Shown here: positions 1 through 64,000 of the stretch, in pieces
How the letters are laid out: the number at the start of each line of letters is the position of its first letter
Numbering within the stretch: the stretch's first letter is position 1
Origin: Patescibacteria group bacterium
GTDB lineage: Bacteria; Patescibacteriota; Microgenomatia; UBA10105; UBA927
Assembly: GCA_023379025.1 (NCBI GenBank)
Contig: JAMCTH010000003.1
Location: 17,114 to 81,113 of the forward strand
DNA: 64,000 nucleotides
Reading direction: 5' to 3'
Translations under genes and position numbers: made by a program
Notes under the pieces: generated by a model
What the model was told of the DNA's origin: nothing
Seen by the model: the letters and a program-made list of their open reading frames with translations, nothing else
Database searches by the model: none

Positions 1-17
1 GGAAGGATACCGGCCGT

Positions 18-1115
18 TCATAAGGAATGTGCGGTCCGGGCAAGGAGCGCCGTGCTTTCCCGTGTCACCCGGTCCCAGGACAGGGTTTTTGTCTCCTGAA
101 GGCAGTTTTTTTGATATCTCCGGTATCGGACGGGGTCATCCATGAGCCCGTCTATCTGGCGTGCCATTTCTTCCGGGGTGTTTTTGGCAAGAACCACACC
201 GGTTGCGCCGTTTTGAACGGAATCCCGGAGTCCGTTGACGTTATAAACGATTGCGGGTGTCCCCATTGCGGCCGCTTCCGTTACGACCAATCCCCACCCT
301 TCCTTCACAGATGCGTGAAGCAGGAGGTGTGCGCGTGACATAAGATGCAGTTTTTGCCTTTCGCTTACCTTACCCCAAAACCGTACCCTCGTGCCGCAGC
401 CGAGGCGGCGTACGAGACGTTTGAGGTTTCCGACATATGCTTCCTCGCCTTCTCCGACGATCCAGAGTGTCGCCCGGGTACGGATGCCTGCAAACGCGCG
501 GATGACGGATTCTACGCCTTTCATTTTGACCAGGCGGCTGACGAAGATGAAGGCAGGCCGCTTTTCCTTCCCCGGAACGGCGGGAAGCGCCCGCGTCATG
601 GGCGGACACGGGATGGCGACGCACTGTTTCCGGTCAATGCCGTATCTGACCAGTTCATCGACCGTTGAATGCGCATCGGTCCAGAACGGCACGCCGCGAT
701 AAAGATAAAAGTACAATCGTTCCAACAGCTTGCCCGCCTTATTCAGCGGGAAAAAACTCATGTAATCCCAGATTTCCCCGGCCACTTCATGGATAAAGGC
801 AATTTTTGGGCCGCGTACGTAAAGCGGCGTAAAAAAGGGCAGTCCGTGGATTTCATCAATGACGATGTCAAACTTTTTTCCGGAAAAAAGATAAAACGGA
901 AGCGCCCTCAAGTGTACCGTATATATAGAACCCCTGCGGACAATCTCCACCCCTTTCACCGTTTCCTGAGGTTTGGCTCCGGGAAAACGGGAAGTAAACC
1001 AGGTGACGCCGTGTCCCCGGGATACCCAGCCTTCGGCGTGTCTCATGGTCACGATTTCCGCCCCGCCCGAAAGGGGGTTGCCGGGATCCCGCCAGTTGAG
1101 GATGAGAATGTTCAT
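18..1115 (-). CDS. GT4-family (GT-B fold) glycosyltransferase
   Basis: 365-aa ORF. The C-terminal segment EGWGLVVTEAAAMGTPAIV...GLRD is the GT4 nucleotide-sugar-binding motif. The N-terminal domain is typical of retaining GT-B enzymes. Confidence 0.8.
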   Translation of the reverse strand: MNILILNWRDPGNPLSGGAEIVTMRHAEGWVSRGHGVTWFTSRFPGAKPQETVKGVEIVRRGSIYTVHLRALPFYLFSGKKFDIVIDEIHGLPFFTPLYVRGPKIAFIHEVAGEIWDYMSFFPLNKAGKLLERLYFYLYRGVPFWTDAHSTVDELVRYGIDRKQCVAIPCPPMTRALPAVPGKEKRPAFIFVSRLVKMKGVESVIRAFAGIRTRATLWIVGEGEEAYVGNLKRLVRRLGCGTRVRFWGKVSERQKLHLMSRAHLLLHASVKEGWGLVVTEAAAMGTPAIVYNVNGLRDSVQNGATGVVLAKNTPEEMARQIDGLMDDPVRYRRYQKNCLQETKTLSWDRVTRESTALLARTAHSL

Positions 1116-1118
1116 GGA

Positions 1119-1922
1119 TCAGCCGACATTGACGCGGAAGCTGAGCTCCGGGTCAAAACGCCATTTCCGTTTGTTGTCGTTATCGTAGTAATGCCGGATT
1201 TTGAGGCGGTAAAAAATCGCGAGCGTTTCCCACAGCATATCAAGCACAATTCTCCAGAAATTCTGCGAAGTGATGCTGGAACTCCCGGAAAAATCAAGTT
1301 CGACCGGTGCTTCATAGATTCTCGTATACCCCAACCGGTGGGCAACCGCCAGAATCTCTATATCAAATGCAAACTGTTTGACCAACAGCCGGGGAAGAAC
1401 GTCTTCAAGGACCTGCCGGCGGTACAGCTTGAGCCCGACCTGGGTATCGCGCACCTTAAGGCCGAAGAGCGCTAGCACCAGCATCTGATATCCCCATGAC
1501 AGGATTTTGCGGTAAAGCGGATAGGAAACCTTGGACACCGGATGGCGTTTGCTGCCGACGATGATATCCGCGTTATACCAGCGGAAATGCTCAAGCATCA
1601 TGGAAATGCCTTCGGCCCGAAGGTCTCCCCCGCCGTCTATAAAACCGACGGTATCTCCGCGGCTTTTGGCCATGCCGAACCGGACCGCGTAGCCCTTGCC
1701 GTGATTGGTTTTATACCCGGTCACCGTAAGCTTCGGGGAAGAAACCTTTTGCGCCTCAGGGAGACTCCCGTCTTCCTCCCCGTCCACGACCACGATAATC
1801 TCATACGGGATCGCGAGGAGTTCCATCTCCCCGATAATTGCCTGCAGGTTTTTCCTGACGGTTTTTTCCTGGTGATAGACCGGAATGATGAGCGACAGCA
1901 GTTTAGGCTTTGATCTTGGCAT
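1119..1922 (-). CDS. GT2 polyprenyl-phosphate sugar synthase-like glycosyltransferase (DPM1/GtrB-like)
   Basis: 267 aa. LSLIIPVYHQEK opens a GT-A fold, with EIIVVVDGEEDGS and the downstream DGGGD acidic motifs. It overlaps the upstream flippase gene by 20 nt. Confidence 0.7.
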   Translation of the reverse strand: MPRSKPKLLSLIIPVYHQEKTVRKNLQAIIGEMELLAIPYEIIVVVDGEEDGSLPEAQKVSSPKLTVTGYKTNHGKGYAVRFGMAKSRGDTVGFIDGGGDLRAEGISMMLEHFRWYNADIIVGSKRHPVSKVSYPLYRKILSWGYQMLVLALFGLKVRDTQVGLKLYRRQVLEDVLPRLLVKQFAFDIEILAVAHRLGYTRIYEAPVELDFSGSSSITSQNFWRIVLDMLWETLAIFYRLKIRHYYDNDNKRKWRFDPELSFRVNVG

Positions 1923-3147
1923 AGGTATAGGACATAAGTAAACTCAGGAACAGGGCCGCGCCTACGGCAATATCGACGTACACCACCTCATAGAGCGTTT
2001 GGTGGAAAAGCGATATACATACGGCCTGCGCAACCGCAGAACCGACCGTGAGGATCCAGATAAAGGTATTTCCTGCCGCAAGCTGGATGGAATTGAGGAG
2101 GTTTGCAAGCGTATAAAAAGAGATGAAGATACCAAATAACCCGAGGTACGGCGCCGCCGGGCGGAACGCGGGCCCGAACGGCAGGACGACGATGCCGGGA
2201 ATGAGAAAATACAAGACGGTTATCGCCGATGAGACAAAACCGACGGCCAGAAGCCCGAGCCATACGACCTTTCCGTGCGATGCTTTGAGCTCAGTGCGCT
2301 CGGCGACCAGCGGAAAGATGACAAACTCCACGGCCGAGGAGGCATAAAACACCGCTTTTCCGAGGACGGAGAGCGCCGAGTAGATGCCGGCTTCGCGGCT
2401 TGGGAAATAGTGCTTGACCAAGAGGATGTCCTGGCTGTAGATAAGCGTGATGCCGAAGGTCGTAAGGAGTACCGGCCAGCTATAATGGAACGCTTCATGT
2501 TTCGTCAGCGACAGACGTTCCTGTTTCGCTCTAAAAAGAAATCTGAGGGGGATAAAGGTCGTGAGGTAACTCAAGACACTCGAAACAACGTTGCCCACCA
2601 GCGTCCAGCCGACACCGAAAAAAGCCGCCGGTATGGCGATAAACAGCCGCAGGAAAATACTGATGTTGCCTATGATGCTTGACGCCGTAAAGAACTGAAA
2701 TGCACGGATCGCGGCACTGTTTATGATACTGATGGTGGAAACGGCGAAGATAAGATACAGCCAGATAAAATACACCCTCGAGCGCATATGGAGATAGCCG
2801 GCAACTAACGGAATAAGCGGGAGCGCGATGACGAGTCCTGCGCACTCGAGAAGGAATATGAGCCGGACGGAACGCAGAAGCAGCTGCTTTGCTTCTCCGT
2901 TGGCGTTCCTGGCCTTAAGGACCGAAAAAAATTTCACCATGATGGTCTGGAGCACTCCCGAAGGGACGCTGAGGATATAAAAGAGCGCAAACAGCGCAGC
3001 CAGTTCCGAATACTTGGCAGGACCCAGGATCCTTCCGACCGCCAGGTGATAGAGCCAGGCTCCGAAATTGGCGAAGATCGATCCGATAAAGACGATCGAA
3101 CTGTTTTTGATAAGCGTATGACCGAATAATTTCCTGAGCCGTTCCAT
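1903..3147 (-). CDS. Wzx-like lipid-linked oligosaccharide flippase (MOP superfamily)
   Basis: 414 aa. About 12 predicted TM helices with short loops and no large soluble domain, the size and architecture of polysaccharide biosynthesis flippases. It lies between glycosyltransferase genes. Confidence 0.6.
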   Translation of the reverse strand: MERLRKLFGHTLIKNSSIVFIGSIFANFGAWLYHLAVGRILGPAKYSELAALFALFYILSVPSGVLQTIMVKFFSVLKARNANGEAKQLLLRSVRLIFLLECAGLVIALPLIPLVAGYLHMRSRVYFIWLYLIFAVSTISIINSAAIRAFQFFTASSIIGNISIFLRLFIAIPAAFFGVGWTLVGNVVSSVLSYLTTFIPLRFLFRAKQERLSLTKHEAFHYSWPVLLTTFGITLIYSQDILLVKHYFPSREAGIYSALSVLGKAVFYASSAVEFVIFPLVAERTELKASHGKVVWLGLLAVGFVSSAITVLYFLIPGIVVLPFGPAFRPAAPYLGLFGIFISFYTLANLLNSIQLAAGNTFIWILTVGSAVAQAVCISLFHQTLYEVVYVDIAVGAALFLSLLMSYTYAKIKA

Positions 3148-3156
3148 ACCTGCTCC

Positions 3157-3843
3157 TCAGTTGAAAAACCGGCAGCGGATAAGCGTCCGGAGCGCGATGA
3201 TACCGTCGCGCCACGTAAGTTTTTTCCCTTCTTCAAACTTCCTGCCGAAATAGGAAATCGGCACTTCGTATATCTGATGTCCGCTCCGGAGGATTTTTGC
3301 AGTGAGCTCCGGCTCGCAGTCGAACCGTTTCGCCCGGAGCGTGATGCCCTGCAGAACCTCGCGGCGCATGACTTTGTAGCCCGATTCCATATCGGTAATC
3401 GTCGTATTATAGAGAATATTGGTCATAAGCGTCACGAATTTATTGCCGACGGCATAAAGGTACATGGTGGAAAGGTGGGGCCCCAAAAACCGCGACCCAT
3501 AGACGACCGTCACCCTGGGATCTGCAAACGGGGCCAAAAGCGCTTGGTAATCGGATGGATCATATTCGAGATCCGCGTCCTGGATAAGGATGAGATCGCC
3601 TGTTGCGCTCCTGAATCCTTCGGCAAGCGCACTCCCCTTCCCTTCGTTTTTTTCTTTGTGGATCACCCTAATCCCGTGGCCCCATCCGTCTATCTTTTTC
3701 CCGGTCCCGTCGGTTGAACCGTCATCGACGACGATAATCTCCTTGGAATATCCCGGTGTCTTTGCGTTTTTTACCCTGGCTAAAACATCCAAAACCGTAC
3801 GTTCCTCATTGTATACCGGTATGATAATCGACAGTGTTTTCAT
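3157..3843 (-). CDS. GT2 polyprenyl-phosphate hexose synthase (DPM1/GtrB-like)
   Basis: Carries LSIIIPVYNEE, EIIVVDDGSTDGT, NEGKGSALAEGF and DADLEYDP motifs. The start is trimmed from the ORF-track Met1 (3945) to the internal ATG at 3841-3843. That ATG overlaps the TGA of the downstream GT4 gene as ATGA. Confidence 0.8.
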   Translation of the reverse strand: MKTLSIIIPVYNEERTVLDVLARVKNAKTPGYSKEIIVVDDGSTDGTGKKIDGWGHGIRVIHKEKNEGKGSALAEGFRSATGDLILIQDADLEYDPSDYQALLAPFADPRVTVVYGSRFLGPHLSTMYLYAVGNKFVTLMTNILYNTTITDMESGYKVMRREVLQGITLRAKRFDCEPELTAKILRSGHQIYEVPISYFGRKFEEGKKLTWRDGIIALRTLIRCRFFN

Positions 3844-4892
3844 GTGCGTGTATCTTCGAGAGCCTTCCGGTAACTTTCCGAAGTCTCCCGGGCCATGCGC
3901 TTCAGGGAATACCCGGCAAGCCATGCGCTGGCTTTTTTCTGCCATTCCTTCCGGTCTGTCCGAAGCGTCCGGAGTACTGCCCCGGCAAATTCCTCCGGAT
4001 CCGCCGGATCGGCGGTCAGTGACGGTCCTGCAATCTCAGCAAGGGATGACCTGCCGGAAACGACTGCCGGACAGCCGCACGCCATGGCTTCGAGTACCGG
4101 CAGTCCGAAGCCCTCTGCAAAGGAAGGCTGCATATAGCAGGCCGCCATGCTGTACACGGCCGGCAGGTCCGTATCAGGGATAAAACCGGTCCGCACAATA
4201 AACGGGGCAAGACGCAGGGTCTCTGCCTTCGAAAGGACGGCACGCGTCTCCGGAAGATTCTCGTCCGTGACGGCCTTACCGGCCAGCACCAGACGGAGCT
4301 CGGGAATTTTCGCATGCAGAATGGAAAATATGTCGATAAGTCCCGGGAGGTTTTTGTTCCAGTTTACGTCCCCGACATAAAGAAGATATTGACGGGGAAG
4401 ACTGTAGCTTGTCCTGATCCGCTTTACTGTCCTTTCATTTGCCACGGGTTTCATGTCCGGCCCCGGCGCGAGGGGAACGACGTCCACCCGTCCGGGAGAG
4501 ATCCCCGTAAAACGGACGATGTCTTTTTTGGATGCGAGAGAATCAGTGACTACCCGCCGGGCAAATACCAACGATAACTGCTGGATTTTCCACATAAGAC
4601 TTCCCCGCTTCCCTTTCGGAAAGTGGTCCGGAAAGGCAATGGGAATAAGGTCGTGGACCGTAACGACGGTCGGGGTTCGCTTCAGAAGCGGCAGTGTATG
4701 AAAAAAAGTGTCGAAGTATGGATAATGCGCTATATCAGCATTTCCGGGTAATTTTTCTCCCCGGGTAAATAAGGTGTACGAATTTGACCGTTCGTATTTT
4801 TCCAGTGCTCCAATAAGCATTTTTGTATAGACGCCGGTGCCGCGCAACCGGTGAGCGCCCGTCATCGGGCTAGTTTCTATCGCGATATGCAT
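3840..4892 (-). CDS. GT4-family glycosyltransferase
   Basis: 350 aa. The segment AEGFGLPVLEAMACGCPAVVS is the GT4 E-X7-E region. A Met10 start at 4865 is an alternative that would avoid the 23-nt overlap with the upstream gene. Confidence 0.8.
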   Translation of the reverse strand: MHIAIETSPMTGAHRLRGTGVYTKMLIGALEKYERSNSYTLFTRGEKLPGNADIAHYPYFDTFFHTLPLLKRTPTVVTVHDLIPIAFPDHFPKGKRGSLMWKIQQLSLVFARRVVTDSLASKKDIVRFTGISPGRVDVVPLAPGPDMKPVANERTVKRIRTSYSLPRQYLLYVGDVNWNKNLPGLIDIFSILHAKIPELRLVLAGKAVTDENLPETRAVLSKAETLRLAPFIVRTGFIPDTDLPAVYSMAACYMQPSFAEGFGLPVLEAMACGCPAVVSGRSSLAEIAGPSLTADPADPEEFAGAVLRTLRTDRKEWQKKASAWLAGYSLKRMARETSESYRKALEDTRT

Positions 4893-6453
4893 ATTTTTTG
4901 AGTATAAATGATCCCAATACCCAGAACAAGCTCAAAAGGCTTGTAATGTCGGCAATTTCCCTAAGCGTCGTTTCCCGGAAAATGACGGAGACCGTGCTCT
5001 GGCCCTTCGGAACCTGAAACGCTAGCCCGCCCGACCGGTAATCGATCGGTACGCTCCGGCCGTCCACCCGCACCTCCCAGCCGGGATAATAGGCAATGCG
5101 CGATCGTACGGTCTCCTTCACGGGGACGGAAACGCGGAGTGCGTATGCAAGCGGCTTGGAAACTACAGGCGTTACAGTACCGGACTCCACGGTAAAACGT
5201 CCGGCAGGACGGGTTCCCGGCGGAACCAACCATCGCGTGGAGAAGACATCCCCGGGAGTAGTCGTTCCGTATAGAAATTGAGGCTTACTCAGGTAATAGG
5301 CATCGGATCGCGCATCGTACGTTACCGGTCTGGTATACCCGTAGGCAAAAAGAACTGCAGCGAGCCCAAGAGCCGGCGGCATCCATTTCCCGGGGAGTGT
5401 GGATGATATATAGCCGGCGAGAAACGCTGTCGCGACGAGTATGTAGGAAAGGAAACGCCAGGGAAACTGCACATAGGACAACATGGGTACGGAATTCCAG
5501 ACCGGCAGGGAAACAGAAAGCATCAGGAACACCCCGCCAAGGGCCACGGCGGAAAAAAAACCGGAAAGGATACGTGCATCCCGGCGTTTCTCCCGAACCG
5601 TCAGAAGTATCCCCCAGAGCATGACAACAAGCGGTATGATGCCGATTTGCGTACTCATTTCGCCGGAAAGATACCCTGCATTGGCAACCCCCGTGCCCCA
5701 GGACGGGATGACTACTTCGGCGAGCATCGGGAAGTAATCCCGGAAATTGACGGTATTGATGCCGGTCATATACTGCCGCTCAAGAAGCGCCGGAACCCAG
5801 AAATATGACGAGAGTCCGAGACCCGCGGCAAACGGCACTCCAAACGTCCGCTTCCGGATAAGGATATACGCGAGGATAACCGGAACGAAAAGCATCGCCA
5901 TGATATTGTGGGAAAGGATGAGCCCCGCGACGCATACCGTAAAAAACGTCTTCCGGTCCGATTCGACCGCGGAGAATGCCGCCATGAGAAACCCCATGGC
6001 AACCACCTCCCCGACGGATCCGCGGACATAGATGTCCACAAACCAATACGGCACAAATGCAAAGACGATTGTACCCAACAGTGCCGCACCTCCCCGGAAC
6101 AACGAAGAGAGCCAGCGGTAACAGAAGACAGCCGCCGCCCAGTACCCCGCGGCCAATGTAAGCTTAAACGAGTCGGCCAGGGAAAATCCGAACGCATGGA
6201 ACAGGGCGCCGAGATAATCCGGCAGGGGATACTGGAAATTAAAAAGCGGCAGTCCGTATCCGCCCGCCAAATCAGGCGCCCACCGGGGAAACAGATATCC
6301 CGCGCGGAGCATGGCAAACATCTCGTATATCCGGATGAAGTGATACTCGCCGTCATGAGTGGGGATAAACCGCGGGCCCAAAAGCGGAAGGCTGGCAACG
6401 AGGAGAATACCGCCGAGAAGTATCCCCTTCCACCATTTCCCAAGCATGTTCAT
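4870..6453 (-). CDS. Family-A large polytopic membrane protein (HDG-motif, GT-C-like candidate; PTPS-related-like?)
   Basis: 527 aa with many TM helices. Right after TM1 it has THDGEYHF...PRWAPDLAGGYGLPLFNFQYPLP, and a C-terminal beta-rich soluble domain. It is one of five paralogs in this window. Confidence 0.55.
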   Translation of the reverse strand: MNMLGKWWKGILLGGILLVASLPLLGPRFIPTHDGEYHFIRIYEMFAMLRAGYLFPRWAPDLAGGYGLPLFNFQYPLPDYLGALFHAFGFSLADSFKLTLAAGYWAAAVFCYRWLSSLFRGGAALLGTIVFAFVPYWFVDIYVRGSVGEVVAMGFLMAAFSAVESDRKTFFTVCVAGLILSHNIMAMLFVPVILAYILIRKRTFGVPFAAGLGLSSYFWVPALLERQYMTGINTVNFRDYFPMLAEVVIPSWGTGVANAGYLSGEMSTQIGIIPLVVMLWGILLTVREKRRDARILSGFFSAVALGGVFLMLSVSLPVWNSVPMLSYVQFPWRFLSYILVATAFLAGYISSTLPGKWMPPALGLAAVLFAYGYTRPVTYDARSDAYYLSKPQFLYGTTTPGDVFSTRWLVPPGTRPAGRFTVESGTVTPVVSKPLAYALRVSVPVKETVRSRIAYYPGWEVRVDGRSVPIDYRSGGLAFQVPKGQSTVSVIFRETTLREIADITSLLSLFWVLGSFILKKYAYRDRN

Positions 6454-7592
6454 GCCAATGCCTTTCTCCGGGTTTCAGGTCTGAATCTGAGATGCACGGC
6501 ATACCAAACCAAATAGAACAGCACCGGTACGGCCGTAAGCAATTCCCTCATAATGGGACCCGGGCCTCCGTAGGAAAAAGTCAGCATGTACGGAATATAG
6601 CGAAGAAGCAGGGAAAACGTCAGGACTATGGAGAACGGATGGATGAAACTTCCTTTCCGTATCGGGATGACGGCCGCAAACACCAGAAACCATACCGCAT
6701 ACCAGGGATACATCTCTTCCCGGATCGGAGACAGAAGGAATATGACAAACATAAGGATATATGCCCACCGGAAAAGCACTTCCCTCGTGGGATTACGGAG
6801 AAACCACAGGGGAAGAAGTACCACGGTCGCACCTTTAACAAAAACGGAAAGTACAAACGAACCTATCCCCGCGTACCGGGTGCTTCTCTTTCCCGAAGCG
6901 ATGGTCGACACCGCAAAAAGAGAAAAAACCATCATGACGATATCATTGTGTCCGGAAAGAAGCACCTCTATGAGAACCAGCGGGTTCATGCCGAAAAAAA
7001 GCACTGCTTTCGGATCTTTGGTGATCCGGTATATCAACCGTAACGCGCCAAGGTACCAGATAAAGGAAAGGCTTTTGAACAGAATCAGTTCTGCCCACAC
7101 CGTCCCCCGGCCCAGGAACCAGGGGATCGCCGTGAGGAAAACCCATGTCGGGCCATAGAGCGTCACCTTATTCGCGGCTCTCGTAAATGCCAGCATGGGC
7201 TCATTCGGGATCGCAACCGGCATGACAATCCAGGGATTTTCATGGTAAAAAAAAGCGACCTTTGCGGAGAGAACGTAATTGAAAATGTCATAGGAAAATG
7301 CCGGGTATGCGATGACGTATATGATTCCGACAAGAAACAACAAACGAAACCGCGGATGTTTTCCAACGGAGGTGTCTGTCTTCCGAAACGAAAAATAATA
7401 AACGAGAAACAGCACACAAATACATACGGCATAGACAGCTGTCGCAGCCGGACGGTGACGGAAAACCAGCTCCATGAGCGGCCCGTGGAGTGCGGCATAG
7501 AGAGGGTTACCGGACAAATGAAGATTGGGATCCACGAACCCGTAGGTAAAGACTGCCAGTATGACTGATATAACCACAAAAAGCACGTTCAT
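6450..7592 (-). CDS. Family-B polytopic membrane protein (about 380 aa; possible small GT-C or Wzy/ligase-like)
   Basis: 380 aa and entirely hydrophobic. It has an AFSYDIFNY loop motif and a GHNDIVMM segment. A paralog lies at 45100..46257. It overlaps both neighbours by ATGA. Confidence 0.45.
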   Translation of the reverse strand: MNVLFVVISVILAVFTYGFVDPNLHLSGNPLYAALHGPLMELVFRHRPAATAVYAVCICVLFLVYYFSFRKTDTSVGKHPRFRLLFLVGIIYVIAYPAFSYDIFNYVLSAKVAFFYHENPWIVMPVAIPNEPMLAFTRAANKVTLYGPTWVFLTAIPWFLGRGTVWAELILFKSLSFIWYLGALRLIYRITKDPKAVLFFGMNPLVLIEVLLSGHNDIVMMVFSLFAVSTIASGKRSTRYAGIGSFVLSVFVKGATVVLLPLWFLRNPTREVLFRWAYILMFVIFLLSPIREEMYPWYAVWFLVFAAVIPIRKGSFIHPFSIVLTFSLLLRYIPYMLTFSYGGPGPIMRELLTAVPVLFYLVWYAVHLRFRPETRRKALA

Positions 7593-8137
7593 GACTTTTT
7601 GACTTGCGAGCGTATCCGCATTCTCAGAACTATCGACTGTTCCAAAAGCTTACCAAGCGGGAGTACCGAAACCTTTCCGTTTTCAGGAGCCCATTCGAAT
7701 TCAGGAGGCACACCGGTTAAAAGATTCCGGAGCACTTCCTCATGGACGGACGCTTCTTCTGCTATGCTCGTTCTGAACACGCCCATATCCTTGCCCCCGG
7801 ACCGCCCCCTGGAAACCAGCCCGGGGAGGTAAGAAATCTCCGAATCTGAGCGCTTGAGCGCATCCGTTGCCAGAAGATATTGCTTATACTCAAACAGTGT
7901 TTTTGCTTCTACCAGATATTTGTCCGAGAGATTCATACGGTATTCTATGGACGCGATGGTTCCCCAGTACCAGTATCGTTTGAGACCGTCGAGTATTCTG
8001 CTGACGCGGTACAGCCTGTTCCCGGGCATGTATGACGGATACGGAAGAACATAGTCCGATGCATATACCCTGGATACGAAAAAACAGGAGAACAGAAATA
8101 CAAACGTAGAGATAACGATAAGAGCCAGGCTTCTCAC
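7589..8137 (-). CDS. Small signal-anchored or secreted protein of unknown function
   Basis: 182 aa. It has an N-terminal hydrophobic helix followed by a hydrophilic domain. I recognised no motif. It is embedded in the operon by 4-nt overlaps. Confidence 0.5.
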   Translation of the reverse strand: MRSLALIVISTFVFLFSCFFVSRVYASDYVLPYPSYMPGNRLYRVSRILDGLKRYWYWGTIASIEYRMNLSDKYLVEAKTLFEYKQYLLATDALKRSDSEISYLPGLVSRGRSGGKDMGVFRTSIAEEASVHEEVLRNLLTGVPPEFEWAPENGKVSVLPLGKLLEQSIVLRMRIRSQVKKS

Positions 8138-8149
8138 AATAAATTCCCT

Positions 8150-8926
8150 TTATCTTCGGAACTTTTTAACATACAAGCGGTATGCAAGCGGGAAATGCAT
8201 GGCGGAAAAAAGCGCAAACAAAAATCCGTACCAACCGTCGACAAACCCTTTATGCCGGAAAAAAAGAAGAAAAAAGGTTGCCGACGGCTTTACGAGATAA
8301 TACGAAAGGGCCGTAGTGACCGAAGGGACGAGATGACGGGCGTGCAGTTCGGAAGCCTCAAGAGCTACGTACGTGCGGGCCTTTTTCCGGTATTCCCCGA
8401 TCGAATCGTACGTATAATGATGTAACGCGTGAGTGAGATGCCCGACATCCCCGTCGACCGCGATCTGCTCGTGCACGCTTTTGGCCGGAAAATGTGCTTT
8501 GCCGTTGCGGACGAGCCGTATGACGTAATCCGGATACTGGCCGCCTTTTCTGAGCCAGTGGCCCAGGAAATAATTTTTCCTCGGGAGAAAAAAACCGTTT
8601 TGCTCCGGATGAGCTTTAATCGTCGCCTCAATTTCGTTCATTAATTCTCCTGACACTTCCTCATCGGCATCAAGCTGAAGGATCCATCTCCCCCGGCAGC
8701 GATCGAGCGCTTTTTGTTTGTTTATATGGAAGATCGGAGGATTACCGGTATGGACGACGGTTGCGCCGAACGACGCCGCGATATCGCAGGTTTTATCTCC
8801 CGATCCACCGTCAACGACGATGATTTCCCCGGCCGTATCCTGCACTGAGGCAAGACACCGGGCGAGATTTCGTTCTTCGTTATACGTCGCAAGGGCGACG
8901 GAAAGCATTATGTCTTTTTTCGCCAT
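8150..8926 (-). CDS. GT2-family glycosyltransferase (LPS-core/WaaE-like type)
   Basis: 258 aa with LSVALATYNEE and DGGSGDKT GT-A motifs. A Met7 start at 8908 is possible. Confidence 0.7.
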   Translation of the reverse strand: MAKKDIMLSVALATYNEERNLARCLASVQDTAGEIIVVDGGSGDKTCDIAASFGATVVHTGNPPIFHINKQKALDRCRGRWILQLDADEEVSGELMNEIEATIKAHPEQNGFFLPRKNYFLGHWLRKGGQYPDYVIRLVRNGKAHFPAKSVHEQIAVDGDVGHLTHALHHYTYDSIGEYRKKARTYVALEASELHARHLVPSVTTALSYYLVKPSATFFLLFFRHKGFVDGWYGFLFALFSAMHFPLAYRLYVKKFRR

Positions 8927-10590
8927 AGGACGATATATCCTCCTCCCGCCACCACAACGGCGATACCTGCAAGCGTCAGTATATCGCTTACCCTTCTCAG
9001 TTTCGTATCTCCGAACGCGACGACAACCTCATGACGCCCTCGTTCCACCCAATACGTCATGAGTCCGCGATACCGGGGATCCTGAAATTCTACCGGAACC
9101 ACTTTCCCGTCGACCGTAACCGTCCATCCCGGAAAATAGAGCGTATTTTCTACAATCCGGGTACGGGTTCCCGCATTGACCGTATAGATATGAAGTGTCG
9201 TTCGGCGGGCGACCGGCTTAATAGCAGCATTTCCCTCAATGACGAGAGCGGGTCCTTTCGGCGCCTTCTCCATAAACCGGACGGACCATATGGGGCTGCT
9301 TTCGCCGGTATCCGTCGTACCCGGATAGATCCCGGTATAAAAGGATTCCGGCTTGTTGATGTATCCGCGCGGCTGCCACATGCCGTACGTCGTAAAAATG
9401 ACGAGAAAAATAGTTGCCGCAAATACATACCTTCCGGGTTTCGGAGGCAATTGGGATCCGGCAACAGACGCAATCGAAGCGCAGATGATGACGGGAACGG
9501 CAAGAAATCTCCAGGGGAACTGGAACTTCTGAAGAATACGGACATGGTCCCATACCGGGAGTGACCACTCCGTCATAAGAAAAAGCGTACATGCCAAAAG
9601 GACCAAAAGGGCTATCAGGATAGTACGTATATGCTTCTTTTTCGATCTCCACAACACGATGCCGGATCCTCCGACAGCTATCCATGCCGGGACACCCAAC
9701 TGTTTTGTAAGCTCATTGCCTCCTCCCCAACTCCAGGGCGAATAGAAAAAAGACAAAAACGGCACAAACCGCGTACTGAATTCCCTGCCGGTTACGATAT
9801 CACGGAGCGTATATTTTCCTTCAAAAAAAGCGGGAACCCAGAAAAAAGCGGACAGAACAAATCCCAGCGCCACGGCTATTCCCGCTGTTACCAAAAACCG
9901 TCCGGGACTTTTGGTACGGAACCCGGCCTCATACACCGCATACAACCCAAGAAGCGGCAGCATCATGAGGCTTATGGCGTTATGGGCCAGAATGAGACCC
10001 GCTGTCGCCGCCGCGATGAGGAGGCCGTAGAACATACGGTCCCTCTCCGAGTATGACTTCCGTTTCCCCGATCCCTCGGTATCAAACGCCCTGCCCATAC
10101 GGAATAATCCCCAAAGGATAATCGGCGGGAATACGAACGCCAGGTGTTCACCGATATCCCCGCGTACGTACATATCCACGAAGCGGTACGGCGCAAATCC
10201 GTAAAGAAGACTTCCGATGCCAGCTCCAAGGTTACCCCATTCTTCCCTCGCCCAGAGGAAAAAGAAAAGAAGCGAGGCGATATAGGAAAGTCCGGTGACA
10301 ATTTTCAGGCTGTCTGCGAGCCCCGGCCCCAGCGCGTGCAGGCCGGAAACGAAATATGACGGAAGCGGATAAAGAAACATGAGAATGGGATGTCCGTATC
10401 CCCAGTTTAGGTTTTCCGCCCATCTCGGGACGATATTTCCTTCGCGAAGCGAGAGGTAGAAATTAGCGATACGCGCGACATGATCCTGTCCGTCGTGTGT
10501 CGCGGGCAAACCTGCATGGAAAAGCGCTCCGAGAGGGAGAAGTGATAGTGCGAGGACTATAAGGATCGTTATCGCGGTGTTTTTCTTCAT
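8908..10590 (-). CDS. Family-A large polytopic membrane protein (HDG-motif)
   Basis: 560 aa with ATHDGQDHV...PRWAENLNWGYGHPILMFLYPLP. It is a paralog of 4870..6453. Confidence 0.55.
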   Translation of the reverse strand: MKKNTAITILIVLALSLLPLGALFHAGLPATHDGQDHVARIANFYLSLREGNIVPRWAENLNWGYGHPILMFLYPLPSYFVSGLHALGPGLADSLKIVTGLSYIASLLFFFLWAREEWGNLGAGIGSLLYGFAPYRFVDMYVRGDIGEHLAFVFPPIILWGLFRMGRAFDTEGSGKRKSYSERDRMFYGLLIAAATAGLILAHNAISLMMLPLLGLYAVYEAGFRTKSPGRFLVTAGIAVALGFVLSAFFWVPAFFEGKYTLRDIVTGREFSTRFVPFLSFFYSPWSWGGGNELTKQLGVPAWIAVGGSGIVLWRSKKKHIRTILIALLVLLACTLFLMTEWSLPVWDHVRILQKFQFPWRFLAVPVIICASIASVAGSQLPPKPGRYVFAATIFLVIFTTYGMWQPRGYINKPESFYTGIYPGTTDTGESSPIWSVRFMEKAPKGPALVIEGNAAIKPVARRTTLHIYTVNAGTRTRIVENTLYFPGWTVTVDGKVVPVEFQDPRYRGLMTYWVERGRHEVVVAFGDTKLRRVSDILTLAGIAVVVAGGGYIVLWRKKT

Positions 10591-12086
10591 GTCTCCGGCA
10601 TCATACGTTTCTGTATGATAAATCCCGACGGAAGCGTCTTTGTAGACACGACCGTACCTGTTTTTATAACGGTCTCAAGCCACCCCTTATATGACCATGG
10701 CTTCTCCGGATCCGGTTCGATCAGGAGATAAAACGTTTTTGATTTCCCCTCCGCCGGAACGAATCCGTATCGTTTTGTCCCGTACCACCCAAACAAATAA
10801 TCATATGCATACGTATACACCGCAGGCGTAAATACCATAAGATGGAACGGCTTGTATCCGGCGTCTTTGTAGAGGGCATCTATGGCCTGCTCTTTACCCT
10901 GTATTTTATGCGTTCCTCCGAAATCGGAAAAGTCCCTACGAACAGTTGTATAGGCATTCCCTATCCCGGTCACGGCTATCACAACCGTAACGAGGACGGC
11001 CGCAAGGCGCAGCTTCTTTTCTTCGAAAAGATACCCCAAAAGTATGCCCGAGAGAAGCGGCACGGATACGGTAAGCTCGATGATCCACCAGTCCCATATA
11101 GGCTGAACATAGGGCGCAAAAACAATATAGAGAAACACCGGCAAACCGAGAAGCCACAACACAAAAACTTTTTTTTGTCTTGCGATTTTCCCATCCCGGA
11201 TGTACAGCGCGCTTACGAGAAGAAGAAATACGGCAAACAGAACGGGAACAGACTGAACTGCCGATGAGGATGAAATGCCCGCCCAAAACACGGCGGCGTG
11301 ATTGACGAATGCAGAGCTAAGCATCTGTATGCCGGATCCATGATCTGCGCCTCGCGCCATGAAGAGTCCTCCGAGTGCGCGCGAGGTAATAAAATCGTGG
11401 CGGATATCGAACACCACAAGGGGCGTAAGCGGCAGCAGGAGAAATGTAAGGCCTGCGAGTATTGTCCTGAAATCGATATGCTTTCGGATAAACGCGATCA
11501 ATGCCGTCGCAAAGAGTACGGCAGCGAGTGTTGCGCCGGCTGCCGCCTCAAAATGAAACATGGTTCCGGTAAGAAAGAATGCGCCTATCAATGCACGCCG
11601 TCTCCCGGAAAAAAGATGATAGAGGCAGATGAAAACCCCGAGTGACAGAAGGGATACCGGAAACGGAGGCCAGATAAAACGGGATTGGGCGATAAGTGCC
11701 GGAGACGTTGCGAGGAAGAGTCCGATGACAAGGCCCGTGACTCGACCGTAGGTACGTACGCCGAACCACATCCCGAGCAGCACAACGCTCATGCCGATCG
11801 CAAACATGAGCGTCATCCCTCCGTACGGATCGCCGCCGGTCAGAAGAAACGGAACTGCCAGGAGATAGTACCATCCCGGTCCCTGAAATAATCCTCCCTG
11901 ACCGCCGACCGGCGCGCCTATAAGCGTCAGTTTATGGCCGACAACGATGCGCCGTACAGCTTCGTAAAACAGTCCCTGATCAAAGCCCCACAGATAATTG
12001 CCGTTGACGAGCTCTATAGCCCGTGGCAGGGCTGCGACCAAGATTACGGCAAAAGCCATTGCCAAAAACTTCACGGTACGATTCAT
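10587..12086 (-). CDS. Family-C GT-C fold membrane glycosyltransferase (ArnT/PMT-like, COG1807-type)
   Basis: 499 aa with about 11 TM helices. The first loop reads FDQGLFYEAVRR...TLIGAPVGGQGGLFQGPGWYY and is shared with 18363.., 26736.. and 47072... It has a C-terminal soluble domain. Confidence 0.6.
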   Translation of the reverse strand: MNRTVKFLAMAFAVILVAALPRAIELVNGNYLWGFDQGLFYEAVRRIVVGHKLTLIGAPVGGQGGLFQGPGWYYLLAVPFLLTGGDPYGGMTLMFAIGMSVVLLGMWFGVRTYGRVTGLVIGLFLATSPALIAQSRFIWPPFPVSLLSLGVFICLYHLFSGRRRALIGAFFLTGTMFHFEAAAGATLAAVLFATALIAFIRKHIDFRTILAGLTFLLLPLTPLVVFDIRHDFITSRALGGLFMARGADHGSGIQMLSSAFVNHAAVFWAGISSSSAVQSVPVLFAVFLLLVSALYIRDGKIARQKKVFVLWLLGLPVFLYIVFAPYVQPIWDWWIIELTVSVPLLSGILLGYLFEEKKLRLAAVLVTVVIAVTGIGNAYTTVRRDFSDFGGTHKIQGKEQAIDALYKDAGYKPFHLMVFTPAVYTYAYDYLFGWYGTKRYGFVPAEGKSKTFYLLIEPDPEKPWSYKGWLETVIKTGTVVSTKTLPSGFIIQKRMMPET

Positions 12087-13738
12087 AATTTCCTTGCAAG
12101 TACGATTCCGGTACTGCCGTCAAGATTGGTGAAACTGTGTTCCCCGACGCCGGCCGGAAAATCTCGGGGATCCCCGGCAAAAAGTACGGTCGGAGAGGGG
12201 GTCTCACCCTGCCAAATAATCGGTCGGAACTCAAACTTTCCGATCGTATGCGTTTCGGCAAAGCCTCCTGAGCGGGTACCTCCCTGACGGATATACCGTA
12301 CCGGATCATACCTGTCCCAGTAGAGATAGTACATATATGCGGTTGATAGCGGGCCTCTGTTTGAGACAACAATTTTCGAGTAATCCTTCTGATGCTGTAT
12401 GAGATAAGGCATGGCACGGCTCAGGGCATACAGGTAATCCGATGACGCGGCACGGGGGAACACGGTAAAATACTCTCGCCCGAATACTGCGGCACTTCCC
12501 CCCGCAATGCACAATAGGACAAACAGCGCTGTCATCCGCAGGCTGTATGATTTGAGGACACGGAGTATACCGATGCACAAAACGGCGGCAAGGATGTCGA
12601 TGGCAGGGGCCGCGGTCAATGTCCGCATGGCATGCGGCGCCATGGTGGCAAATGCAGCAGCAAGGGGCGAACTCCAAACCCACACGGATATGGTGACTTT
12701 GACTTTCCGGGAGAACTCCCCCCGGAGCACCCAGATATATCCAGCCAGTGCCATGAGGAGTTCCCACGGATACAGAAGCCCGAGATACGGAACTTTAAAG
12801 TCCTCATGATATCCCCCGGTCAGAAGCCATTTCAGATTAAGATGCGACAGATAATTCCCGGTGAATATACGAAGCGACGTAATTTTGGGGTTATACAGCA
12901 GCGTCCCGACCGGATCATGTGCGGTACGCGCCGCAAGCCAGAGTCTGTCCGTCTCCCGGTAAAGCGGATTATCGGCAAATGCCGACGTGCCGGTGACCCG
13001 GAGAAGTGCCCCGGGGGAAAGACTTGCCAGGACAATCGGAAGCGATACAAGGAAAAATATGAAACATGCCGGGATATAGGTACTCCGTCTTTTGAGGATA
13101 TCGTTGCGGAATGACCATACGAGCCCGACAATCATAACCGGTGTCAGGACTTTGAAGCTCTGATAGGTATAAAACGTCAGTGCGAACGCTACGGCAGAAA
13201 CGACGGTCCATACCGATGCATGTTCCGGCCGGACTCCCCGGAGCCATGCGTAGATTCCGAAAAGATAGAGCGTGAGGCCGAGATTCACCTCATTGCCGAG
13301 CCGCGATATGAAGATGTGCCACGGGGAAATAGTCAGAAAAAGTGCCGCCAATAATCCGGCCGTGACCCTCAACCCTCCTATCCGGATAGAGTACCGCTCC
13401 GGGTCAAACAACTCATCCGCCAAAAGATAGACAATCAATACCGCAAGGACGGAGGCTAGTGCCGACGGCAGGCGGACGGCGAGAGTATTCATGCCCAGTG
13501 CCGCGACAAACGGCACGACGGCGTATACGTACAGCGCCGGCCGGTAATCGTCGTATGCGCGAAGGAGTATGGGGAGACGGGTTCCGTATTCATCGCGGCC
13601 GGTTTCCGCGAGGGAGCGGGCATTATACGCAATCGTCACTTCGTCAAGTGACGGGCTCGGCGGGATGCTGCCAATCCGGTACAAACGGAAAAAAAGGGCG
13701 AGCGCAAGTACTACGGCAAACGGAAGGATTGTTTTCAT
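12083..13738 (-). CDS. Family-D GT39/PMT_2-type membrane glycosyltransferase (ArnT-like)
   Basis: The loop-1 motif is SLDEVTIAYNARSLAETGRDEYG. The ORF-track start at 14074 is an unlikely 112-aa leader. I trimmed it to the ATG at 13736-13738, which has a GGAGA about 10 nt upstream. An ATG at 13777 is an alternative. Confidence 0.7.
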   Translation of the reverse strand: MKTILPFAVVLALALFFRLYRIGSIPPSPSLDEVTIAYNARSLAETGRDEYGTRLPILLRAYDDYRPALYVYAVVPFVAALGMNTLAVRLPSALASVLAVLIVYLLADELFDPERYSIRIGGLRVTAGLLAALFLTISPWHIFISRLGNEVNLGLTLYLFGIYAWLRGVRPEHASVWTVVSAVAFALTFYTYQSFKVLTPVMIVGLVWSFRNDILKRRSTYIPACFIFFLVSLPIVLASLSPGALLRVTGTSAFADNPLYRETDRLWLAARTAHDPVGTLLYNPKITSLRIFTGNYLSHLNLKWLLTGGYHEDFKVPYLGLLYPWELLMALAGYIWVLRGEFSRKVKVTISVWVWSSPLAAAFATMAPHAMRTLTAAPAIDILAAVLCIGILRVLKSYSLRMTALFVLLCIAGGSAAVFGREYFTVFPRAASSDYLYALSRAMPYLIQHQKDYSKIVVSNRGPLSTAYMYYLYWDRYDPVRYIRQGGTRSGGFAETHTIGKFEFRPIIWQGETPSPTVLFAGDPRDFPAGVGEHSFTNLDGSTGIVLARKL

Positions 13739-13778
13739 AACGGAAAGTTCTCCGGGCTTCCTTTCTCTGTTTTTCATG

Positions 13779-15452
13779 CTATCGGGATGCGATAACCATA
13801 GCCGGCGATCCGTCAAGGTAGCGTATGGTAAGAAGTCCCGGTCCGGGTATTTCCCGCGGCGTTCCGATATAGAGTGTCGGCCCGTCAGGCTTTTCCGTAC
13901 TCCAGTGAATGGGGCGGAACTCGTAATTTTCAAGTGAATTCCTGTCTTCCGCAAATCCTCCCGATCGTGTACCGCCCCGGGCAAGATATGCTGCCGGATC
14001 ATACCGCAGGTAAAACAGAAAAAACATATACGGCTGCTCGAGCCTGGTGGATACGACGACGTGGGTATACTCATTATGATGGGCGTCAGCGTATGCTACG
14101 GCCTCTTTGTACCCATACTGCCAATACTGCGAATACTCCTCATCCGTATGACCGAAATACATATGGAGGTAGTACGCGATGTTTAACGCGGCAAACAAAA
14201 GAGAGCACGAGACACCGAAAACCACTGCGGCACGGCCAAGCGCCGGCTGCCGTTTCCTGAACAATCCTCCGATCCGCCCGACAGACTCCCCCACTCCCAC
14301 GGCGGCAAAAATCTGAAATGCCGGAAGAAATACGAGGGTACGTATGGCATGGGGAAGCTCTGTGGTCGGCGCCGCGGCAACCGGCGCGATAAGGAACCAA
14401 CTCCAGAGCACCCCCGCCATCCTGCCTCCTTTTCTGGTCACGAGAAACATACCATACAAAAGAAACGGAAGCTCCCAGAGATACAGAAGTCCCATGCCCG
14501 GAGCATGGTGGCGGGCATTATCTCCGGTCAGGAACAGCCATTTGAAAGAAAAGTGGGACAGGTACCCGTTTATGAGCGTCTCGGCCCACACGATCCTCCT
14601 GTTGTCCAGGATTTTTCCCCACCAGATTCCGTGGGTCTTATCATATTCGAGTTTTGTGACGCTTCTAGTGAGAAGCCCTGTTTCGTCGGCAAGAGCACTC
14701 GTCCCCTGGAGTCTGGTTATGGCGTCTTTATTCGTGACAACAGGAAGAAGCGGAAGTACCGTCAGCATTCCGACAAGAAAAAACAGCACGGCTGACCGTT
14801 TCCCTGAAAAAAATTGCTTCCGGAAAAGAACCAGGAGCACGAGCGCCATGAGCGGCAAAAAAACGCGTTCACTGTGGTACGCATAAAGCCCCAGACCGAG
14901 AAGAAATGCAGAAACAGGGAGGTACATACGGTTTCTGAGTCCTTTCAGAAAAAGTGCGATTGCCCAGATATTGATGGTCAGACCGACATTTGCCTCAAAC
15001 GCGATCCTCGAAAACTGTATATGCCAGGGTGAAAGCGCAAGAAGAAGCGCCGCAAAAGACGGCACATCTATACCGAGATACTTTTTCCGGGTTAAACCCC
15101 CCGCGTCGAGAAGTAGGCCAGTCAGAACATACACGCCGGCGATGGCAAGAACGCCGGCGATGGCGGACGGGAGGCGGACGGCCCAGACGTTCAATCCAAA
15201 CAGAGCTACGCTCGGAATGGTGAGATAGGCGTAAAGCGGGGGTTTATAATCATCAAACGACCGAAGGACCAGGGGGTATTTCGTCCCGTATTCATCCCTT
15301 CCCGTTTTGAGTATGGAATATGCATTGTACCCCAAAGCCGCTTCATCCCAGTCCGGACTCGGAGGCACCGCACCCAATGCCCAAAACCGGAGCACCGCCC
15401 CTATGAGGAGTGCGGCAAAAAAAAGTTTCAGCGGACCGGCAGTCGGTTTCAT
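13779..15452 (-). CDS. Family-D GT39/PMT_2-type membrane glycosyltransferase
   Basis: 557 aa with the motif WDEAALGYNAYSILKTGRDEYG. It is the tandem paralog of the previous gene. Confidence 0.75.
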   Translation of the reverse strand: MKPTAGPLKLFFAALLIGAVLRFWALGAVPPSPDWDEAALGYNAYSILKTGRDEYGTKYPLVLRSFDDYKPPLYAYLTIPSVALFGLNVWAVRLPSAIAGVLAIAGVYVLTGLLLDAGGLTRKKYLGIDVPSFAALLLALSPWHIQFSRIAFEANVGLTINIWAIALFLKGLRNRMYLPVSAFLLGLGLYAYHSERVFLPLMALVLLVLFRKQFFSGKRSAVLFFLVGMLTVLPLLPVVTNKDAITRLQGTSALADETGLLTRSVTKLEYDKTHGIWWGKILDNRRIVWAETLINGYLSHFSFKWLFLTGDNARHHAPGMGLLYLWELPFLLYGMFLVTRKGGRMAGVLWSWFLIAPVAAAPTTELPHAIRTLVFLPAFQIFAAVGVGESVGRIGGLFRKRQPALGRAAVVFGVSCSLLFAALNIAYYLHMYFGHTDEEYSQYWQYGYKEAVAYADAHHNEYTHVVVSTRLEQPYMFFLFYLRYDPAAYLARGGTRSGGFAEDRNSLENYEFRPIHWSTEKPDGPTLYIGTPREIPGPGLLTIRYLDGSPAMVIASR

Positions 15453-17065
15453 ACGTCAAACAAAACAAGCGCCGGTTTCCCGTCCAATAGGCGCACGGTA
15501 TTGATCACATGCGCGCCTTCCGGCACCTCTTCCGGCGGCAGGATATAAAGTGTATGCGGTTCAAACGATGACGGAGTCGCTTCCACAAAATGGTATTTGC
15601 CGAATGCCGTCACGTGATAAAACCCGGCTGCGTCAAAATAGGCGTGTTTGCTGACCAGAAATGCCATGGGGTTATACCGTTCATAGAAGAGCGTATACAT
15701 ATACGCCCGGCCTATCGATTCGGTAAGCACTATCGATGAGTAGGTATTGCCGGTCTTATTTGCGTCGGCAAGGGCCTGTTTATACCCGTATTGCCACTCA
15801 CCGGAATATTCCCAAGGGTAGTGAATGTAATAGTTATGGAGGTAATAGGCAATATTACCCAGGTACAGAAACAGCACCAGCGCCACGAGAATGGAGCCGA
15901 AACGCGCTTTCCTCATGCCCTCAAGAAACCGGGAAAGCCCCGCGGCGATCACGAGCAAAAAAACCGGCAGACCGTCTTCAATCCTGAGCGCATGCGGGGT
16001 TTCGCGGGCAGTTGCCGCAGGGACAATCGCCATGACCAGCCACCAGAGGAGAAACCATCCGGCGCCGGGAGTCCTCCCCATGATCCAATACACTCCGAGA
16101 AGAAGGAACGGAAGATCAACGAGATACAGTTCTCCGATATCCTGAATGGAAAATTTGGGATTTCCGTCTCCGGTGATAAACAGGAACCGCGGCTCAAGAT
16201 TGTCAAAAAAATGTTCGAGGAACGACCGTGTATACCCTATCCTTCTGTTATGGACGAGCTTTGCCCACCAGGTGTTCCCGTCCACCGCTGAGCGCATATT
16301 TGCGGTTGCCACGATTGAGGCATCGGTAAAGATATTGACCTCATTAAACCTGAGACGCGCCTGTCTGGAAAGAAGGTGCGGAATAATCGGCAGAAGCAGT
16401 AATATGCCGATAAGGACCCCCGACGCCAAAAATTTCTTATGCCCCATAATGTCCCGGCGTACAGAGACAAAAAGCCCGAGAGCCAGAAACGGACCGAAAT
16501 ATCTGGCACTGTTGAACGTATATACACCCATGACGAACGGTATCCAGCACGCAAGGAGGACTTGCGGATGACGCCGGGCCAACAACACCAGATACGCGCC
16601 GAGCACCATGAGACCTGTAGCGATATTTGCCTCAAAACCGGCGCGCGACAACTGTATACTCCACGGAGACAGCGCAAATACAAGAGCTGCCGGAAGCGGT
16701 ATGTTTGACTTCCTGCCGAAAAGTTCCCGGCCAAGCGCAAAAAGCGCAAGAATCGTGAGCGTTCCGGCAACAGCAGACGGCAGACGGACTGCAAGCTCGG
16801 TAAGTCCCAGAAAAGCTACAAACGGCACGGTCGCATAAATAGCAAGCGGAGGCTTGTAATCCCCGTATGCGATGAACGTATCCACCGGCAAGAACCTGCC
16901 GTGTTCGTCTTTTCCCGTTTTGAGGATGCTGTATGCGTTATAACCGATTGACACCTCATCCCAGGACAGGGAAGGCGGGTTCGTATCAACATGCCACACC
17001 CTGAGGAAAAACCCTATGGCAACGATACCGGTGAGGAGTATCCATGTACGGACGGCTCTGTTCAT
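15449..17065 (-). CDS. Family-D GT39/PMT_2-type membrane glycosyltransferase
   Basis: The motif is WDEVSIGYNAYSILKTGKDEHG. The start is trimmed from 17389 to internal Met109, which gives an ATGA overlap with the upstream gene's stop. Coordinates from track arithmetic may be off by 1 against the printed numbering here. Confidence 0.7.
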   Translation of the reverse strand: MNRAVRTWILLTGIVAIGFFLRVWHVDTNPPSLSWDEVSIGYNAYSILKTGKDEHGRFLPVDTFIAYGDYKPPLAIYATVPFVAFLGLTELAVRLPSAVAGTLTILALFALGRELFGRKSNIPLPAALVFALSPWSIQLSRAGFEANIATGLMVLGAYLVLLARRHPQVLLACWIPFVMGVYTFNSARYFGPFLALGLFVSVRRDIMGHKKFLASGVLIGILLLLPIIPHLLSRQARLRFNEVNIFTDASIVATANMRSAVDGNTWWAKLVHNRRIGYTRSFLEHFFDNLEPRFLFITGDGNPKFSIQDIGELYLVDLPFLLLGVYWIMGRTPGAGWFLLWWLVMAIVPAATARETPHALRIEDGLPVFLLVIAAGLSRFLEGMRKARFGSILVALVLFLYLGNIAYYLHNYYIHYPWEYSGEWQYGYKQALADANKTGNTYSSIVLTESIGRAYMYTLFYERYNPMAFLVSKHAYFDAAGFYHVTAFGKYHFVEATPSSFEPHTLYILPPEEVPEGAHVINTVRLLDGKPALVLFDV

Positions 17066-18366
17066 GTTTTTTGTGTGTCCCAAAACTTGAGGACTGCCAG
17101 CATAAAAAGCGTCGCAAGAAATGCCATGTGGCTGTTGTTGAAATACCTGCTGAAATACCAGATGACCGAAAGCGTTACGGCATAGCCCACGAGAAGATGC
17201 GGCGTATCGGGATGTTTCAGGTAGTACCGGAGGGACCAGAGTAGCACGGGAATCCCTAAGCCAAGCTGCCAGAATGCGAACGGATAATAGGCATGGATGT
17301 CGCGGATCAGCCTGAATTCGTAGAGCACCATTCCGAACCCGTAGCCGGATATCGGATAGCTGCCGGCGGTATTGCCCGAAAGATACCATACCGTGCTGTC
17401 AAGAAATGCTTTCGGGTCCCAGAGAAGAAACGGTCCGGCAACGACGGCAACGACGCCGGCAAGGACGGCAAGACCGGGGAGCATCCTCCGGACGGAACCG
17501 CCGTATGACACCCATAATGCCAGAAGATATCCGGGTATTGCTATCCAGATGGTCTGTTTTGAAAGTACGGCAAGCGCAAATAGCGCCGCGGAAAGGACGC
17601 GTTGTTTCCGTTCCAGAAGAAAAATTGCCAGTATATACCAGAAAAGCGCAAATGTATCGCTTCTTCCCTGGATGAAATAGTCGACGACTCCGGGAGAAAG
17701 CGCCGTCAGTATAGCGGCCAGCCGGAAAAGCGGCGGGTGGGAAAACCATTTCCGATACACCAGGATAAGTCCGGCAAGGCAAAAAAGAAGCACCATCCTC
17801 CCGTCGAAATACCCGATGGTGTGGTTTGCGAGAAAATAAAACGGAAACGGGAACAGGAGATACCACGGCGGCATGACAAAGTGATAGAGCGCGGGATTGA
17901 CTGCGGGCTTTCCCAGCTCATCGTAATGAAAGGCCTCTACCGGCGTACCGAAATAGGTTTCCTTGTAGGGATTTTTGTGGAGTATGAGATAGCGCATCGC
18001 CGCTTCCTGCTGAAGGATGATGTCATGGACACCCCATACCGGGGCAACCCCGTGACGGTCAACGATCGCCGTCACGGTAGCGCCCCCGACGACGATACAG
18101 AGGGCCGCTCCCAGAAGGAGGTTCCTCAACGCTTCCGAGGAGTACCAGGACTTCGCCCGGATAAAAAGCGCGAGGAGAATCCCGCTCGTGAGAAGAACAA
18201 ACAATAATCCGAAAAGCCAGTACGGCGTTCCCTGTATCGGCAGAATCCGGTAGGTCATGACTACCGGCACGGACAAAATCATGAGAAGGACAAACTCAAA
18301 AGCCGGAAACCAAGTCATAGTGGCCATTGTACTAGATCTTATCTCCTTCTCCAACCGCGCTTTCAT
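17062..18366 (-). CDS. Polytopic membrane protein of about 430 aa, unknown type (possible DUF2029/GT87-like GT-C)
   Basis: 434 aa with at least 10 TM helices. It is aromatic-rich (NPYKETYFG, HYDELGKP) and has ATGA overlaps at both ends. Confidence 0.4.
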   Translation of the reverse strand: MKARLEKEIRSSTMATMTWFPAFEFVLLMILSVPVVMTYRILPIQGTPYWLFGLLFVLLTSGILLALFIRAKSWYSSEALRNLLLGAALCIVVGGATVTAIVDRHGVAPVWGVHDIILQQEAAMRYLILHKNPYKETYFGTPVEAFHYDELGKPAVNPALYHFVMPPWYLLFPFPFYFLANHTIGYFDGRMVLLFCLAGLILVYRKWFSHPPLFRLAAILTALSPGVVDYFIQGRSDTFALFWYILAIFLLERKQRVLSAALFALAVLSKQTIWIAIPGYLLALWVSYGGSVRRMLPGLAVLAGVVAVVAGPFLLWDPKAFLDSTVWYLSGNTAGSYPISGYGFGMVLYEFRLIRDIHAYYPFAFWQLGLGIPVLLWSLRYYLKHPDTPHLLVGYAVTLSVIWYFSRYFNNSHMAFLATLFMLAVLKFWDTQKT

Positions 18367-19907
18367 AGACTCCGGACAAACCTATATATCCTGTCCCGGC
18401 CGTATTGAGCGGTATCCGACAGCGCCCATCCGTTCATGCGTTTTTTGGGATAATCGCTTTTACAGATGGCCTCATAACAGGAAACCGCAATCTCCTTCCA
18501 TGCCGCAGCCTCTCCACCGACAGGACAATGATCCGAAATACATACCACAAAGAGCACCGGGTAATTCTCGTCATAGATAAATCTCGGCTGCACACCCTGA
18601 ACCGACAAAAAATACCGGAGATGATAGTCCGAAGTCACGTCAGGACTGAGGAGCGTAAATGCGAACGGTCTGCCGTTCGAGAGCGATACCATATCGCCGG
18701 TCAGCGTTCGGGCACGCGCGATATCTCCGGGTTCCGGGAAAACATCCCCCCGGGTAAACGGAAGCACCAGCAGCAGGACCAATATGGCTGCTACCAGATA
18801 TCCCGAAAAAACCCGGCGGAAAGGAAAAAGCACGTATCCCGCCAAAAAATACGGAATGACCGTCAGGTAATAGACATAGTGTTCAAACAGTGCTTCCCTG
18901 TACCGGACGACCGGTATACTCCCGAGAAGAAACCACAGGACAAAAACCACCGCCCAGAACTGACGGCTTATGAGGGGGACAATGAGGAGAATTCCCAGGA
19001 CCAGCCACTCGGGCTTTCCGGCGGGAACGCTCAGGATGTGGCCCGTCAGACCGAAAATCACGGATAGGGCGTCATGGAGACTTGATGCGAGAGGCCCGGC
19101 CGTTTCGGACGGGAGAAGCATGGAAACCAGAAAGTCGGAAAAATCGACGAACCGGTGGCTGGATTCATACACAAGATACGGCAGATTGACAAGTACCGCG
19201 CTTAAGACGCCCAAAAACGCCCAGAGCACTGCCTGTCTTCCCTTACCCCGGCGGATTTCCCGGATCATAAGGATAAAACCGATAAAGAAGGCGAAGAAGG
19301 TGTTGAATATCGCGGCGTAATGAAACTGCACGACAGCTCCAGCCGCGGCTCCAAGAAGTATAAACCACCGCGCGTCATGATCCCCGTATATTTTATAGAA
19401 TGCAAGAATGAGAAGTGCCGTAAAAAACGGAACGGGCGCAGGATTCCATATCGCGATGTTTTGATTGACAACGGACGGAGAAGCCGCATACAGAAGTCCG
19501 ATGCCGGTACCGATCATGCCGCCGAACATACGCGTTCCGAGGTACCAGAGAATAAGCGCCGTCAGTACGCCGAACGCAGCCATAGGAATGGCCATAGATA
19601 CGGGCGAGCCGTGGGTTATCGCGTACAAAGGCAAGAGCAGGTAATAGTAGAGAGGTCCCTGGCGGAACCCGAGACTGGTTTCCGGCCCCACGAGAGGCAG
19701 CGTGTGGTTTTCCAGCGTCTCATGCAGCACCTCGGCGGTTCTTCCCTGATCGGCGAGAAACCGGGTACGCGCCTCAAGGTGGTAAAACCGGAATGCCGCA
19801 GCCACTACAAAAACCGCTGCGGCCAACGCAAGATACCGCTTCTTTGATGCCGCCCTCTGATATACTATTGTCAGCATAGTACTTCGCATGAAACCGACAC
19901 GAATCAC
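18363..19907 (-). CDS. Family-C GT-C fold membrane glycosyltransferase
   Basis: 514 aa with the loop-1 motif FLADQGRTAEV...LVGPETSLGFRQGPLYYY. Alternative starts are Met7 (19889) and Met11 (19877). Any of the three starts overlaps the divergent gene at 19888. Confidence 0.6.
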   Translation of the reverse strand: MIRVGFMRSTMLTIVYQRAASKKRYLALAAAVFVVAAAFRFYHLEARTRFLADQGRTAEVLHETLENHTLPLVGPETSLGFRQGPLYYYLLLPLYAITHGSPVSMAIPMAAFGVLTALILWYLGTRMFGGMIGTGIGLLYAASPSVVNQNIAIWNPAPVPFFTALLILAFYKIYGDHDARWFILLGAAAGAVVQFHYAAIFNTFFAFFIGFILMIREIRRGKGRQAVLWAFLGVLSAVLVNLPYLVYESSHRFVDFSDFLVSMLLPSETAGPLASSLHDALSVIFGLTGHILSVPAGKPEWLVLGILLIVPLISRQFWAVVFVLWFLLGSIPVVRYREALFEHYVYYLTVIPYFLAGYVLFPFRRVFSGYLVAAILVLLLVLPFTRGDVFPEPGDIARARTLTGDMVSLSNGRPFAFTLLSPDVTSDYHLRYFLSVQGVQPRFIYDENYPVLFVVCISDHCPVGGEAAAWKEIAVSCYEAICKSDYPKKRMNGWALSDTAQYGRDRIYRFVRSL

Positions 19908-21540
19908 TTCCCTACCATATTATATAGCGATTATTCTGGTATCCATACTGCCCCTTGTGTCCTTATTCGCAACACCGGCGCTCTTTCATACCCACGACGG
20001 TGCGGTGCACCTCCCGAGAATGGCCGCGTACTTCAAGGCGCTCATGGATGGTCAGGTACTGCCGCGGTGGGCAGGCGACCTCAATTACGGGTACGGACTG
20101 CCGCTTTTTAACTTCATCTACCACACGCCGTATCTTATCTCCTCTCTTTTCATCGGACTCGGAGCGAGCCTCGTCATGACCTTTAAAATCGTTGCGGCTC
20201 TCAGCTTTATTCTGGCCGGGGTGTTTATGCTTCTGTTTGCCCGGGAACTATGGCATAACGACAGAACAGCATTGCTTGTTGCCGTATTTTACCAGTTTGC
20301 GCCGTTCCGGCTGGTGGAGCTTATGGTGCGCGGGAGTTTCGGCGAAATGTACGTCTATGCATTCATCCCGCTTGTCCTCTACTTTTTACTCCGCACACTT
20401 CGCGGGGCCAACGCACGGTATATTGCAGGCCTTGCGCTTGCTGCAGCACTTCTTGTCATTTCGCACAATTCGATAAGCCTCGTGATGTTCGGCGTCGCAG
20501 TGCTGTTTCTTTTCCTTATGCCGGCAACGGTTTCTTCGCGGATCCGTGGAGCCCTGGGGCTCGGAGCGGGACTGGCCGTTTCTGCGTTCTATTGGATACC
20601 GGCACTTCTCGAGCACAAATACACCTACGGCGACCTTTTTATGAAAAATCTGTTCCGGTCGTACTTTCCCTCACCCCTTGATCTTCTTTTCCCCAATATC
20701 ACCAATGCCCCCGCATTTCAAAATGGCGGCGTTTCCGTCCAGATCGGCCTTTTCCATATTCTGGCTTTCGCAGCCGTTCTGTTTCTTTTCCTCAAGCACG
20801 CGAAGCTCCCGGAGCATTCACGCCGTATCTGGTATCTGTCGCTTACGGCGGCGGCTGTTGCCGTCTTTTTCATGTCCACGTGGTCCCTCTGGTTCTGGAA
20901 CCACATCGCAATCCTCCGCCAGTTCCAGTTCCCGTGGAGGCTCCTGTCCGTCGTCAACCTGGCATCGGCACTCTCAGCCTCCGCATTTATGGAACTCACT
21001 TGGTTTAAAAAGCCGGCGGGCTACATCGCGATCCTTGTTCTCGTCATCATATCCACGGCCTGGTTCTGGAAGCCGCCGCTCGGATACGACCGCATAGAGA
21101 ACGAATCCGTCTACTGGAACTATCCCCTGGATACGACCTATTTCGGAGAAACGGACGTCATCTGGTCCGCCGGTCCCGCAAAAAAATACCCGCCGTCCCA
21201 GGTCTCGGTAATTGCCGGTAACGCAACGGTTTCTGCTGTCACAAAACGCTCCAACCTTCACACGTATGCAGTCGATGCGTCCGGACCGGCATCGCTTGTC
21301 GACGAAACAGAGTATTTCCCTGGGTGGCACGTCTATGTGGACGGAGCCGCCGTACCGATACAGTTCCAGGACCAAAACTGGCGCGGACTCATAACCTATG
21401 CGGTGCCGTCAGGCCGGCACACGGTCCGCGTGAAGTTCGACTTAAGCGGCATACAACGGCTGGGGACCATAATAAGCGTCGTTTCCGTCATAGCGCTTGG
21501 GACGCTCTTCCTTCTCGTCCCAAGGAAAACAGTCTCATGA
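19888..21540 (+). CDS. Family-A large polytopic membrane protein (HDG-motif)
   Basis: 550 aa with HTHDGAVHLPRMAAY...PRWAGDLNYGYGLPLFNFIYHTPY. It is the first gene of the only plus-strand block. Confidence 0.55.
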   Translation: MKPTRITSLPYYIAIILVSILPLVSLFATPALFHTHDGAVHLPRMAAYFKALMDGQVLPRWAGDLNYGYGLPLFNFIYHTPYLISSLFIGLGASLVMTFKIVAALSFILAGVFMLLFARELWHNDRTALLVAVFYQFAPFRLVELMVRGSFGEMYVYAFIPLVLYFLLRTLRGANARYIAGLALAAALLVISHNSISLVMFGVAVLFLFLMPATVSSRIRGALGLGAGLAVSAFYWIPALLEHKYTYGDLFMKNLFRSYFPSPLDLLFPNITNAPAFQNGGVSVQIGLFHILAFAAVLFLFLKHAKLPEHSRRIWYLSLTAAAVAVFFMSTWSLWFWNHIAILRQFQFPWRLLSVVNLASALSASAFMELTWFKKPAGYIAILVLVIISTAWFWKPPLGYDRIENESVYWNYPLDTTYFGETDVIWSAGPAKKYPPSQVSVIAGNATVSAVTKRSNLHTYAVDASGPASLVDETEYFPGWHVYVDGAAVPIQFQDQNWRGLITYAVPSGRHTVRVKFDLSGIQRLGTIISVVSVIALGTLFLLVPRKTVS

Positions 21541-23909
21541 ATAAACCGTTGCTTTCCTTTCTCATACCGCTCGTTTTCGCCGTGAGTATCGTTTCGCTGT
21601 TTTGTTACAAAACGGTCCTCCGGCAGGAAGTTCCGTTCCCCGGTGACCTCCTGGTCGCAGAGTACAATCCGTGGAAAACCTATTCGTTCCTGGGATACGC
21701 TCCGGGCTCCTATCCCAACAAGGCACAGTTTTTTGACACCCTGAGGCAGCTTTACCCGTGGCGGACCCTTGCAACGGAGCTCGCCAAACGCGGGACGCTG
21801 CCCCTGTGGAATCCCCATAATTTTGCCGGAAGCCCGCTCCTTGCCAACTTCCAGTCCGCGGTCCTCTACCCTCTGAATATGCTGTACCTCGCGCTTCCCC
21901 GGGTTCCCGCATGGACGATCCTCACCCTGCTTCAGCCGTTTCTCGCGCTCCTGTTTACCTATCTCTTTCTCAAAAAGCTCGGCGTGTCTTCCGTCCCCGC
22001 GTGGTTCGGAGCCGTAGCATACGCATTTTCTTCTTTCATGACCGTGTGGATCGAGTACAACACCATCGGGCAGGTGATCCTCTGGCTGCCGCTCATTCTC
22101 CTCTCTATCGAACATCTGAGGGGTTTATTTTCCGCTACATGGTATGTGACCGGCATTATCGCCCTGGTCATGGCGGCACTCGCCGGACATCCTCAGGTAT
22201 TTGGTTACCTCTGGGTATTTGCTCTTCTTTACATGCTCTTCCGCTTTCCCGGAAAAAACTACCCCGCGGGTATCGCGATGTTTGCCCTGCCGATTGCCAT
22301 AGCAGGGGCGCAGCTTGTGCCCGGAGCCGAGCTTACCCTCCTTGCCGCGCGGAGCAGTCACACGGCATCGGAGTTCCTTGATAAAATCCTGATCCAGCCA
22401 TGGCAGCTTCTCATGGTACTGGTGCCGGACTTTTTCGGTAGTCCCGCGACGCGTTCCTACTGGCCCGCGGATACGTATGTCGGCAAAGTCACCTCGGTCG
22501 GGCTTGCGGCGCTCCTGTTTGCACTGGGATATATCGCGACGAAGCGGGACAGCCTGACAAAATTTTTTCTCTCGGCAATCGGCGTCGTAATCCTTCTCGT
22601 CACTGCCAATCCCGTCACCGCAGTCATCTACCGCTATCCCGTTCCCTTTATCTCCACGAGCAGTCCGACGCTTATGGTATTTATCGCGGAATTTTCCCTC
22701 GCGGTTCTTGCAGCCCGCGGCATGGACGCATTCCGGAGACATGTATGGAATATCCGCGCCTTCACTCTGGTCATGGCACCTGTCGCGGCTGTCCTGGTTC
22801 TCCTCTGGGCCGGAGTGCTTCTTGCCGGGCATCTTCCTGTTTCCTGGGCGGCGCACCTTCCGGCATCACGCCGGGTGCTCTTCCTTGCTTCCGGCATCAG
22901 TGTGGTTTCCGCCCTTTTATTTCTTACGGCCAGAACCAAACAAAAGTTAATGACACTTATCCTCATCCTTTTTTTCTTCCTTGAGGTTGCGGATCTCTGG
23001 CAGGCATTCCGGAAGTTTACGCCGTTCGTGCCGACCACACTCGTCTACCCGCCGACGTCCGTTACCTTCTATCTTGGGGAACATGCCGGTATCAACCGGT
23101 ATTGGGCGCTTGGCGCCGCATCGATTGAGGCAAATTTTGCGACGCTCCTCGGCCTCTACGCTCCAGAGGGGTATGATCCGCTGTATCCGAAAATCTACGC
23201 GCAGTTTATCGGCGCAAGCCGCACCGGTACGCTGCCTCTATCATTTACGGACAAGACACGCTCGGACGCCGTAATCGCTCCTTCGGACGGGAGCGATCTT
23301 CTCACGAATCCGTTCCGGAGGCGCGTTCTCGATGTTCTGGGAGTGCGGTATATCCTGGACGTGCCGGCTAATCACAACACCGAGTCGACACTTCCCCCGG
23401 ACGTATTCCCGAAACTAGCTGACGTCAACGGCTGGACCGTACTTGAAAACACATCGGCTCTTCCGCGGATGTTCCTCGCCGGAGACGCGATCGCGGCCCG
23501 CGCTCCGGAGCAGTTTGCCCGGGAGTTCTTCTCCCCGTCGTTTGATCCGGGAAAGACGGTAGTTCTTGACCGTCCGCTCCCCATGCCGCTCAGTAACGCG
23601 GCAACAGGCTCCGTACATCTCCGTTCCTATACCGCTGACAGCGTCGAAGCGGAAACCCAAAGCAGCGGAACGAAACTTCTCTTCCTTTCGGATACGTATT
23701 ATCCGGGATGGAAGGCTTATGTGGACGGAAGACCCGCGGAGCTTTACCGCGCAGATTATGCATTCCGCGCGGTCCCGGTGCCCGGCGGCAAGCATACGGT
23801 CGTCATGCGGTACGAGCCGGCATCACTCTGGATCGGTATTGCGATTTCGCTCCTCGGAATTCTTGGTACAATAGCATCAATTGCTCTCTTTCAACGGAAA
23901 ACGGCATGA
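21537..23909 (+). CDS. YfhO-family membrane glycosyltransferase (family E)
   Basis: The N-terminal multi-TM region has LPLWNPHNFAGSPLLANFQSAVLYPLN, a WNPY-F-G motif I recognise as YfhO-like. It also has a large C-terminal domain. The start is trimmed from 21324 to the ATG at 21537, which overlaps the upstream TGA as ATGA. Confidence 0.65.
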   Translation: MNKPLLSFLIPLVFAVSIVSLFCYKTVLRQEVPFPGDLLVAEYNPWKTYSFLGYAPGSYPNKAQFFDTLRQLYPWRTLATELAKRGTLPLWNPHNFAGSPLLANFQSAVLYPLNMLYLALPRVPAWTILTLLQPFLALLFTYLFLKKLGVSSVPAWFGAVAYAFSSFMTVWIEYNTIGQVILWLPLILLSIEHLRGLFSATWYVTGIIALVMAALAGHPQVFGYLWVFALLYMLFRFPGKNYPAGIAMFALPIAIAGAQLVPGAELTLLAARSSHTASEFLDKILIQPWQLLMVLVPDFFGSPATRSYWPADTYVGKVTSVGLAALLFALGYIATKRDSLTKFFLSAIGVVILLVTANPVTAVIYRYPVPFISTSSPTLMVFIAEFSLAVLAARGMDAFRRHVWNIRAFTLVMAPVAAVLVLLWAGVLLAGHLPVSWAAHLPASRRVLFLASGISVVSALLFLTARTKQKLMTLILILFFFLEVADLWQAFRKFTPFVPTTLVYPPTSVTFYLGEHAGINRYWALGAASIEANFATLLGLYAPEGYDPLYPKIYAQFIGASRTGTLPLSFTDKTRSDAVIAPSDGSDLLTNPFRRRVLDVLGVRYILDVPANHNTESTLPPDVFPKLADVNGWTVLENTSALPRMFLAGDAIAARAPEQFAREFFSPSFDPGKTVVLDRPLPMPLSNAATGSVHLRSYTADSVEAETQSSGTKLLFLSDTYYPGWKAYVDGRPAELYRADYAFRAVPVPGGKHTVVMRYEPASLWIGIAISLLGILGTIASIALFQRKTA

Positions 23910-25546
23910 AAAGACTGTTCACGACCAAAAGGAATATGACGGTAACCCTCACGTTTTTCGTGATTCTCGCGATGTCCTTGGCTCTCCGAACCTACCGCTT
24001 AAACGACGTACCGCCAGGGGTCAACCGGGACGAAGCATCCATCGGCTATACCGCCTACTCGCTCCTTCAAACCGGCCGGGATGAGTACGGTCGGTTTCTG
24101 CCGCTTTCATTCGAATCTTTCGGGGACTGGAAACTCCCCCTCTACATCTATCTCACAGTGCCGGTCGTAAAAGTTCTGGGGATGACGGATGTTGCCGTCC
24201 GGACCGTATCGGTTCTTGCCGGGGTCGGAACGGTTGCCCTCACCTTTGTCCTCGTCCGGACGATGTTCGGCAGCGCCGTCCTTTCCCTCCTTTCTATGGC
24301 GGTTCTGGCACTGGCGCCTTGGCACATCCATATTTCCCGGGTCGAATCGGAATCCAATACCGCCGTATTCCTCGTGACCCTCGGGACAATTCTTTTCATA
24401 AAAGGCATACGCAAAAACGCGCCCTATCTCTTTCTGAGCTTTGTCCTCTGGGCGCTCACGTATTTCACCTATGCCGGAAACCATGTATTTACGACACTCT
24501 TTGTCCTGGGGATTCTCGTCCTGTATGTTCCCAGGATCCGCTCATCCCGCCAGGCCAAAATCGGCATCGGCGCATTTCTGGTCCTGGCCGCAGTTATCTT
24601 TTCGCAAACGCTGTTCGGGGCGGACCGGACGAAACTTACCGGCATCAGTATCTTCAACTCCCCGAACGTCATCTACCGGAACATCGATCTCCCGCGGCTG
24701 GATTATGCCGATCCCCGATCGCTTCCGGCAGTTCTTTTTCATAACAAAGTTCTCTATGGCCTAACGACTGCAGTCGAGAATTACGAAAAGGCTTTTTCCG
24801 CACAGTTTCTGACGATCATGGGCGGCACGAATCACGCGCACAATATCGAAGGGTTCGGGAACATGTACCTTGTGGAGTTTCCACTTCTATTCCTCGGGCT
24901 TTTTTGGCTCCTCGGCAAACGGAAAAACGTTCACGCGAAACTTCTCCTCTGGTGGATCCTGATTTCACCGGTCGCCGCGAGCATCACCTCGGATGCGCCG
25001 CACAGCAACCGCATGTTTGCCGTGTTTCCGGCGCTTGCCGTCACGGTCGCGCTCGGGATCTGGTGGATCATGACGGAACTCATTGAAGGGAAAAGATGGC
25101 GGGTCCTCGCTGCCGCAGCGCTCATCCTCACTTATGCCATAAATGTCGGCCAGTACCTGGACCAGTACTACAACCATTTCCCGCTCCACGAGTACCAGTA
25201 CTGGGGGGTAGGGTACCGCAGCGTTGCCGATATGGTAAACAGTCCGGAATACAAAACGGCAAATGTCATCATGTCCCACCCGGAACAGTCGCCATACATC
25301 TTTATGCTCTTTTACGGAAACTACAACCCTGCCCTCTACCGGAAGCAGGCGGTTCGCTACCCACCGACGCCGGACGGGTTTTACCATGTCAGGGCATTCG
25401 GGCGCTACCGGTTCCGGGCAATTGACTGGGGACAGGATATGAAGCTCCACAACACCATCCTGGTCGACGACTACACCGCAATCCCCGACGCCTACCGGGG
25501 AAAAGCCCTGCACCTCAAACAGTTTGGAGTAGTATATTTGAAGTAG
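23906..25546 (+). CDS. Family-D GT39/PMT_2-type membrane glycosyltransferase
   Basis: The motif is NRDEASIGYTAYSLLQTGRDEYG. The start is trimmed from 23708 to the ATG at 23906, which gives an ATGA overlap with the upstream stop. Confidence 0.7.
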   Translation: MKRLFTTKRNMTVTLTFFVILAMSLALRTYRLNDVPPGVNRDEASIGYTAYSLLQTGRDEYGRFLPLSFESFGDWKLPLYIYLTVPVVKVLGMTDVAVRTVSVLAGVGTVALTFVLVRTMFGSAVLSLLSMAVLALAPWHIHISRVESESNTAVFLVTLGTILFIKGIRKNAPYLFLSFVLWALTYFTYAGNHVFTTLFVLGILVLYVPRIRSSRQAKIGIGAFLVLAAVIFSQTLFGADRTKLTGISIFNSPNVIYRNIDLPRLDYADPRSLPAVLFHNKVLYGLTTAVENYEKAFSAQFLTIMGGTNHAHNIEGFGNMYLVEFPLLFLGLFWLLGKRKNVHAKLLLWWILISPVAASITSDAPHSNRMFAVFPALAVTVALGIWWIMTELIEGKRWRVLAAAALILTYAINVGQYLDQYYNHFPLHEYQYWGVGYRSVADMVNSPEYKTANVIMSHPEQSPYIFMLFYGNYNPALYRKQAVRYPPTPDGFYHVRAFGRYRFRAIDWGQDMKLHNTILVDDYTAIPDAYRGKALHLKQFGVVYLK

Positions 25547-25680
25547 CTACTGAAGAAACCTTTAAGTTAATTTTTTTCTCCGAGTCTTTTTCTTCGTTCT
25601 CCACCTAAGGAAATTACTGCCTATCAATACTTTATGGTTACGTCGGAAAAAACCAAGTTGTACGGCGTGAAAAACTGTAG

Positions 25681-25866
25681 TTAGTCAAAAATTACTTTAT
25701 TTGAGGAGTAATTTTTTCTGTAGTTTTCGACAATCTCCATCTGCATCTTGTTAGATTCATGCAAGGCACGTTTAATTATCCGCTTTTTTTCTTTTGCGGG
25801 GTAATCAAAGTATGAACGACCCGTTGATACTTTGCCGGTAAGCTTCCTGATAATATTCCTGATCAT
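25681..25866 (-). CDS. Small basic hypothetical protein (61 aa) coupled to the zeta-like gene
   Basis: It lies in the AT-rich island, and its ATG overlaps the zeta-like 3' ORF stop as ATGA. I recognised no motif. Confidence 0.3.
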   Translation of the reverse strand: MIRNIIRKLTGKVSTGRSYFDYPAKEKKRIIKRALHESNKMQMEIVENYRKNYSSNKVIFD

Positions 25867-26578
25867 ATCTCTAATTTATATTGATCCAATGCCTTAGACA
25901 AGGATTCTGGAGTATACCCCAAATTTACATACTTATCAACATTATGCACGTTAAAATCAGACTTTTCAATACCCTTCAGTATGTTCTTCTTAATAACAGT
26001 AACCTCTATTTCTGGGTATACTCGCTTAATTTTGGCTACTGTATCTAAGGCGTCAAAAAAAGATTTTAGAAAAAATCCTTGGGTATAGGTCTTCCTTCTA
26101 ATTTTTCTCTTTTTTTTGTTAATCCCCACGATACCAACGGATCTTGATAAATATATACAATTGATATTTTACGCTTATGCTTAATACACCTTTTAATATT
26201 AGCTTCTGCATGATCATATTGAGACATTGTGGAGTCAAGCAAAAAATCAATATCATTTGCAAATACATGGTCAAGTAATTTGTTTACCCCCGCATAAGCC
26301 GCACCCTGAATTTCCATAGCATTTGTCTTATTGTATTGCGGAAGGAAATCCCTTATTTCATCGGCATCTATCCGAACAATATGGCGTGAATTATCATGTT
26401 CACATAGCTGCTGAATAAAGGCTTTAGAATATTCAGTTTTTCCAGCACCTGGAGAGCCAGACATAAAGAATGCTGCGGGGTTCGAAACTGTTAGATAAAT
26501 ATCGGGATCAGCGAAACGTTTAATGAGTTCCTTCTTGTGAGATCTAATAAACAGTACGGCATCATCACTTTTACTCAT
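25863..26578 (-). pseudogene. Zeta-toxin-family P-loop kinase gene interrupted by a -1 frameshift (or slippage site)
   Basis: The 5' ORF 26066..26578 has a Walker A motif GSPGAGKT and an RIDADEIRDFLPQY segment like zeta/PezT. Its 3' continuation is a second ORF, 25863..26129, in the -1 frame. The two frames meet at an A8 run, acaaaaaaaagag. Confidence 0.6.
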
Positions 26579-26735
26579 TGCGGTTAATTATACAACATGA
26601 TTATTTAGCAAACCTATCTGTAGGTAATTCACCATACGCTCTGTCGATAAGAATCGATACAACTCCACCCACGAGGCTATGTCTGTGTTCGAAAATCACT
26701 CCCTCCGCCTCGTCTCCTCAAAAAAACTATCCTGC

Positions 26736-28214
26736 TTATTTCTTCCACTCTTCCGTTGCGCGGTAGACGGATTCGGCTGTGACCGGTATCCATCCTGCCC
26801 GGGAGAGTTCGGCGCTGGTCGAGCTGGTCAGGTCCACCACCTGGTACCCGAGTTCTTCCCCGGCAGCAACCGGACGTTTGAAGCGCCCCGAGTAGGTTGC
26901 GATCCCGACTCCCATGGCAAGTCCGTCCGCGGAAAGTTTCCCCGAGGCATCCAGGTAGAGAGCAAGCGGTGCACTGACTCCTACGGTTTTGTACTTGAAA
27001 TCATAAACGGCAAATGTTTTTCCCGGGTAATCAGTGATAAGCTTGTTCGCCCAGCCACCGGTTTGAATCGCCGTGAAGTTTGATGCCTTCGCAATCTGTT
27101 GGACCGATGCCCACACCGAAAGCATAACTACTGCCGCGGTTATCGCGACACCAAGACTTTTTTGCCAGCGGATGAGCCGCGATAGCACCCAAGCCGAGGC
27201 AAGGATTACGAACGGGTGCGCGAATACGAGATAGCTGGAAAAAAGCGGGGTCCGTACATACCGGAGCGAGAGAATGAAAAGGAGAAGCGAACCCAGTATG
27301 TACCCCCAGTATTTCGGCAGATCCCGGCGCAGGGCGGAGACGGCAGCGGAAACCCCTACTCCTCCCATCAGCGCCATACCGACCCACTTATTTCCTCCGG
27401 TTATCAATCCCCATTCCCCCGGCCAGAAAGAAACGAGGTAGGTAAGCCATCTTCTTCCGAGCATTTCATAGGTCACACGGTACTGGCCTACCGTGTAGTA
27501 GCCGATAAACCCGCGGACATTGATAAACTGGTGCAAAAGGTCAAAAAGAACAAGCGGCAGTAACGGAAGCGTGAAACCGACGAGAAAGAGTGCCGTTGCT
27601 GTCGTTCCGGGAAACCCCCAGAGGAGGACGAGTACCGGAAGGGTAAAAAGAAGTGCCGCGCCTTCCAGGTGTATACTCGCCGAAAGCGCAATGAGAAAAC
27701 CCGTAAGGAAAAGGTACCGGGCCTGTCTGGTTTTTCCCCACCGGATACCCGCCCAGATGACCCCGAGGGCGCAGAGCCCAAGCGGCGACTGGTTTGTGAG
27801 ATTTACGGACTGCCCGATCGCGGCGGTTGATACCGCGGCCAACGCTCCTGCGATAAGTCCCAGGCGCGGGCTTTCCATTTCGCGCCCCACCATGTAGATC
27901 ATAAATACAAACAATACGGACAGGCACGTCATGGCAACCCATGGTGCAATAAGTTCTCCACGCCCTAAAAACGTTCCGGCCATGATGAACCAGTACCATT
28001 CCCCTCCGGTCTGGAACGGTCCGGCGGAAGAAAACGGACCCAAAAGCGGAAGTTTATGGGCCGCCAGGGCAAACCGCGAAAGGAGTGCGTCATGCGCCTG
28101 GTCATAGGCAAGCCCCCAGCGGGACGGATAGTCCACAAACCGTAAAAGAACGGAAGCAAGGAGAATCAGGGGAAGAAACAGACGGTCACGGCTTACCGGG
28201 GTAGATCGTTTCAT
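26736..28214 (-). CDS. Family-C GT-C fold membrane glycosyltransferase
   Basis: The loop-1 motif is YDQAHDALLSRF...LLGPFSSAGPFQTGGEWYW. The start is trimmed from 28373 to Met54 at 28214, which gives an ATGA overlap with the upstream GT2 gene's stop. Confidence 0.55.
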   Translation of the reverse strand: MKRSTPVSRDRLFLPLILLASVLLRFVDYPSRWGLAYDQAHDALLSRFALAAHKLPLLGPFSSAGPFQTGGEWYWFIMAGTFLGRGELIAPWVAMTCLSVLFVFMIYMVGREMESPRLGLIAGALAAVSTAAIGQSVNLTNQSPLGLCALGVIWAGIRWGKTRQARYLFLTGFLIALSASIHLEGAALLFTLPVLVLLWGFPGTTATALFLVGFTLPLLPLVLFDLLHQFINVRGFIGYYTVGQYRVTYEMLGRRWLTYLVSFWPGEWGLITGGNKWVGMALMGGVGVSAAVSALRRDLPKYWGYILGSLLLFILSLRYVRTPLFSSYLVFAHPFVILASAWVLSRLIRWQKSLGVAITAAVVMLSVWASVQQIAKASNFTAIQTGGWANKLITDYPGKTFAVYDFKYKTVGVSAPLALYLDASGKLSADGLAMGVGIATYSGRFKRPVAAGEELGYQVVDLTSSTSAELSRAGWIPVTAESVYRATEEWKK

Positions 28215-29131
28215 GGTTCGGATAGGAGTCGTCTGTCGGAAACAGCTGCCGATGCGGCGGCGCATTTCCTGCTTCGGAGTATCGCGGGACAGAGGATACA
28301 CGCGCGGGCAAACCCCAGAAGCATCGGCATGTCTCCTCGAAAGACTGCACGGATCAGATGGTACGGAAGCCACAGAAGGTGGCTCATCATGAGCCCCGTG
28401 TCCGTAATGTTTTTCCAGATAAAGATATACTGGTTCCGGTATGCAATAGTTGAAACCGTATTCCCGGAAAACTTCTGCCGGATAGCACCGGTCTCATGGT
28501 AGTGCCGGACAACGCTTTTTCCTTCAAACGCTATCCGGTACCCTGCTTTCCGCGCGCGGTAGGAGAGATCTATATCTTCCCAGTAAAATGGATTGTACAG
28601 AAGATCCATTCCGCCCAGCCGGTCCCAGATGTCTTTACGGAACATCGCGCTCCCGCCGGAGGCCCAGGATGTGTCGCTTCGACCGGTGTCTCCTCTCCGG
28701 TGTACTGCCACACCCCGCTGCCATGTCATGATTCCCCGGCCGCGCTCAACGGTCTGCCCGTGTTCCATGCTTTTATCGAGAAACCCGACGGCGAACATAT
28801 CCGGATCGGAGAAATGAGCGATGCCGGGAGGCAGATAATCCTTCTCCGGCTCAATATCACTATTGAGAAGTACGACTATCGGCGTCGTACTTTCGGCAAC
28901 ACCGCTATTGACTGCCGCGGCAAATCCTCCGCGTGTTCTCCGGCGGATGACACGTATGTCGGGAAACTTCCCGGCAAGATAGGTGCCGGTGCCGTCATCG
29001 GAAGCATCATCAACCACAACGATCCTGCTTTTGCCGGAGTAAGCAAAGACCCGCGGGAGATGTTTTATGAGGAGCTCCTTCCCGTTCCAGGTCGGGATAA
29101 CGATGGTGATATCTTTTGTCGTGTAGTTCAT
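28211..29131 (-). CDS. GT2-family glycosyltransferase
   Basis: 306 aa with ITIVIPTWNG and VVVDDASDDGT GT-A motifs. Confidence 0.75.
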   Translation of the reverse strand: MNYTTKDITIVIPTWNGKELLIKHLPRVFAYSGKSRIVVVDDASDDGTGTYLAGKFPDIRVIRRRTRGGFAAAVNSGVAESTTPIVVLLNSDIEPEKDYLPPGIAHFSDPDMFAVGFLDKSMEHGQTVERGRGIMTWQRGVAVHRRGDTGRSDTSWASGGSAMFRKDIWDRLGGMDLLYNPFYWEDIDLSYRARKAGYRIAFEGKSVVRHYHETGAIRQKFSGNTVSTIAYRNQYIFIWKNITDTGLMMSHLLWLPYHLIRAVFRGDMPMLLGFARACILCPAILRSRKCAAASAAVSDRRLLSEP

Positions 29132-31431
29132 AGGCCCGATATCCGGTAGCTTACCGTATGCCGTCCTGCCGGCACGACGACCCCGGCATACAGGTAATTT
29201 GTTCTGTACACCGGCACTCCCTTGCCGTCAACAGCAGCCCGCCAACCGGGCAGGAAACTTATGCCGATTACAAGAAGCCGCGGGACGGCAACGGATACAT
29301 CCGCCGTAAGACCGGCATCGGTATACGATGCAAGCACTACATGCTCATCTGAATGTATCGGAAGCGACAATACGGGGACCACCCCTTCGACAACAGCGCC
29401 GTATCCGGAGATAAAGCCGGGCCGGAACATACGGGCAAGCGCCTTTTCTCCGGTTTCCGCGGTATCCACTTCCCGGGCCAGATACACTCTCGGAAGCGCA
29501 CGGCTGTCTTCATAGACAATGGTCTGTCCCTCGGAAAACACCTTTCTGAGATAGGGTTTGTGGAGCTCCTCGAGACTTAGGACATAGCGCGCACCGAAAA
29601 GCGGAAACACCGGAGACTCCGTATTGGTGAACGTGATGATGCGGTTGAACCCAAACGGCGGCCGGACGTCGGGTTTGCCGCGTTCGGAAACGGCCGCAAG
29701 TTCTTCATACCGCGAGAAGTAAAGGGGGTCGTACCCTCCGATATCCTCTATACCGTAGTATCCTGCGGTATTCGGCGGCAGGAGTCTCGGGTCAAGGCTT
29801 GCAACCCGGAAGGGCTTGGGCTGTTTCTCGAGAAAAAGGAGGACCGGAGTTTCCGGGAAAAAGTAGCTCCGCGGCGTAAACGGCGTGAATTTGCCGGCAA
29901 AACGGAAAAGGTCAAAAACGACAAGAACCAGAAGTGCGCCGGAAAGTAGTCCGGAAATAAACTTCCTCCCCCCGAATATCCGGAAAGCCAATAACACAGC
30001 CAGAGTCGCTCCGGTAAGTACGGCCGGCAGGATCAGATTTCTCCGGCTGACGAGGAGGTCCGTCGCAAGATTCGGCATATGGGAGAAACCTCCGGCAAAT
30101 TTCGTAACAAGAAAAAGAAGGAGGAGCGCTGCTCCAAACAACACTGCAAGTATGGCCGGGGCGCGATCCCGTTTTTTGAGCCACACGTCAAATCCTATGA
30201 CGGCAAGGACGGCGAGCGAAAAGTCTACAACCACCATAAGGCGCGTCGGCTGGAGAACGGACCAGACGGGTATGTGCAACCGGTACGGCAGGGAGGATAT
30301 GCCGTCCGGAAGCATCAGAAGAAGTGCTGCCAGAAGACCCGCAACCCAAAACCACACCCGTTTTCCTCCTACACGGAGAGCGGCATAAAACGCAAATATG
30401 AGCGGTATGATCCCGATATAGCCTACGAACTCTCCGTAGTTCCAGACTCCCCAGTAATTCATGGTTGCCGGATTGCCGAAAAAGTCCGGAGCCAGAAACT
30501 GTAAGAGATTCTGCCAGGGAAGAAACCATCCGGACTGCATCCACTGGTCCCGGGAAAGGACGCGGGATGATACAGATATAAACTCCGCAACCGGAAGCCA
30601 CTGGAAAAGCGTGAGAAGTACGGCTATGCTTGCCGCCGTAGCTACGGTCAATACCCCTTCCTGAACCCGTGAGGTTTTGAGGAATTTTCTCTGCAACCAG
30701 ATCCGGGCAAGGACGTATGCGGCCTCAACAAGTACTGCATAGAGAAATACCTGGCTGTGACCCGCGAAAAACTGGCAGGCAAGCGATCCCGCGAGCACCA
30801 TAAACCACACGGCCTTGTTCCGGGACTGCCGCTTCTTTCCGGCATAGGCAAAAAGGTTATCTGCCGAAAGCAGTATAAGCGGTATCCAGAGTGCCGTATG
30901 GACAATCGTCCCCCAGGTGAGCCACGCGACGGAAAAACCGCAAAAACTCCATGCCGCCGCTCCGAGAAAGGATGCCGGCGGACTTATGCCCGTATTCCGG
31001 AGGAAAAGGTAGAGGAAAAACCCTGCAAGAAGCGGCGTCAGCACTATGAGCGCGGTCCATGCCTCGGGAAAGGGAAAGAGGAAAAACAGAATATTCAGAG
31101 GATAGAGCGCTCCGCTCTGGATATTGCCGATAAGCGATGTCCCGGAAAACGCATAGGGATTCCAGAGGGGCAGCGTCCCGCTTTTCAGATCGTCAACAGC
31201 GATCTTCCTCCAGGGAATCTGCTGCCGGACGGGATCGGTAATGAGAAAATTTTTGTACGGGACGCCGCGGGGATTGGTCGCGGCATAGAGGTCCCGCCAC
31301 GGATAGTAAAGCCCGATCAGCGTATCTGTCGGTACGGGTATGCGGCCCCGGAGAATTCCCGGCAGGAAAAAGCCGACCGCAACGGCAAACATTATGCAGA
31401 GCATGACAGCGTCATAGCGCATACGCCTCAT
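29128..31431 (-). CDS. YfhO-family membrane glycosyltransferase (family E)
   Basis: The motif is LPLWNPYAFSGTSLIGNIQSGALYPLN. The start is trimmed from 31593 to Met55 at 31431, which gives an ATGA overlap with the upstream GT4 gene's stop. Confidence 0.65.
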   Translation of the reverse strand: MRRMRYDAVMLCIMFAVAVGFFLPGILRGRIPVPTDTLIGLYYPWRDLYAATNPRGVPYKNFLITDPVRQQIPWRKIAVDDLKSGTLPLWNPYAFSGTSLIGNIQSGALYPLNILFFLFPFPEAWTALIVLTPLLAGFFLYLFLRNTGISPPASFLGAAAWSFCGFSVAWLTWGTIVHTALWIPLILLSADNLFAYAGKKRQSRNKAVWFMVLAGSLACQFFAGHSQVFLYAVLVEAAYVLARIWLQRKFLKTSRVQEGVLTVATAASIAVLLTLFQWLPVAEFISVSSRVLSRDQWMQSGWFLPWQNLLQFLAPDFFGNPATMNYWGVWNYGEFVGYIGIIPLIFAFYAALRVGGKRVWFWVAGLLAALLLMLPDGISSLPYRLHIPVWSVLQPTRLMVVVDFSLAVLAVIGFDVWLKKRDRAPAILAVLFGAALLLLFLVTKFAGGFSHMPNLATDLLVSRRNLILPAVLTGATLAVLLAFRIFGGRKFISGLLSGALLVLVVFDLFRFAGKFTPFTPRSYFFPETPVLLFLEKQPKPFRVASLDPRLLPPNTAGYYGIEDIGGYDPLYFSRYEELAAVSERGKPDVRPPFGFNRIITFTNTESPVFPLFGARYVLSLEELHKPYLRKVFSEGQTIVYEDSRALPRVYLAREVDTAETGEKALARMFRPGFISGYGAVVEGVVPVLSLPIHSDEHVVLASYTDAGLTADVSVAVPRLLVIGISFLPGWRAAVDGKGVPVYRTNYLYAGVVVPAGRHTVSYRISGL

Positions 31432-32483
31432 GGTGATCCGGGCCTTTCGATAAGCGCATCGAAGCGCTTGAGAAATACCTCGACGCGGAAATCCCCAGCG
31501 CGACGGATGGCAGCACGGGAAACGGCTGCCGCTTCCTTCTCGCCTGCTATTATGTCTTTGGTTCTGCGGATGAGTTCCTCTTCCCCAGACCAAAGGAAGC
31601 CGTTTTGGCCGTCGGTCACGATTTCAGAAAGCCCGCCCCCCCGGTAGACAACCGGAATGCATCCGGCTGACATAGCCTCTACCGTACTTATGCCGAAATG
31701 TTCGGCATATAACGGCTCATCCTCCCCGTAGCCGGCCGCATGCCAATATACCCGCGCTTTCCGGTATAGCCGGATAAGCTCATCGTGACCCGCGTTCGGC
31801 ATGAGGGTAACCGGGAGATTTCCGACGGATTTCTCCAGAGTACGGAAAAATGGCCGGTCGCCTTCGAGAAGCCCTCCAGCGAGGACCAGTTTCCAGCCGG
31901 AGAGGTTTTTCTCTTTGACAAGCGCGGCAAACGCACGGATAAGGAGGTCCTGCTTTTTTGCGGTATGGACCGGGGTGAAACGTCCGACCGATAAAATCAT
32001 ACGTTCTTTTTCCTGCCCTTTCCCCGGAGAAATTTCCGGAACCGGCGGATAGATGACGGATGCTCTCCGGCCGATGCGCGGATCCATGTGCCGCAGGGTA
32101 AAGTACGAATTGCAGACAATGTCGCCGTATCTTGCGAGTTTGAAGGGAGAAAGCGGCAGCTTCGGAAAAGGCATCTGAAAATGCAGGATATTTCGTCGGG
32201 CGAGCGAGGTCGGGATGCTACCATCACTCAATACGAAAATTATATCGAACCCGCTGGTTGCACGTAACTTTGTGAATAAACTTTTTATCCGGAATATATT
32301 TTGAGTCACTTTTATGTTCGATACATCAATACCGAGCCTTTCTGACAGCATGGATAAAACTGAAGGATCATCCCAGAACACCCGGACGTCATGCGTTTTC
32401 GCCCAGTGGGCAGCAAGCGTCAGAATATACCGCTCTCCTCCGCCTGCGGTAGGCAGATATGGGCTATAAAAACCTATTTTCAT
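31428..32483 (-). CDS. GT4-family glycosyltransferase
   Basis: 351 aa. The segment EHFGISTVEAMSAGCIPVV is the GT4 E-X7-E region. Confidence 0.8.
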   Translation of the reverse strand: MKIGFYSPYLPTAGGGERYILTLAAHWAKTHDVRVFWDDPSVLSMLSERLGIDVSNIKVTQNIFRIKSLFTKLRATSGFDIIFVLSDGSIPTSLARRNILHFQMPFPKLPLSPFKLARYGDIVCNSYFTLRHMDPRIGRRASVIYPPVPEISPGKGQEKERMILSVGRFTPVHTAKKQDLLIRAFAALVKEKNLSGWKLVLAGGLLEGDRPFFRTLEKSVGNLPVTLMPNAGHDELIRLYRKARVYWHAAGYGEDEPLYAEHFGISTVEAMSAGCIPVVYRGGGLSEIVTDGQNGFLWSGEEELIRRTKDIIAGEKEAAAVSRAAIRRAGDFRVEVFLKRFDALIERPGSP

Positions 32484-34897
32484 ATGCGTTTCCTCCGGCG
32501 GCCGTACGGCCTCTGCGCGACATATACCACGGTTCCCCCGGCCAGAAAAACCAGGACGCCCATGGCGATCATACTCCCGAACCGAAACGATGCCGGATCA
32601 TAGACAAACGTCACGGTATGCTTCCCCTCCGGCACGGCAACCGCACGGAAATCATAATCCGCGCGGTAGACCGGAGCTTCATGTCCGTCTACATACGCCC
32701 TCCAGCCGGCATCATACGTATCCGTCAGGACAAGCAGCTTATTCGCCTGAGCATCCGTGCGGAGCTCCACGCGGTCCGGCAGGTATGAGGTAACCGTTAC
32801 GTTTCCGTCTCCCTTCGCCGGAGGAACTTCCGGCTCTGTTTCAAGCACTGCAGCGTCGCGGAGACTGAAGTCCGGAGCAAACATCGTATCGATAATCTGC
32901 TGCCGGCCGCTCTCCACCCGATATCCCGATACGAGAAAGGATCTCGGAAACGCGTGGGTATTTTCAAACACCTGGTAATAGGCATCTTCAAATACCTTGA
33001 CGTAATTGGGATACTTCCAGTACGGATAGGTCCATCCGTACCTTCCGTCGCTGATCCGGTGGACCAGGTATTTGGCCCCGAGGAACCCGAGGATCTTTTC
33101 CGAATACGCTCCGTCTTTCGGAAACTGGACAAGGGAGCGCTCCGGAGCGCGGATCGTTCCGTTTACGGCCGTTGATATGAATTCGCCGTAGCGTTCCTGA
33201 TAGACGGCATCGTAGCCGACTATCGACTGCAGACGGTTTGTTCCGGTAAATTCGTTATAGATGTTCCCGAAGACCCGATTGACTCCGGAGGCATTACTCA
33301 GAAATGTCCCGACTGCCGTCGGAGGGTAGACGTACTCCTTCGGATCAAAGGGCATCCACTTTCCCGCATACCGGAGCATCTCAAATGCAGAAAGACCGAT
33401 AAGGACAAAAAGCAGGGTCTTTCGGACGTTTATACCGCGGAGGAAAAATCCCGCTCCTGCCGCGATAAGTCCCACCGAAAGTACCCCTGTCGGAAGGATG
33501 AGATTCCGCACTGCAACCCCGGCCCATTCGGACGGAAGTCCCATATGCCGGAGGGTCACGGTCCAAAGAAGAACTAGCGCGATAACGATCGGAACCGCGG
33601 CTTTCAGGAGATTTTTTATCCTGCGGTCTCTCCAGTCGGAACAAAGCGCATCGATCCCGAAAGCGCCGACAACTGCGAGCGAAAAACTGAAGAGGACGAT
33701 GATCCGCGAGGCCGCACTCGTGGCTATCACCGGAACTTTTGACCAAAACAGGAACGCGGAAAGCGGTGTTTTGGTAGCAAGGAGCAGTGTCACGACGCAA
33801 CTCACCAGGAAAAACCAGATCCGCTTATCCTTCAGCCGGTTGACTGCTTCATACAGGGCAAACGTTAGCGGAATCACGCCGATGTAGCTCGCCCACTCGG
33901 CATAGTGGCCGAACCAGTCGTTTCTCGTCACCGGATTTCCGTAATAATCCGGAGCAATTAGGGTGACCAGATAATTCCATGGAATGACTTCCCCGCCCTT
34001 TCCGAAGAGGACGCTTCTGACCGACGCGAGGTACGCATACGTTGCCGGCAAAAGCTGCGGAAGGCTCAGGAGAATTCCGCAAAAGGAAAAACCCGTAAGA
34101 TAGAGGGCCTGCCGGTATTTTTTTGAAGCTATCGTTTCCCAGAGAAGGTATGCAAAGGACATAGCGGCCACATACAGGCTTATCTGAAAATGCCCTGACA
34201 GGAACGACATCATAACCCCGAAACTCACGCCGAGAAGCGGAAACCATCCCCCGCGGTCGAGGGAGCGGCGGACGGACCAGAGGATAAACGGCAGCCAGAG
34301 AACGGCATAGCCGAGTGTTCCGTATGCCATCCATACGGTCAAAAACCCTGAGAACATAAACGCGATGCCGCCAAGAAGCGATGCAGGTCTCGTGACACCC
34401 GAGGATCGGAGAAAGAGGAACATGAAGAGTCCGGCAAGGAGGGGCTGCAGAAGAACAAGGACGCTCCATGCGTCGATCATAGGCAGGACCATGAACAGGA
34501 GATTAAACGGTGACAGGACGGCGCTCTGATAATTAGCCAGCTGTGGCGTGCCGGAGAAGCTGTACGGATTCCAGAGCGGCACCTCGGGAATTTTCCAGGT
34601 CATAACGGTCAGGACTTTCCACGGAAACATCTGCGTGATGACATCCGGCATGGCGTTATTTTTGACTGCCATGCCTCCCATCGCACTCCAGGGCGGAAAA
34701 AAGTTCATGAGATACCGTGACGGAAACGGCACGAGCCCGTGAAACCACCACGGCAAGGCAAAAAGCGCCCAGACCGCAAGGATGCCTGCAACCGGCCAAA
34801 ACCAGAAGAAACGCGTGAGGCGCCGTACGTTCATAATGACTTCCGGATACATCTGTCCGGCATTCTCATGGTAACGCACCGCACGGTGAGTTGGCAA
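32480..34897 (-). CDS. YfhO-family membrane glycosyltransferase (family E)
   Basis: 805 aa with VPLWNPYSFSGTPQLANYQSAVLSPFN. Alternative starts are Met16 and Met22. Confidence 0.65.
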   Translation of the reverse strand: MPTHRAVRYHENAGQMYPEVIMNVRRLTRFFWFWPVAGILAVWALFALPWWFHGLVPFPSRYLMNFFPPWSAMGGMAVKNNAMPDVITQMFPWKVLTVMTWKIPEVPLWNPYSFSGTPQLANYQSAVLSPFNLLFMVLPMIDAWSVLVLLQPLLAGLFMFLFLRSSGVTRPASLLGGIAFMFSGFLTVWMAYGTLGYAVLWLPFILWSVRRSLDRGGWFPLLGVSFGVMMSFLSGHFQISLYVAAMSFAYLLWETIASKKYRQALYLTGFSFCGILLSLPQLLPATYAYLASVRSVLFGKGGEVIPWNYLVTLIAPDYYGNPVTRNDWFGHYAEWASYIGVIPLTFALYEAVNRLKDKRIWFFLVSCVVTLLLATKTPLSAFLFWSKVPVIATSAASRIIVLFSFSLAVVGAFGIDALCSDWRDRRIKNLLKAAVPIVIALVLLWTVTLRHMGLPSEWAGVAVRNLILPTGVLSVGLIAAGAGFFLRGINVRKTLLFVLIGLSAFEMLRYAGKWMPFDPKEYVYPPTAVGTFLSNASGVNRVFGNIYNEFTGTNRLQSIVGYDAVYQERYGEFISTAVNGTIRAPERSLVQFPKDGAYSEKILGFLGAKYLVHRISDGRYGWTYPYWKYPNYVKVFEDAYYQVFENTHAFPRSFLVSGYRVESGRQQIIDTMFAPDFSLRDAAVLETEPEVPPAKGDGNVTVTSYLPDRVELRTDAQANKLLVLTDTYDAGWRAYVDGHEAPVYRADYDFRAVAVPEGKHTVTFVYDPASFRFGSMIAMGVLVFLAGGTVVYVAQRPYGRRRKRI

Positions 34898-34947
34898 TCG
34901 AGGCGCATATATTCACGATCTTGGGACAGGAGGCGTTTGAGAGAAGG

Positions 34948-35700
34948 CTATGTTCTCTGGAGCTCCCAAAGTTTGGCATAGGTGACAAACAGGGAAAACC
35001 CCTGGTATATGCTCTCGATAAGTCCCCGGGTACCGGCACGCCATCCACCCTGACGGACATAGGAATCCCAGAATCCGGTGGCCATGACGCGAAGAAGTCT
35101 CCACCACACAACATTGGGGTGCCCCGCGCGCATCCTGAGATCCGCTTCAACCGAAGACCATGCGTTGGTCTTGGCAAGCATCTCTTCGAGATTGCGGTGT
35201 GTGCGATGGATCAGGAACGTTTTGAATATGCCGGTTTTCCCGCGGATTTGGGCAGTCTCATGGAGTTTCCCTGCCCATCCGAGAAGTGCGTCTTTTCTCA
35301 TGAGACGGATCATGCCGTCCCGGTACGGCCAATGTGCCCCGAGGTAATAATTATCCCGCGGTATGGTGTACGCAACGGGGGATATTCCCTCGCGGTACTC
35401 CTGCATGGTCCTCCGTATTTCTTCAGTAATCTCCGGAGTAACCCGCTCGTCCGCATCGATATAGAAAAGCCATGGGGAACGGGCCCGCTGAGCTCCGAGC
35501 ATACGGAGGGCGGAAAAATCCCCGGACTTCCCTTCTACAACGGTAGCGCCGAGTTTTGCCGCAAGCGTACGTGTCTCATCCGTTGAGCCGTCGTCAACGA
35601 CGATGTATTCCCGGGCCCACGGCATTCCGGACATGACATCCGCAAGCTGCCGTGCCTCGTTTTTGGCAATCGTGATAACGGAAATATCTAGGCGTTCCAT
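34948..35700 (-). CDS. GT2-family glycosyltransferase (LPS-core-like type)
   Basis: It has ISVITIAKNE and VVDDGSTDET motifs and is a paralog of 8150..8926. The start is trimmed to Met14 at 35700. Confidence 0.7.
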   Translation of the reverse strand: MERLDISVITIAKNEARQLADVMSGMPWAREYIVVDDGSTDETRTLAAKLGATVVEGKSGDFSALRMLGAQRARSPWLFYIDADERVTPEITEEIRRTMQEYREGISPVAYTIPRDNYYLGAHWPYRDGMIRLMRKDALLGWAGKLHETAQIRGKTGIFKTFLIHRTHRNLEEMLAKTNAWSSVEADLRMRAGHPNVVWWRLLRVMATGFWDSYVRQGGWRAGTRGLIESIYQGFSLFVTYAKLWELQRT

Positions 35701-36602
35701 ACGTATCGTCTCCCGAACCGCTGTAGCGCGGCGTCCCATACTGCGCGTCGCCTGACGGCATCTCTCCCTACCCCGAACCTTATGCTTTCCCGAAGTACCG
35801 CAAGTTTAGTCCGCAGGGGTGCAAACCGCATAGCGACCAAAAGCCTGTTTCTCGTCTGATAATAGGACTGAAACGCATTGCCCGTTCCGCCGGTTGAAGA
35901 AGCATTGCTGTGCCAGACCCGTGATTCCGGTACATAGAGAAGCCGGTATCCCAGCCGTTTTGCCGAAAGACAAAAATCCAGATCCTCAAGGTAGGAAAAA
36001 TACCGTTCATCCAGAAGTCCTGTCCTGCGGAAGACGTCGCGCGCTATCATCATGGAACAGCCGGTCACAAACGGGGTGTCGCACCTTTCGTCATACTGAC
36101 CGCGGTCTATCTCATCAACGCCCCGGTGCGATGCGTACATATTGTTCCAGTCTATACTGCCTCCGGCGTACCAGAGGATGCGGCCACGCTCTTTTTCCGC
36201 GTACCGGTCATGATGATACTCGCGCCCGGCGGCGAAATAAATTTTGGATCCGGCAATACCGGCGTCAGGTTCACCCAGGGCATCAACAAGGGGCAGGAGT
36301 GCCCCCGGATCAACGGTCGTGTCGTTATTGAGAAGCCACACGAAGTCGGAAGACGCTGCAAGGGCTCTCCGGATTCCCGTATTGCTGCCGCCGGCAAAAC
36401 CCGCGTTCTCCCGATTTTCCACAAGTTCCGTCCCCGGATATCTTTTCCGTATGACGTCGGGTGAACCGTCCGTCGAACCGTTGTCTACGACAATGGTGCG
36501 GACGGAATACGGCCCTTTTTTGAGTGCCGCAAGCGACCCGAGACAGGAAAGGGTGTCTGACAAACCGTTCCAGTTAACAAGAATGACTGCAACAGACTTC
36601 AT
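35688..36602 (-). CDS. GT2-family glycosyltransferase (WbbL/rhamnosyltransferase-like)
   Basis: 304 aa with VAVILVNWNG and VVDNGSTDGS motifs, and a later D-x-D-like YLEDLDF. Confidence 0.75.
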   Translation of the reverse strand: MKSVAVILVNWNGLSDTLSCLGSLAALKKGPYSVRTIVVDNGSTDGSPDVIRKRYPGTELVENRENAGFAGGSNTGIRRALAASSDFVWLLNNDTTVDPGALLPLVDALGEPDAGIAGSKIYFAAGREYHHDRYAEKERGRILWYAGGSIDWNNMYASHRGVDEIDRGQYDERCDTPFVTGCSMMIARDVFRRTGLLDERYFSYLEDLDFCLSAKRLGYRLLYVPESRVWHSNASSTGGTGNAFQSYYQTRNRLLVAMRFAPLRTKLAVLRESIRFGVGRDAVRRRAVWDAALQRFGRRYVWNA

Positions 36603-36605
36603 ATG

Positions 36606-37223
36606 TCACTCCGTTTCGATGCGGATCCTCGCATTGGCAACATACACATCATACCCGAGTGTAGAGCGGAGGGCCACCCGATAGAGATTATTTCCCGGAT
36701 CAAGCGTGATGGGAGCTTCTTTTACCACGGTGCCGCCGCCGGCAAAGGATACTTCGCTGAACCAGACGTCATGCTTGTTGGTGACATCGACGAGCTTCGC
36801 ATAGGTCGTACCGTTACCCGTCGGATTTGTGAGAACCACCTGAAACACCGCACTCCTAATACCCGGATATTTTCCGGTATCCGCTGTCGCTTCAGCGCCG
36901 GTGATCTCGGCGTACTCTGTCGATCGGGTCATGCCCGAACCCAAAGGAATGTAAAATTCCCCGCCTTTGGGCTTCACCGGTTGGCTCGGTACGGGAGAAG
37001 AAACCGCTGCCGATGGGGTAGTTTCCTTCGCGATACCGGCGATGAGTGCCGTGCACGCGCCGGGACAAACGGACGGTTCATCCAGGGGTGCCTCCACCCG
37101 GGATACCGCTGTCCGCGGCTGTGTCGCCCGATCACCGAAAAACACGATATCAAGAAACAGCAGATTTACTGCAAACAGAAGGAACAGTAAAAACAGGACA
37201 TATTTCGGCAGAAACTGAAGCAT
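36606..37223 (-). CDS. Signal-anchored extracytoplasmic protein of unknown function
   Basis: 205 aa. It has an N-terminal TM helix, a Pro/Ser/Thr-rich spacer and a beta-rich C-terminal domain. Confidence 0.5.
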   Translation of the reverse strand: MLQFLPKYVLFLLFLLFAVNLLFLDIVFFGDRATQPRTAVSRVEAPLDEPSVCPGACTALIAGIAKETTPSAAVSSPVPSQPVKPKGGEFYIPLGSGMTRSTEYAEITGAEATADTGKYPGIRSAVFQVVLTNPTGNGTTYAKLVDVTNKHDVWFSEVSFAGGGTVVKEAPITLDPGNNLYRVALRSTLGYDVYVANARIRIETE

Positions 37224-37235
37224 ACCTCAATGACG

Positions 37236-38183
37236 CTAGACTGCAGAATCTTCACGTTCCCGCAGTGCGCGGCGTGTGAGCCTGCGTCCAAGGCGCATCC
37301 AAAACCTCCGGACGGGAGACGTTGTCTCACGGATGCCTGTCGAGAGGCTCCAATACCGGATCTCATGCCCTGCGCGGCCAATTTCTCTCCTCGCCTCGGA
37401 AACCGATGGGGAAATTTCCGGGAACCCCTCATTTTCCCAGAGTTTGACAAACACGATTAGCGAATAGAACGACTGGAGAAGCGAGAGGACGAGTCCGTGC
37501 AGGCCGTCCCGGTACCCTTCCTCGGCAAAATAGATCTTCACGAAATCCGATACCGGAAACCGTAGCGCATCATGCCAGACGGGCCTGTAGCCTGCGGCGG
37601 TCATTTTGGCAACTTCGCTTTCCGTATAGATCGTCTCCATCTTCGAAAGATATTGGGCGATGGAATCGTAATTGTAATGGATATACGGTTCGTCAATCGT
37701 TTCCGTTTTTCCGTCGACAGCGAGGTATTCGTGCACATGGACACAGGGAAATTTTCCCGTACCCCTCCGGAAGAGTCTGAGCTGCTTATCCGGCCACCAT
37801 AACCCGTGTTTGATCCATTTTCCGAAAATCATGTTTTTCCTCGGGATCCAGTAGCCCGCTATTTCCCCGCCCGGAACACGTTCATTTTTGATGATCCGGC
37901 GTATTTCGTCCGAAAGCGGCTTGGTCAACTCTTCATCCGCATCAAGGGAAAGTATCCAGTCGCCGGTTGCTTTTGTGAACCCGAAATTTTTGTTCACGTT
38001 GAGCATGCGGTTGTTGGGCCGCGTGAAAATACGGGGGGTAAATTTTTTGGCAATCTTCACCGTATCATCCGTGGAACTCCCGTTGACGACCACGACCTCA
38101 TCTGCCCAGGAAACCGACCGAAGCGTCCGCTCAAGAGTAGAAGCACCGTTATAGACGGATAGTACGACACTTAACGTCGCCAT
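37236..38183 (-). CDS. GT2-family glycosyltransferase
   Basis: 315 aa with LSVVLSVYNG, a DDT motif and a D-x-D (DADEE) element. Confidence 0.75.
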   Translation of the reverse strand: MATLSVVLSVYNGASTLERTLRSVSWADEVVVVNGSSTDDTVKIAKKFTPRIFTRPNNRMLNVNKNFGFTKATGDWILSLDADEELTKPLSDEIRRIIKNERVPGGEIAGYWIPRKNMIFGKWIKHGLWWPDKQLRLFRRGTGKFPCVHVHEYLAVDGKTETIDEPYIHYNYDSIAQYLSKMETIYTESEVAKMTAAGYRPVWHDALRFPVSDFVKIYFAEEGYRDGLHGLVLSLLQSFYSLIVFVKLWENEGFPEISPSVSEARREIGRAGHEIRYWSLSTGIRETTSPVRRFWMRLGRRLTRRALREREDSAV

Positions 38184-39628
38184 ATGCGTAGCGCAGAAAA
38201 TTGTCCGGCCAGCTCTGCCATGCGCCGGCGCTCAAGAAGTATCAGTATGCCACTATACAGTATAACACCCGCTCCGGCGACAGTGACGTCCCAGACGACG
38301 GTATGGAACATATTCCGGAGCGCGCCATAGAATATCATCTGCGCGATAACTCCGAGAAACGGTACGGCGATGCTTTTCCAAAACGAAAATACCGCGACTT
38401 TTTTGGCAAGGAACACGACGAGAATAAGCGTGGACGAGATAAGGAGAAGCCCGAGCGCCACACCGTTAAAGCCGATGGCCAGGATAAGCGGCACGGTAAC
38501 GATCCAGGTAGTTGACGTCCACATCACCATAAGCCAGAGCGTGGTTTTTATTTTACCCACGGCATTCAGCGCATTGGTGAGCGGTGTCGAAAGGCTCGAA
38601 ACAGCGGATGCCGCGGCAAACAGGTAAAACGACAGGAGCGCGGGTTCCCATTTAAGGTACTTGGGAATGATGTGCACCATCGGTTCAACAAAAAACAGGA
38701 GTCCGACGGTAATCGGAAATATGGACAGCGCGAGCCCGAAAAGCGTCTTTTCTATCGCGCGCCCGAGGACCTCACGGTCATGCTGGAGCCGTGAAAACGC
38801 CGGGAATGTTACCCGGATAACGCTGTCCATGATAAGCCGGAGCGGTACTTCAGCCCATTTTTTGGCCCAGCCGATGTAGCCGACCTGGGTAAACGGAAGT
38901 ATTTTTCCCAAAAAGACCGTAAAGAGATCGTCTTTGAGAAGTGCGAGGAACGAATTGAGCTGAAACGGAATGCCGAACGTCAGCAGTCTCCTGGCCACAT
39001 GACGCCGGAATCCGATGGATATCTTCCAGGGAGAGATGATATAGATCACGACAAGCCCGAGGACTGCCCGTACGATGACCGCCCAGGTAAAACTCGCAAT
39101 CCCCCACCCCTGCCATGCGAGAAGAAGCGCGACGGCATAAAACCCTACGGTTTCGAATATCTGCGGGATCACCAGCTTGTAAAATTCGAGGTTTCGTTCG
39201 AGAAGGACGGACGGGATGGTCTTGAGTGAGCTCAGAAAAAAGGAAAAAATGAGTGCTCTGAGAAGCCACAGCCCCGCTACATCTAGGCGGTAAAATTTCG
39301 CGATGGTGCCGGAAAAGATATACGCGACGACTACAACCACAGCGACCATTGCCTGCTGGATGGTAAACGTCGTCGTGAGGTCCTCCGCAGAGAGTTCTTC
39401 TTTTTTCTGTATCAGCGCTGCCGCAAGTCCTATATCGGAAAAGTATCCGAGGAAAGAAATAATTGCCGAAACCACATAATAGATACCGAAAATCGCGGGA
39501 CTGAGGAAAATAGTAAGAAGGAATGTTGCGCCGAACGCAACGATTTGGAGGAAAAACGTACGGGACGTAAGCGCCACGATGCCGCTCAGGGATTTTTTCT
39601 TGATCGCAGCGATATCTATTTCTTCCAT
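38171..39628 (-). CDS. Wzx-like oligosaccharide flippase (MOP superfamily polysaccharide biosynthesis protein)
   Basis: 485 aa with about 12-14 TM helices and no soluble domain. Confidence 0.65.
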   Translation of the reverse strand: MEEIDIAAIKKKSLSGIVALTSRTFFLQIVAFGATFLLTIFLSPAIFGIYYVVSAIISFLGYFSDIGLAAALIQKKEELSAEDLTTTFTIQQAMVAVVVVVAYIFSGTIAKFYRLDVAGLWLLRALIFSFFLSSLKTIPSVLLERNLEFYKLVIPQIFETVGFYAVALLLAWQGWGIASFTWAVIVRAVLGLVVIYIISPWKISIGFRRHVARRLLTFGIPFQLNSFLALLKDDLFTVFLGKILPFTQVGYIGWAKKWAEVPLRLIMDSVIRVTFPAFSRLQHDREVLGRAIEKTLFGLALSIFPITVGLLFFVEPMVHIIPKYLKWEPALLSFYLFAAASAVSSLSTPLTNALNAVGKIKTTLWLMVMWTSTTWIVTVPLILAIGFNGVALGLLLISSTLILVVFLAKKVAVFSFWKSIAVPFLGVIAQMIFYGALRNMFHTVVWDVTVAGAGVILYSGILILLERRRMAELAGQFSALRIWRR

Positions 39629-40365
39629 ACCCCTCCGGTCCTCCTGCGCCAGGGGCGCGTGGTAAAAAGGCGCCAGAGGCCTTCAAGGTCTCCCTGCGCG
39701 GTTTTCATGACACGGACGGTGGAACCGGGGTTATCCACCCACGTCACGGGCTCTTCGTAAATCCGGTATCCTTCTTTCTCTCCCAGAATGAGAAGCTCCG
39801 AATCAAAAAACCATTCATTGTCGGCAATCTGCGGCAGAAGTGTTTTCACGACGTTTTGCGTCACCGCCTTGAACCCGCACTGCGCGTCGGAAAAATTGAC
39901 CCAAAAAAAGAATCTGATGAGGGTGATATACGTCTTGGATGTAATAGTACGGAGGGTATTTCTGCCGTACACCCGCGCTCCATGGGCATTCCTCGTCCCT
40001 ATGGCGATATCGTATCCCCGGAGGAGCGACCGGACGAGAGTCGGAAAATGCCGTAAATCCGTCGAGAGGTCGACGTCCATATAAGAAACGACGTCATCCT
40101 TGGAATGCTGCCAGACGTATTTGACCGCCCTTCCCCTTCCTTTCTGATGAAGGTGTACGGCCCGAACATGCGCAATAGATTTCGCAAGCGACAGCGCGAT
40201 CTCGTATGTCCGGTCGGTTGAAGCATTGTCGGCAATGGTGATGGTCCAGGTAAAATCCGGCAGATGAGTACCAAGATACGCTGCAAGCGTGCGGACATGA
40301 TCGGCAACCTCCGCTTCCTCATTGTAGACCGGTATGACAACGTTAAGAGATGGTTTTTTTGCCAT
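39616..40365 (-). CDS. GT2 polyprenyl-phosphate sugar synthase (DPM1/GtrB-like)
   Basis: 249 aa with LNVVIPVYNEE and DNASTDRT motifs, and a QCGFKA segment typical of Dpm1/GtrB-type enzymes. Confidence 0.75.
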   Translation of the reverse strand: MAKKPSLNVVIPVYNEEAEVADHVRTLAAYLGTHLPDFTWTITIADNASTDRTYEIALSLAKSIAHVRAVHLHQKGRGRAVKYVWQHSKDDVVSYMDVDLSTDLRHFPTLVRSLLRGYDIAIGTRNAHGARVYGRNTLRTITSKTYITLIRFFFWVNFSDAQCGFKAVTQNVVKTLLPQIADNEWFFDSELLILGEKEGYRIYEEPVTWVDNPGSTVRVMKTAQGDLEGLWRLFTTRPWRRRTGGVWKK

Positions 40366-42040
40366 ATATGAATACTATCATGACGACCGTCAAAACCGAC
40401 AACAGATTTCCGATCGTCCTGACCGGGGTATCGGTAAACTGCATGGATACGATACTGGTCCCCTGCGGTACGGATATCCGGGGAAGGGCATGTACGACCG
40501 CGGGGGTCACTGACGTTCCGTTCACCTCATAGCGCCAGCCCGGGAAATATGTCCGGTTGATGACGACGCCGGCAGGGGTCTCTGCCTGTACCGCGATACG
40601 GGCACGCGTACCCGTATCTTCAAGTACCCGTGCTGTCACGCCGGCGGCGGAAACCAAGGAAGACGGCAGATCGTTCACGCTTTTGGGTTTGATGAAACCC
40701 GGCGGGAGATATTCGTCGGAAATTTTGGACACACGGAACCGGAGTTCCCCGGCCGATGTATAGGTGCTCAGAGGTTCTGTGTAGGGGTACTGAGGGATAA
40801 ATAATCTGACGGAAAATACCAGCACCCCGGCAATGATAGCACCCCCCAACGCAATCCGTACACCGTGTCCGGGAATCCACCGGAGCACGGCAGCCGACAG
40901 AACCGACAGCCCGAGACTTGCCGGTGAAAGAAAGCGCCAGGGATACTGCATATAGGCAAAAAAGGGAATAAGCTTCCAGAGGAGTACGGACCAGGAAAGC
41001 ACCAGAAAAAGGGAAAGTGCGGTCCAGATCAGAATGACGCGGAGAAAGGTCCGGACTTTTTCCGTGAGCTCCGGCCGGACCGGACACAGCGCAAGGGCGG
41101 CAGCCGACAGTACTATGTACTCTTTTCCGAGTTTAAACGAAAATCCGTCCATGCATCCTTTCTCAGATCCTCCGAATCCCCAGGGTGAACTCCACAGTTG
41201 TCCGAGGCACACAAAATGATCCAGATAATCCGCGCTTTTGCCGATTTGTCCGGCTACCGATGTCGCGCTCATCTCGGCAAACGCCGGAAGCCAGAAAAAC
41301 GCCGAAAGACCGAGTCCGCCGGAAAAAAGCGCAGCAATTCTTTTAACCTCTTCGGTAATGGATCGTTCCCGAAGGAGCCGAAAAAAGAGATACCCGGCGC
41401 ACCCTGCCATGGTAAGTACAACTGATGCGTATCCAAAAAGGGTATGGGAGAGAATGGTACCGGCAAGTCCGGTGATACCGAGGACAGCCTCCTTACGGCC
41501 TCCGGAACCGAAAATCCAGAATATCCCGAAAAGAAAAAGCGGAAAAAATGCCGCTGCCCAGAATTCTCCGACCGCACCGCGTACATAGATCTGGACGGCG
41601 TGATACGGAGCGTACACATACATGACTCCGGCAACAACGCCGGCGACCGTCCCGAGATACCGGGAAACCAGCCAGAACATAGTCAGCCCGGAGAGGAGGA
41701 TGCCGGCGGCAAACATAAATTTCGTTGCGGTAAGTGCATCGGTCATGCCGGTCGCGTAGAGAGCTCCGCCCACGTAATACGGAAGCGGTGCATAGAAGTT
41801 AAACAGCGGGTACCCATACCCATATCCCAAATCCGCAACCCACCGGACCGGAAACTGTCCGTTTTGAAGCGCCCTGCCCATAGCTACGACGCGCCCTACC
41901 TGCGTATCATCATGCATGGGGAAAAAGCCCCTGAGGGTAAGGGGGCGGATGCTCCAGACCGAGAGGATAAAAACCGCAGCAACACCGGTAAGCCCGATAT
42001 ATGCGGGCCGGAACATGTGATGCAGGCGTTTTTTCACCAT
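40343..42040 (-). CDS. Family-A large polytopic membrane protein (HDG-motif)
   Basis: 565 aa with PMHDDTQVGRV...VRWVADLGYGYGYPLFNFYAPLPYY. Confidence 0.55.
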   Translation of the reverse strand: MVKKRLHHMFRPAYIGLTGVAAVFILSVWSIRPLTLRGFFPMHDDTQVGRVVAMGRALQNGQFPVRWVADLGYGYGYPLFNFYAPLPYYVGGALYATGMTDALTATKFMFAAGILLSGLTMFWLVSRYLGTVAGVVAGVMYVYAPYHAVQIYVRGAVGEFWAAAFFPLFLFGIFWIFGSGGRKEAVLGITGLAGTILSHTLFGYASVVLTMAGCAGYLFFRLLRERSITEEVKRIAALFSGGLGLSAFFWLPAFAEMSATSVAGQIGKSADYLDHFVCLGQLWSSPWGFGGSEKGCMDGFSFKLGKEYIVLSAAALALCPVRPELTEKVRTFLRVILIWTALSLFLVLSWSVLLWKLIPFFAYMQYPWRFLSPASLGLSVLSAAVLRWIPGHGVRIALGGAIIAGVLVFSVRLFIPQYPYTEPLSTYTSAGELRFRVSKISDEYLPPGFIKPKSVNDLPSSLVSAAGVTARVLEDTGTRARIAVQAETPAGVVINRTYFPGWRYEVNGTSVTPAVVHALPRISVPQGTSIVSMQFTDTPVRTIGNLLSVLTVVMIVFIYGKKTIS

Positions 42041-43575
42041 GCCCTCCTCCAGAATACGCTCCCGGCAGCCACGATACCGAGCACGATAAAGCTCACGAGT
42101 GAGATCACGTCCGCGGTAAACCGGAATATGGTTTCGCGGAATTCAACAAAAATATGGTGTGTCCCTTCAGGAACGGAAAACCGCATGAGCCCTTCCGGGT
42201 TATCATAGCGGAGTTCAACGGGGACATCATCGAGGGTCGCACCCCAGCCGGGATAATAGAGTGAATTGATCTGTATGACACTGTTTTCGTCTGCATGGAT
42301 CACCGCATCAATGCGCTCGGTCGTTCCCGTACGAAGAACAATCGACCCCTGACCGGTATAGAATTCAATCCTCCGGTATGCGCGTGTCGCCGGTCTTGCC
42401 GATGCCCAGACAGGCATGTATTCGTCGGCAACGGTGGTCGTCGCTTCGTTGGTGGTATAGTATCCGATCGTACGGTCTACCGGGACAACCCTGCTCATGA
42501 TCGTCCATACGGGTCCTGCCCACAGCAGTACATAACACGCCGTCAGAGCGATACGTGCCGGAGTCGGACGCCCGGAAAGACTTGCCGCGACAATCCATGC
42601 GCCGGCAAAAAGTCCCACGGCGAGAAACCGGTACGGAAACTGGACGTACCGCGTCAGCACTGCGCTGTGCCAAAGGGGGGCCCCCAACGGCGTTGCTATA
42701 AATACAACTGCCACAAAGAGCGAGACGTACCATACCGTCAGCATGCGTTCCTTTACCCTATGCCCGGTAAGAAGGAGAATGCAGGCAAGGATTGCTCCGA
42801 AATTCAGAAGGTATAATGACGTTCCGTCTACGATAAACTGTTCCGGTTTTGAAAGGATTATGCTTCCGAACATCACATATCCCCGTTCAAACAATGCGGG
42901 CATCCAGAAAAAGGCGGAGAGACCGATCCCGGCGGCAACCGGCAGAAAATAACGGAACTGCCGTTTCAGGACGATCCACACTACGATAAGAGGAAAAAGA
43001 AGAAGCGCCAGGGTATTATGGCTGACGATGAGAAACCCAACCGCAAGAGCAAGGAGCAATTGATTGCCGGAGGAAAGGGCATAGAGAGCTGCGCTTGCGG
43101 GAAGGAGGGCCAGGATCTCTCCGACGGATCCGCGTTTATAGAGGTCAAATCCTAGATACGGCGCGAGAAGAAACCCGAGGCTGCCGGCAAATGCGGAGGT
43201 CTCATCCCAGCTTTTCCTGAGCCAGAGATAGATATACCATACCGAACCGATGACAGAGCCGCCGAGGATAAGTTTCACCGCATCGACGAAGGAAAATCCC
43301 AGTATATGGATGAGCGACCCAAGATACAAAAACCCGGGATAGAGAAAATTTGCCACCGGATACCCGTAACTGTTGTTCAGTCTTCCCAGAAAACGCACGG
43401 GAAACTGCCCTTCACGAAGGCTCTGGAAAAATGCCGTGAGCCTGATGATCATCCACTCCCCGTCATCGGATACAAAAAACCCGTGGCGGAGAAGCGGCCA
43501 CAGGATCGCGAACGAGCACAGCGTAAGAAGAGCGAGAGAGAGGATTCCGTTTTTCGTAAACGGAGGCCGTTTCAT
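42034..43575 (-). CDS. Family-A large polytopic membrane protein (divergent: SDDGEW instead of HDG)
   Basis: 513 aa with VSDDGEWMI...VRFLGRLNNSYGYPVANFLYP. It is the tandem paralog of the previous gene. Confidence 0.5.
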   Translation of the reverse strand: MKRPPFTKNGILSLALLTLCSFAILWPLLRHGFFVSDDGEWMIIRLTAFFQSLREGQFPVRFLGRLNNSYGYPVANFLYPGFLYLGSLIHILGFSFVDAVKLILGGSVIGSVWYIYLWLRKSWDETSAFAGSLGFLLAPYLGFDLYKRGSVGEILALLPASAALYALSSGNQLLLALAVGFLIVSHNTLALLLFPLIVVWIVLKRQFRYFLPVAAGIGLSAFFWMPALFERGYVMFGSIILSKPEQFIVDGTSLYLLNFGAILACILLLTGHRVKERMLTVWYVSLFVAVVFIATPLGAPLWHSAVLTRYVQFPYRFLAVGLFAGAWIVAASLSGRPTPARIALTACYVLLWAGPVWTIMSRVVPVDRTIGYYTTNEATTTVADEYMPVWASARPATRAYRRIEFYTGQGSIVLRTGTTERIDAVIHADENSVIQINSLYYPGWGATLDDVPVELRYDNPEGLMRFSVPEGTHHIFVEFRETIFRFTADVISLVSFIVLGIVAAGSVFWRRAW

Positions 43576-45128
43576 AGAGCGCCTTTCGTGCCGGACTGCG
43601 GCACCACTTCAAAAAGGCGGAGTGTTCTGTCTTTGTTCAGTCCTTTTTCATAGGACGCAAGCAGTTTGAGAGGCCATTTGGGAGGCACCGTCTCTGTCTG
43701 GTTCAGAATCAAAAACGTCGGGTGAGCCCTGCTGTCACTCCTCATGGCGGCGGGCATATCTTCCGGGATGGGCCAGACCCCATGGATACTCATATTGGGA
43801 TTGTCGACAAGATAGATCTCTATAGCATACGGCAGAAGCCCGAAGGTCCCGTCCGTGTATACGGACACCTTGTGTGCCGACGCTTCTGTCCTGAGGTACG
43901 AAACGACGGGCGCAATGCCCCATCCCGCGGGCCAGTCATTCATATACTGTCCCCGGTCCGCTTCCGGAATCGGTGCGTAGAGGGGATTGGTCACGAGGAG
44001 GTAATCCGTCGTCACCGACGGCACGAGGGCAAGCACCACGATAAAAATTCCTAAATAATGCCGCCGCAACTGGCGGATGAGCCAGGAGGAACTTTCCGCC
44101 GCAATGACAAGAAGCGGCATGCACATAAACAGAATAAAACGCGGGTAGAGCACTTTTCCGAAAAGCGCGAGCGCAGCAAACGGTCCGAGCCACCAGCCGT
44201 AGAGAAGGAGTTTTTTTGCGTCGATGCGTCCGAGCGCTATAGGCAGGAATATAAGCCCGACAACCGGAAGGGTCAGATAACGCCAGAACCAGTCAAACTC
44301 CCCGCGCAGGTTTCCTTCGACAAAACGCATGGGATGCAGGAGCCATTCGCGGAAGGGATAGACGAACACCGCGTCCTTTTCCGCCACCATATGAAAAAAC
44401 GGCGAGAGCCGGAGGGTACTGTAGATCGCCTGGGAAACGAGCGCCGCAACACAAACAAGCATTATCCAGCGCGCAAGGCGACGGAGACGCCCCGGCGTTT
44501 TCCAGTCGAAAAGAACCAGGGTGAAGGGCAGAAGATAGAGGCCGAAAAATCCGGATGTCTTCGTGAGCATCGCCCCGCCGAGACCCATGCCGAGGATGAG
44601 TGCGATATCGAGGCGCCGGTGTTTGACGAGAAGGATACCAAGATAAAGATTCCATATGGCAAACGCGGCAACCATACTGTCATAGAGAGCCATGCGGTCA
44701 TAGACCGTGGCAAACGGAGACAGTACATAGAAGAGTGCTGCAAGAAACGCAGCCGGCGCGGTTCCGAACAGTTCCCAGGTGAGAAGGCTTATGCCGATAA
44801 GACTGCCGACTCCGGCGCCTACCGATACGAGCCTTCCCGCAAGAAGCGGGTCGTGGACCGCGCGCAGGACCCCCATAAGAATCCAGGTATACATGGGCTG
44901 CTTGCCGTCGGTGAGCGAGATAAAACGCCAGTTCGCGTCACGGCTTCCTATCTGGGACCAGCGGATGTAGATTGCCTCATCGGTAAAAATCGGAAGTTTT
45001 GTAAGATTGGTGAGGCGGCTTACTCCGAAAAGCACCGCGATAAAAAGTGCGGCAATAACCAACGTACGCCATGAACGCAGAATCGGATACATATGACGAT
45101 TATACCCCGGTACGGAAACGCCGGGCAA
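43572..45128 (-). CDS. ArnT-like GT-C membrane glycosyltransferase (family C-related)
   Basis: 518 aa. Loop 1 has PIFTDEAIYIRW, a DE motif like ArnT. A Met13 start at 45092 would remove the 29-nt overlap with the upstream gene. Confidence 0.6.
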   Translation of the reverse strand: MPGVSVPGYNRHMYPILRSWRTLVIAALFIAVLFGVSRLTNLTKLPIFTDEAIYIRWSQIGSRDANWRFISLTDGKQPMYTWILMGVLRAVHDPLLAGRLVSVGAGVGSLIGISLLTWELFGTAPAAFLAALFYVLSPFATVYDRMALYDSMVAAFAIWNLYLGILLVKHRRLDIALILGMGLGGAMLTKTSGFFGLYLLPFTLVLFDWKTPGRLRRLARWIMLVCVAALVSQAIYSTLRLSPFFHMVAEKDAVFVYPFREWLLHPMRFVEGNLRGEFDWFWRYLTLPVVGLIFLPIALGRIDAKKLLLYGWWLGPFAALALFGKVLYPRFILFMCMPLLVIAAESSSWLIRQLRRHYLGIFIVVLALVPSVTTDYLLVTNPLYAPIPEADRGQYMNDWPAGWGIAPVVSYLRTEASAHKVSVYTDGTFGLLPYAIEIYLVDNPNMSIHGVWPIPEDMPAAMRSDSRAHPTFLILNQTETVPPKWPLKLLASYEKGLNKDRTLRLFEVVPQSGTKGAL

Positions 45129-46257
45129 ATCGCCGGACCAGCAATACGGAGACGGTGACGAGTACCGGGATGACCGTCAGTAGATCCCGGTACTGCGGCA
45201 CAGGAGCATTATAGTCACCGAAATATAATACCGGAGCATACCGGAGCAATAATCCCAATGCGTAGGCTCCGGCAACCGCGGTGACTGCCTTCTGCCGCGG
45301 GAGAAGGGCAACAAACGGAGCGATCCAGAGAAAATACCAGGGCAGAATCTCCCGCGTCAATCCGACCGCAACAAGGCCTGCCGTCATCAGCAACAATGCC
45401 AGCGTCCTGTTCCACCGGAACAGGAGAGCCGGCGCAAGGGCAAGCGTCATAAGTTTCATGGCTACGGAGAACGCCCAGACAAGAAGGGATTTCCAGAAAC
45501 GCATCCGGATGCCGGCATATACCGCAAACAGCACGATCGCCATCATCACCATGTCGTTATGAGGGCTCACGAGAGTTTCCACAATCACCAGAGGATTGAG
45601 TGCAAACAGGGCAACACCGGCCGCTTCACTCCCCGGCTCCAGGCGCCGCAGTATCCGTCCGATAAGATACGCCCCGATAAGATATGAAAGTGCAATTATC
45701 GCCTTTATGTTCCAGAGTATAAGGAGAAAATACCCGAATCCCAGTATATAAGCAGGGAGCGTCAGGACAATCCAGAGAGGCGTATATGCTGACGGGAGAT
45801 GTGTCCACCGCATAAATGACAGCCAGGGTTCGATACCGGTAAAATCAAGCGGGATGACGGTATAGGGGTTCTGATGATAGACGAGCACCGTCTTGGCCGT
45901 AAACATATAATTGAATATGTCATAGGAAAACGCGGGGTAGGAAAACACGAGTATTCCCGCAAGTAACAGGGAAAGCTTCAGAACGGAACCGGCGCCGATC
46001 GCGTTTTTCCTGGCCCGGACCAATACCCATACATATCCGATAAGGAGGAGTGCCGCAAGCCCCAAAAACAGCGCCGTAGACAACGGACGCTCGTAATACC
46101 CGACATACTGGAATGACGTTTCAAGCGACCGGACCAGTCCGAACCGCGAAAGGGTAAGAGAGAGATCCACCTGCGTATAGGAATAGAGAAACCACCCCAA
46201 TGCAGTCAGCAGATACAATACGCAAAGTGCCCGGATGGAATGGGGTGTTTTTTTCAT
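45100..46257 (-). CDS. Family-B polytopic membrane protein
   Basis: It has an AFSYDIFNY motif and is a paralog of 6450..7592. The start is trimmed from 46395 to Met47 at 46257. Confidence 0.45.
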   Translation of the reverse strand: MKKTPHSIRALCVLYLLTALGWFLYSYTQVDLSLTLSRFGLVRSLETSFQYVGYYERPLSTALFLGLAALLLIGYVWVLVRARKNAIGAGSVLKLSLLLAGILVFSYPAFSYDIFNYMFTAKTVLVYHQNPYTVIPLDFTGIEPWLSFMRWTHLPSAYTPLWIVLTLPAYILGFGYFLLILWNIKAIIALSYLIGAYLIGRILRRLEPGSEAAGVALFALNPLVIVETLVSPHNDMVMMAIVLFAVYAGIRMRFWKSLLVWAFSVAMKLMTLALAPALLFRWNRTLALLLMTAGLVAVGLTREILPWYFLWIAPFVALLPRQKAVTAVAGAYALGLLLRYAPVLYFGDYNAPVPQYRDLLTVIPVLVTVSVLLVRRFARRFRTGV

Positions 46258-46283
46258 GTAGCGAACGTAAACGCTTCTCTCTC

Positions 46284-47039
46284 CTAGGAACGGTACCGTC
46301 CCCGCATGGCATTCAACCGGATTTTGACAATGGCGGCAAGCCCCTGCAGTGAATCGCGGACAGGGCTGACCCGGCGGGTGTCGACGTAATGCCATTCAAC
46401 CGGTACTTCTTTTATGGAATAGCCGAGCAGTTTGGCAACATAAAGCACTTCTATATCAAACCCTGCCGTCACCATGGAACCCTGCGCGGTATCGTGTTTT
46501 TTGTATAAACGGAGCCGCCTGAATATATCCTGCGCGACGTGACGCCGGAACGCCTTAAAGCCGCACTGTGTATCCGTAATACCCCGTAGTCCGAGAATTA
46601 GGGCGCGAAGCACCATAAATCCGCGCGCCATGACCCGGCGGAGAAACGGCGCTCCTTCGCGTTTTGTGCTGCGGGATCCGATGACCACATCGTACCCCTT
46701 CAAAAACCAGGGAAGGAGTGCCCCCACTTCGGATATGGGTGTTGCCTGGTCAAGATCTGAAAAAAGCGCAGTACCGCCCCGTGCGGCAAGCATGCCCGTG
46801 ATGACGGTCGCCGCTTTTCCTCCGTGTGCATTATGGATAACCCGGAATCTGGAATCAGAGGCGGCAAACGCGTCAAGCAGCTGTCCGGTATCATCCGTTG
46901 AACCGTCATCCACCAAAATTACTTCCCAGGAGTAATCTCTCCGGTCAAGATACCGCAATACCCGGTCAAGCGCCCCCAGGCGGATATTGGTTTCTTCGTT
47001 ATATGCCGGAATCACGACGGAAAGATATGGTTCTTTCAT
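46284..47039 (-). CDS. GT2 polyprenyl-phosphate sugar synthase (DPM1/GtrB-like)
   Basis: 251 aa with LSVVIPAYNEE and LVDDGSTDDT motifs, and a TQCGFKAF segment. Confidence 0.75.
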   Translation of the reverse strand: MKEPYLSVVIPAYNEETNIRLGALDRVLRYLDRRDYSWEVILVDDGSTDDTGQLLDAFAASDSRFRVIHNAHGGKAATVITGMLAARGGTALFSDLDQATPISEVGALLPWFLKGYDVVIGSRSTKREGAPFLRRVMARGFMVLRALILGLRGITDTQCGFKAFRRHVAQDIFRRLRLYKKHDTAQGSMVTAGFDIEVLYVAKLLGYSIKEVPVEWHYVDTRRVSPVRDSLQGLAAIVKIRLNAMRGRYRS

Positions 47040-47071
47040 ACGTTTCTGTCACGCTCTGTGTGAACCGCGGT

Positions 47072-48679
47072 TCAGCCCGTACCGGTATAGTGCTCCAGTT
47101 TGAAAATTTTTACAAAGGGCGTAACCCACTCACCGACGATCTGTGCGCGCCCGAATCCGGCAATTTCCCACAGGGAGTTTCCGAGCGGATGACAGTCGGG
47201 AAATTCGCAGATGACGATAAGCTGATCCGTAACGCTTCTCCGGTCCGGATCGACGGATACCGGTTCGATCGTCACGGGCGGATGCCCCCAGATTTCAAAA
47301 AAATACCGGTAGGCGTAATCCGAATTGGATGAGGTGATAAGGGCGAAGTTAAACGGGAGCCCGTTTGCTTTAGAGAGGGCCGTTTGGGCAATACCGCGCA
47401 TCTGAGAAAGCTGATTATTCGGCGCGTACACAAACGGTCTCCCCTGCCAGTTCAGGACCACGAGACCGATAAACACGGCTGCCGCACCCATACGTCCCAC
47501 CACGTTTATACGTGCGATATCGGCAAGAACAAGCGCCGTCAGGAGAAACGGCAAAGGAAATACAATGCCGAAATAATAGTCATAAATATTTTTCCGGTAT
47601 AAACCGAAAAGCACTATGCTGACACCAAACCAGAGCGCCAATAGGAGCATGGCCTGCCGCCCTTCCGGCTCAAGAAGAAACGTCCTGATCTTCTTTATGA
47701 ATCCCCTCTCATTTGCCCGGGAGCGGACGACTGCCCAAACGGACGGCAGTAAAATGAGGGCAAGGGCCAGGATTGTTCCGAGAACCGTACCGCCCCGCCA
47801 GAGTATCTCCTGCCAGGGCGGGAGAGCCGCAAGCGAAGCTGCCTCGGGGATGCGGTAGACAAGCCTTCCGAAGATGCGGTAGCTGACATCCGCAACGGTA
47901 GCAAGGAACCGGCCGAAGGAAAATCCTACATCCTGTCCGGCAAGGATAAACCGGATGATCGACCTTGTATTGGGGAAGCCGTGCCGCAGTTCGAACGCAA
48001 GAAACGGGCTATAGCCCACCCCAAACCCTGCAATCCCGAAAAGGTAGTGGCGGAGCCTCCTCCCCGGCTTACCGAAGAATAAAAGCCAGAGGGCTGCAAA
48101 CGGAATGAGGAAGAGAAAAAGATAATGAAGCTGCAGACCGATCCCGATTATTACGCCGATCCAAAAAAGCATACCGGGCCGCTTTTCCTCGGTTGTTTTC
48201 CAGAGACACCAGACAAGGAGGAGTGAAAAAAACGGCACGAGATTCGGGTTCCACGAAGACCGCGAATAGGATATAACCAGCGGCGAAAGTGCGTAGAGGG
48301 CGGCAGCCATGAGCCCCACCACACGGTCAAAGAGCATGTTCCCGGTCCGGTAAAGAAGCCAGACCGTCGCGATGCCAAAAAGCGCCACCATTACGGCGGG
48401 GCCGGTCGGATCGAAGCGCCAGAGCCAGAGAAACGGCAGCATGAAATAGTAATAGATAGGTCCAAGGAAAAATCCTCCGACGGAAGCCGTGGGTCCGAGG
48501 AGGGTAAACTTGTGCTCGGTGATCATCCGCGCAACCACCAGGACATCCCGCCCCTCATCGCCGAGGAACGTAAGGTACGCCGATATCTTCCATAACCGAA
48601 GATACGCAGCGACCACGACGATGGCGGGGAGCGCAAACGTTTGCCAGTGCCGCCTCATCCACGAAAGCGTTTTATACAT
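47072..48679 (-). CDS. Family-C GT-C fold membrane glycosyltransferase
   Basis: 535 aa with FLGDEGRDVLVVARMI...LLGPTASVGGFFLGPIYYY. Confidence 0.6.
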   Translation of the reverse strand: MYKTLSWMRRHWQTFALPAIVVVAAYLRLWKISAYLTFLGDEGRDVLVVARMITEHKFTLLGPTASVGGFFLGPIYYYFMLPFLWLWRFDPTGPAVMVALFGIATVWLLYRTGNMLFDRVVGLMAAALYALSPLVISYSRSSWNPNLVPFFSLLLVWCLWKTTEEKRPGMLFWIGVIIGIGLQLHYLFLFLIPFAALWLLFFGKPGRRLRHYLFGIAGFGVGYSPFLAFELRHGFPNTRSIIRFILAGQDVGFSFGRFLATVADVSYRIFGRLVYRIPEAASLAALPPWQEILWRGGTVLGTILALALILLPSVWAVVRSRANERGFIKKIRTFLLEPEGRQAMLLLALWFGVSIVLFGLYRKNIYDYYFGIVFPLPFLLTALVLADIARINVVGRMGAAAVFIGLVVLNWQGRPFVYAPNNQLSQMRGIAQTALSKANGLPFNFALITSSNSDYAYRYFFEIWGHPPVTIEPVSVDPDRRSVTDQLIVICEFPDCHPLGNSLWEIAGFGRAQIVGEWVTPFVKIFKLEHYTGTG

Positions 48680-48685
48680 AACGGG

Positions 48686-49798
48686 CTAGTGCTTCTTCCA
48701 AATCACCCGCGAGTAGAGCGTGTAATTCCATATGAGCCCGAGTCCGACTCCCAACAGGTAAAACAGGCGGTAGGAGGAAATTCCGTACATGGCGGTACCT
48801 GCTGCAATGGTTCCGCCCTGTATAATCACCGCGCCTATTGATGCCGTATTGAACTGGATGAATTTCCCGATCATCCGCCTGCCGACGATTCTGCGCTCCG
48901 AAAACGTCCAGGCATTGTTGAGGATAAAATTGGAGATAATCGCAAGTTCCGCTCCGGTCATGCCTCCGATAACGGGGTGCAGCCCGATCCGGACAAACCC
49001 TTCAAGGACGACGGTGTTGATGATAAATCCGATCGTTCCGACCACGCAGAATCTGAAAAATGACGATCTGAAGGTGCTTTTCATGCGCTCCCGCAGGACA
49101 TAATGAAAAACGTCCCGGATATACTGGGACGGAGCGATTTTGGAATGTCCGAATCGCCGGTCCGTGAAATGTATGGGTACTTCAACAACCCGCGCCCCCA
49201 GCATGATCGACCGGTGAAGGAATGCGATCTGGAAAAGATACCCGCTGAACCGGACGAGATCGGATTTCAGACGGTCGTAGTACGTATGACGGTATGCCCG
49301 AAACCCGCCGGTCCAGTCATGCACGTAGGAATAGCCGAGTCCGAAACGCACGATGGTGTTGCCGATGATGCTGTAGATTTTCCGGTGTACTGCCCAGTTT
49401 TCCGGTATGGAACCTCCCGGGATATAGCGGCTTCCGACCACAAAATCAGCTCCGCGATCGATTGCCTCAAGAAACTCCGGCAATACCTTCGGATCATGCG
49501 AAAGGTCCGCATCCATCTGGATAAACAGTTCCGCGCCCATCGTTTCCCGCCCGTATGCCATGCCGCGAAGGAGCGCCCTGCCGAGTCCTTCCTTTTTTCC
49601 GAGGAGAAGGAAAACGTTTTTGTGTTTTTTCTGGTAGCTGCGGACGACATCGGCTGTCTTGTCCGGCGAGGTGTCATCGACGACCAGAATCGAAACCGCA
49701 TGACTGCGGACCGGCGTGAGCGCATCCAGAATGCCGTTGAGAAGCAATATGATATTATCACGTTCGTTGTACGTGGGGACGATGACCACTGCTTTCAT
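48686..49798 (-). CDS. GT2 polyprenyl-phosphate glycosyltransferase fused to a C-terminal GtrA-like 4-TM domain
   Basis: 370 aa. The N-terminal domain has VVIVPTYNERDN and VVDDTSPDKT GT-A motifs. The C-terminal 120 aa form four TM helices, FCVVGTIGFIINTVVL...WNYTLYSRVIW, typical of GtrA. Confidence 0.7.
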   Translation of the reverse strand: MKAVVIVPTYNERDNIILLLNGILDALTPVRSHAVSILVVDDTSPDKTADVVRSYQKKHKNVFLLLGKKEGLGRALLRGMAYGRETMGAELFIQMDADLSHDPKVLPEFLEAIDRGADFVVGSRYIPGGSIPENWAVHRKIYSIIGNTIVRFGLGYSYVHDWTGGFRAYRHTYYDRLKSDLVRFSGYLFQIAFLHRSIMLGARVVEVPIHFTDRRFGHSKIAPSQYIRDVFHYVLRERMKSTFRSSFFRFCVVGTIGFIINTVVLEGFVRIGLHPVIGGMTGAELAIISNFILNNAWTFSERRIVGRRMIGKFIQFNTASIGAVIIQGGTIAAGTAMYGISSYRLFYLLGVGLGLIWNYTLYSRVIWKKH

Positions 49799-49810
49799 AT
49801 CGATCGGAGC

Positions 49811-50770
49811 CTACACCCGTTCGCGCCAATAGTTGAGGAGGTCTTCCATGGTTTTTTCAAACGGAATTCCCGCTTTCCAGCCGGTCTTTTGGGTAAATTT
49901 AGTATTATCGCCGATTAAGACCGGAACATCGGATGGGCGCATCCGCATCGGATCTTCCTGTATCTTTACCTTCACTTTCGAATAGGACAGAAGGAGATTG
50001 AGCATGTCGCCGATCCTGATGGCGTTGCCGGTACAGATGTTATACACGTCTCCGCAGTCGCACTCCGTCACGGCGGCAACGTATGCTTTCACCATATCGC
50101 GGACATCCGTATAATCCCGTTTGGCTTCCAGGTTTCCGACACGGATGACCGGCTCCTGCTTCCCTTTTTCTATCATCGCAATCTGTTTGGCGAAGTTCGA
50201 CTCGGCAAACGTTTCTCCTCTTCTCGGCCCCGTATGGTTAAACCCGCGGGTCCTCACGATTTTTACTTTATAGGACTGAAAATACTGGTATCCCAGGTAA
50301 TCCATCGCAAGTTTTGAAACGGCATACGGCGAAAGCGGCCGGAGCGGATTCGTCTCCCTGATCGGCAGTTCATCGGACAGCACCAGCCCGTACTCCTCGG
50401 ACGAACAGGCAATCTGGATGACCGGATCGATGTTTGCCTGGCGCACGGCCTCGAATACGTTCGCCGCTCCGACGATGTTCACTTCAAGGGTCACGGACGG
50501 CGAAACCCAGGACGTCGGGACAAACGACTGGGCAGCCAGATGAAAAATATAGTTGGGTTTAATGCGCGAGAGGGTCGTATACAGACTGTGCGAATCCAGA
50601 AGGTCCGCGTCCTCAAGATGCAGTTTGTTAATGATTTTATCTATGTGGTCGAGCTTGCTTCTCGGCCGGCAGAGCCCGTGTACTTCATACCCCTGCGACA
50701 GGAGAAGCTCCGCAAGATGGCTTCCGACGAAACCCGCGATACCCGTGATGAGTGCCCGTTTTGTTTCCAT
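49811..50770 (-). CDS. gmd: GDP-mannose 4,6-dehydratase-like SDR (NAD-dependent epimerase/dehydratase)
   Basis: 319 aa. It has an ITGIAGFVGSHLAELLLSQGYEVHG Rossmann motif and an SPYAVSKL Y-xxx-K segment. FNHTGPRRGETF and LGNLEAKRDYTDV match segments I recall from Gmd. Confidence 0.6.
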   Translation of the reverse strand: METKRALITGIAGFVGSHLAELLLSQGYEVHGLCRPRSKLDHIDKIINKLHLEDADLLDSHSLYTTLSRIKPNYIFHLAAQSFVPTSWVSPSVTLEVNIVGAANVFEAVRQANIDPVIQIACSSEEYGLVLSDELPIRETNPLRPLSPYAVSKLAMDYLGYQYFQSYKVKIVRTRGFNHTGPRRGETFAESNFAKQIAMIEKGKQEPVIRVGNLEAKRDYTDVRDMVKAYVAAVTECDCGDVYNICTGNAIRIGDMLNLLLSYSKVKVKIQEDPMRMRPSDVPVLIGDNTKFTQKTGWKAGIPFEKTMEDLLNYWRERV

Positions 50771-50819
50771 GGTATTCTCCTCCTTTATAGACTATACCCA
50801 TTATACATAGTCCCGTATC

Positions 50820-52118
50820 CTACATTCTGCCGACACCGTAATACGTATACCCCATCTGCTTGACTGCGGCAGGTTCATAGATATTCCGTCCGTCAAACAA
50901 CACGCGGTTTTTGAGTCCTTTGGCAAGGCGGACAAGATCAAGCTGCCGGAATTCGTTCCATTCGGTAACGACGGCAACCGCATCCGCGCCGTCCACAGCC
51001 TCGTAGGCGCTTTTGGCATAGAGGACGCCGTGGGGCAGCACACGCTTCGCGTTGTCAACCGCGATCGGGTCATAAGCCGCAACCTCTGCACCCTTTTTAA
51101 CGAGTACCGTGATAATGCCAATGGACGGTGCTTCACGCATATCATCGGTATCCGGCTTGAATGAAAGGCCGAGTACCGCGATGCGTTTGCCTCTGAGCGT
51201 CCCGCCGAAATGCCGGAGGATTTTATCCGTAAAATGCACGGCGGCTTCCTTGTTTATCGCATCCACGGCTTTCAGAAGCTGAAAATCATATCCCTTGGCT
51301 CCGGCAATCGCGATAAGTGCCTTTACGTCCTTGGGGAAACAGCTGCCCCCGTATCCTACCCCCGGGTAGAGGAAACTTCTGCCGAGACGGCGGTCGAGCC
51401 CCACGCCTTCGAGAACCTTTTCCGCGTCCGCACCCACTTTTTCCGACAGGAAGGCTATGGCATTTGCAAATGATATTTTCGTCGAAAGCAGGGAGTTTGA
51501 TGCGTATTTAATGAGTTCGGCCGTTTCTACGTTGCAGGGAACGGTCTTGCCGTCAATCGGCTTATGGAGTTCCAGAAGAAGATCCCTCGCCCGGTCCGAA
51601 GTGGTCCCGATAACGACGCGGTCCGGGTGAAGCGTATCGGAAATCGCCGTCCCCTCACGCAGAAATTCCGGAACCGAAGCAATCGCAAATGACGCGCCCT
51701 CCCGTTTGACCGAAGTAATGAGATCGGAAACGACGCTGTTCGTTCCCGGCGGGACCGTACTTTTGGTCACGATAACTTTATAGCCGACAAGCGCTTTTCC
51801 TATCGCTGTTGCGGCGGCACGTACGTGGGAGAGATCCGCTTCCCCTGTTTCTTTGGGCGGAGTGCCGACACAGATAAAAATAATGTCCGAAGGGGATATT
51901 GCCTCACCGTATTCCAAAGTAAAGAGAAGCCTTCCGGCTTTGGTGTTCCTCCGCACGAGTTCCTCAAGCCCCGGCTCGTAAAAGGGCATGACTCCTGCCT
52001 TGAGCCGTTCGATTTTTTCTTTGGTATGCCCGACAACCCATACGGTATTCCCAAGGTCCGCAAATACCGCTGCGGTGACTAACCCGACATAACCGTGACC
52101 GATAAACGAAATAGTCAT
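50820..52118 (-). CDS. ugd: UDP-glucose 6-dehydrogenase / nucleotide-sugar dehydrogenase
   Basis: 432 aa. It has an N-terminal GHGYVG NAD-binding motif and GGSCFPKD, the catalytic-Cys motif of the UDP-glucose/GDP-mannose dehydrogenase family. Confidence 0.8.
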   Translation of the reverse strand: MTISFIGHGYVGLVTAAVFADLGNTVWVVGHTKEKIERLKAGVMPFYEPGLEELVRRNTKAGRLLFTLEYGEAISPSDIIFICVGTPPKETGEADLSHVRAAATAIGKALVGYKVIVTKSTVPPGTNSVVSDLITSVKREGASFAIASVPEFLREGTAISDTLHPDRVVIGTTSDRARDLLLELHKPIDGKTVPCNVETAELIKYASNSLLSTKISFANAIAFLSEKVGADAEKVLEGVGLDRRLGRSFLYPGVGYGGSCFPKDVKALIAIAGAKGYDFQLLKAVDAINKEAAVHFTDKILRHFGGTLRGKRIAVLGLSFKPDTDDMREAPSIGIITVLVKKGAEVAAYDPIAVDNAKRVLPHGVLYAKSAYEAVDGADAVAVVTEWNEFRQLDLVRLAKGLKNRVLFDGRNIYEPAAVKQMGYTYYGVGRM

Positions 52119-52999
52119 GTGGAATGAATACGTGTGTTCCCGACCGCTCCGAGCGTTTTCAGACCCTCTTCAAATGTCGACATCCGTATCCCGAATTTGG
52201 TTATTTTATCATGTTCCAAAACCGCATGAAAGGGCCGGGGGGCACGTCCGCGGAAATACCGGGCGAATGAGGTTTCTTTCACAAGCGACTCGTCATATCC
52301 GAATGTCCGGGCGATACACCGGGCCGCGCCGTACGGAGACAGGGCATCTTCGCCGACCACATGATACAGTCCATGTGCGTCATTTCTGACCAACGAATCG
52401 ATTGCGCGCGCAATGTCATCGATATACGTCGGCATGAATAGCTGGTCCGAAGGCGAACTGATCTCCTGCCCTTTTGCAAGCTTTTCCCGGATCTTGCCGA
52501 CGAAATCGGGTTTTTTCCCGAGATGCGGACCGTAGGGATTTGCAATACGGAGGATCAGCGCCCTATCTCCGAGAACGGCAACGGCACATTCCCCTTCATA
52601 TTTTGTCACGCCGTACCAGCCCAGGGGATGCGGAATATCCTCCTCCGTATATCGGGGGCGGCTCCCGTCAAAGACATAATCCGTCGAGATATAAAGGAGC
52701 CGCTTTCCCGTCTCCCGACAGATCCGCGCAATCTCCTGTGTTGCACCGGTATTGACGCGCCAGGTCGTACCGGATGTTCCTTCCTCCCGTTCCCGTTCAG
52801 CACGGTCTACATCGGTCTGTGCGGCAAAATGCCAGACCCAGCTTGCCGGAGAAGCGATCATTGCCCGGCGGAGGGACGGACCGTCCGTAATATCAACGCC
52901 AGTTTCGAGACTGAGGTTTGCGAACGCGTAGCGGTCTCCCAGGAGTTCTGTCACACGCGAACCGACCATGCCGCTTAACCCTGTGCCCAGTATCTTCAT
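52115..52999 (-). CDS. rmlD: dTDP-4-dehydrorhamnose reductase
   Basis: The RmlD-like core has MKILGTGLSGMVG and YGVTKYEGE. The start is trimmed to Met23 at 52999, which gives an ATGA overlap with the rmlB stop. Confidence 0.7.
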   Translation of the reverse strand: MKILGTGLSGMVGSRVTELLGDRYAFANLSLETGVDITDGPSLRRAMIASPASWVWHFAAQTDVDRAEREREEGTSGTTWRVNTGATQEIARICRETGKRLLYISTDYVFDGSRPRYTEEDIPHPLGWYGVTKYEGECAVAVLGDRALILRIANPYGPHLGKKPDFVGKIREKLAKGQEISSPSDQLFMPTYIDDIARAIDSLVRNDAHGLYHVVGEDALSPYGAARCIARTFGYDESLVKETSFARYFRGRAPRPFHAVLEHDKITKFGIRMSTFEEGLKTLGAVGNTRIHST

Positions 53000-54015
53000 G
53001 TCATTCGGTTCCCGTACTGTTTGTTGTAATACTCCCCATACGCACCGGACTTCATGCGGTGCCACCAGTCGGTATGTTCTTTATACCAGGAAATGGTTGC
53101 CGTAAGACCTGCCGCCAGATCCGTTTCCGGACGCCAGCCGGTATCCCTTTCGAGTTTGGACCAGTCTAAGGCATAGCGACGGTCATGGCCCGGACGGTCT
53201 TTGACAAACGTCATGGATGACTCATCTGTCTTCATAAGCTTCAGGATGGTTTTCACGATCATACTGTTGGGTACGTGATCATCCGGCCCGCCGATGCAAT
53301 ACGTCTCCCCGACGTTCCCTTTCGTCAGGACCGCTTCAATCGCCCGCACGTGATCGGTCACATAGAGCCAGTCCCTGACGTTTTTCCCGTCACCGTAGAC
53401 CGGTACGGGCTTTCCCTCAAGCACATTGGTGATTGCCAGAGGAATGAGTTTTTCGGGAAACTGAAAGGGCCCGTAATTGTTCGAACAGTTGGTGATCGTC
53501 ACCGGCAGTCCGAACGAATGAAAGTATGCGTTTACCAGATGGTCCGAAGCGGCTTTGGACGCCGAATACGGACTTCTCGGATCATACCTGGTCGTTTCCG
53601 AAAATTTGTCCGACCCAAGAAGACCGAGCGATCCGTACACCTCATCGGTCGATATATGGTGGAACCGCCGGATGCCGCGTTTTCTCGCGGCTTCCAGCAA
53701 TACGCTCGTGCCGACAATGTTTGTCCGGACGAACGGAGCAGGATCGAGGACTGAACGGTCCACATGCGTTTCCGCAGCAAAATGAACCACGGTATCAATA
53801 CCCTCCATGGCGGCATAAACCGCGCTGCTGTCGCAGATATCCGCCCTGACAAACCGATAATGGCTGTTTCCTTCAAGCGTCTTCAGGTTTTCCGCGTTGC
53901 CGGCATAGGTCAGACTATCCAGGTTCACAACGTCATCATCCGGATGATGACCGGCCCAGTAGAGAATAAAATTGGTACCGATAAAGCCGGCTCCGCCGGT
54001 AACAAGCAGTCTCAT
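52996..54015 (-). CDS. rmlB: dTDP-glucose 4,6-dehydratase
   Basis: It has LVTGGAGFIGTNF, HFAAETHVDRS and YSASKAASDH motifs. The start is trimmed to Met25 at 54015. Confidence 0.85.
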   Translation of the reverse strand: MRLLVTGGAGFIGTNFILYWAGHHPDDDVVNLDSLTYAGNAENLKTLEGNSHYRFVRADICDSSAVYAAMEGIDTVVHFAAETHVDRSVLDPAPFVRTNIVGTSVLLEAARKRGIRRFHHISTDEVYGSLGLLGSDKFSETTRYDPRSPYSASKAASDHLVNAYFHSFGLPVTITNCSNNYGPFQFPEKLIPLAITNVLEGKPVPVYGDGKNVRDWLYVTDHVRAIEAVLTKGNVGETYCIGGPDDHVPNSMIVKTILKLMKTDESSMTFVKDRPGHDRRYALDWSKLERDTGWRPETDLAAGLTATISWYKEHTDWWHRMKSGAYGEYYNKQYGNRMT

Positions 54016-54044
54016 ATACCGCACACTGAATGTTTTTGTACCGT

Positions 54045-54518
54045 CTACGTTATATTTGCATTGGTTATCGGCATTCCCTGCACCCAATCATAGCCGATCT
54101 CCGTATCCTTATATGCGATTCTTCCTTCCTCCCGGGTGTCATAGGTTCCGCTCGTGACATACACCAGTTCTGCCGGACCCTTCAGAACCTTCAGGCCGTG
54201 GGCAACGCCGTGCGGAATTTTCAGTATGATATCTCGTCCTTCTTCGCCCAACAGGTACTCTTCCGTCGTTTTGTGCGTCGGTGATCCGGATCGTCTGTCA
54301 TGGAGGACTGCTTTGATCGTGCCTTTGACCACATACCACCAGTCAATCTGGGTCTTGTGGATATGCCACGCTTTGACAACACCGGTCACCATGGATGAAC
54401 GCGAAAGCTGTCCGAACCCTTCGGAAAAAAACGGATCCGTCACCCGTATGAGTTCTTCAAAAAATCCCCGCTCGTCCGGATGACGGACCAGTTCCTTTAT
54501 GGCAACGCCGTCTATCAT
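54045..54518 (-). CDS. rmlC: dTDP-4-dehydrorhamnose 3,5-epimerase
   Basis: 157-aa cupin protein with HPDERGFFEE, the RmlC signature, and WHIHK. Confidence 0.8.
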   Translation of the reverse strand: MIDGVAIKELVRHPDERGFFEELIRVTDPFFSEGFGQLSRSSMVTGVVKAWHIHKTQIDWWYVVKGTIKAVLHDRRSGSPTHKTTEEYLLGEEGRDIILKIPHGVAHGLKVLKGPAELVYVTSGTYDTREEGRIAYKDTEIGYDWVQGMPITNANIT

Positions 54519-55252
54519 AGTTTTCCGTCTTGTACCATCCGGGCCACCTGATTGTTGGCTTCGAGAAGTTCGTCAAAGGACGTACCGGCATCCACCCACC
54601 AGTCGATGATTTCGCAGGTAAGTTCTCCGGTAGACAGGTAAAAATTATTAAGGTCCGTTACTTCAAGTTCTCCCCTCCCGGAAGGCGATAGTTTTTTTAT
54701 GAACGAAAAAACCCGCTCGTCATAGATATAGATGCCGGTCTGGGCGATATCGGATTTGGGATGTTCCGGCTTTTCCTCGATAGAGCGCACCGTACCGCTG
54801 CCGTCCACTTCTATCACCCCGTACTGACGCGACCCGGTGTCCTTGTGGACGCCGAACACCATGGCTCCCCGGCCTTTCTGTTCAAATTTCCGTACTGAAG
54901 GCGCAAGGTCATGGTGGAAAATATTGTCTCCGAGAAGGACAAGAACCGGCTCATGATGGGCAAACTCCTCCGCAAGGGCTATCGCATCGGCTATTCCTCC
55001 TTTGGGATTCTGCTGTATGGCGTAGTAAAGCCGGAGACCGAACGCTTCTCCCGCTTTCAGCAGGTTGGCAAAATGCCCCGCATGATCTCCCGACGTCGTG
55101 AGAAGCACCTCCCTGATCCCTGCTTTTTTCATGGCCATCAGGGGGTAATAGATCATCGGCTGGTGATAGATAGGAAGGAGGTGTTTGTTGGTTACGAGCG
55201 TAAGCGGCCGCAGCCTCGTCGCAAGACCTCCCGCAAGGATAACGCCTTTCAT
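54515..55252 (-). CDS. rmlA: Glucose-1-phosphate thymidylyltransferase (short form)
   Basis: It has GVILAGGLATRLRPLT and LLGDNIF NTP-transferase motifs. The start is trimmed to Met19 at 55252. It overlaps rmlC by ATGA. Confidence 0.7.
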   Translation of the reverse strand: MKGVILAGGLATRLRPLTLVTNKHLLPIYHQPMIYYPLMAMKKAGIREVLLTTSGDHAGHFANLLKAGEAFGLRLYYAIQQNPKGGIADAIALAEEFAHHEPVLVLLGDNIFHHDLAPSVRKFEQKGRGAMVFGVHKDTGSRQYGVIEVDGSGTVRSIEEKPEHPKSDIAQTGIYIYDERVFSFIKKLSPSGRGELEVTDLNNFYLSTGELTCEIIDWWVDAGTSFDELLEANNQVARMVQDGKL

Positions 55253-55256
55253 AGTA

Positions 55257-55511
55257 TTAGATGCGCAGCACGGTCGACAGGAGGACAATGGCAAGCGCAC
55301 TGACAAGCATATATTCTATCACAACCTTCCGGTGGAGGTCGCCCCGTGCCGCATGATGGATGATTCCCCACAGAAAATAGGCAACCGACGTAACCGCTCC
55401 CACCAAAAACTGCGCCGTCGGATTTCCGCGCAGGACCCAAAAAAGCCCTAACCCGCCGCCCAATATGATGACCAGTATGGCAAAATGTAGAATTTTTTCC
55501 GGTGCTTTCAT
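55257..55511 (-). CDS. Small membrane protein (84 aa, 3 TM helices), unknown function
   Basis: Trimmed to Met39 at 55511, giving an ATGA overlap with the CAP-domain gene's stop. It is hydrophobic throughout. Confidence 0.4.
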   Translation of the reverse strand: MKAPEKILHFAILVIILGGGLGLFWVLRGNPTAQFLVGAVTSVAYFLWGIIHHAARGDLHRKVVIEYMLVSALAIVLLSTVLRI

Positions 55512-56464
55512 AGGATGCTCCCGCGGACAAATATCGCCATACCGACAAAAAGTACGCCAAGAAAAAGCAAATGCCCGACGCTGTGACCGGTCACGCGTAC
55601 CAACCGGCGTCTTCCGGCAAGCCATGCGTCAAGGAAAAGAACGGTAAGGAGAAACAGCAAAAATCCGGCGACCAGCAACCGGTTAAGGCCCGTTATGTCG
55701 AGAGCCGGGCTCGTCAATACCGATGAAAATCCGGAAACGACCGGAGGATTGTGGGAGAAGGAGGCTGCAGAAGGCACCTCGACAGCCTTAACCGCTGCGG
55801 CCGGTACGGGAGTGATCGCTAGAGTCGGATTTGTCGGCACCGGGGTCGGCGCGAGAGCCACAGTCTTGGCTGTAGTAGTCGGTGCGTTTCCTGCCAGTTC
55901 CGCGGGTGTTGCCCCGAACATCTGGACGACCAGCGTCGTTTCCTCGCCGTTTAAGGTTCCGTTGACGACGGCAAAGCCTATGTCGCGGTACCCGGTCTTG
56001 AGCATATTTTCCCTGTGGCTTGGCGATGCCATCCAGGCATCAACCACGGCCTGGCTGGTCGAAAAATTCTTTGCGAGATTTTCGCCGGCCAGTGCATAGG
56101 AATACCCCGATCCCACGATAAAATCCCATGGGGTCTTCCCCTCGGGACTCTGGTGCGCCCAGTAATTATTGGCAAACATATCCTGAGCCTTGGCAGCTGC
56201 GGCATTGTCCAGCTCACCGTTTATGCTAAGAGGCTGTAAACCATTGGCTTCGCGCGCCGCATTGGTATCGGCAAGGAGCGCATCAATCCTGATATCCGTC
56301 GCATACCCCAAAACATTGGGGTCAACAGCGTGCACCAAACCGAAGAAAACCCTGAGCCCGGCAAACACGAGAACGAACAAAAAAAGCGCATCAGGGTGGA
56401 GCACTCTCGCACGGTGATTATTGGTCTCATGCGGCATGAGGAGATGACGAAGGATATGTCCCAT
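55508..56464 (-). CDS. CAP/SCP/PR-1-like domain protein with an N-terminal TM helix, a Pro/Thr/Ala linker and a C-terminal TM anchor
   Basis: 318 aa. The CAP-like core has LSINGELDNAAAAKAQDM and NYWAHQSPEG. It also has a linker TPVPTNPTLAITPVPAAA and a C-terminal hydrophobic segment. Confidence 0.6.
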   Translation of the reverse strand: MGHILRHLLMPHETNNHRARVLHPDALFLFVLVFAGLRVFFGLVHAVDPNVLGYATDIRIDALLADTNAAREANGLQPLSINGELDNAAAAKAQDMFANNYWAHQSPEGKTPWDFIVGSGYSYALAGENLAKNFSTSQAVVDAWMASPSHRENMLKTGYRDIGFAVVNGTLNGEETTLVVQMFGATPAELAGNAPTTTAKTVALAPTPVPTNPTLAITPVPAAAVKAVEVPSAASFSHNPPVVSGFSSVLTSPALDITGLNRLLVAGFLLFLLTVLFLDAWLAGRRRLVRVTGHSVGHLLFLGVLFVGMAIFVRGSIL

Positions 56465-56505
56465 TCTTCTATGATAGACACACCGCGGGGAAAATAAAAG
56501 AGCGT

Positions 56506-56838
56506 TCAGGAGGAATACCGGTCATGTTCGTAATGGAGCGGAATGTCTTCGCCCGCAGGTTTTCCGTTGACCGGAACATCCAGGAGAAACCCAAGCATTT
56601 TCCCGACCGTCATACCGACGCGCAAGCCGGTAAATGATCCCGGACCGGTATTAACCCTAATCTCCGTCAGTTTTTTAAGCTCCAAATGGTTTTCTTTAAG
56701 GACCTTCTCAATCATCGGCAACACCATTTGTGCTTTCGCGCCCTGTTTAACTATTTTTGCTATTTTATTTCCTCCGATTCCAACACTAACGTTTATTTTT
56801 TCCGAATCGGAAGTATCAATAAAAAGAATATTAGACAT
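56506..56838 (-). CDS. tsaB: TsaB/YeaZ-like t6A biosynthesis protein, short form (N-terminal domain only)
   Basis: 110 aa. It has ILFIDTS and the TsaB/YeaZ signature TGPGSFTGLRVGMTVGKMLG. It stops after about half of a normal TsaB. Confidence 0.55.
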   Translation of the reverse strand: MSNILFIDTSDSEKINVSVGIGGNKIAKIVKQGAKAQMVLPMIEKVLKENHLELKKLTEIRVNTGPGSFTGLRVGMTVGKMLGFLLDVPVNGKPAGEDIPLHYEHDRYSS

Positions 56839-57061
56839 ATAAAAAATCTAGGTAATATTTTCTGCTATCCACCGATCAATCGGGATAGTTTGATCGTATA
56901 TAATAACGTCTTCACCAGTTCCAGGTTCTTCAAAATCTAACTAAAAGATATTGAGTGGGTTTAGTCATAGCCTAATTATATACCGCTGACGAGTATATTT
57001 GCGCTACCCACCCCCTGCCTAGTTGCTCTTTTGGGTTGGAGTAGCTATCATATAATCAGTT

Positions 57062-58030
57062 ATGCCTGAAGCAATCCTTGAAGAACCGGCAAGAACAAAG
57101 GAACTAACGCCTTTAGCGCTTGCTCGAGGATGGTTAAATTTTAGGGCGGCAGAAGTAAGAAAAGAACTAAGGTCAGCAGAAGGATCGAGACAATTCGTCA
57201 GCACCTACAAATCAGAGCCAGTAATCCGTCCTTCAAATGTTGAAGTTGGCAGTATGGATGATTCTGATTGGACTGTTGCGGAGTTAGAGCATGAGCAGTG
57301 GCCAGAAGAACAAGAAGCCCAATTAGAACAACTCGATGAGAGATTGGATGAATTATATGATCAGCAATCTACTATCGCGGATCACAGAAAACGTATTAAC
57401 AAAGGAGATACTGATCTCATAAATCAATTTGCCCAGCTAGAAAAGGACAGGCTCAAAAAACTCGAGGATGCGCGGAAGCTCGAAGAGGCCCTCAAACAAG
57501 GATTTGTGTTTGAAGGAGTAGAAGAGGTAGTGACAAACTTAGATCACATTACAAACGTGGTCGGAAATGATCAAGTTGGCGCTGACTCAGCATTAGCAAA
57601 TGGCTGGAGACTCGTACAACACTACCCGCGTGAAGTCCTTCGCTACAGCAGCACAGGAGAACCCTACGGAGAAAATCCTGAACAATTTCAATTGTACTAC
57701 ACGCCTGATCCAGAGGCCGGAGACAGAAATGTATTCATGAGAATGTACGTCAGAGATACTGAATATGAACTCGTCATAGAAGATTTTCGGGATAGGCAAA
57801 ATGCGGATAGTATCTACGGAAAAGCAACGAAAGCTACAAAGGGTACTTGCCTATCGCTTTCGATTGAAAATGGGAGAATATTCAGACCGTGGACTGGAAC
57901 AGTAATAGAAGATGCTAGGTGGGGATACCCGGAAACTCATCATGTTGAAGGAAGTTATAACTTTACCCAAGAACACTTCGATCAAGTTAAAACGCTCATC
58001 GCCTCTCTTGCTGCTGGCATAGATACATAA
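57062..58030 (+). CDS. Hypothetical protein, acidic coiled-coil N-terminus, on the AT-rich island
   Basis: 322 aa. It is the only convincing plus-strand ORF in the island. Its composition is low-GC like its surroundings. I recognised no motif. Confidence 0.5.
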   Translation: MPEAILEEPARTKELTPLALARGWLNFRAAEVRKELRSAEGSRQFVSTYKSEPVIRPSNVEVGSMDDSDWTVAELEHEQWPEEQEAQLEQLDERLDELYDQQSTIADHRKRINKGDTDLINQFAQLEKDRLKKLEDARKLEEALKQGFVFEGVEEVVTNLDHITNVVGNDQVGADSALANGWRLVQHYPREVLRYSSTGEPYGENPEQFQLYYTPDPEAGDRNVFMRMYVRDTEYELVIEDFRDRQNADSIYGKATKATKGTCLSLSIENGRIFRPWTGTVIEDARWGYPETHHVEGSYNFTQEHFDQVKTLIASLAAGIDT

Positions 58031-58057
58031 GTAAAACCTCAAGCTAGCTGATGCTTC

Positions 58058-58560
58058 TTATAACATTCTATGTCCACCGCCGACATAAATTTTTTGTCCA
58101 GTGAGCCAGCGGGCTTGGTCGGAAGCTAGAAATAATATGACATCAGCTACATCTTCCGGTGGCCCAATCTGACGAAGCGGAATACTTGGTATCATTTCTT
58201 TTTCCATGGTAGAAGAAATCCAGCCGGTTTGAACCGGACCTAACGAAACGATGTTTGCGGTAACCCCATAGGGCCTAACTCCAAAGCAGCAGAGACCGTA
58301 TTGGTGATGTAAAAACCGTCAATAGCAATTGTTTTTTTTATCTGACGTTTGGGGAAGAAACGTATCAGCCAGACAATATGCCGCATTGTTGACAATAATC
58401 TCCACCGGTCCGAATGTTTTCTCAACACGATCAAAAAGTTCAGGGATCACTTTTGGATTAGACAAATCTGCCTCCCACGCTTCAACTTTAACGCTCTGTT
58501 TGGGCATTGATTCAATAACTTCTCCGGCATCTTTGCCTGCTGGATACGGTAATACGACTC
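58058..58560 (-). pseudogene. Decayed short-chain dehydrogenase/reductase (FabG-like) gene fragment
   Basis: The minus-strand translation gives VEIIVNNAAY (ORF 58319..58507). In another frame the C-terminus reads ASDQARWLTGQKIYVGGGH (58068-58124). The N-terminal Rossmann segment is missing. Confidence 0.55.
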
Positions 58561-58662
58561 ACCCGGTGTAGCGTCTGTCTCAGCAGACTGGTTTGGAAGC
58601 CGTAAATAGGTGATTAAAACTGCTGAAGTCTAGACTAGGTCGATTCTCGATAAAATCTCACT

Positions 58663-58890
58663 TTACAACTGATTAACCACGTAGTAATCAATCAGTCTCC
58701 TGATCATAGCCTGATATGAAGCACCGTGCTTTCGAGCTTTGTCTTTAAAAAATTTCAGGCTTTTTTCGGTGAGCGTAAGCGTCACTTTAGATCTCTTTTC
58801 TTTCAGAACTAAGTCCTCCTGCTTGGGTAAAAAATCACTGATCACCTTCGCCCCAACCGGTTCGCCGGTGTATTTGATTTTCCTTTTCAT
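58663..58890 (-). CDS. brnA: BrnA-type antitoxin (ribbon-helix-helix)
   Basis: The C-terminus KFFKDKARKHGASYQAMIRRLIDYYV resembles BrnA antitoxins. It is trimmed to Met12, but still overlaps brnT by 56 nt. The Met1 start at 58923 is the alternative. Confidence 0.55.
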   Translation of the reverse strand: MKRKIKYTGEPVGAKVISDFLPKQEDLVLKEKRSKVTLTLTEKSLKFFKDKARKHGASYQAMIRRLIDYYVVNQL

Positions 58891-59149
58891 ATATTTTTTT
58901 GCCTTTTCTCCAATACCCCGCACCTATAACCCGAATGCGTTTAGCTCTATAGGTAAATCGGACAGTGAAGACACCTCCTTTCACTTTTCCGAAACAATAA
59001 TACCGTTCTTCCTCCTTGCCATGAAGTAAATCTTTAGCAATTACGCGATTTTTATCAAGAAAAGCAAATTGGGCTATTTTAAAATCAATACCATGCTTCT
59101 TCCTGTTTTCCTTATTTTTATCTTCATCCCACTCAAAAGACGTTTTCAT
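58835..59149 (-). CDS. brnT: BrnT-type toxin (RelE/ParE superfamily ribonuclease)
   Basis: 104 aa with FEWDEDKNKENRKKHGIDF and RIRVIGAGYWRKGKK segments like BrnT toxins. It sits directly upstream of brnA. Confidence 0.6.
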   Translation of the reverse strand: MKTSFEWDEDKNKENRKKHGIDFKIAQFAFLDKNRVIAKDLLHGKEEERYYCFGKVKGGVFTVRFTYRAKRIRVIGAGYWRKGKKIYEKENQIHRRTGWGEGDQ

Positions 59150-59188
59150 AAATATAGTACCATCTAGCCATATTTTTTACCATATTCT
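59150..59188 (-). promoter_or_regulatory. Putative brnTA promoter/operator in the 39-nt gap after tsaC
   Basis: The minus-strand sequence reads AGAATATGGTAAAAAATATGGCTAGATGGTACTATATTT-ATG. It has an extended -10-like TGGTACTAT 4 nt before the ATG, which would make the mRNA leaderless. It has a direct repeat AATATGG x2. Confidence 0.25.
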
Positions 59189-59815
59189 TCATGGTTGTCC
59201 TAATTTCACCGCTCCCTGACGGATAATTTTATAAGGCTTGACGCTGCAATCAACTACGGTTGAGGCCTGACCGGCGCTCGTTTCACCCGGGACAACCAGA
59301 TCAACCAGTTTAACGAATTCCGGATCGAGGTCCTCTGAGCGATAGGGAGTCTTCTCTCGGTGAAAGTTGGCTGACGTACCCAAAATCGGGACACCGACTC
59401 CTCTAATAATTGCTAAAGCGGTCTCGTGATTCGGCATACGTAAACCGGCCGTCTCGCCGCCGCCGCGGATAGGGGAGTAGACCATCTCTTTCATACACCG
59501 ATATATAATAGTAAGCGCACCGGGCCAATACAGTTTCATATAACGTCGTACAATATCGGAAGGATGATCAAAATAGGGTAGTGCCATCGCTTCCGAACCC
59601 GCAAGAACCGGTACCGCCTGCGTACGCGGGCGTTTTCTCAGAGCAAACAATCGGTCGACACTCTCCGGCCGGTCAATCCGGCACCCTATGCCAAAGGCGG
59701 TATCGGTCGGATAAATGATAATTCCGCCGGCATTTAGTACCCGGACTGCTTTTTTGATCATAGATTTTTTTGTTTCCGTATTTTTTATCACCATGTTACG
59801 TTGCTGAAGTGTCAT
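59189..59815 (-). CDS. tsaC: L-threonylcarbamoyladenylate synthase (TsaC/YrdC type)
   Basis: It has the YrdC core GGIIIYPTDTAFGIGC. The longest ORF is given, but the first 18 codons are AT-rich and Met19 (59761) is the more likely start. Confidence 0.75.
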   Translation of the reverse strand: MTLQQRNMVIKNTETKKSMIKKAVRVLNAGGIIIYPTDTAFGIGCRIDRPESVDRLFALRKRPRTQAVPVLAGSEAMALPYFDHPSDIVRRYMKLYWPGALTIIYRCMKEMVYSPIRGGGETAGLRMPNHETALAIIRGVGVPILGTSANFHREKTPYRSEDLDPEFVKLVDLVVPGETSAGQASTVVDCSVKPYKIIRQGAVKLGQP

Positions 59816-59847
59816 ATGGTTCTAAAACAATTCAGCAAGAGAGCAAT

Positions 59848-60309
59848 TCAGCGTTTTTTTTCTGTAATAATTTGATGCGTACCGTTGTCGAAAACCGAAA
59901 AACGGACATCCGTCCGCTCACCGGGTAATACACATCCCAGCTTTTCCGCCCACTCGACAATCACAATATGCTGAGGGTCAGAAAATATTTCCGTAATGCC
60001 AAGGCTGTCCAGTGCTTCGGCCGACGGCAAACGATAGAGATCCAGGTGATAGAGGAAGGAACCGAAATTGTTCAGCAAACGGTAACGTCGTACAATAATA
60101 AAGGTGGGAGAGGGGAGGCGGCAGGAAATGCCAAGTCCCCTTGCGAACCCCCGGACGAATGTTGTTTTCCCGCTGCCCAGTGCCCCGTACAGGCAATATA
60201 CGCGGGCTACTCCCGCTCTCCCCTTCTCCCCGGCCAGTTTTTGCCCTATTTCAGAGCCAAAATCAGCGGTTTCTGCTGCCGAACGGGTAATCCGCACGGT
60301 TGGCGTCAT
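59848..60309 (-). CDS. tsaE: tRNA threonylcarbamoyladenosine biosynthesis ATPase TsaE (YjeE)
   Basis: It has LYGALGSGKTTFVRGFARGLG as P-loop and an SPTFIIV segment. It is trimmed from the 314-aa ORF to Met162. The upstream 160 codons are an R/P-rich low-complexity readthrough of high-GC DNA. Confidence 0.75.
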   Translation of the reverse strand: MTPTVRITRSAAETADFGSEIGQKLAGEKGRAGVARVYCLYGALGSGKTTFVRGFARGLGISCRLPSPTFIIVRRYRLLNNFGSFLYHLDLYRLPSAEALDSLGITEIFSDPQHIVIVEWAEKLGCVLPGERTDVRFSVFDNGTHQIITEKKR

Positions 60310-60316
60310 AGCGGCA

Positions 60317-61159
60317 TTATACACCCTGCCGCACATTCCGAAGCGTAAATCCCAGGCACGCACACCCGAGGCCGGCGCCGATGAGAAGGATCGAAATGAT
60401 ATACGCGGACGGCGGTTCGGATCCGAGGAGCAGGGAACCGGAAGTAGCCTGACCCGCCGGCGTTCCCGCACGGAAGCTCTCGGAAAATGTGTCACTGCTC
60501 CTGAAGATACCGGCGACACTTCCTGTTTTATCAAGGGTCCTGCCTGAAGCTGCCGGGGACTGCGGTATCTCTGTCGGAGGGGGCGTTTCGACAGGTGTTG
60601 CCGTCGGCGCCGGGGATATCTGCGGAGCGGGAGTCGCGGTCGGTACCGGGGGAGGGGCAGGTGTTGCCGTCGGGGTAGGACTCGGCGTCGGGGTAGGCCC
60701 GGTAATCCGGACGGTCTGCTCCGGAGACCAGCTGACGCTGCAGCTGCCCGTGTATCTGCCGATTTTGAATAAATACTCCCCCGGCCCTTCATAGAGCGGG
60801 CTTTCTTTGTCCGGTTTCACCGTCACTGCCCCGCTCCATGTCCCTTCCGGACTGAGCATATCGGATAAAACGGGAATATACTGCGTGCAGTTTCCGCCCG
60901 GCGCGTTTACCCAGGATCCGTCCGGATGCTTCGTATACCCGAAGTATTTCGTTCCCCCGATGTAGAATACCCCGCGCAGATACGACGTACTGGTGCAGCC
61001 CGCACACACGAGTGTTACCCGGACATCAAACTCTCCGTTTTCATCCGTTTCGAGAGGTACGGAATCAATCGCAACCCCTGCCGCACGGATCGATAGCGGA
61101 GCCGCAAGAGAAACTGCCGCAAGCAGAATACCGCACAATACCCCGGGGAGCGCATTCAC
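60317..61159 (-). CDS. Cell-surface protein with a signal peptide, small Cys-containing domain, Pro/Thr-rich linker and C-terminal TM anchor
   Basis: 280 aa. The N-terminus LCGILLAAVSLAAPLSIRAAG is signal-like. The linker is TGPTPTPSPTPTATPAPPPVPTATPAPQISPAPTATPVETPPPTEIPQSP. The C-terminus YIISILLIGAGLGCACLGF is hydrophobic. Confidence 0.6.
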   Translation of the reverse strand: MNALPGVLCGILLAAVSLAAPLSIRAAGVAIDSVPLETDENGEFDVRVTLVCAGCTSTSYLRGVFYIGGTKYFGYTKHPDGSWVNAPGGNCTQYIPVLSDMLSPEGTWSGAVTVKPDKESPLYEGPGEYLFKIGRYTGSCSVSWSPEQTVRITGPTPTPSPTPTATPAPPPVPTATPAPQISPAPTATPVETPPPTEIPQSPAASGRTLDKTGSVAGIFRSSDTFSESFRAGTPAGQATSGSLLLGSEPPSAYIISILLIGAGLGCACLGFTLRNVRQGV

Positions 61160-61243
61160 ACTCCTTTAACTAGTAGCCGGAAATCGGAGGAATTTCAGTA
61201 ATCTTCAACACAAACCAAAAAATACTCTCTCCCGCAACACCGG

Positions 61244-62437
61244 TCAGATGCTCACCTGATCCACTTCAAAGACGCTTCCGAGGGAGTAGCTGTCAGTGAA
61301 TACCTTGTCATAGCCGTTTTCCTGGTACGGGTCATCCATGATGTAACGGCCGTCGGTATAGGATTTGATGACGACAAAATGCGTGCCGAACGGGCCGTAC
61401 CGGATGCCGGCGATAACCGGCTGATCCTTCACAGTATCGGGGGAAAGTGATGTCCCGATGCGCGTGATTGTGACTCCTTTGACCGAAATCGTGTACCTGA
61501 GCATAGCGGTTCCGACCGAAAAATTATTGGGATCGGAAACGGCGATATCCGACGGTAGTATGTCGGTATGTCCCATATGGCTTGCGACCATGGCAACCGA
61601 CGTAATGAGGCACCCGACACGGGCAAGGCTGCAGGGGCCGTTGCAGTCATTCCTGCCGTTTATGAGCGTATTGGCCCACTGCCCGTCCCGCTGGTTGTAG
61701 TAGCATCCCCATCCGTCGCAATGCGTCTGGGCACCAAGTATTCCTCCCCCCTGGCTTGCCGCAAAGCTCGCAAAACTCGCCAGTTGCGCCCTGGCCTGAG
61801 CCAGAAGCGACTGATAGGTCGCTTCGTCGTTTTTGGTCTGGGTGAGCAGCGATTGTTTTTCCTTCTTCTGGCGGTCGAGCTGCGTTGTTTCAGCCACCAA
61901 TTCTTCATTGAGCGCAACCTGCTGGCTCTTTTTTTCTTCCCGGAGGTCTTTCATGGCAGTATAGTCGTTCTGTGTCAGCTGGAACTGCTCATAGAGCTTG
62001 GTATCTTCCGCCTGCACGGACGACAGGTACTTCACGCCCAGCATAAACCGCGTAAAATCCGGAGACAGGAGGAGAAGTCCGAAATCCGGAGCAACCATGC
62101 GTTTATACGTTTCCGGAACGCGATGCAGAACGAGCTTAAGCCGTTCCGTCTTCAGGTTCTCGAGGGTGTCGATCTGCGTGGAGAGATCGCTGATCTCGCC
62201 GGTCAGTTTGGCGATCTGGTTTCTCGTTGCCGTGATTTTCAGCGTGGTCAGAGTGATGCGCGAATCCAGAAGTTGTATTTCACTCGAAAGCGTCTCTGCC
62301 TGCCCCTGCAGATCGCTTATTTTCTGCTGATACTGTTCTATCTGGCGATTGAGATCGTCGACGTTCTGGGCCCTGATGACGGAGCGAACGAAGAGCGAAC
62401 AAACCACCAGAAGTACTGCTGCAACCGCCCGTTTCAT
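61244..62437 (-). CDS. Secreted coiled-coil protein with a C-terminal C39-like/papain-like cysteine peptidase domain (PcsB/EnvC-like FtsEX partner)
   Basis: 397 aa. It has a signal peptide and about 200 aa of heptad-rich, Q/L/E/K-rich sequence. The C-terminal domain has a candidate catalytic Cys in GCLITSVAMVASHMG and a His in GTHFVVIKSY. It is immediately downstream of ftsX. Confidence 0.55.
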   Translation of the reverse strand: MKRAVAAVLLVVCSLFVRSVIRAQNVDDLNRQIEQYQQKISDLQGQAETLSSEIQLLDSRITLTTLKITATRNQIAKLTGEISDLSTQIDTLENLKTERLKLVLHRVPETYKRMVAPDFGLLLLSPDFTRFMLGVKYLSSVQAEDTKLYEQFQLTQNDYTAMKDLREEKKSQQVALNEELVAETTQLDRQKKEKQSLLTQTKNDEATYQSLLAQARAQLASFASFAASQGGGILGAQTHCDGWGCYYNQRDGQWANTLINGRNDCNGPCSLARVGCLITSVAMVASHMGHTDILPSDIAVSDPNNFSVGTAMLRYTISVKGVTITRIGTSLSPDTVKDQPVIAGIRYGPFGTHFVVIKSYTDGRYIMDDPYQENGYDKVFTDSYSLGSVFEVDQVSI

Positions 62438-62446
62438 GCTCGTGAT

Positions 62447-63343
62447 TTAGAATTTGAGGTATCTGCCTACGGCGACGAGACTTCCGATACTCCCGAGAAG
62501 AAATCCGGCGGCAAGAAGCATGCCGAAAAATGCTGCCGTCGGAAGGAGGAACAGCGCGGATGCCGGATCTGAAAGCACCGCGTGAATAACCGGAACGATA
62601 CCCAGAAAAGAAAGGAGAAGCGGCCGGATCCACAACACCGCTCCCGTCAGGATCGCACCGGACACAACTGCGCTGATGACACCGTAGAATCCTCCCTCAA
62701 GGATAAACGGCGCCCGGATATACCAGGGTGATGCGCCGACCAATGTGAGGATTTCCACCTCGCGCTTTCTGACGGCAATTTTCATACCGATGACCGCCGT
62801 AACAATCAGTATCGAATCGAGTGAGAGAAGCCCCGCGAGCGTACCGCCGGCAAGACGGATAGCCCGCGTCCAGGTCAGGAGCGTATCCACGACATCTTTC
62901 TGATAGACGATCTGCTCAACCCCGCTTGCTCCTTTTATGATGGGATAGAGATCATTGAGGTACGCGGGATCGGTCGCCGATATTTCAAGCGATGCCGGCA
63001 GGATATCGGCCGTGACCATTTCAAGAAGCAGCGGGTCATTTCTGTTCTGCTGGCGATACAGCGCCAGGGCGTCATTCTGGGAGATATACTTGACCCCCGC
63101 GGTTTTACCGGTATGCTCGAGCGTTGCCTTAAGAGAAAGAATATCCGATTCTTTGACGCCGTCCGAAAAAAACACGGTGATCTGGGGCTTACTCTCGAAA
63201 TACCTGAGGATATAAAACGATCCAGCGGAGGTGATAAAAAATACCCCGGCAAGAAGGAGCGTCAGGAACATGCTAATGATCGCGGCAAGCGCCTGGTACG
63301 GCGACCGCCGGATATGCGTCCACGTGGTCGGCAACAGTTTCAT
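62447..63343 (-). CDS. ftsX: Cell division permease-like protein FtsX
   Basis: 298 aa. It has one N-terminal TM helix, an extracytoplasmic domain of about 100 aa, then three TM helices, and it follows ftsE. Confidence 0.8.
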   Translation of the reverse strand: MKLLPTTWTHIRRSPYQALAAIISMFLTLLLAGVFFITSAGSFYILRYFESKPQITVFFSDGVKESDILSLKATLEHTGKTAGVKYISQNDALALYRQQNRNDPLLLEMVTADILPASLEISATDPAYLNDLYPIIKGASGVEQIVYQKDVVDTLLTWTRAIRLAGGTLAGLLSLDSILIVTAVIGMKIAVRKREVEILTLVGASPWYIRAPFILEGGFYGVISAVVSGAILTGAVLWIRPLLLSFLGIVPVIHAVLSDPASALFLLPTAAFFGMLLAAGFLLGSIGSLVAVGRYLKF

Positions 63344-63346
63344 AGG

Positions 63347-64000
63347 CTACCCCTTCGGGTCTTCTTTTTTATGGGACTGGGTTTCATGATGCGCCTCTGT
63401 TTTTTTATGTACATGATATTTCCCTTTGGCCTCATCACTTATGAGATGCCCTTCCCGAAGGGCTATGGTCCGTTTTTTCATATCATTGACGATCCCCGCG
63501 TTATGCGTAGCCATGATGACCGTCGTACCCAGCGTATTGATCTGTTGAAGGATGGTAAGAATTTCCCATGAGGTATCGGGGTCGAGATTTCCGGTCGGCT
63601 CATCCGCAAGCAAAATCGACGGGCCGCCCACGATGGCCCGCGCGATGCTCGTCCGCTGGAGTTCCCCTGCGGAAAGCTGCTGCGGAAAAAACTGACGCTT
63701 GGAGGAAAGACCGACCAGAGACAGCACTGCGTCAGCGTCCCGGATAATCTCACTGTCCTTTTTTCCCAAAATCTCAAGCCCGACCGCCACATTTTCGTAT
63801 ACCGTCCGGTCAAAAAGCAGCTTAAAATCCTGGAACACCGTCCCTATTTTGCGCCTGAGAAGAAATACGCGGGATGTCGGCATGGCGTTGACTTTCATAT
63901 CGTCGACATACACCTCTCCCGACGTCGGGAGAATGTCGTGGATGAGAAGACGGAGAAACGTGGTCTTCCCTGCTCCCGACGGTCCGATGAGAAACACGAA
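63347..64000 (-). CDS. ftsE: Cell division ABC ATPase FtsE (N-terminus lies beyond the window end)
   Basis: It has Walker A GPSGAGKTT, an ABC signature LSAGELQR and Walker B ILLADEPTGNLD. The sequence runs to position 64000 with no start codon in the window. Confidence 0.85.
   Translation of the reverse strand, partial: FVFLIGPSGAGKTTFLRLLIHDILPTSGEVYVDDMKVNAMPTSRVFLLRRKIGTVFQDFKLLFDRTVYENVAVGLEILGKKDSEIIRDADAVLSLVGLSSKRQFFPQQLSAGELQRTSIARAIVGGPSILLADEPTGNLDPDTSWEILTILQQINTLGTTVIMATHNAGIVNDMKKRTIALREGHLISDEAKGKYHVHKKTEAHHETQSHKKEDPKG

Follow-up and report, generated by a model that had tools for sequence, protein, structure and literature searches.

In an uncultivated, ultra-small bacterium of the Patescibacteria, the tsaC and tsaB genes are split by a small patch of imported accessory genes. 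The tsaB gene next to this patch is intact and is a compositional mosaic, in which the 5' ~40 codons resemble the imported DNA and the remainder resembles the host. The window analysed here is a 64,000-nt stretch of a metagenome-assembled genome. The tsaC-tsaB interval is probably a lineage-specific hotspot of horizontal gene transfer (HGT), flanked by core genes, whose contents are swapped by recombination in the flanks, leaving behind an intact, mosaic tsaB.

A low-GC patch between tsaC and tsaB

Matches to Pfam and NCBIfam profiles uphold the identities and coordinates originally predicted for tsaE, tsaC and tsaB (Table 1). They lie as described around a lower-GC tract, which divides tsaC from tsaB over 2.35 kb (56839-59188). 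Its GC content is 42.0%, and that of the window's native part is 54.0%. In nine other Microgenomates loci (L011-L013, L015-L019, L026) the gap between tsaC and tsaB is 3-83 bp. Since tsaE-tsaC-tsaB is contiguous there, the low-GC DNA in the present genome is an insertion, and the synteny comparison bears out the interruption of this gene set. On the other side of tsaB, the order tsaB-CAP-DUF5656-rmlA is kept in all relatives.

Table 1. Features of the tsaE-tsaB region, in window coordinates.
Feature	Coordinates	Strand	Remarks
tsaE	59848..60309	(-)	Native flanking core gene; Pfam TsaE 108 bits, TIGR00150 98.5 bits
tsaC	59189..59815	(-)	Right-hand flanking core gene; TIGR00057 145 bits; the NCBI call is a 190-aa form starting at 59761
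brnT	58835..59149	(-)	Intact cargo; ribonuclease toxin of a type II toxin-antitoxin pair; Pfam BrnT_toxin
Putative brnA/CopG-type antitoxin (ribbon-helix-helix)	58663..58923	(-)	Weak matches; 75-aa form from 58890
SDR (short-chain dehydrogenase) pseudogene	58061..58620	(-)	tblastn with the L003 SDR
322-aa acidic protein, function not assigned	57062..58030	(+)	Intact cargo; GC3 0.36
Zeta-like/AAA_33 P-loop kinase relic	56848..56937	(-)	3' end of gene (29 codons and stop); tblastn
tsaB, whole	56506-56838	(-)	110 aa; TIGR03725 (t6A complex dimerisation subunit) 76.6 bits, curated cut-off 69.3
tsaB codons 1-40	56719..56838	(-)	Island-like composition
tsaB codons 36-44 (AQMVLPMIE)	56707..56733	(-)	Candidate crossover block; best-conserved nucleotide stretch in tsaB
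tsaB codons 41-110 and stop	56506..56718	(-)	Native composition
CAP-domain membrane protein	55508..56464	(-)	Native gene downstream of tsaB; Pfam CAP 76 bits; native codon usage

The tsaB gene had been described as short, but it is not truncated. Hundreds of TsaB homologs are 100-115 aa long, so the length of 110 aa is normal for the clade and a trait of it, not an effect of the island. The protein keeps the invariant residues D8, T9, Q37, L40 and P41 and the PGSFTG.R.G motif. It covers profile positions 1-90 of 212 and does not comprise both lobes (N-lobe and C-lobe) of the ASKHA fold.

The island had been predicted to carry a brnT/brnA pair, a decayed SDR gene and a hypothetical protein on the plus strand. 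BrnT, the SDR remnant and the plus-strand ORF stand; the brnA partner is matched at sub-threshold level only. BrnT scores 76.1 bits on PF04365 (cut-off 34.5) and is 70-87% identical to BrnT proteins in many Microgenomates lineages, across orders, where core genes share 45-55%. Identity so far above that of the core genes indicates mobility. As is usual in BrnT/BrnA modules, the predicted toxin gene comes first, and a small putative ribbon-helix-helix gene overlaps its end, the overlap holding for the 75-aa form, which is also called in L091. The module differs from the known ones in that the putative antitoxin resembles BrnA and CopG models weakly (CopG_antitoxin, BrnA_antitoxin and RHH_1 at 16-20 bits, under the Pfam cut-offs) and in that BrnT has a C-terminal extension of ~10 residues relative to its 93-95-aa homologs.

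Two further genes are present as relics. Residues 35-288 of the SDR encoded in the sister genome L003 can be recovered over three frames, with an internal gap (tblastn; fragments at 58058-58207 and 58319-58507). Identity is 86% over the final 71 aa and 75-79% at the nucleotide level; the 79% to L003 compares with about 67-74% for the flanking core genes. The pseudogene is the ortholog of the intact L003 SDR gene, which there sits directly after tsaC. The kinase relic ends 10 nt upstream of tsaB and matches the extreme C-termini of the zeta-like kinases of L003 and L009 (52-55% identity; E = 6e-6 and 8e-7).

The 322-aa protein is predicted by AlphaFold2 (pLDDT 90.9) to consist of an N-terminal helical hairpin and a C-terminal beta-sheet domain. 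It has no match in Pfam, NCBIfam, PADLOC or PHROGs, and a fold search returned generic coiled-coil matches, with no specific fold and no recombinase fold among them. Its family is small (57 representatives, at most 47% identical to it) and occurs in unrelated gene contexts. The intact cargo, brnT and the 322-aa ORF, has a GC3 of about 0.36.

Composition of tsaB and tsaC

The composition switch had been placed at 56640-56700, inside tsaB and after codon 50-60. Base-composition and Markov analysis puts the change point at 56649 (support 56622-56684), within that range, and prefers it to a boundary at the tsaB start codon by lnL 8-12. The switch inside the gene is thus borne out; synonymous codons place the change point closer to the start than codons 50-60, at codon 40 (about 56718 in the window; support codons 24-52). 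Codons 2-40 have a GC3 of 0.256, where 0.57 +/- 0.075 is expected from their amino acids and native codon usage, a value 4.2 sd below expectation (P < 5e-5). Codons 1-40 (GC 0.333, GC3 0.275) fall below all 4,922 native 40-codon blocks, and no native gene has a GC3 under 0.40 in its first 40 codons. The amino-acid composition of this part is that of a genome with ~37% GC. The boundary is sharp: GC3 is back to the native level within about 20 codons, codons 41-110 are native-like (GC3 0.57), and the segments 41-61 and 62-110 give z = +0.24 and -0.39. The chimeric tsaB that had been proposed as one option therefore agrees with the composition, the 5' part matching the island and the 3' part the native genes. 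The codon-usage log-likelihood ratio (LLR) of the tsaB prefix, 6.0, does not exceed that of all native genes if ORF starts are called naively; at least the highest of these native values comes from a wrongly called ORF. A candidate third mosaic, at the ORF 15449-17389, was rejected as an over-extended ORF start.

A stretch of 14 nt, TGCCGATGATTGAG, is identical in the window and in four sister genomes (DNA alignment). It lies inside a near-identical block of 27 nt, codons 36-44 of tsaB, which coincides with the synonymous-site change point.

Could the low GC of the 5' part of tsaB be a property of the gene itself, or locally selected through AT-rich amino acids, weak mRNA structure around the start or promoter and regulatory demands once the operon was split, so that the island boundary is simply the tsaB start? 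The original prediction had named the same internal GC shift in orthologs as an observation that would count against a boundary within the gene, and in part it is seen. In the orthologs the 5' part of tsaB averages 3.8 GC points under the locus and the 3' part 6.6 points over it; about half of the raw GC step is intrinsic to the protein. Codons 41-61 are AT-rich in all relatives, and two orthologs (L020, L015) have GC3 steps of about -0.2. At synonymous sites, however, the present gene is still an outlier: its step of -0.29 compares with -0.011 +/- 0.082 in 24 orthologs (z = -3.4), and none of the other genomes among the 25 has one as extreme; codons 1-40 lie at z = -5.4 against a regression on host GC in the same number of orthologs. 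Start-proximal composition effects normally extend over about 10-15 codons, fewer than the 40 involved here. Taken with the deviation that persists once the amino acids are accounted for, the lack of any similarly AT-rich gene start among native genes and the amino-acid composition of a low-GC genome, these results make a purely intrinsic or selected origin of the 5' part unlikely.

At the protein level no anomaly is apparent, as this explanation would have it. An anomalous fall in similarity to orthologs in the N-terminal part of TsaB did not appear: the ratio of N-terminal to C-terminal identity is ordinary (rank 67 of 120, against 119 homologs), and the relative closeness of residues 1-40 to the sister clade (distance ratio 1.22 vs 1.5-1.8) is not significant. 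The argument for a mosaic gene is a compositional one, because identity to the closest TsaB homolog is no higher than 57-61% (none exceeds 61% among 5.8 billion proteins searched) and the searched collections hold neither an island-free close relative nor the donor.

On the other side of the island, tsaC has a composition intermediate between native and island DNA, and tsaE is close to native expectation (no significant GC3 deviation, z about -1.2). The GC3 of tsaC is 0.49, where 0.61 is expected, with z = -2.2 for codons 2-105 and z = -2.7 for codons 106-190. Its last 85 codons form the best island-like suffix (LLR 9.5; maximum 4.2 in 38 native genes), and an order-2 Markov analysis sets the right boundary at 59416, within tsaC. 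Sister-clade tsaC has the same GC and GC3. The depression of GC3 is mild and spread over the whole gene, a weaker and more diffuse signal than the breakpoint in tsaB. In protein distances the N-terminal and C-terminal halves of TsaC behave alike. An apparent closeness of the whole TsaC to the sister clade (distance ratio 1.2 vs 1.5-2.5 for other genes) was discarded, as the anomaly disappears under an alternative normalisation against outgroups.

Variable cargo and the search for an element

Among the loci compared, cargo between tsaC and tsaB occurs only in the window genome and its sister clade. Five different cargo sets of 0.9-7.8 kb occupy exactly this junction in the window and four sister lineages (L003, L005, L007, L009/L010), and each relative has other genes next to tsaB and tsaC. 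The sister cargo includes AbiEii, a zeta-like kinase with DUF5678, Bro-N, and an SDR with methyltransferase and AAA proteins; it has 38-41% GC, in hosts of 45-47% GC. The zeta-like kinase is intact in L003 and L009/L010 and a relic in the window, which thus retains relics (SDR, zeta-like kinase) of cargo types found in the sister clade.

SXT/R391 integrative conjugative elements sit at the 5' end of prfC and supply that gene with a new 5' coding end and promoter. The tsaB locus resembles this arrangement in that foreign DNA covers the beginning of the coding sequence, start codon included, of an essential gene that serves translation and remains intact. The original prediction had proposed such an integration at the 5' end of tsaB with a replacement N-terminus, and a discrete element of this kind, bringing a new 5' end (and promoter) and having since lost its recombinase and att sites by decay or deletion, would leave what is observed on this side: a foreign tract covering the upstream region, the start codon and ~40 codons. 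Since the island contains decayed genes, loss of an integrase is conceivable. The proposal is not borne out by the searches. No integrase, transposase or other mobility gene was found in any frame of the region with Pfam, NCBIfam, PADLOC and PHROGs, and the 2.35 kb are fully accounted for by BrnT, BrnA, the SDR pseudogene, the 322-aa protein and the kinase relic, which leaves no room for one. A direct repeat of the tsaB 5' segment had been suggested near 59150-59190; there and in the rest of the region, direct or att-like repeats and copies of the tsaB 5' end reach chance level only (12-24 nt at 70-80%). The island holds no displaced native 5' fragment of tsaB, and brnT is separated from the tsaC stop codon by only 39 bp. 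Scans of the region for tRNA, tmRNA and Rfam families gave no match, and promoter and terminator consensus sequences are not enriched over shuffles.

The tsaB island thus differs from SXT/R391 at prfC in having no integrase, att repeats, conjugation genes or fixed element, and in its small cargo of 2.35 kb that varies between relatives; of the marks of the prfC type (a recombinase, att repeats or a displaced copy, a recurring element with fixed ends) none was found. Different cargo at the same site in sister genomes is a misfit with a single fixed-ended element, and the perturbed composition of tsaC is not predicted by one-sided integration. We consider integration of such an element improbable.

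Vertical inheritance offers another route to low GC. The variable region and the tsaB 5' part could descend from a lower-GC ancestor and have been left out of the rise of this lineage to 54% GC, for example if GC-enriching recombination or gene conversion was suppressed beside non-homologous cargo, with relics decaying to AT. The sister clade, at 44-46% GC, shares this hotspot and has orthologs of the SDR and kinase genes in it, tsaC does not differ in composition from its sister-clade counterpart, and non-functional relics could indeed drift towards AT. Against this, the intact brnT and 322-aa ORF have a low GC3 although the same genome-wide pressure would have acted on them, the boundary in tsaB is sharp, and the GC of the tsaB 5' part lies under that of every sister genome (0.333 vs 0.44-0.46). 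Nor does the BrnT identity across orders, far over that of core genes, suit descent with the host, and such an origin is improbable.

Two more unusual readings are very unlikely: an unrecognised, integrase-free insertion system at this junction that targets tsaB codons 36-44 and supplies both a tsaB N-terminus and expression signals upstream of it, or a recurrent zeta-like/AAA_33 P-loop kinase that is not a toxin but has a functional link with the t6A machinery. A chimera in which the metagenome assembler fused sequences from two organisms where tsaB and tsaC are conserved, conceivable for a metagenome-assembled genome with its tsaB breakpoint in a conserved block, can be rejected almost with certainty, as Logan assemblies made independently from three further sequencing runs reproduce the whole island and both junctions at 99.7-100% identity (SRR10278331, an 82-kb contig 100% identical over 14.8 kb; SRR10252151, 99.7% identity; SRR10267473, spanning the tsaB junction).

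Probable recombination in the flanking genes

The hotspot reading, which we favour, supposes that the site opened in one Microgenomates sub-clade of the Patescibacteria and would since have held changing toxin-antitoxin and defence-like accessory genes, drawn from a pool of about 38-42% GC common to the sister genomes. The present content would have come on DNA of a lower-GC relative (implied source about 37% GC) with the same tsaC-cargo-tsaB layout, and would have been incorporated by the cell's own recombination machinery, with no site-specific integrase. One crossover would lie inside tsaB, at or near its best-conserved block (codons 36-44), so that the first ~40 codons would be donor sequence and the remainder native. 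As the cell requires tsaB, a junction would last only if it kept the reading frame and gave a working product. On its other side the imported tract may end at the tsaC stop codon or at some point within tsaC.

We infer both the donor and DNA uptake by natural competence, and flank recombination, whether homologous, homeologous or homology-facilitated illegitimate, is likewise the presumed mechanism. A point against it is that the implied ~37% GC donor would be quite divergent, and a classical RecA-dependent crossover in a block of ~27 nt would be inefficient. Recombination does operate in this population: a conspecific contig carries 27 substitutions clustered in 170 bp of an rmlC-like gene.

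In its main features the locus resembles core-gene-flanked HGT hotspots with flank recombination. The two conserved genes on either side of the site are neighbours in other genomes, the accessory cargo (toxin-antitoxin or defence-like) varies among relatives, integrases and transposases are lacking, and a compositional signal of foreign sequence reaches into one of the flanking core genes. Competence is also reported for the host group, Patescibacteria keeping recombination genes and competence machinery (PMC12455944). Differently to such hotspots, the variation here is seen between lineages at species level or deeper, with large GC differences, not within the pan-genome of one species. The donor is unsampled, flank recombination is read here from composition and not from phylogenetic incongruence, and the tsaC-tsaB site splits a functionally linked t6A gene set.

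What is seen at the locus seems to be common gene exchange through recombination in the flanking genes. It adds a case to a known process and introduces neither a novel type of mobile element nor a new mechanism, and the locus is chiefly useful as a marker for recombination and hotspot turnover in these organisms. Because the GC contrast is large (54% vs about 40%), a breakpoint in an essential tRNA-modification gene becomes visible, and the locus illustrates cleanly, at base level, that accessory genes are gained and exchanged in ultra-small Patescibacteria with no mobile element to be recognised. A t6A gene cluster can evidently be split and still be tolerated, and the first ~40 residues of the short TsaB appear to be exchangeable between divergent lineages.

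Cargo between tsaC and tsaB

GC content is ~54% in the window and drops in two patches, at ~25.5-26.7 kb and ~56.7-59.2 kb. Gene calls and family matches around the second confirm the gene names of the original prediction, although for its brnT/brnA pair only brnT is clear; the brnA partner is an overlapping ORF with sub-threshold BrnA/CopG matches. The nearest named relatives among the matches listed (Gottesman-, Levy-, Woese- and Daviesbacteria) are Microgenomates. Nine other Microgenomates loci have an uninterrupted run of tsaE, tsaC, tsaB and the CAP gene, in which tsaC and tsaB lie just 3-83 bp apart; this bears out the proposed insertion of an island into the t6A gene set. In the closest clade (TsaB 52-59% identical to that of the window; host GC 44-46%) the outer synteny tsaE-tsaC ... 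tsaB-CAP-DUF5656-rmlA is retained, while the tsaC-tsaB cargo is different in every lineage and has 38-41% GC against 45-47% in the hosts. One sister lineage has an opposite-strand 318-aa gene without Pfam match between tsaE and tsaC, so this junction is also able to take cargo. The tsaE frame of the window is open for 161 codons further upstream (59848-60792), through Arg/Pro-rich sequence (60-67% GC), which overlaps a same-strand 280-aa ORF (60317-61159) with a Pro/Thr-rich linker; the 153-aa form is the one called in other assemblies.

Features of the window and of sister-lineage loci (L numbers)
Locus	Feature	Position	Strand	Remarks
Window	First low-GC island	25550-26700		31-40% GC; between two PMT_2 glycosyltransferase genes
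Window	Zeta_toxin-family P-loop protein	26066-26578		170 aa; 102 bits
Window	CAP-domain membrane protein	55508-56464	minus	rml/glycosylation genes next
Window	tsaB	56506-56838	minus	110 aa
Window	Zeta-like kinase relic	56848-56937		29 codons
Window	Gene for 322-aa acidic protein	57062-58030	plus	
Window	SDR pseudogene	58061-58620	minus	in fragments
Window	Small ribbon-helix-helix ORF	58663-58923	minus	overlaps brnT
Window	brnT	58835-59149	minus	
Window	tsaC	59189-59815	minus	190-aa form starts 59761
Window	tsaE	59848-60309	minus	
L003	Cargo			7.8 kb; SDR, hydrolase, methyltransferase, two AAA_33/zeta-like kinases, AAA ATPase, TPR protein, Bro-N
L003	Zeta-like kinases	4022-4540, 6552-7079		
L005	Cargo			0.9 kb; AbiEii
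L005	318-aa tsaE-tsaC insert	5513-6469		
L006	318-aa tsaE-tsaC insert	3245-4201		
L007	Cargo			2.0 kb; Bro-N and two hypothetical proteins
L009/L010	Cargo			1.0 kb; zeta-like kinase and DUF5678
L009	Zeta-like kinase	7078-7587		
L010	Zeta-like kinase	2858-3373		

The whole island is assigned to brnT, the brnA-like ORF, the 322-aa gene, the SDR pseudogene and the kinase relic. The pseudogene, which has frameshifts, an internal deletion and no N-terminus, is the ortholog of an intact SDR directly after tsaC in L003 (86% over the last 71 residues); their nucleotide identity (75-79%) exceeds that of the flanking core genes (67-74%). The kinase relic is an extreme C-terminus ending 10 nt before the tsaB start. 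Because both relics correspond to L003 cargo genes, the island is, by sequence comparison, of shared ancestry with sister-clade cargo.

Several lineages have a zeta-like/AAA_33 (KTI12-like) P-loop kinase in their tsaC-tsaB gap (80% identity between L003 and L009); it may be a long-term resident, a toxin, or tied to tRNA modification. The Zeta_toxin protein of the first low-GC island, which also holds two small ORFs without family match, is unrelated to it except for the P-loop.

BrnT, with a C-terminal extension of ~10 residues overlapping brnA, is 70-87% identical to BrnT of many Microgenomates orders (Woese-, Davies-, Levy-, Blackburn-, Gottesman- and Curtissbacteria), whereas core proteins reach just 45-55%. 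This excess indicates a module mobile within Microgenomates, and the sequences suggest that brnT belongs to a widely circulating toxin-antitoxin module. The 322-aa protein seemed orphan-like in a word-indexed search (one homolog), but exhaustive HMMER searching widened it to a small uncharacterised family (57 cluster representatives, identity up to 47%). Family members elsewhere occupy unrelated gene contexts, in one genome adjoining PIN/Phd toxin-antitoxin genes. In its confident AlphaFold2 model (pLDDT 90.9) an antiparallel beta-sheet domain comes after long helical hairpins; a fold search with it found no specific structural relative, and as modeled the protein is not recognisable as a recombinase.

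Composition of tsaB and tsaC

Change-point models, trained on the island without tsaB and on native window sequence, place the left boundary at 56649 (support 56622-56684), 8-12 lnL units better than at the tsaB start codon. Part of this signal comes from amino-acid composition; all orthologs are AT-rich in codons 41-61. Conditioned on the amino acids, the synonymous-codon change point is codon 40 (window 56718; support codons 24-52), and the predicted boundary inside tsaB thus stands in both analyses. GC3 over codons 2-40 is 0.256, where 0.57 +/- 0.075 is expected (z = -4.2, P < 5e-5), and usage is native-like downstream (codons 41-61, z = +0.24; codons 62-110, z = -0.39). The first 40 codons (GC 0.333, GC3 0.275) fall below all 4,922 of 4,922 native 40-codon blocks; no native gene has GC3 < 0.40 over its first 40 codons.

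Could an AT-rich 5' end be intrinsic to tsaB? Relative to locus GC, the 5' part of the orthologs is 3.8 +/- 3.8 points lower and the 3' part 6.6 +/- 3.8 points higher, so that the protein itself accounts for roughly half of the raw GC step. At synonymous sites, however, the same internal shift was sought in 24 orthologs and no systematic step exists (-0.011 +/- 0.082), the window value of -0.292 being the most extreme (z = -3.4). Among the orthologs, GC in codons 1-40 follows host GC (slope 1.06, r = 0.83); the window lies 5.4 residual sd under the prediction for a 54% host, which extrapolates past the highest sampled host GC. Contradicted by the statistics at synonymous sites and by the orthologs, an intrinsic origin is unlikely. 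The 5' GC corresponds to a putative source genome of ~37 +/- 3% GC. The chimeric reading of tsaB is borne out on composition, on which the mosaic rests because the collections searched contain no donor, island-free close relative or same-genus genome; the protein-level comparisons originally proposed are uninformative at the divergence of available homologs.

The shortness of tsaB is not due to the island, because hundreds of homologs of 100-115 aa align with it end to end. Usual TsaB is two-lobed (about 210-230 aa), whereas a TsaB of about 100-115 aa, comprising the N-lobe, is normal for Microgenomates. The window protein is N-lobe only (positions 1-90 of 212 in TIGR03725), keeps all invariant residues (D8, T9, Q37, L40, P41 and the PGSFTG.R.G motif), and the N-lobe holds the TsaD-contacting helices (PMC9654439). 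No paper discussing the ~100-115-aa form was found.

The right boundary lies at about the tsaC stop by simple composition (59186-59273) and at 59416 by an order-2 Markov model. At 0.49, the GC3 of tsaC is below the expected 0.61 (z = -2.2 for codons 2-105; -2.7 for codons 106-190). By codon usage its final 85 codons look more like the island than does the 3' end of any of the 38 native genes (LLR 9.5; native maximum 4.2). Sister-clade tsaC has the same GC and GC3, and TsaC protein distances give no discrimination. The tract of imported DNA may reach only as far as the tsaC stop, extend into tsaC, or take in all of tsaC.

Probable exchange through the flanking genes

The original analogy with islands that restore tRNA ends is not supported: domain and family scans found no integrase or transposase in the island, flanking direct repeats do not exceed chance, and no displaced tsaB fragment was found in the island. 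The region contains no tRNA or Rfam family, brnT lies just 39 bp from the tsaC stop, and no promoter is assignable upstream of tsaB. A since-decayed SXT-prfC-like integrative element fails each defining feature tested and is as improbable as an intrinsic 5' end. Vertical retention of ancestral low-GC DNA is slightly less probable still, as it leaves unexplained the intact cargo genes at GC3 0.36, the sharp tsaB boundary, and a tsaB 5' segment whose AT content exceeds that of its counterpart in every sister genome. A chimeric contig joined from two organisms is scarcely credible, since independent Logan assemblies reproduce the junctions: an 82-kb contig of SRR10278331 matches the whole region at 100% identity, contigs of SRR10267473 and SRR10252151 (the latter at 99.7% identity across 12 kb) contain the tsaB junction, and a second SRR10252151 contig has the tsaC-brnT junction. 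The two SRR10252151 contigs (L001 and L092) break exactly at the brnT/brnA overlap (58886-58898), sharing just 13 bp, which may point to strain variation there or to a repeat, with several brnTA copies.

Hotspots that diversify through double recombination in the core genes flanking them have been described, particularly in transformable bacteria (PMC5635113). The tsaC-tsaB site resembles them in its conserved bounding genes and lack of a mobility gene, in cargo that differs between relatives with relics common to them, and, judged by composition, in probably foreign sequence entering at least one flanking gene. Patescibacteria are reported to retain homologous-recombination genes together with competence and pilus systems (PMC12455944). 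The island content would thus be exchanged by double recombination in the flanking core genes, with a crossover in tsaB probably at or near codons 36-44. These codons (window 56707-56733) are the best-conserved nucleotide block of the gene, coincide with the synonymous-site breakpoint and include 14 consecutive nt that the window shares unchanged with four sister genomes. Since the implied donor is quite divergent, the join may be homeologous or microhomology-mediated (homology-facilitated illegitimate recombination), and selection would retain only an in-frame, functional TsaB.

Recombination appears to be active in the population of the window: 27 of the 35 differences from the conspecific contig L001 (99.7% over 12 kb) are packed in 170 bp (54211-54381) inside an rmlC-like gene (54045-54518), with almost nothing elsewhere; the cluster has the look of a short tract of recombination or gene conversion. 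The island and its mosaic tsaB are a new Patescibacteria example, of modest interest, of a known process.
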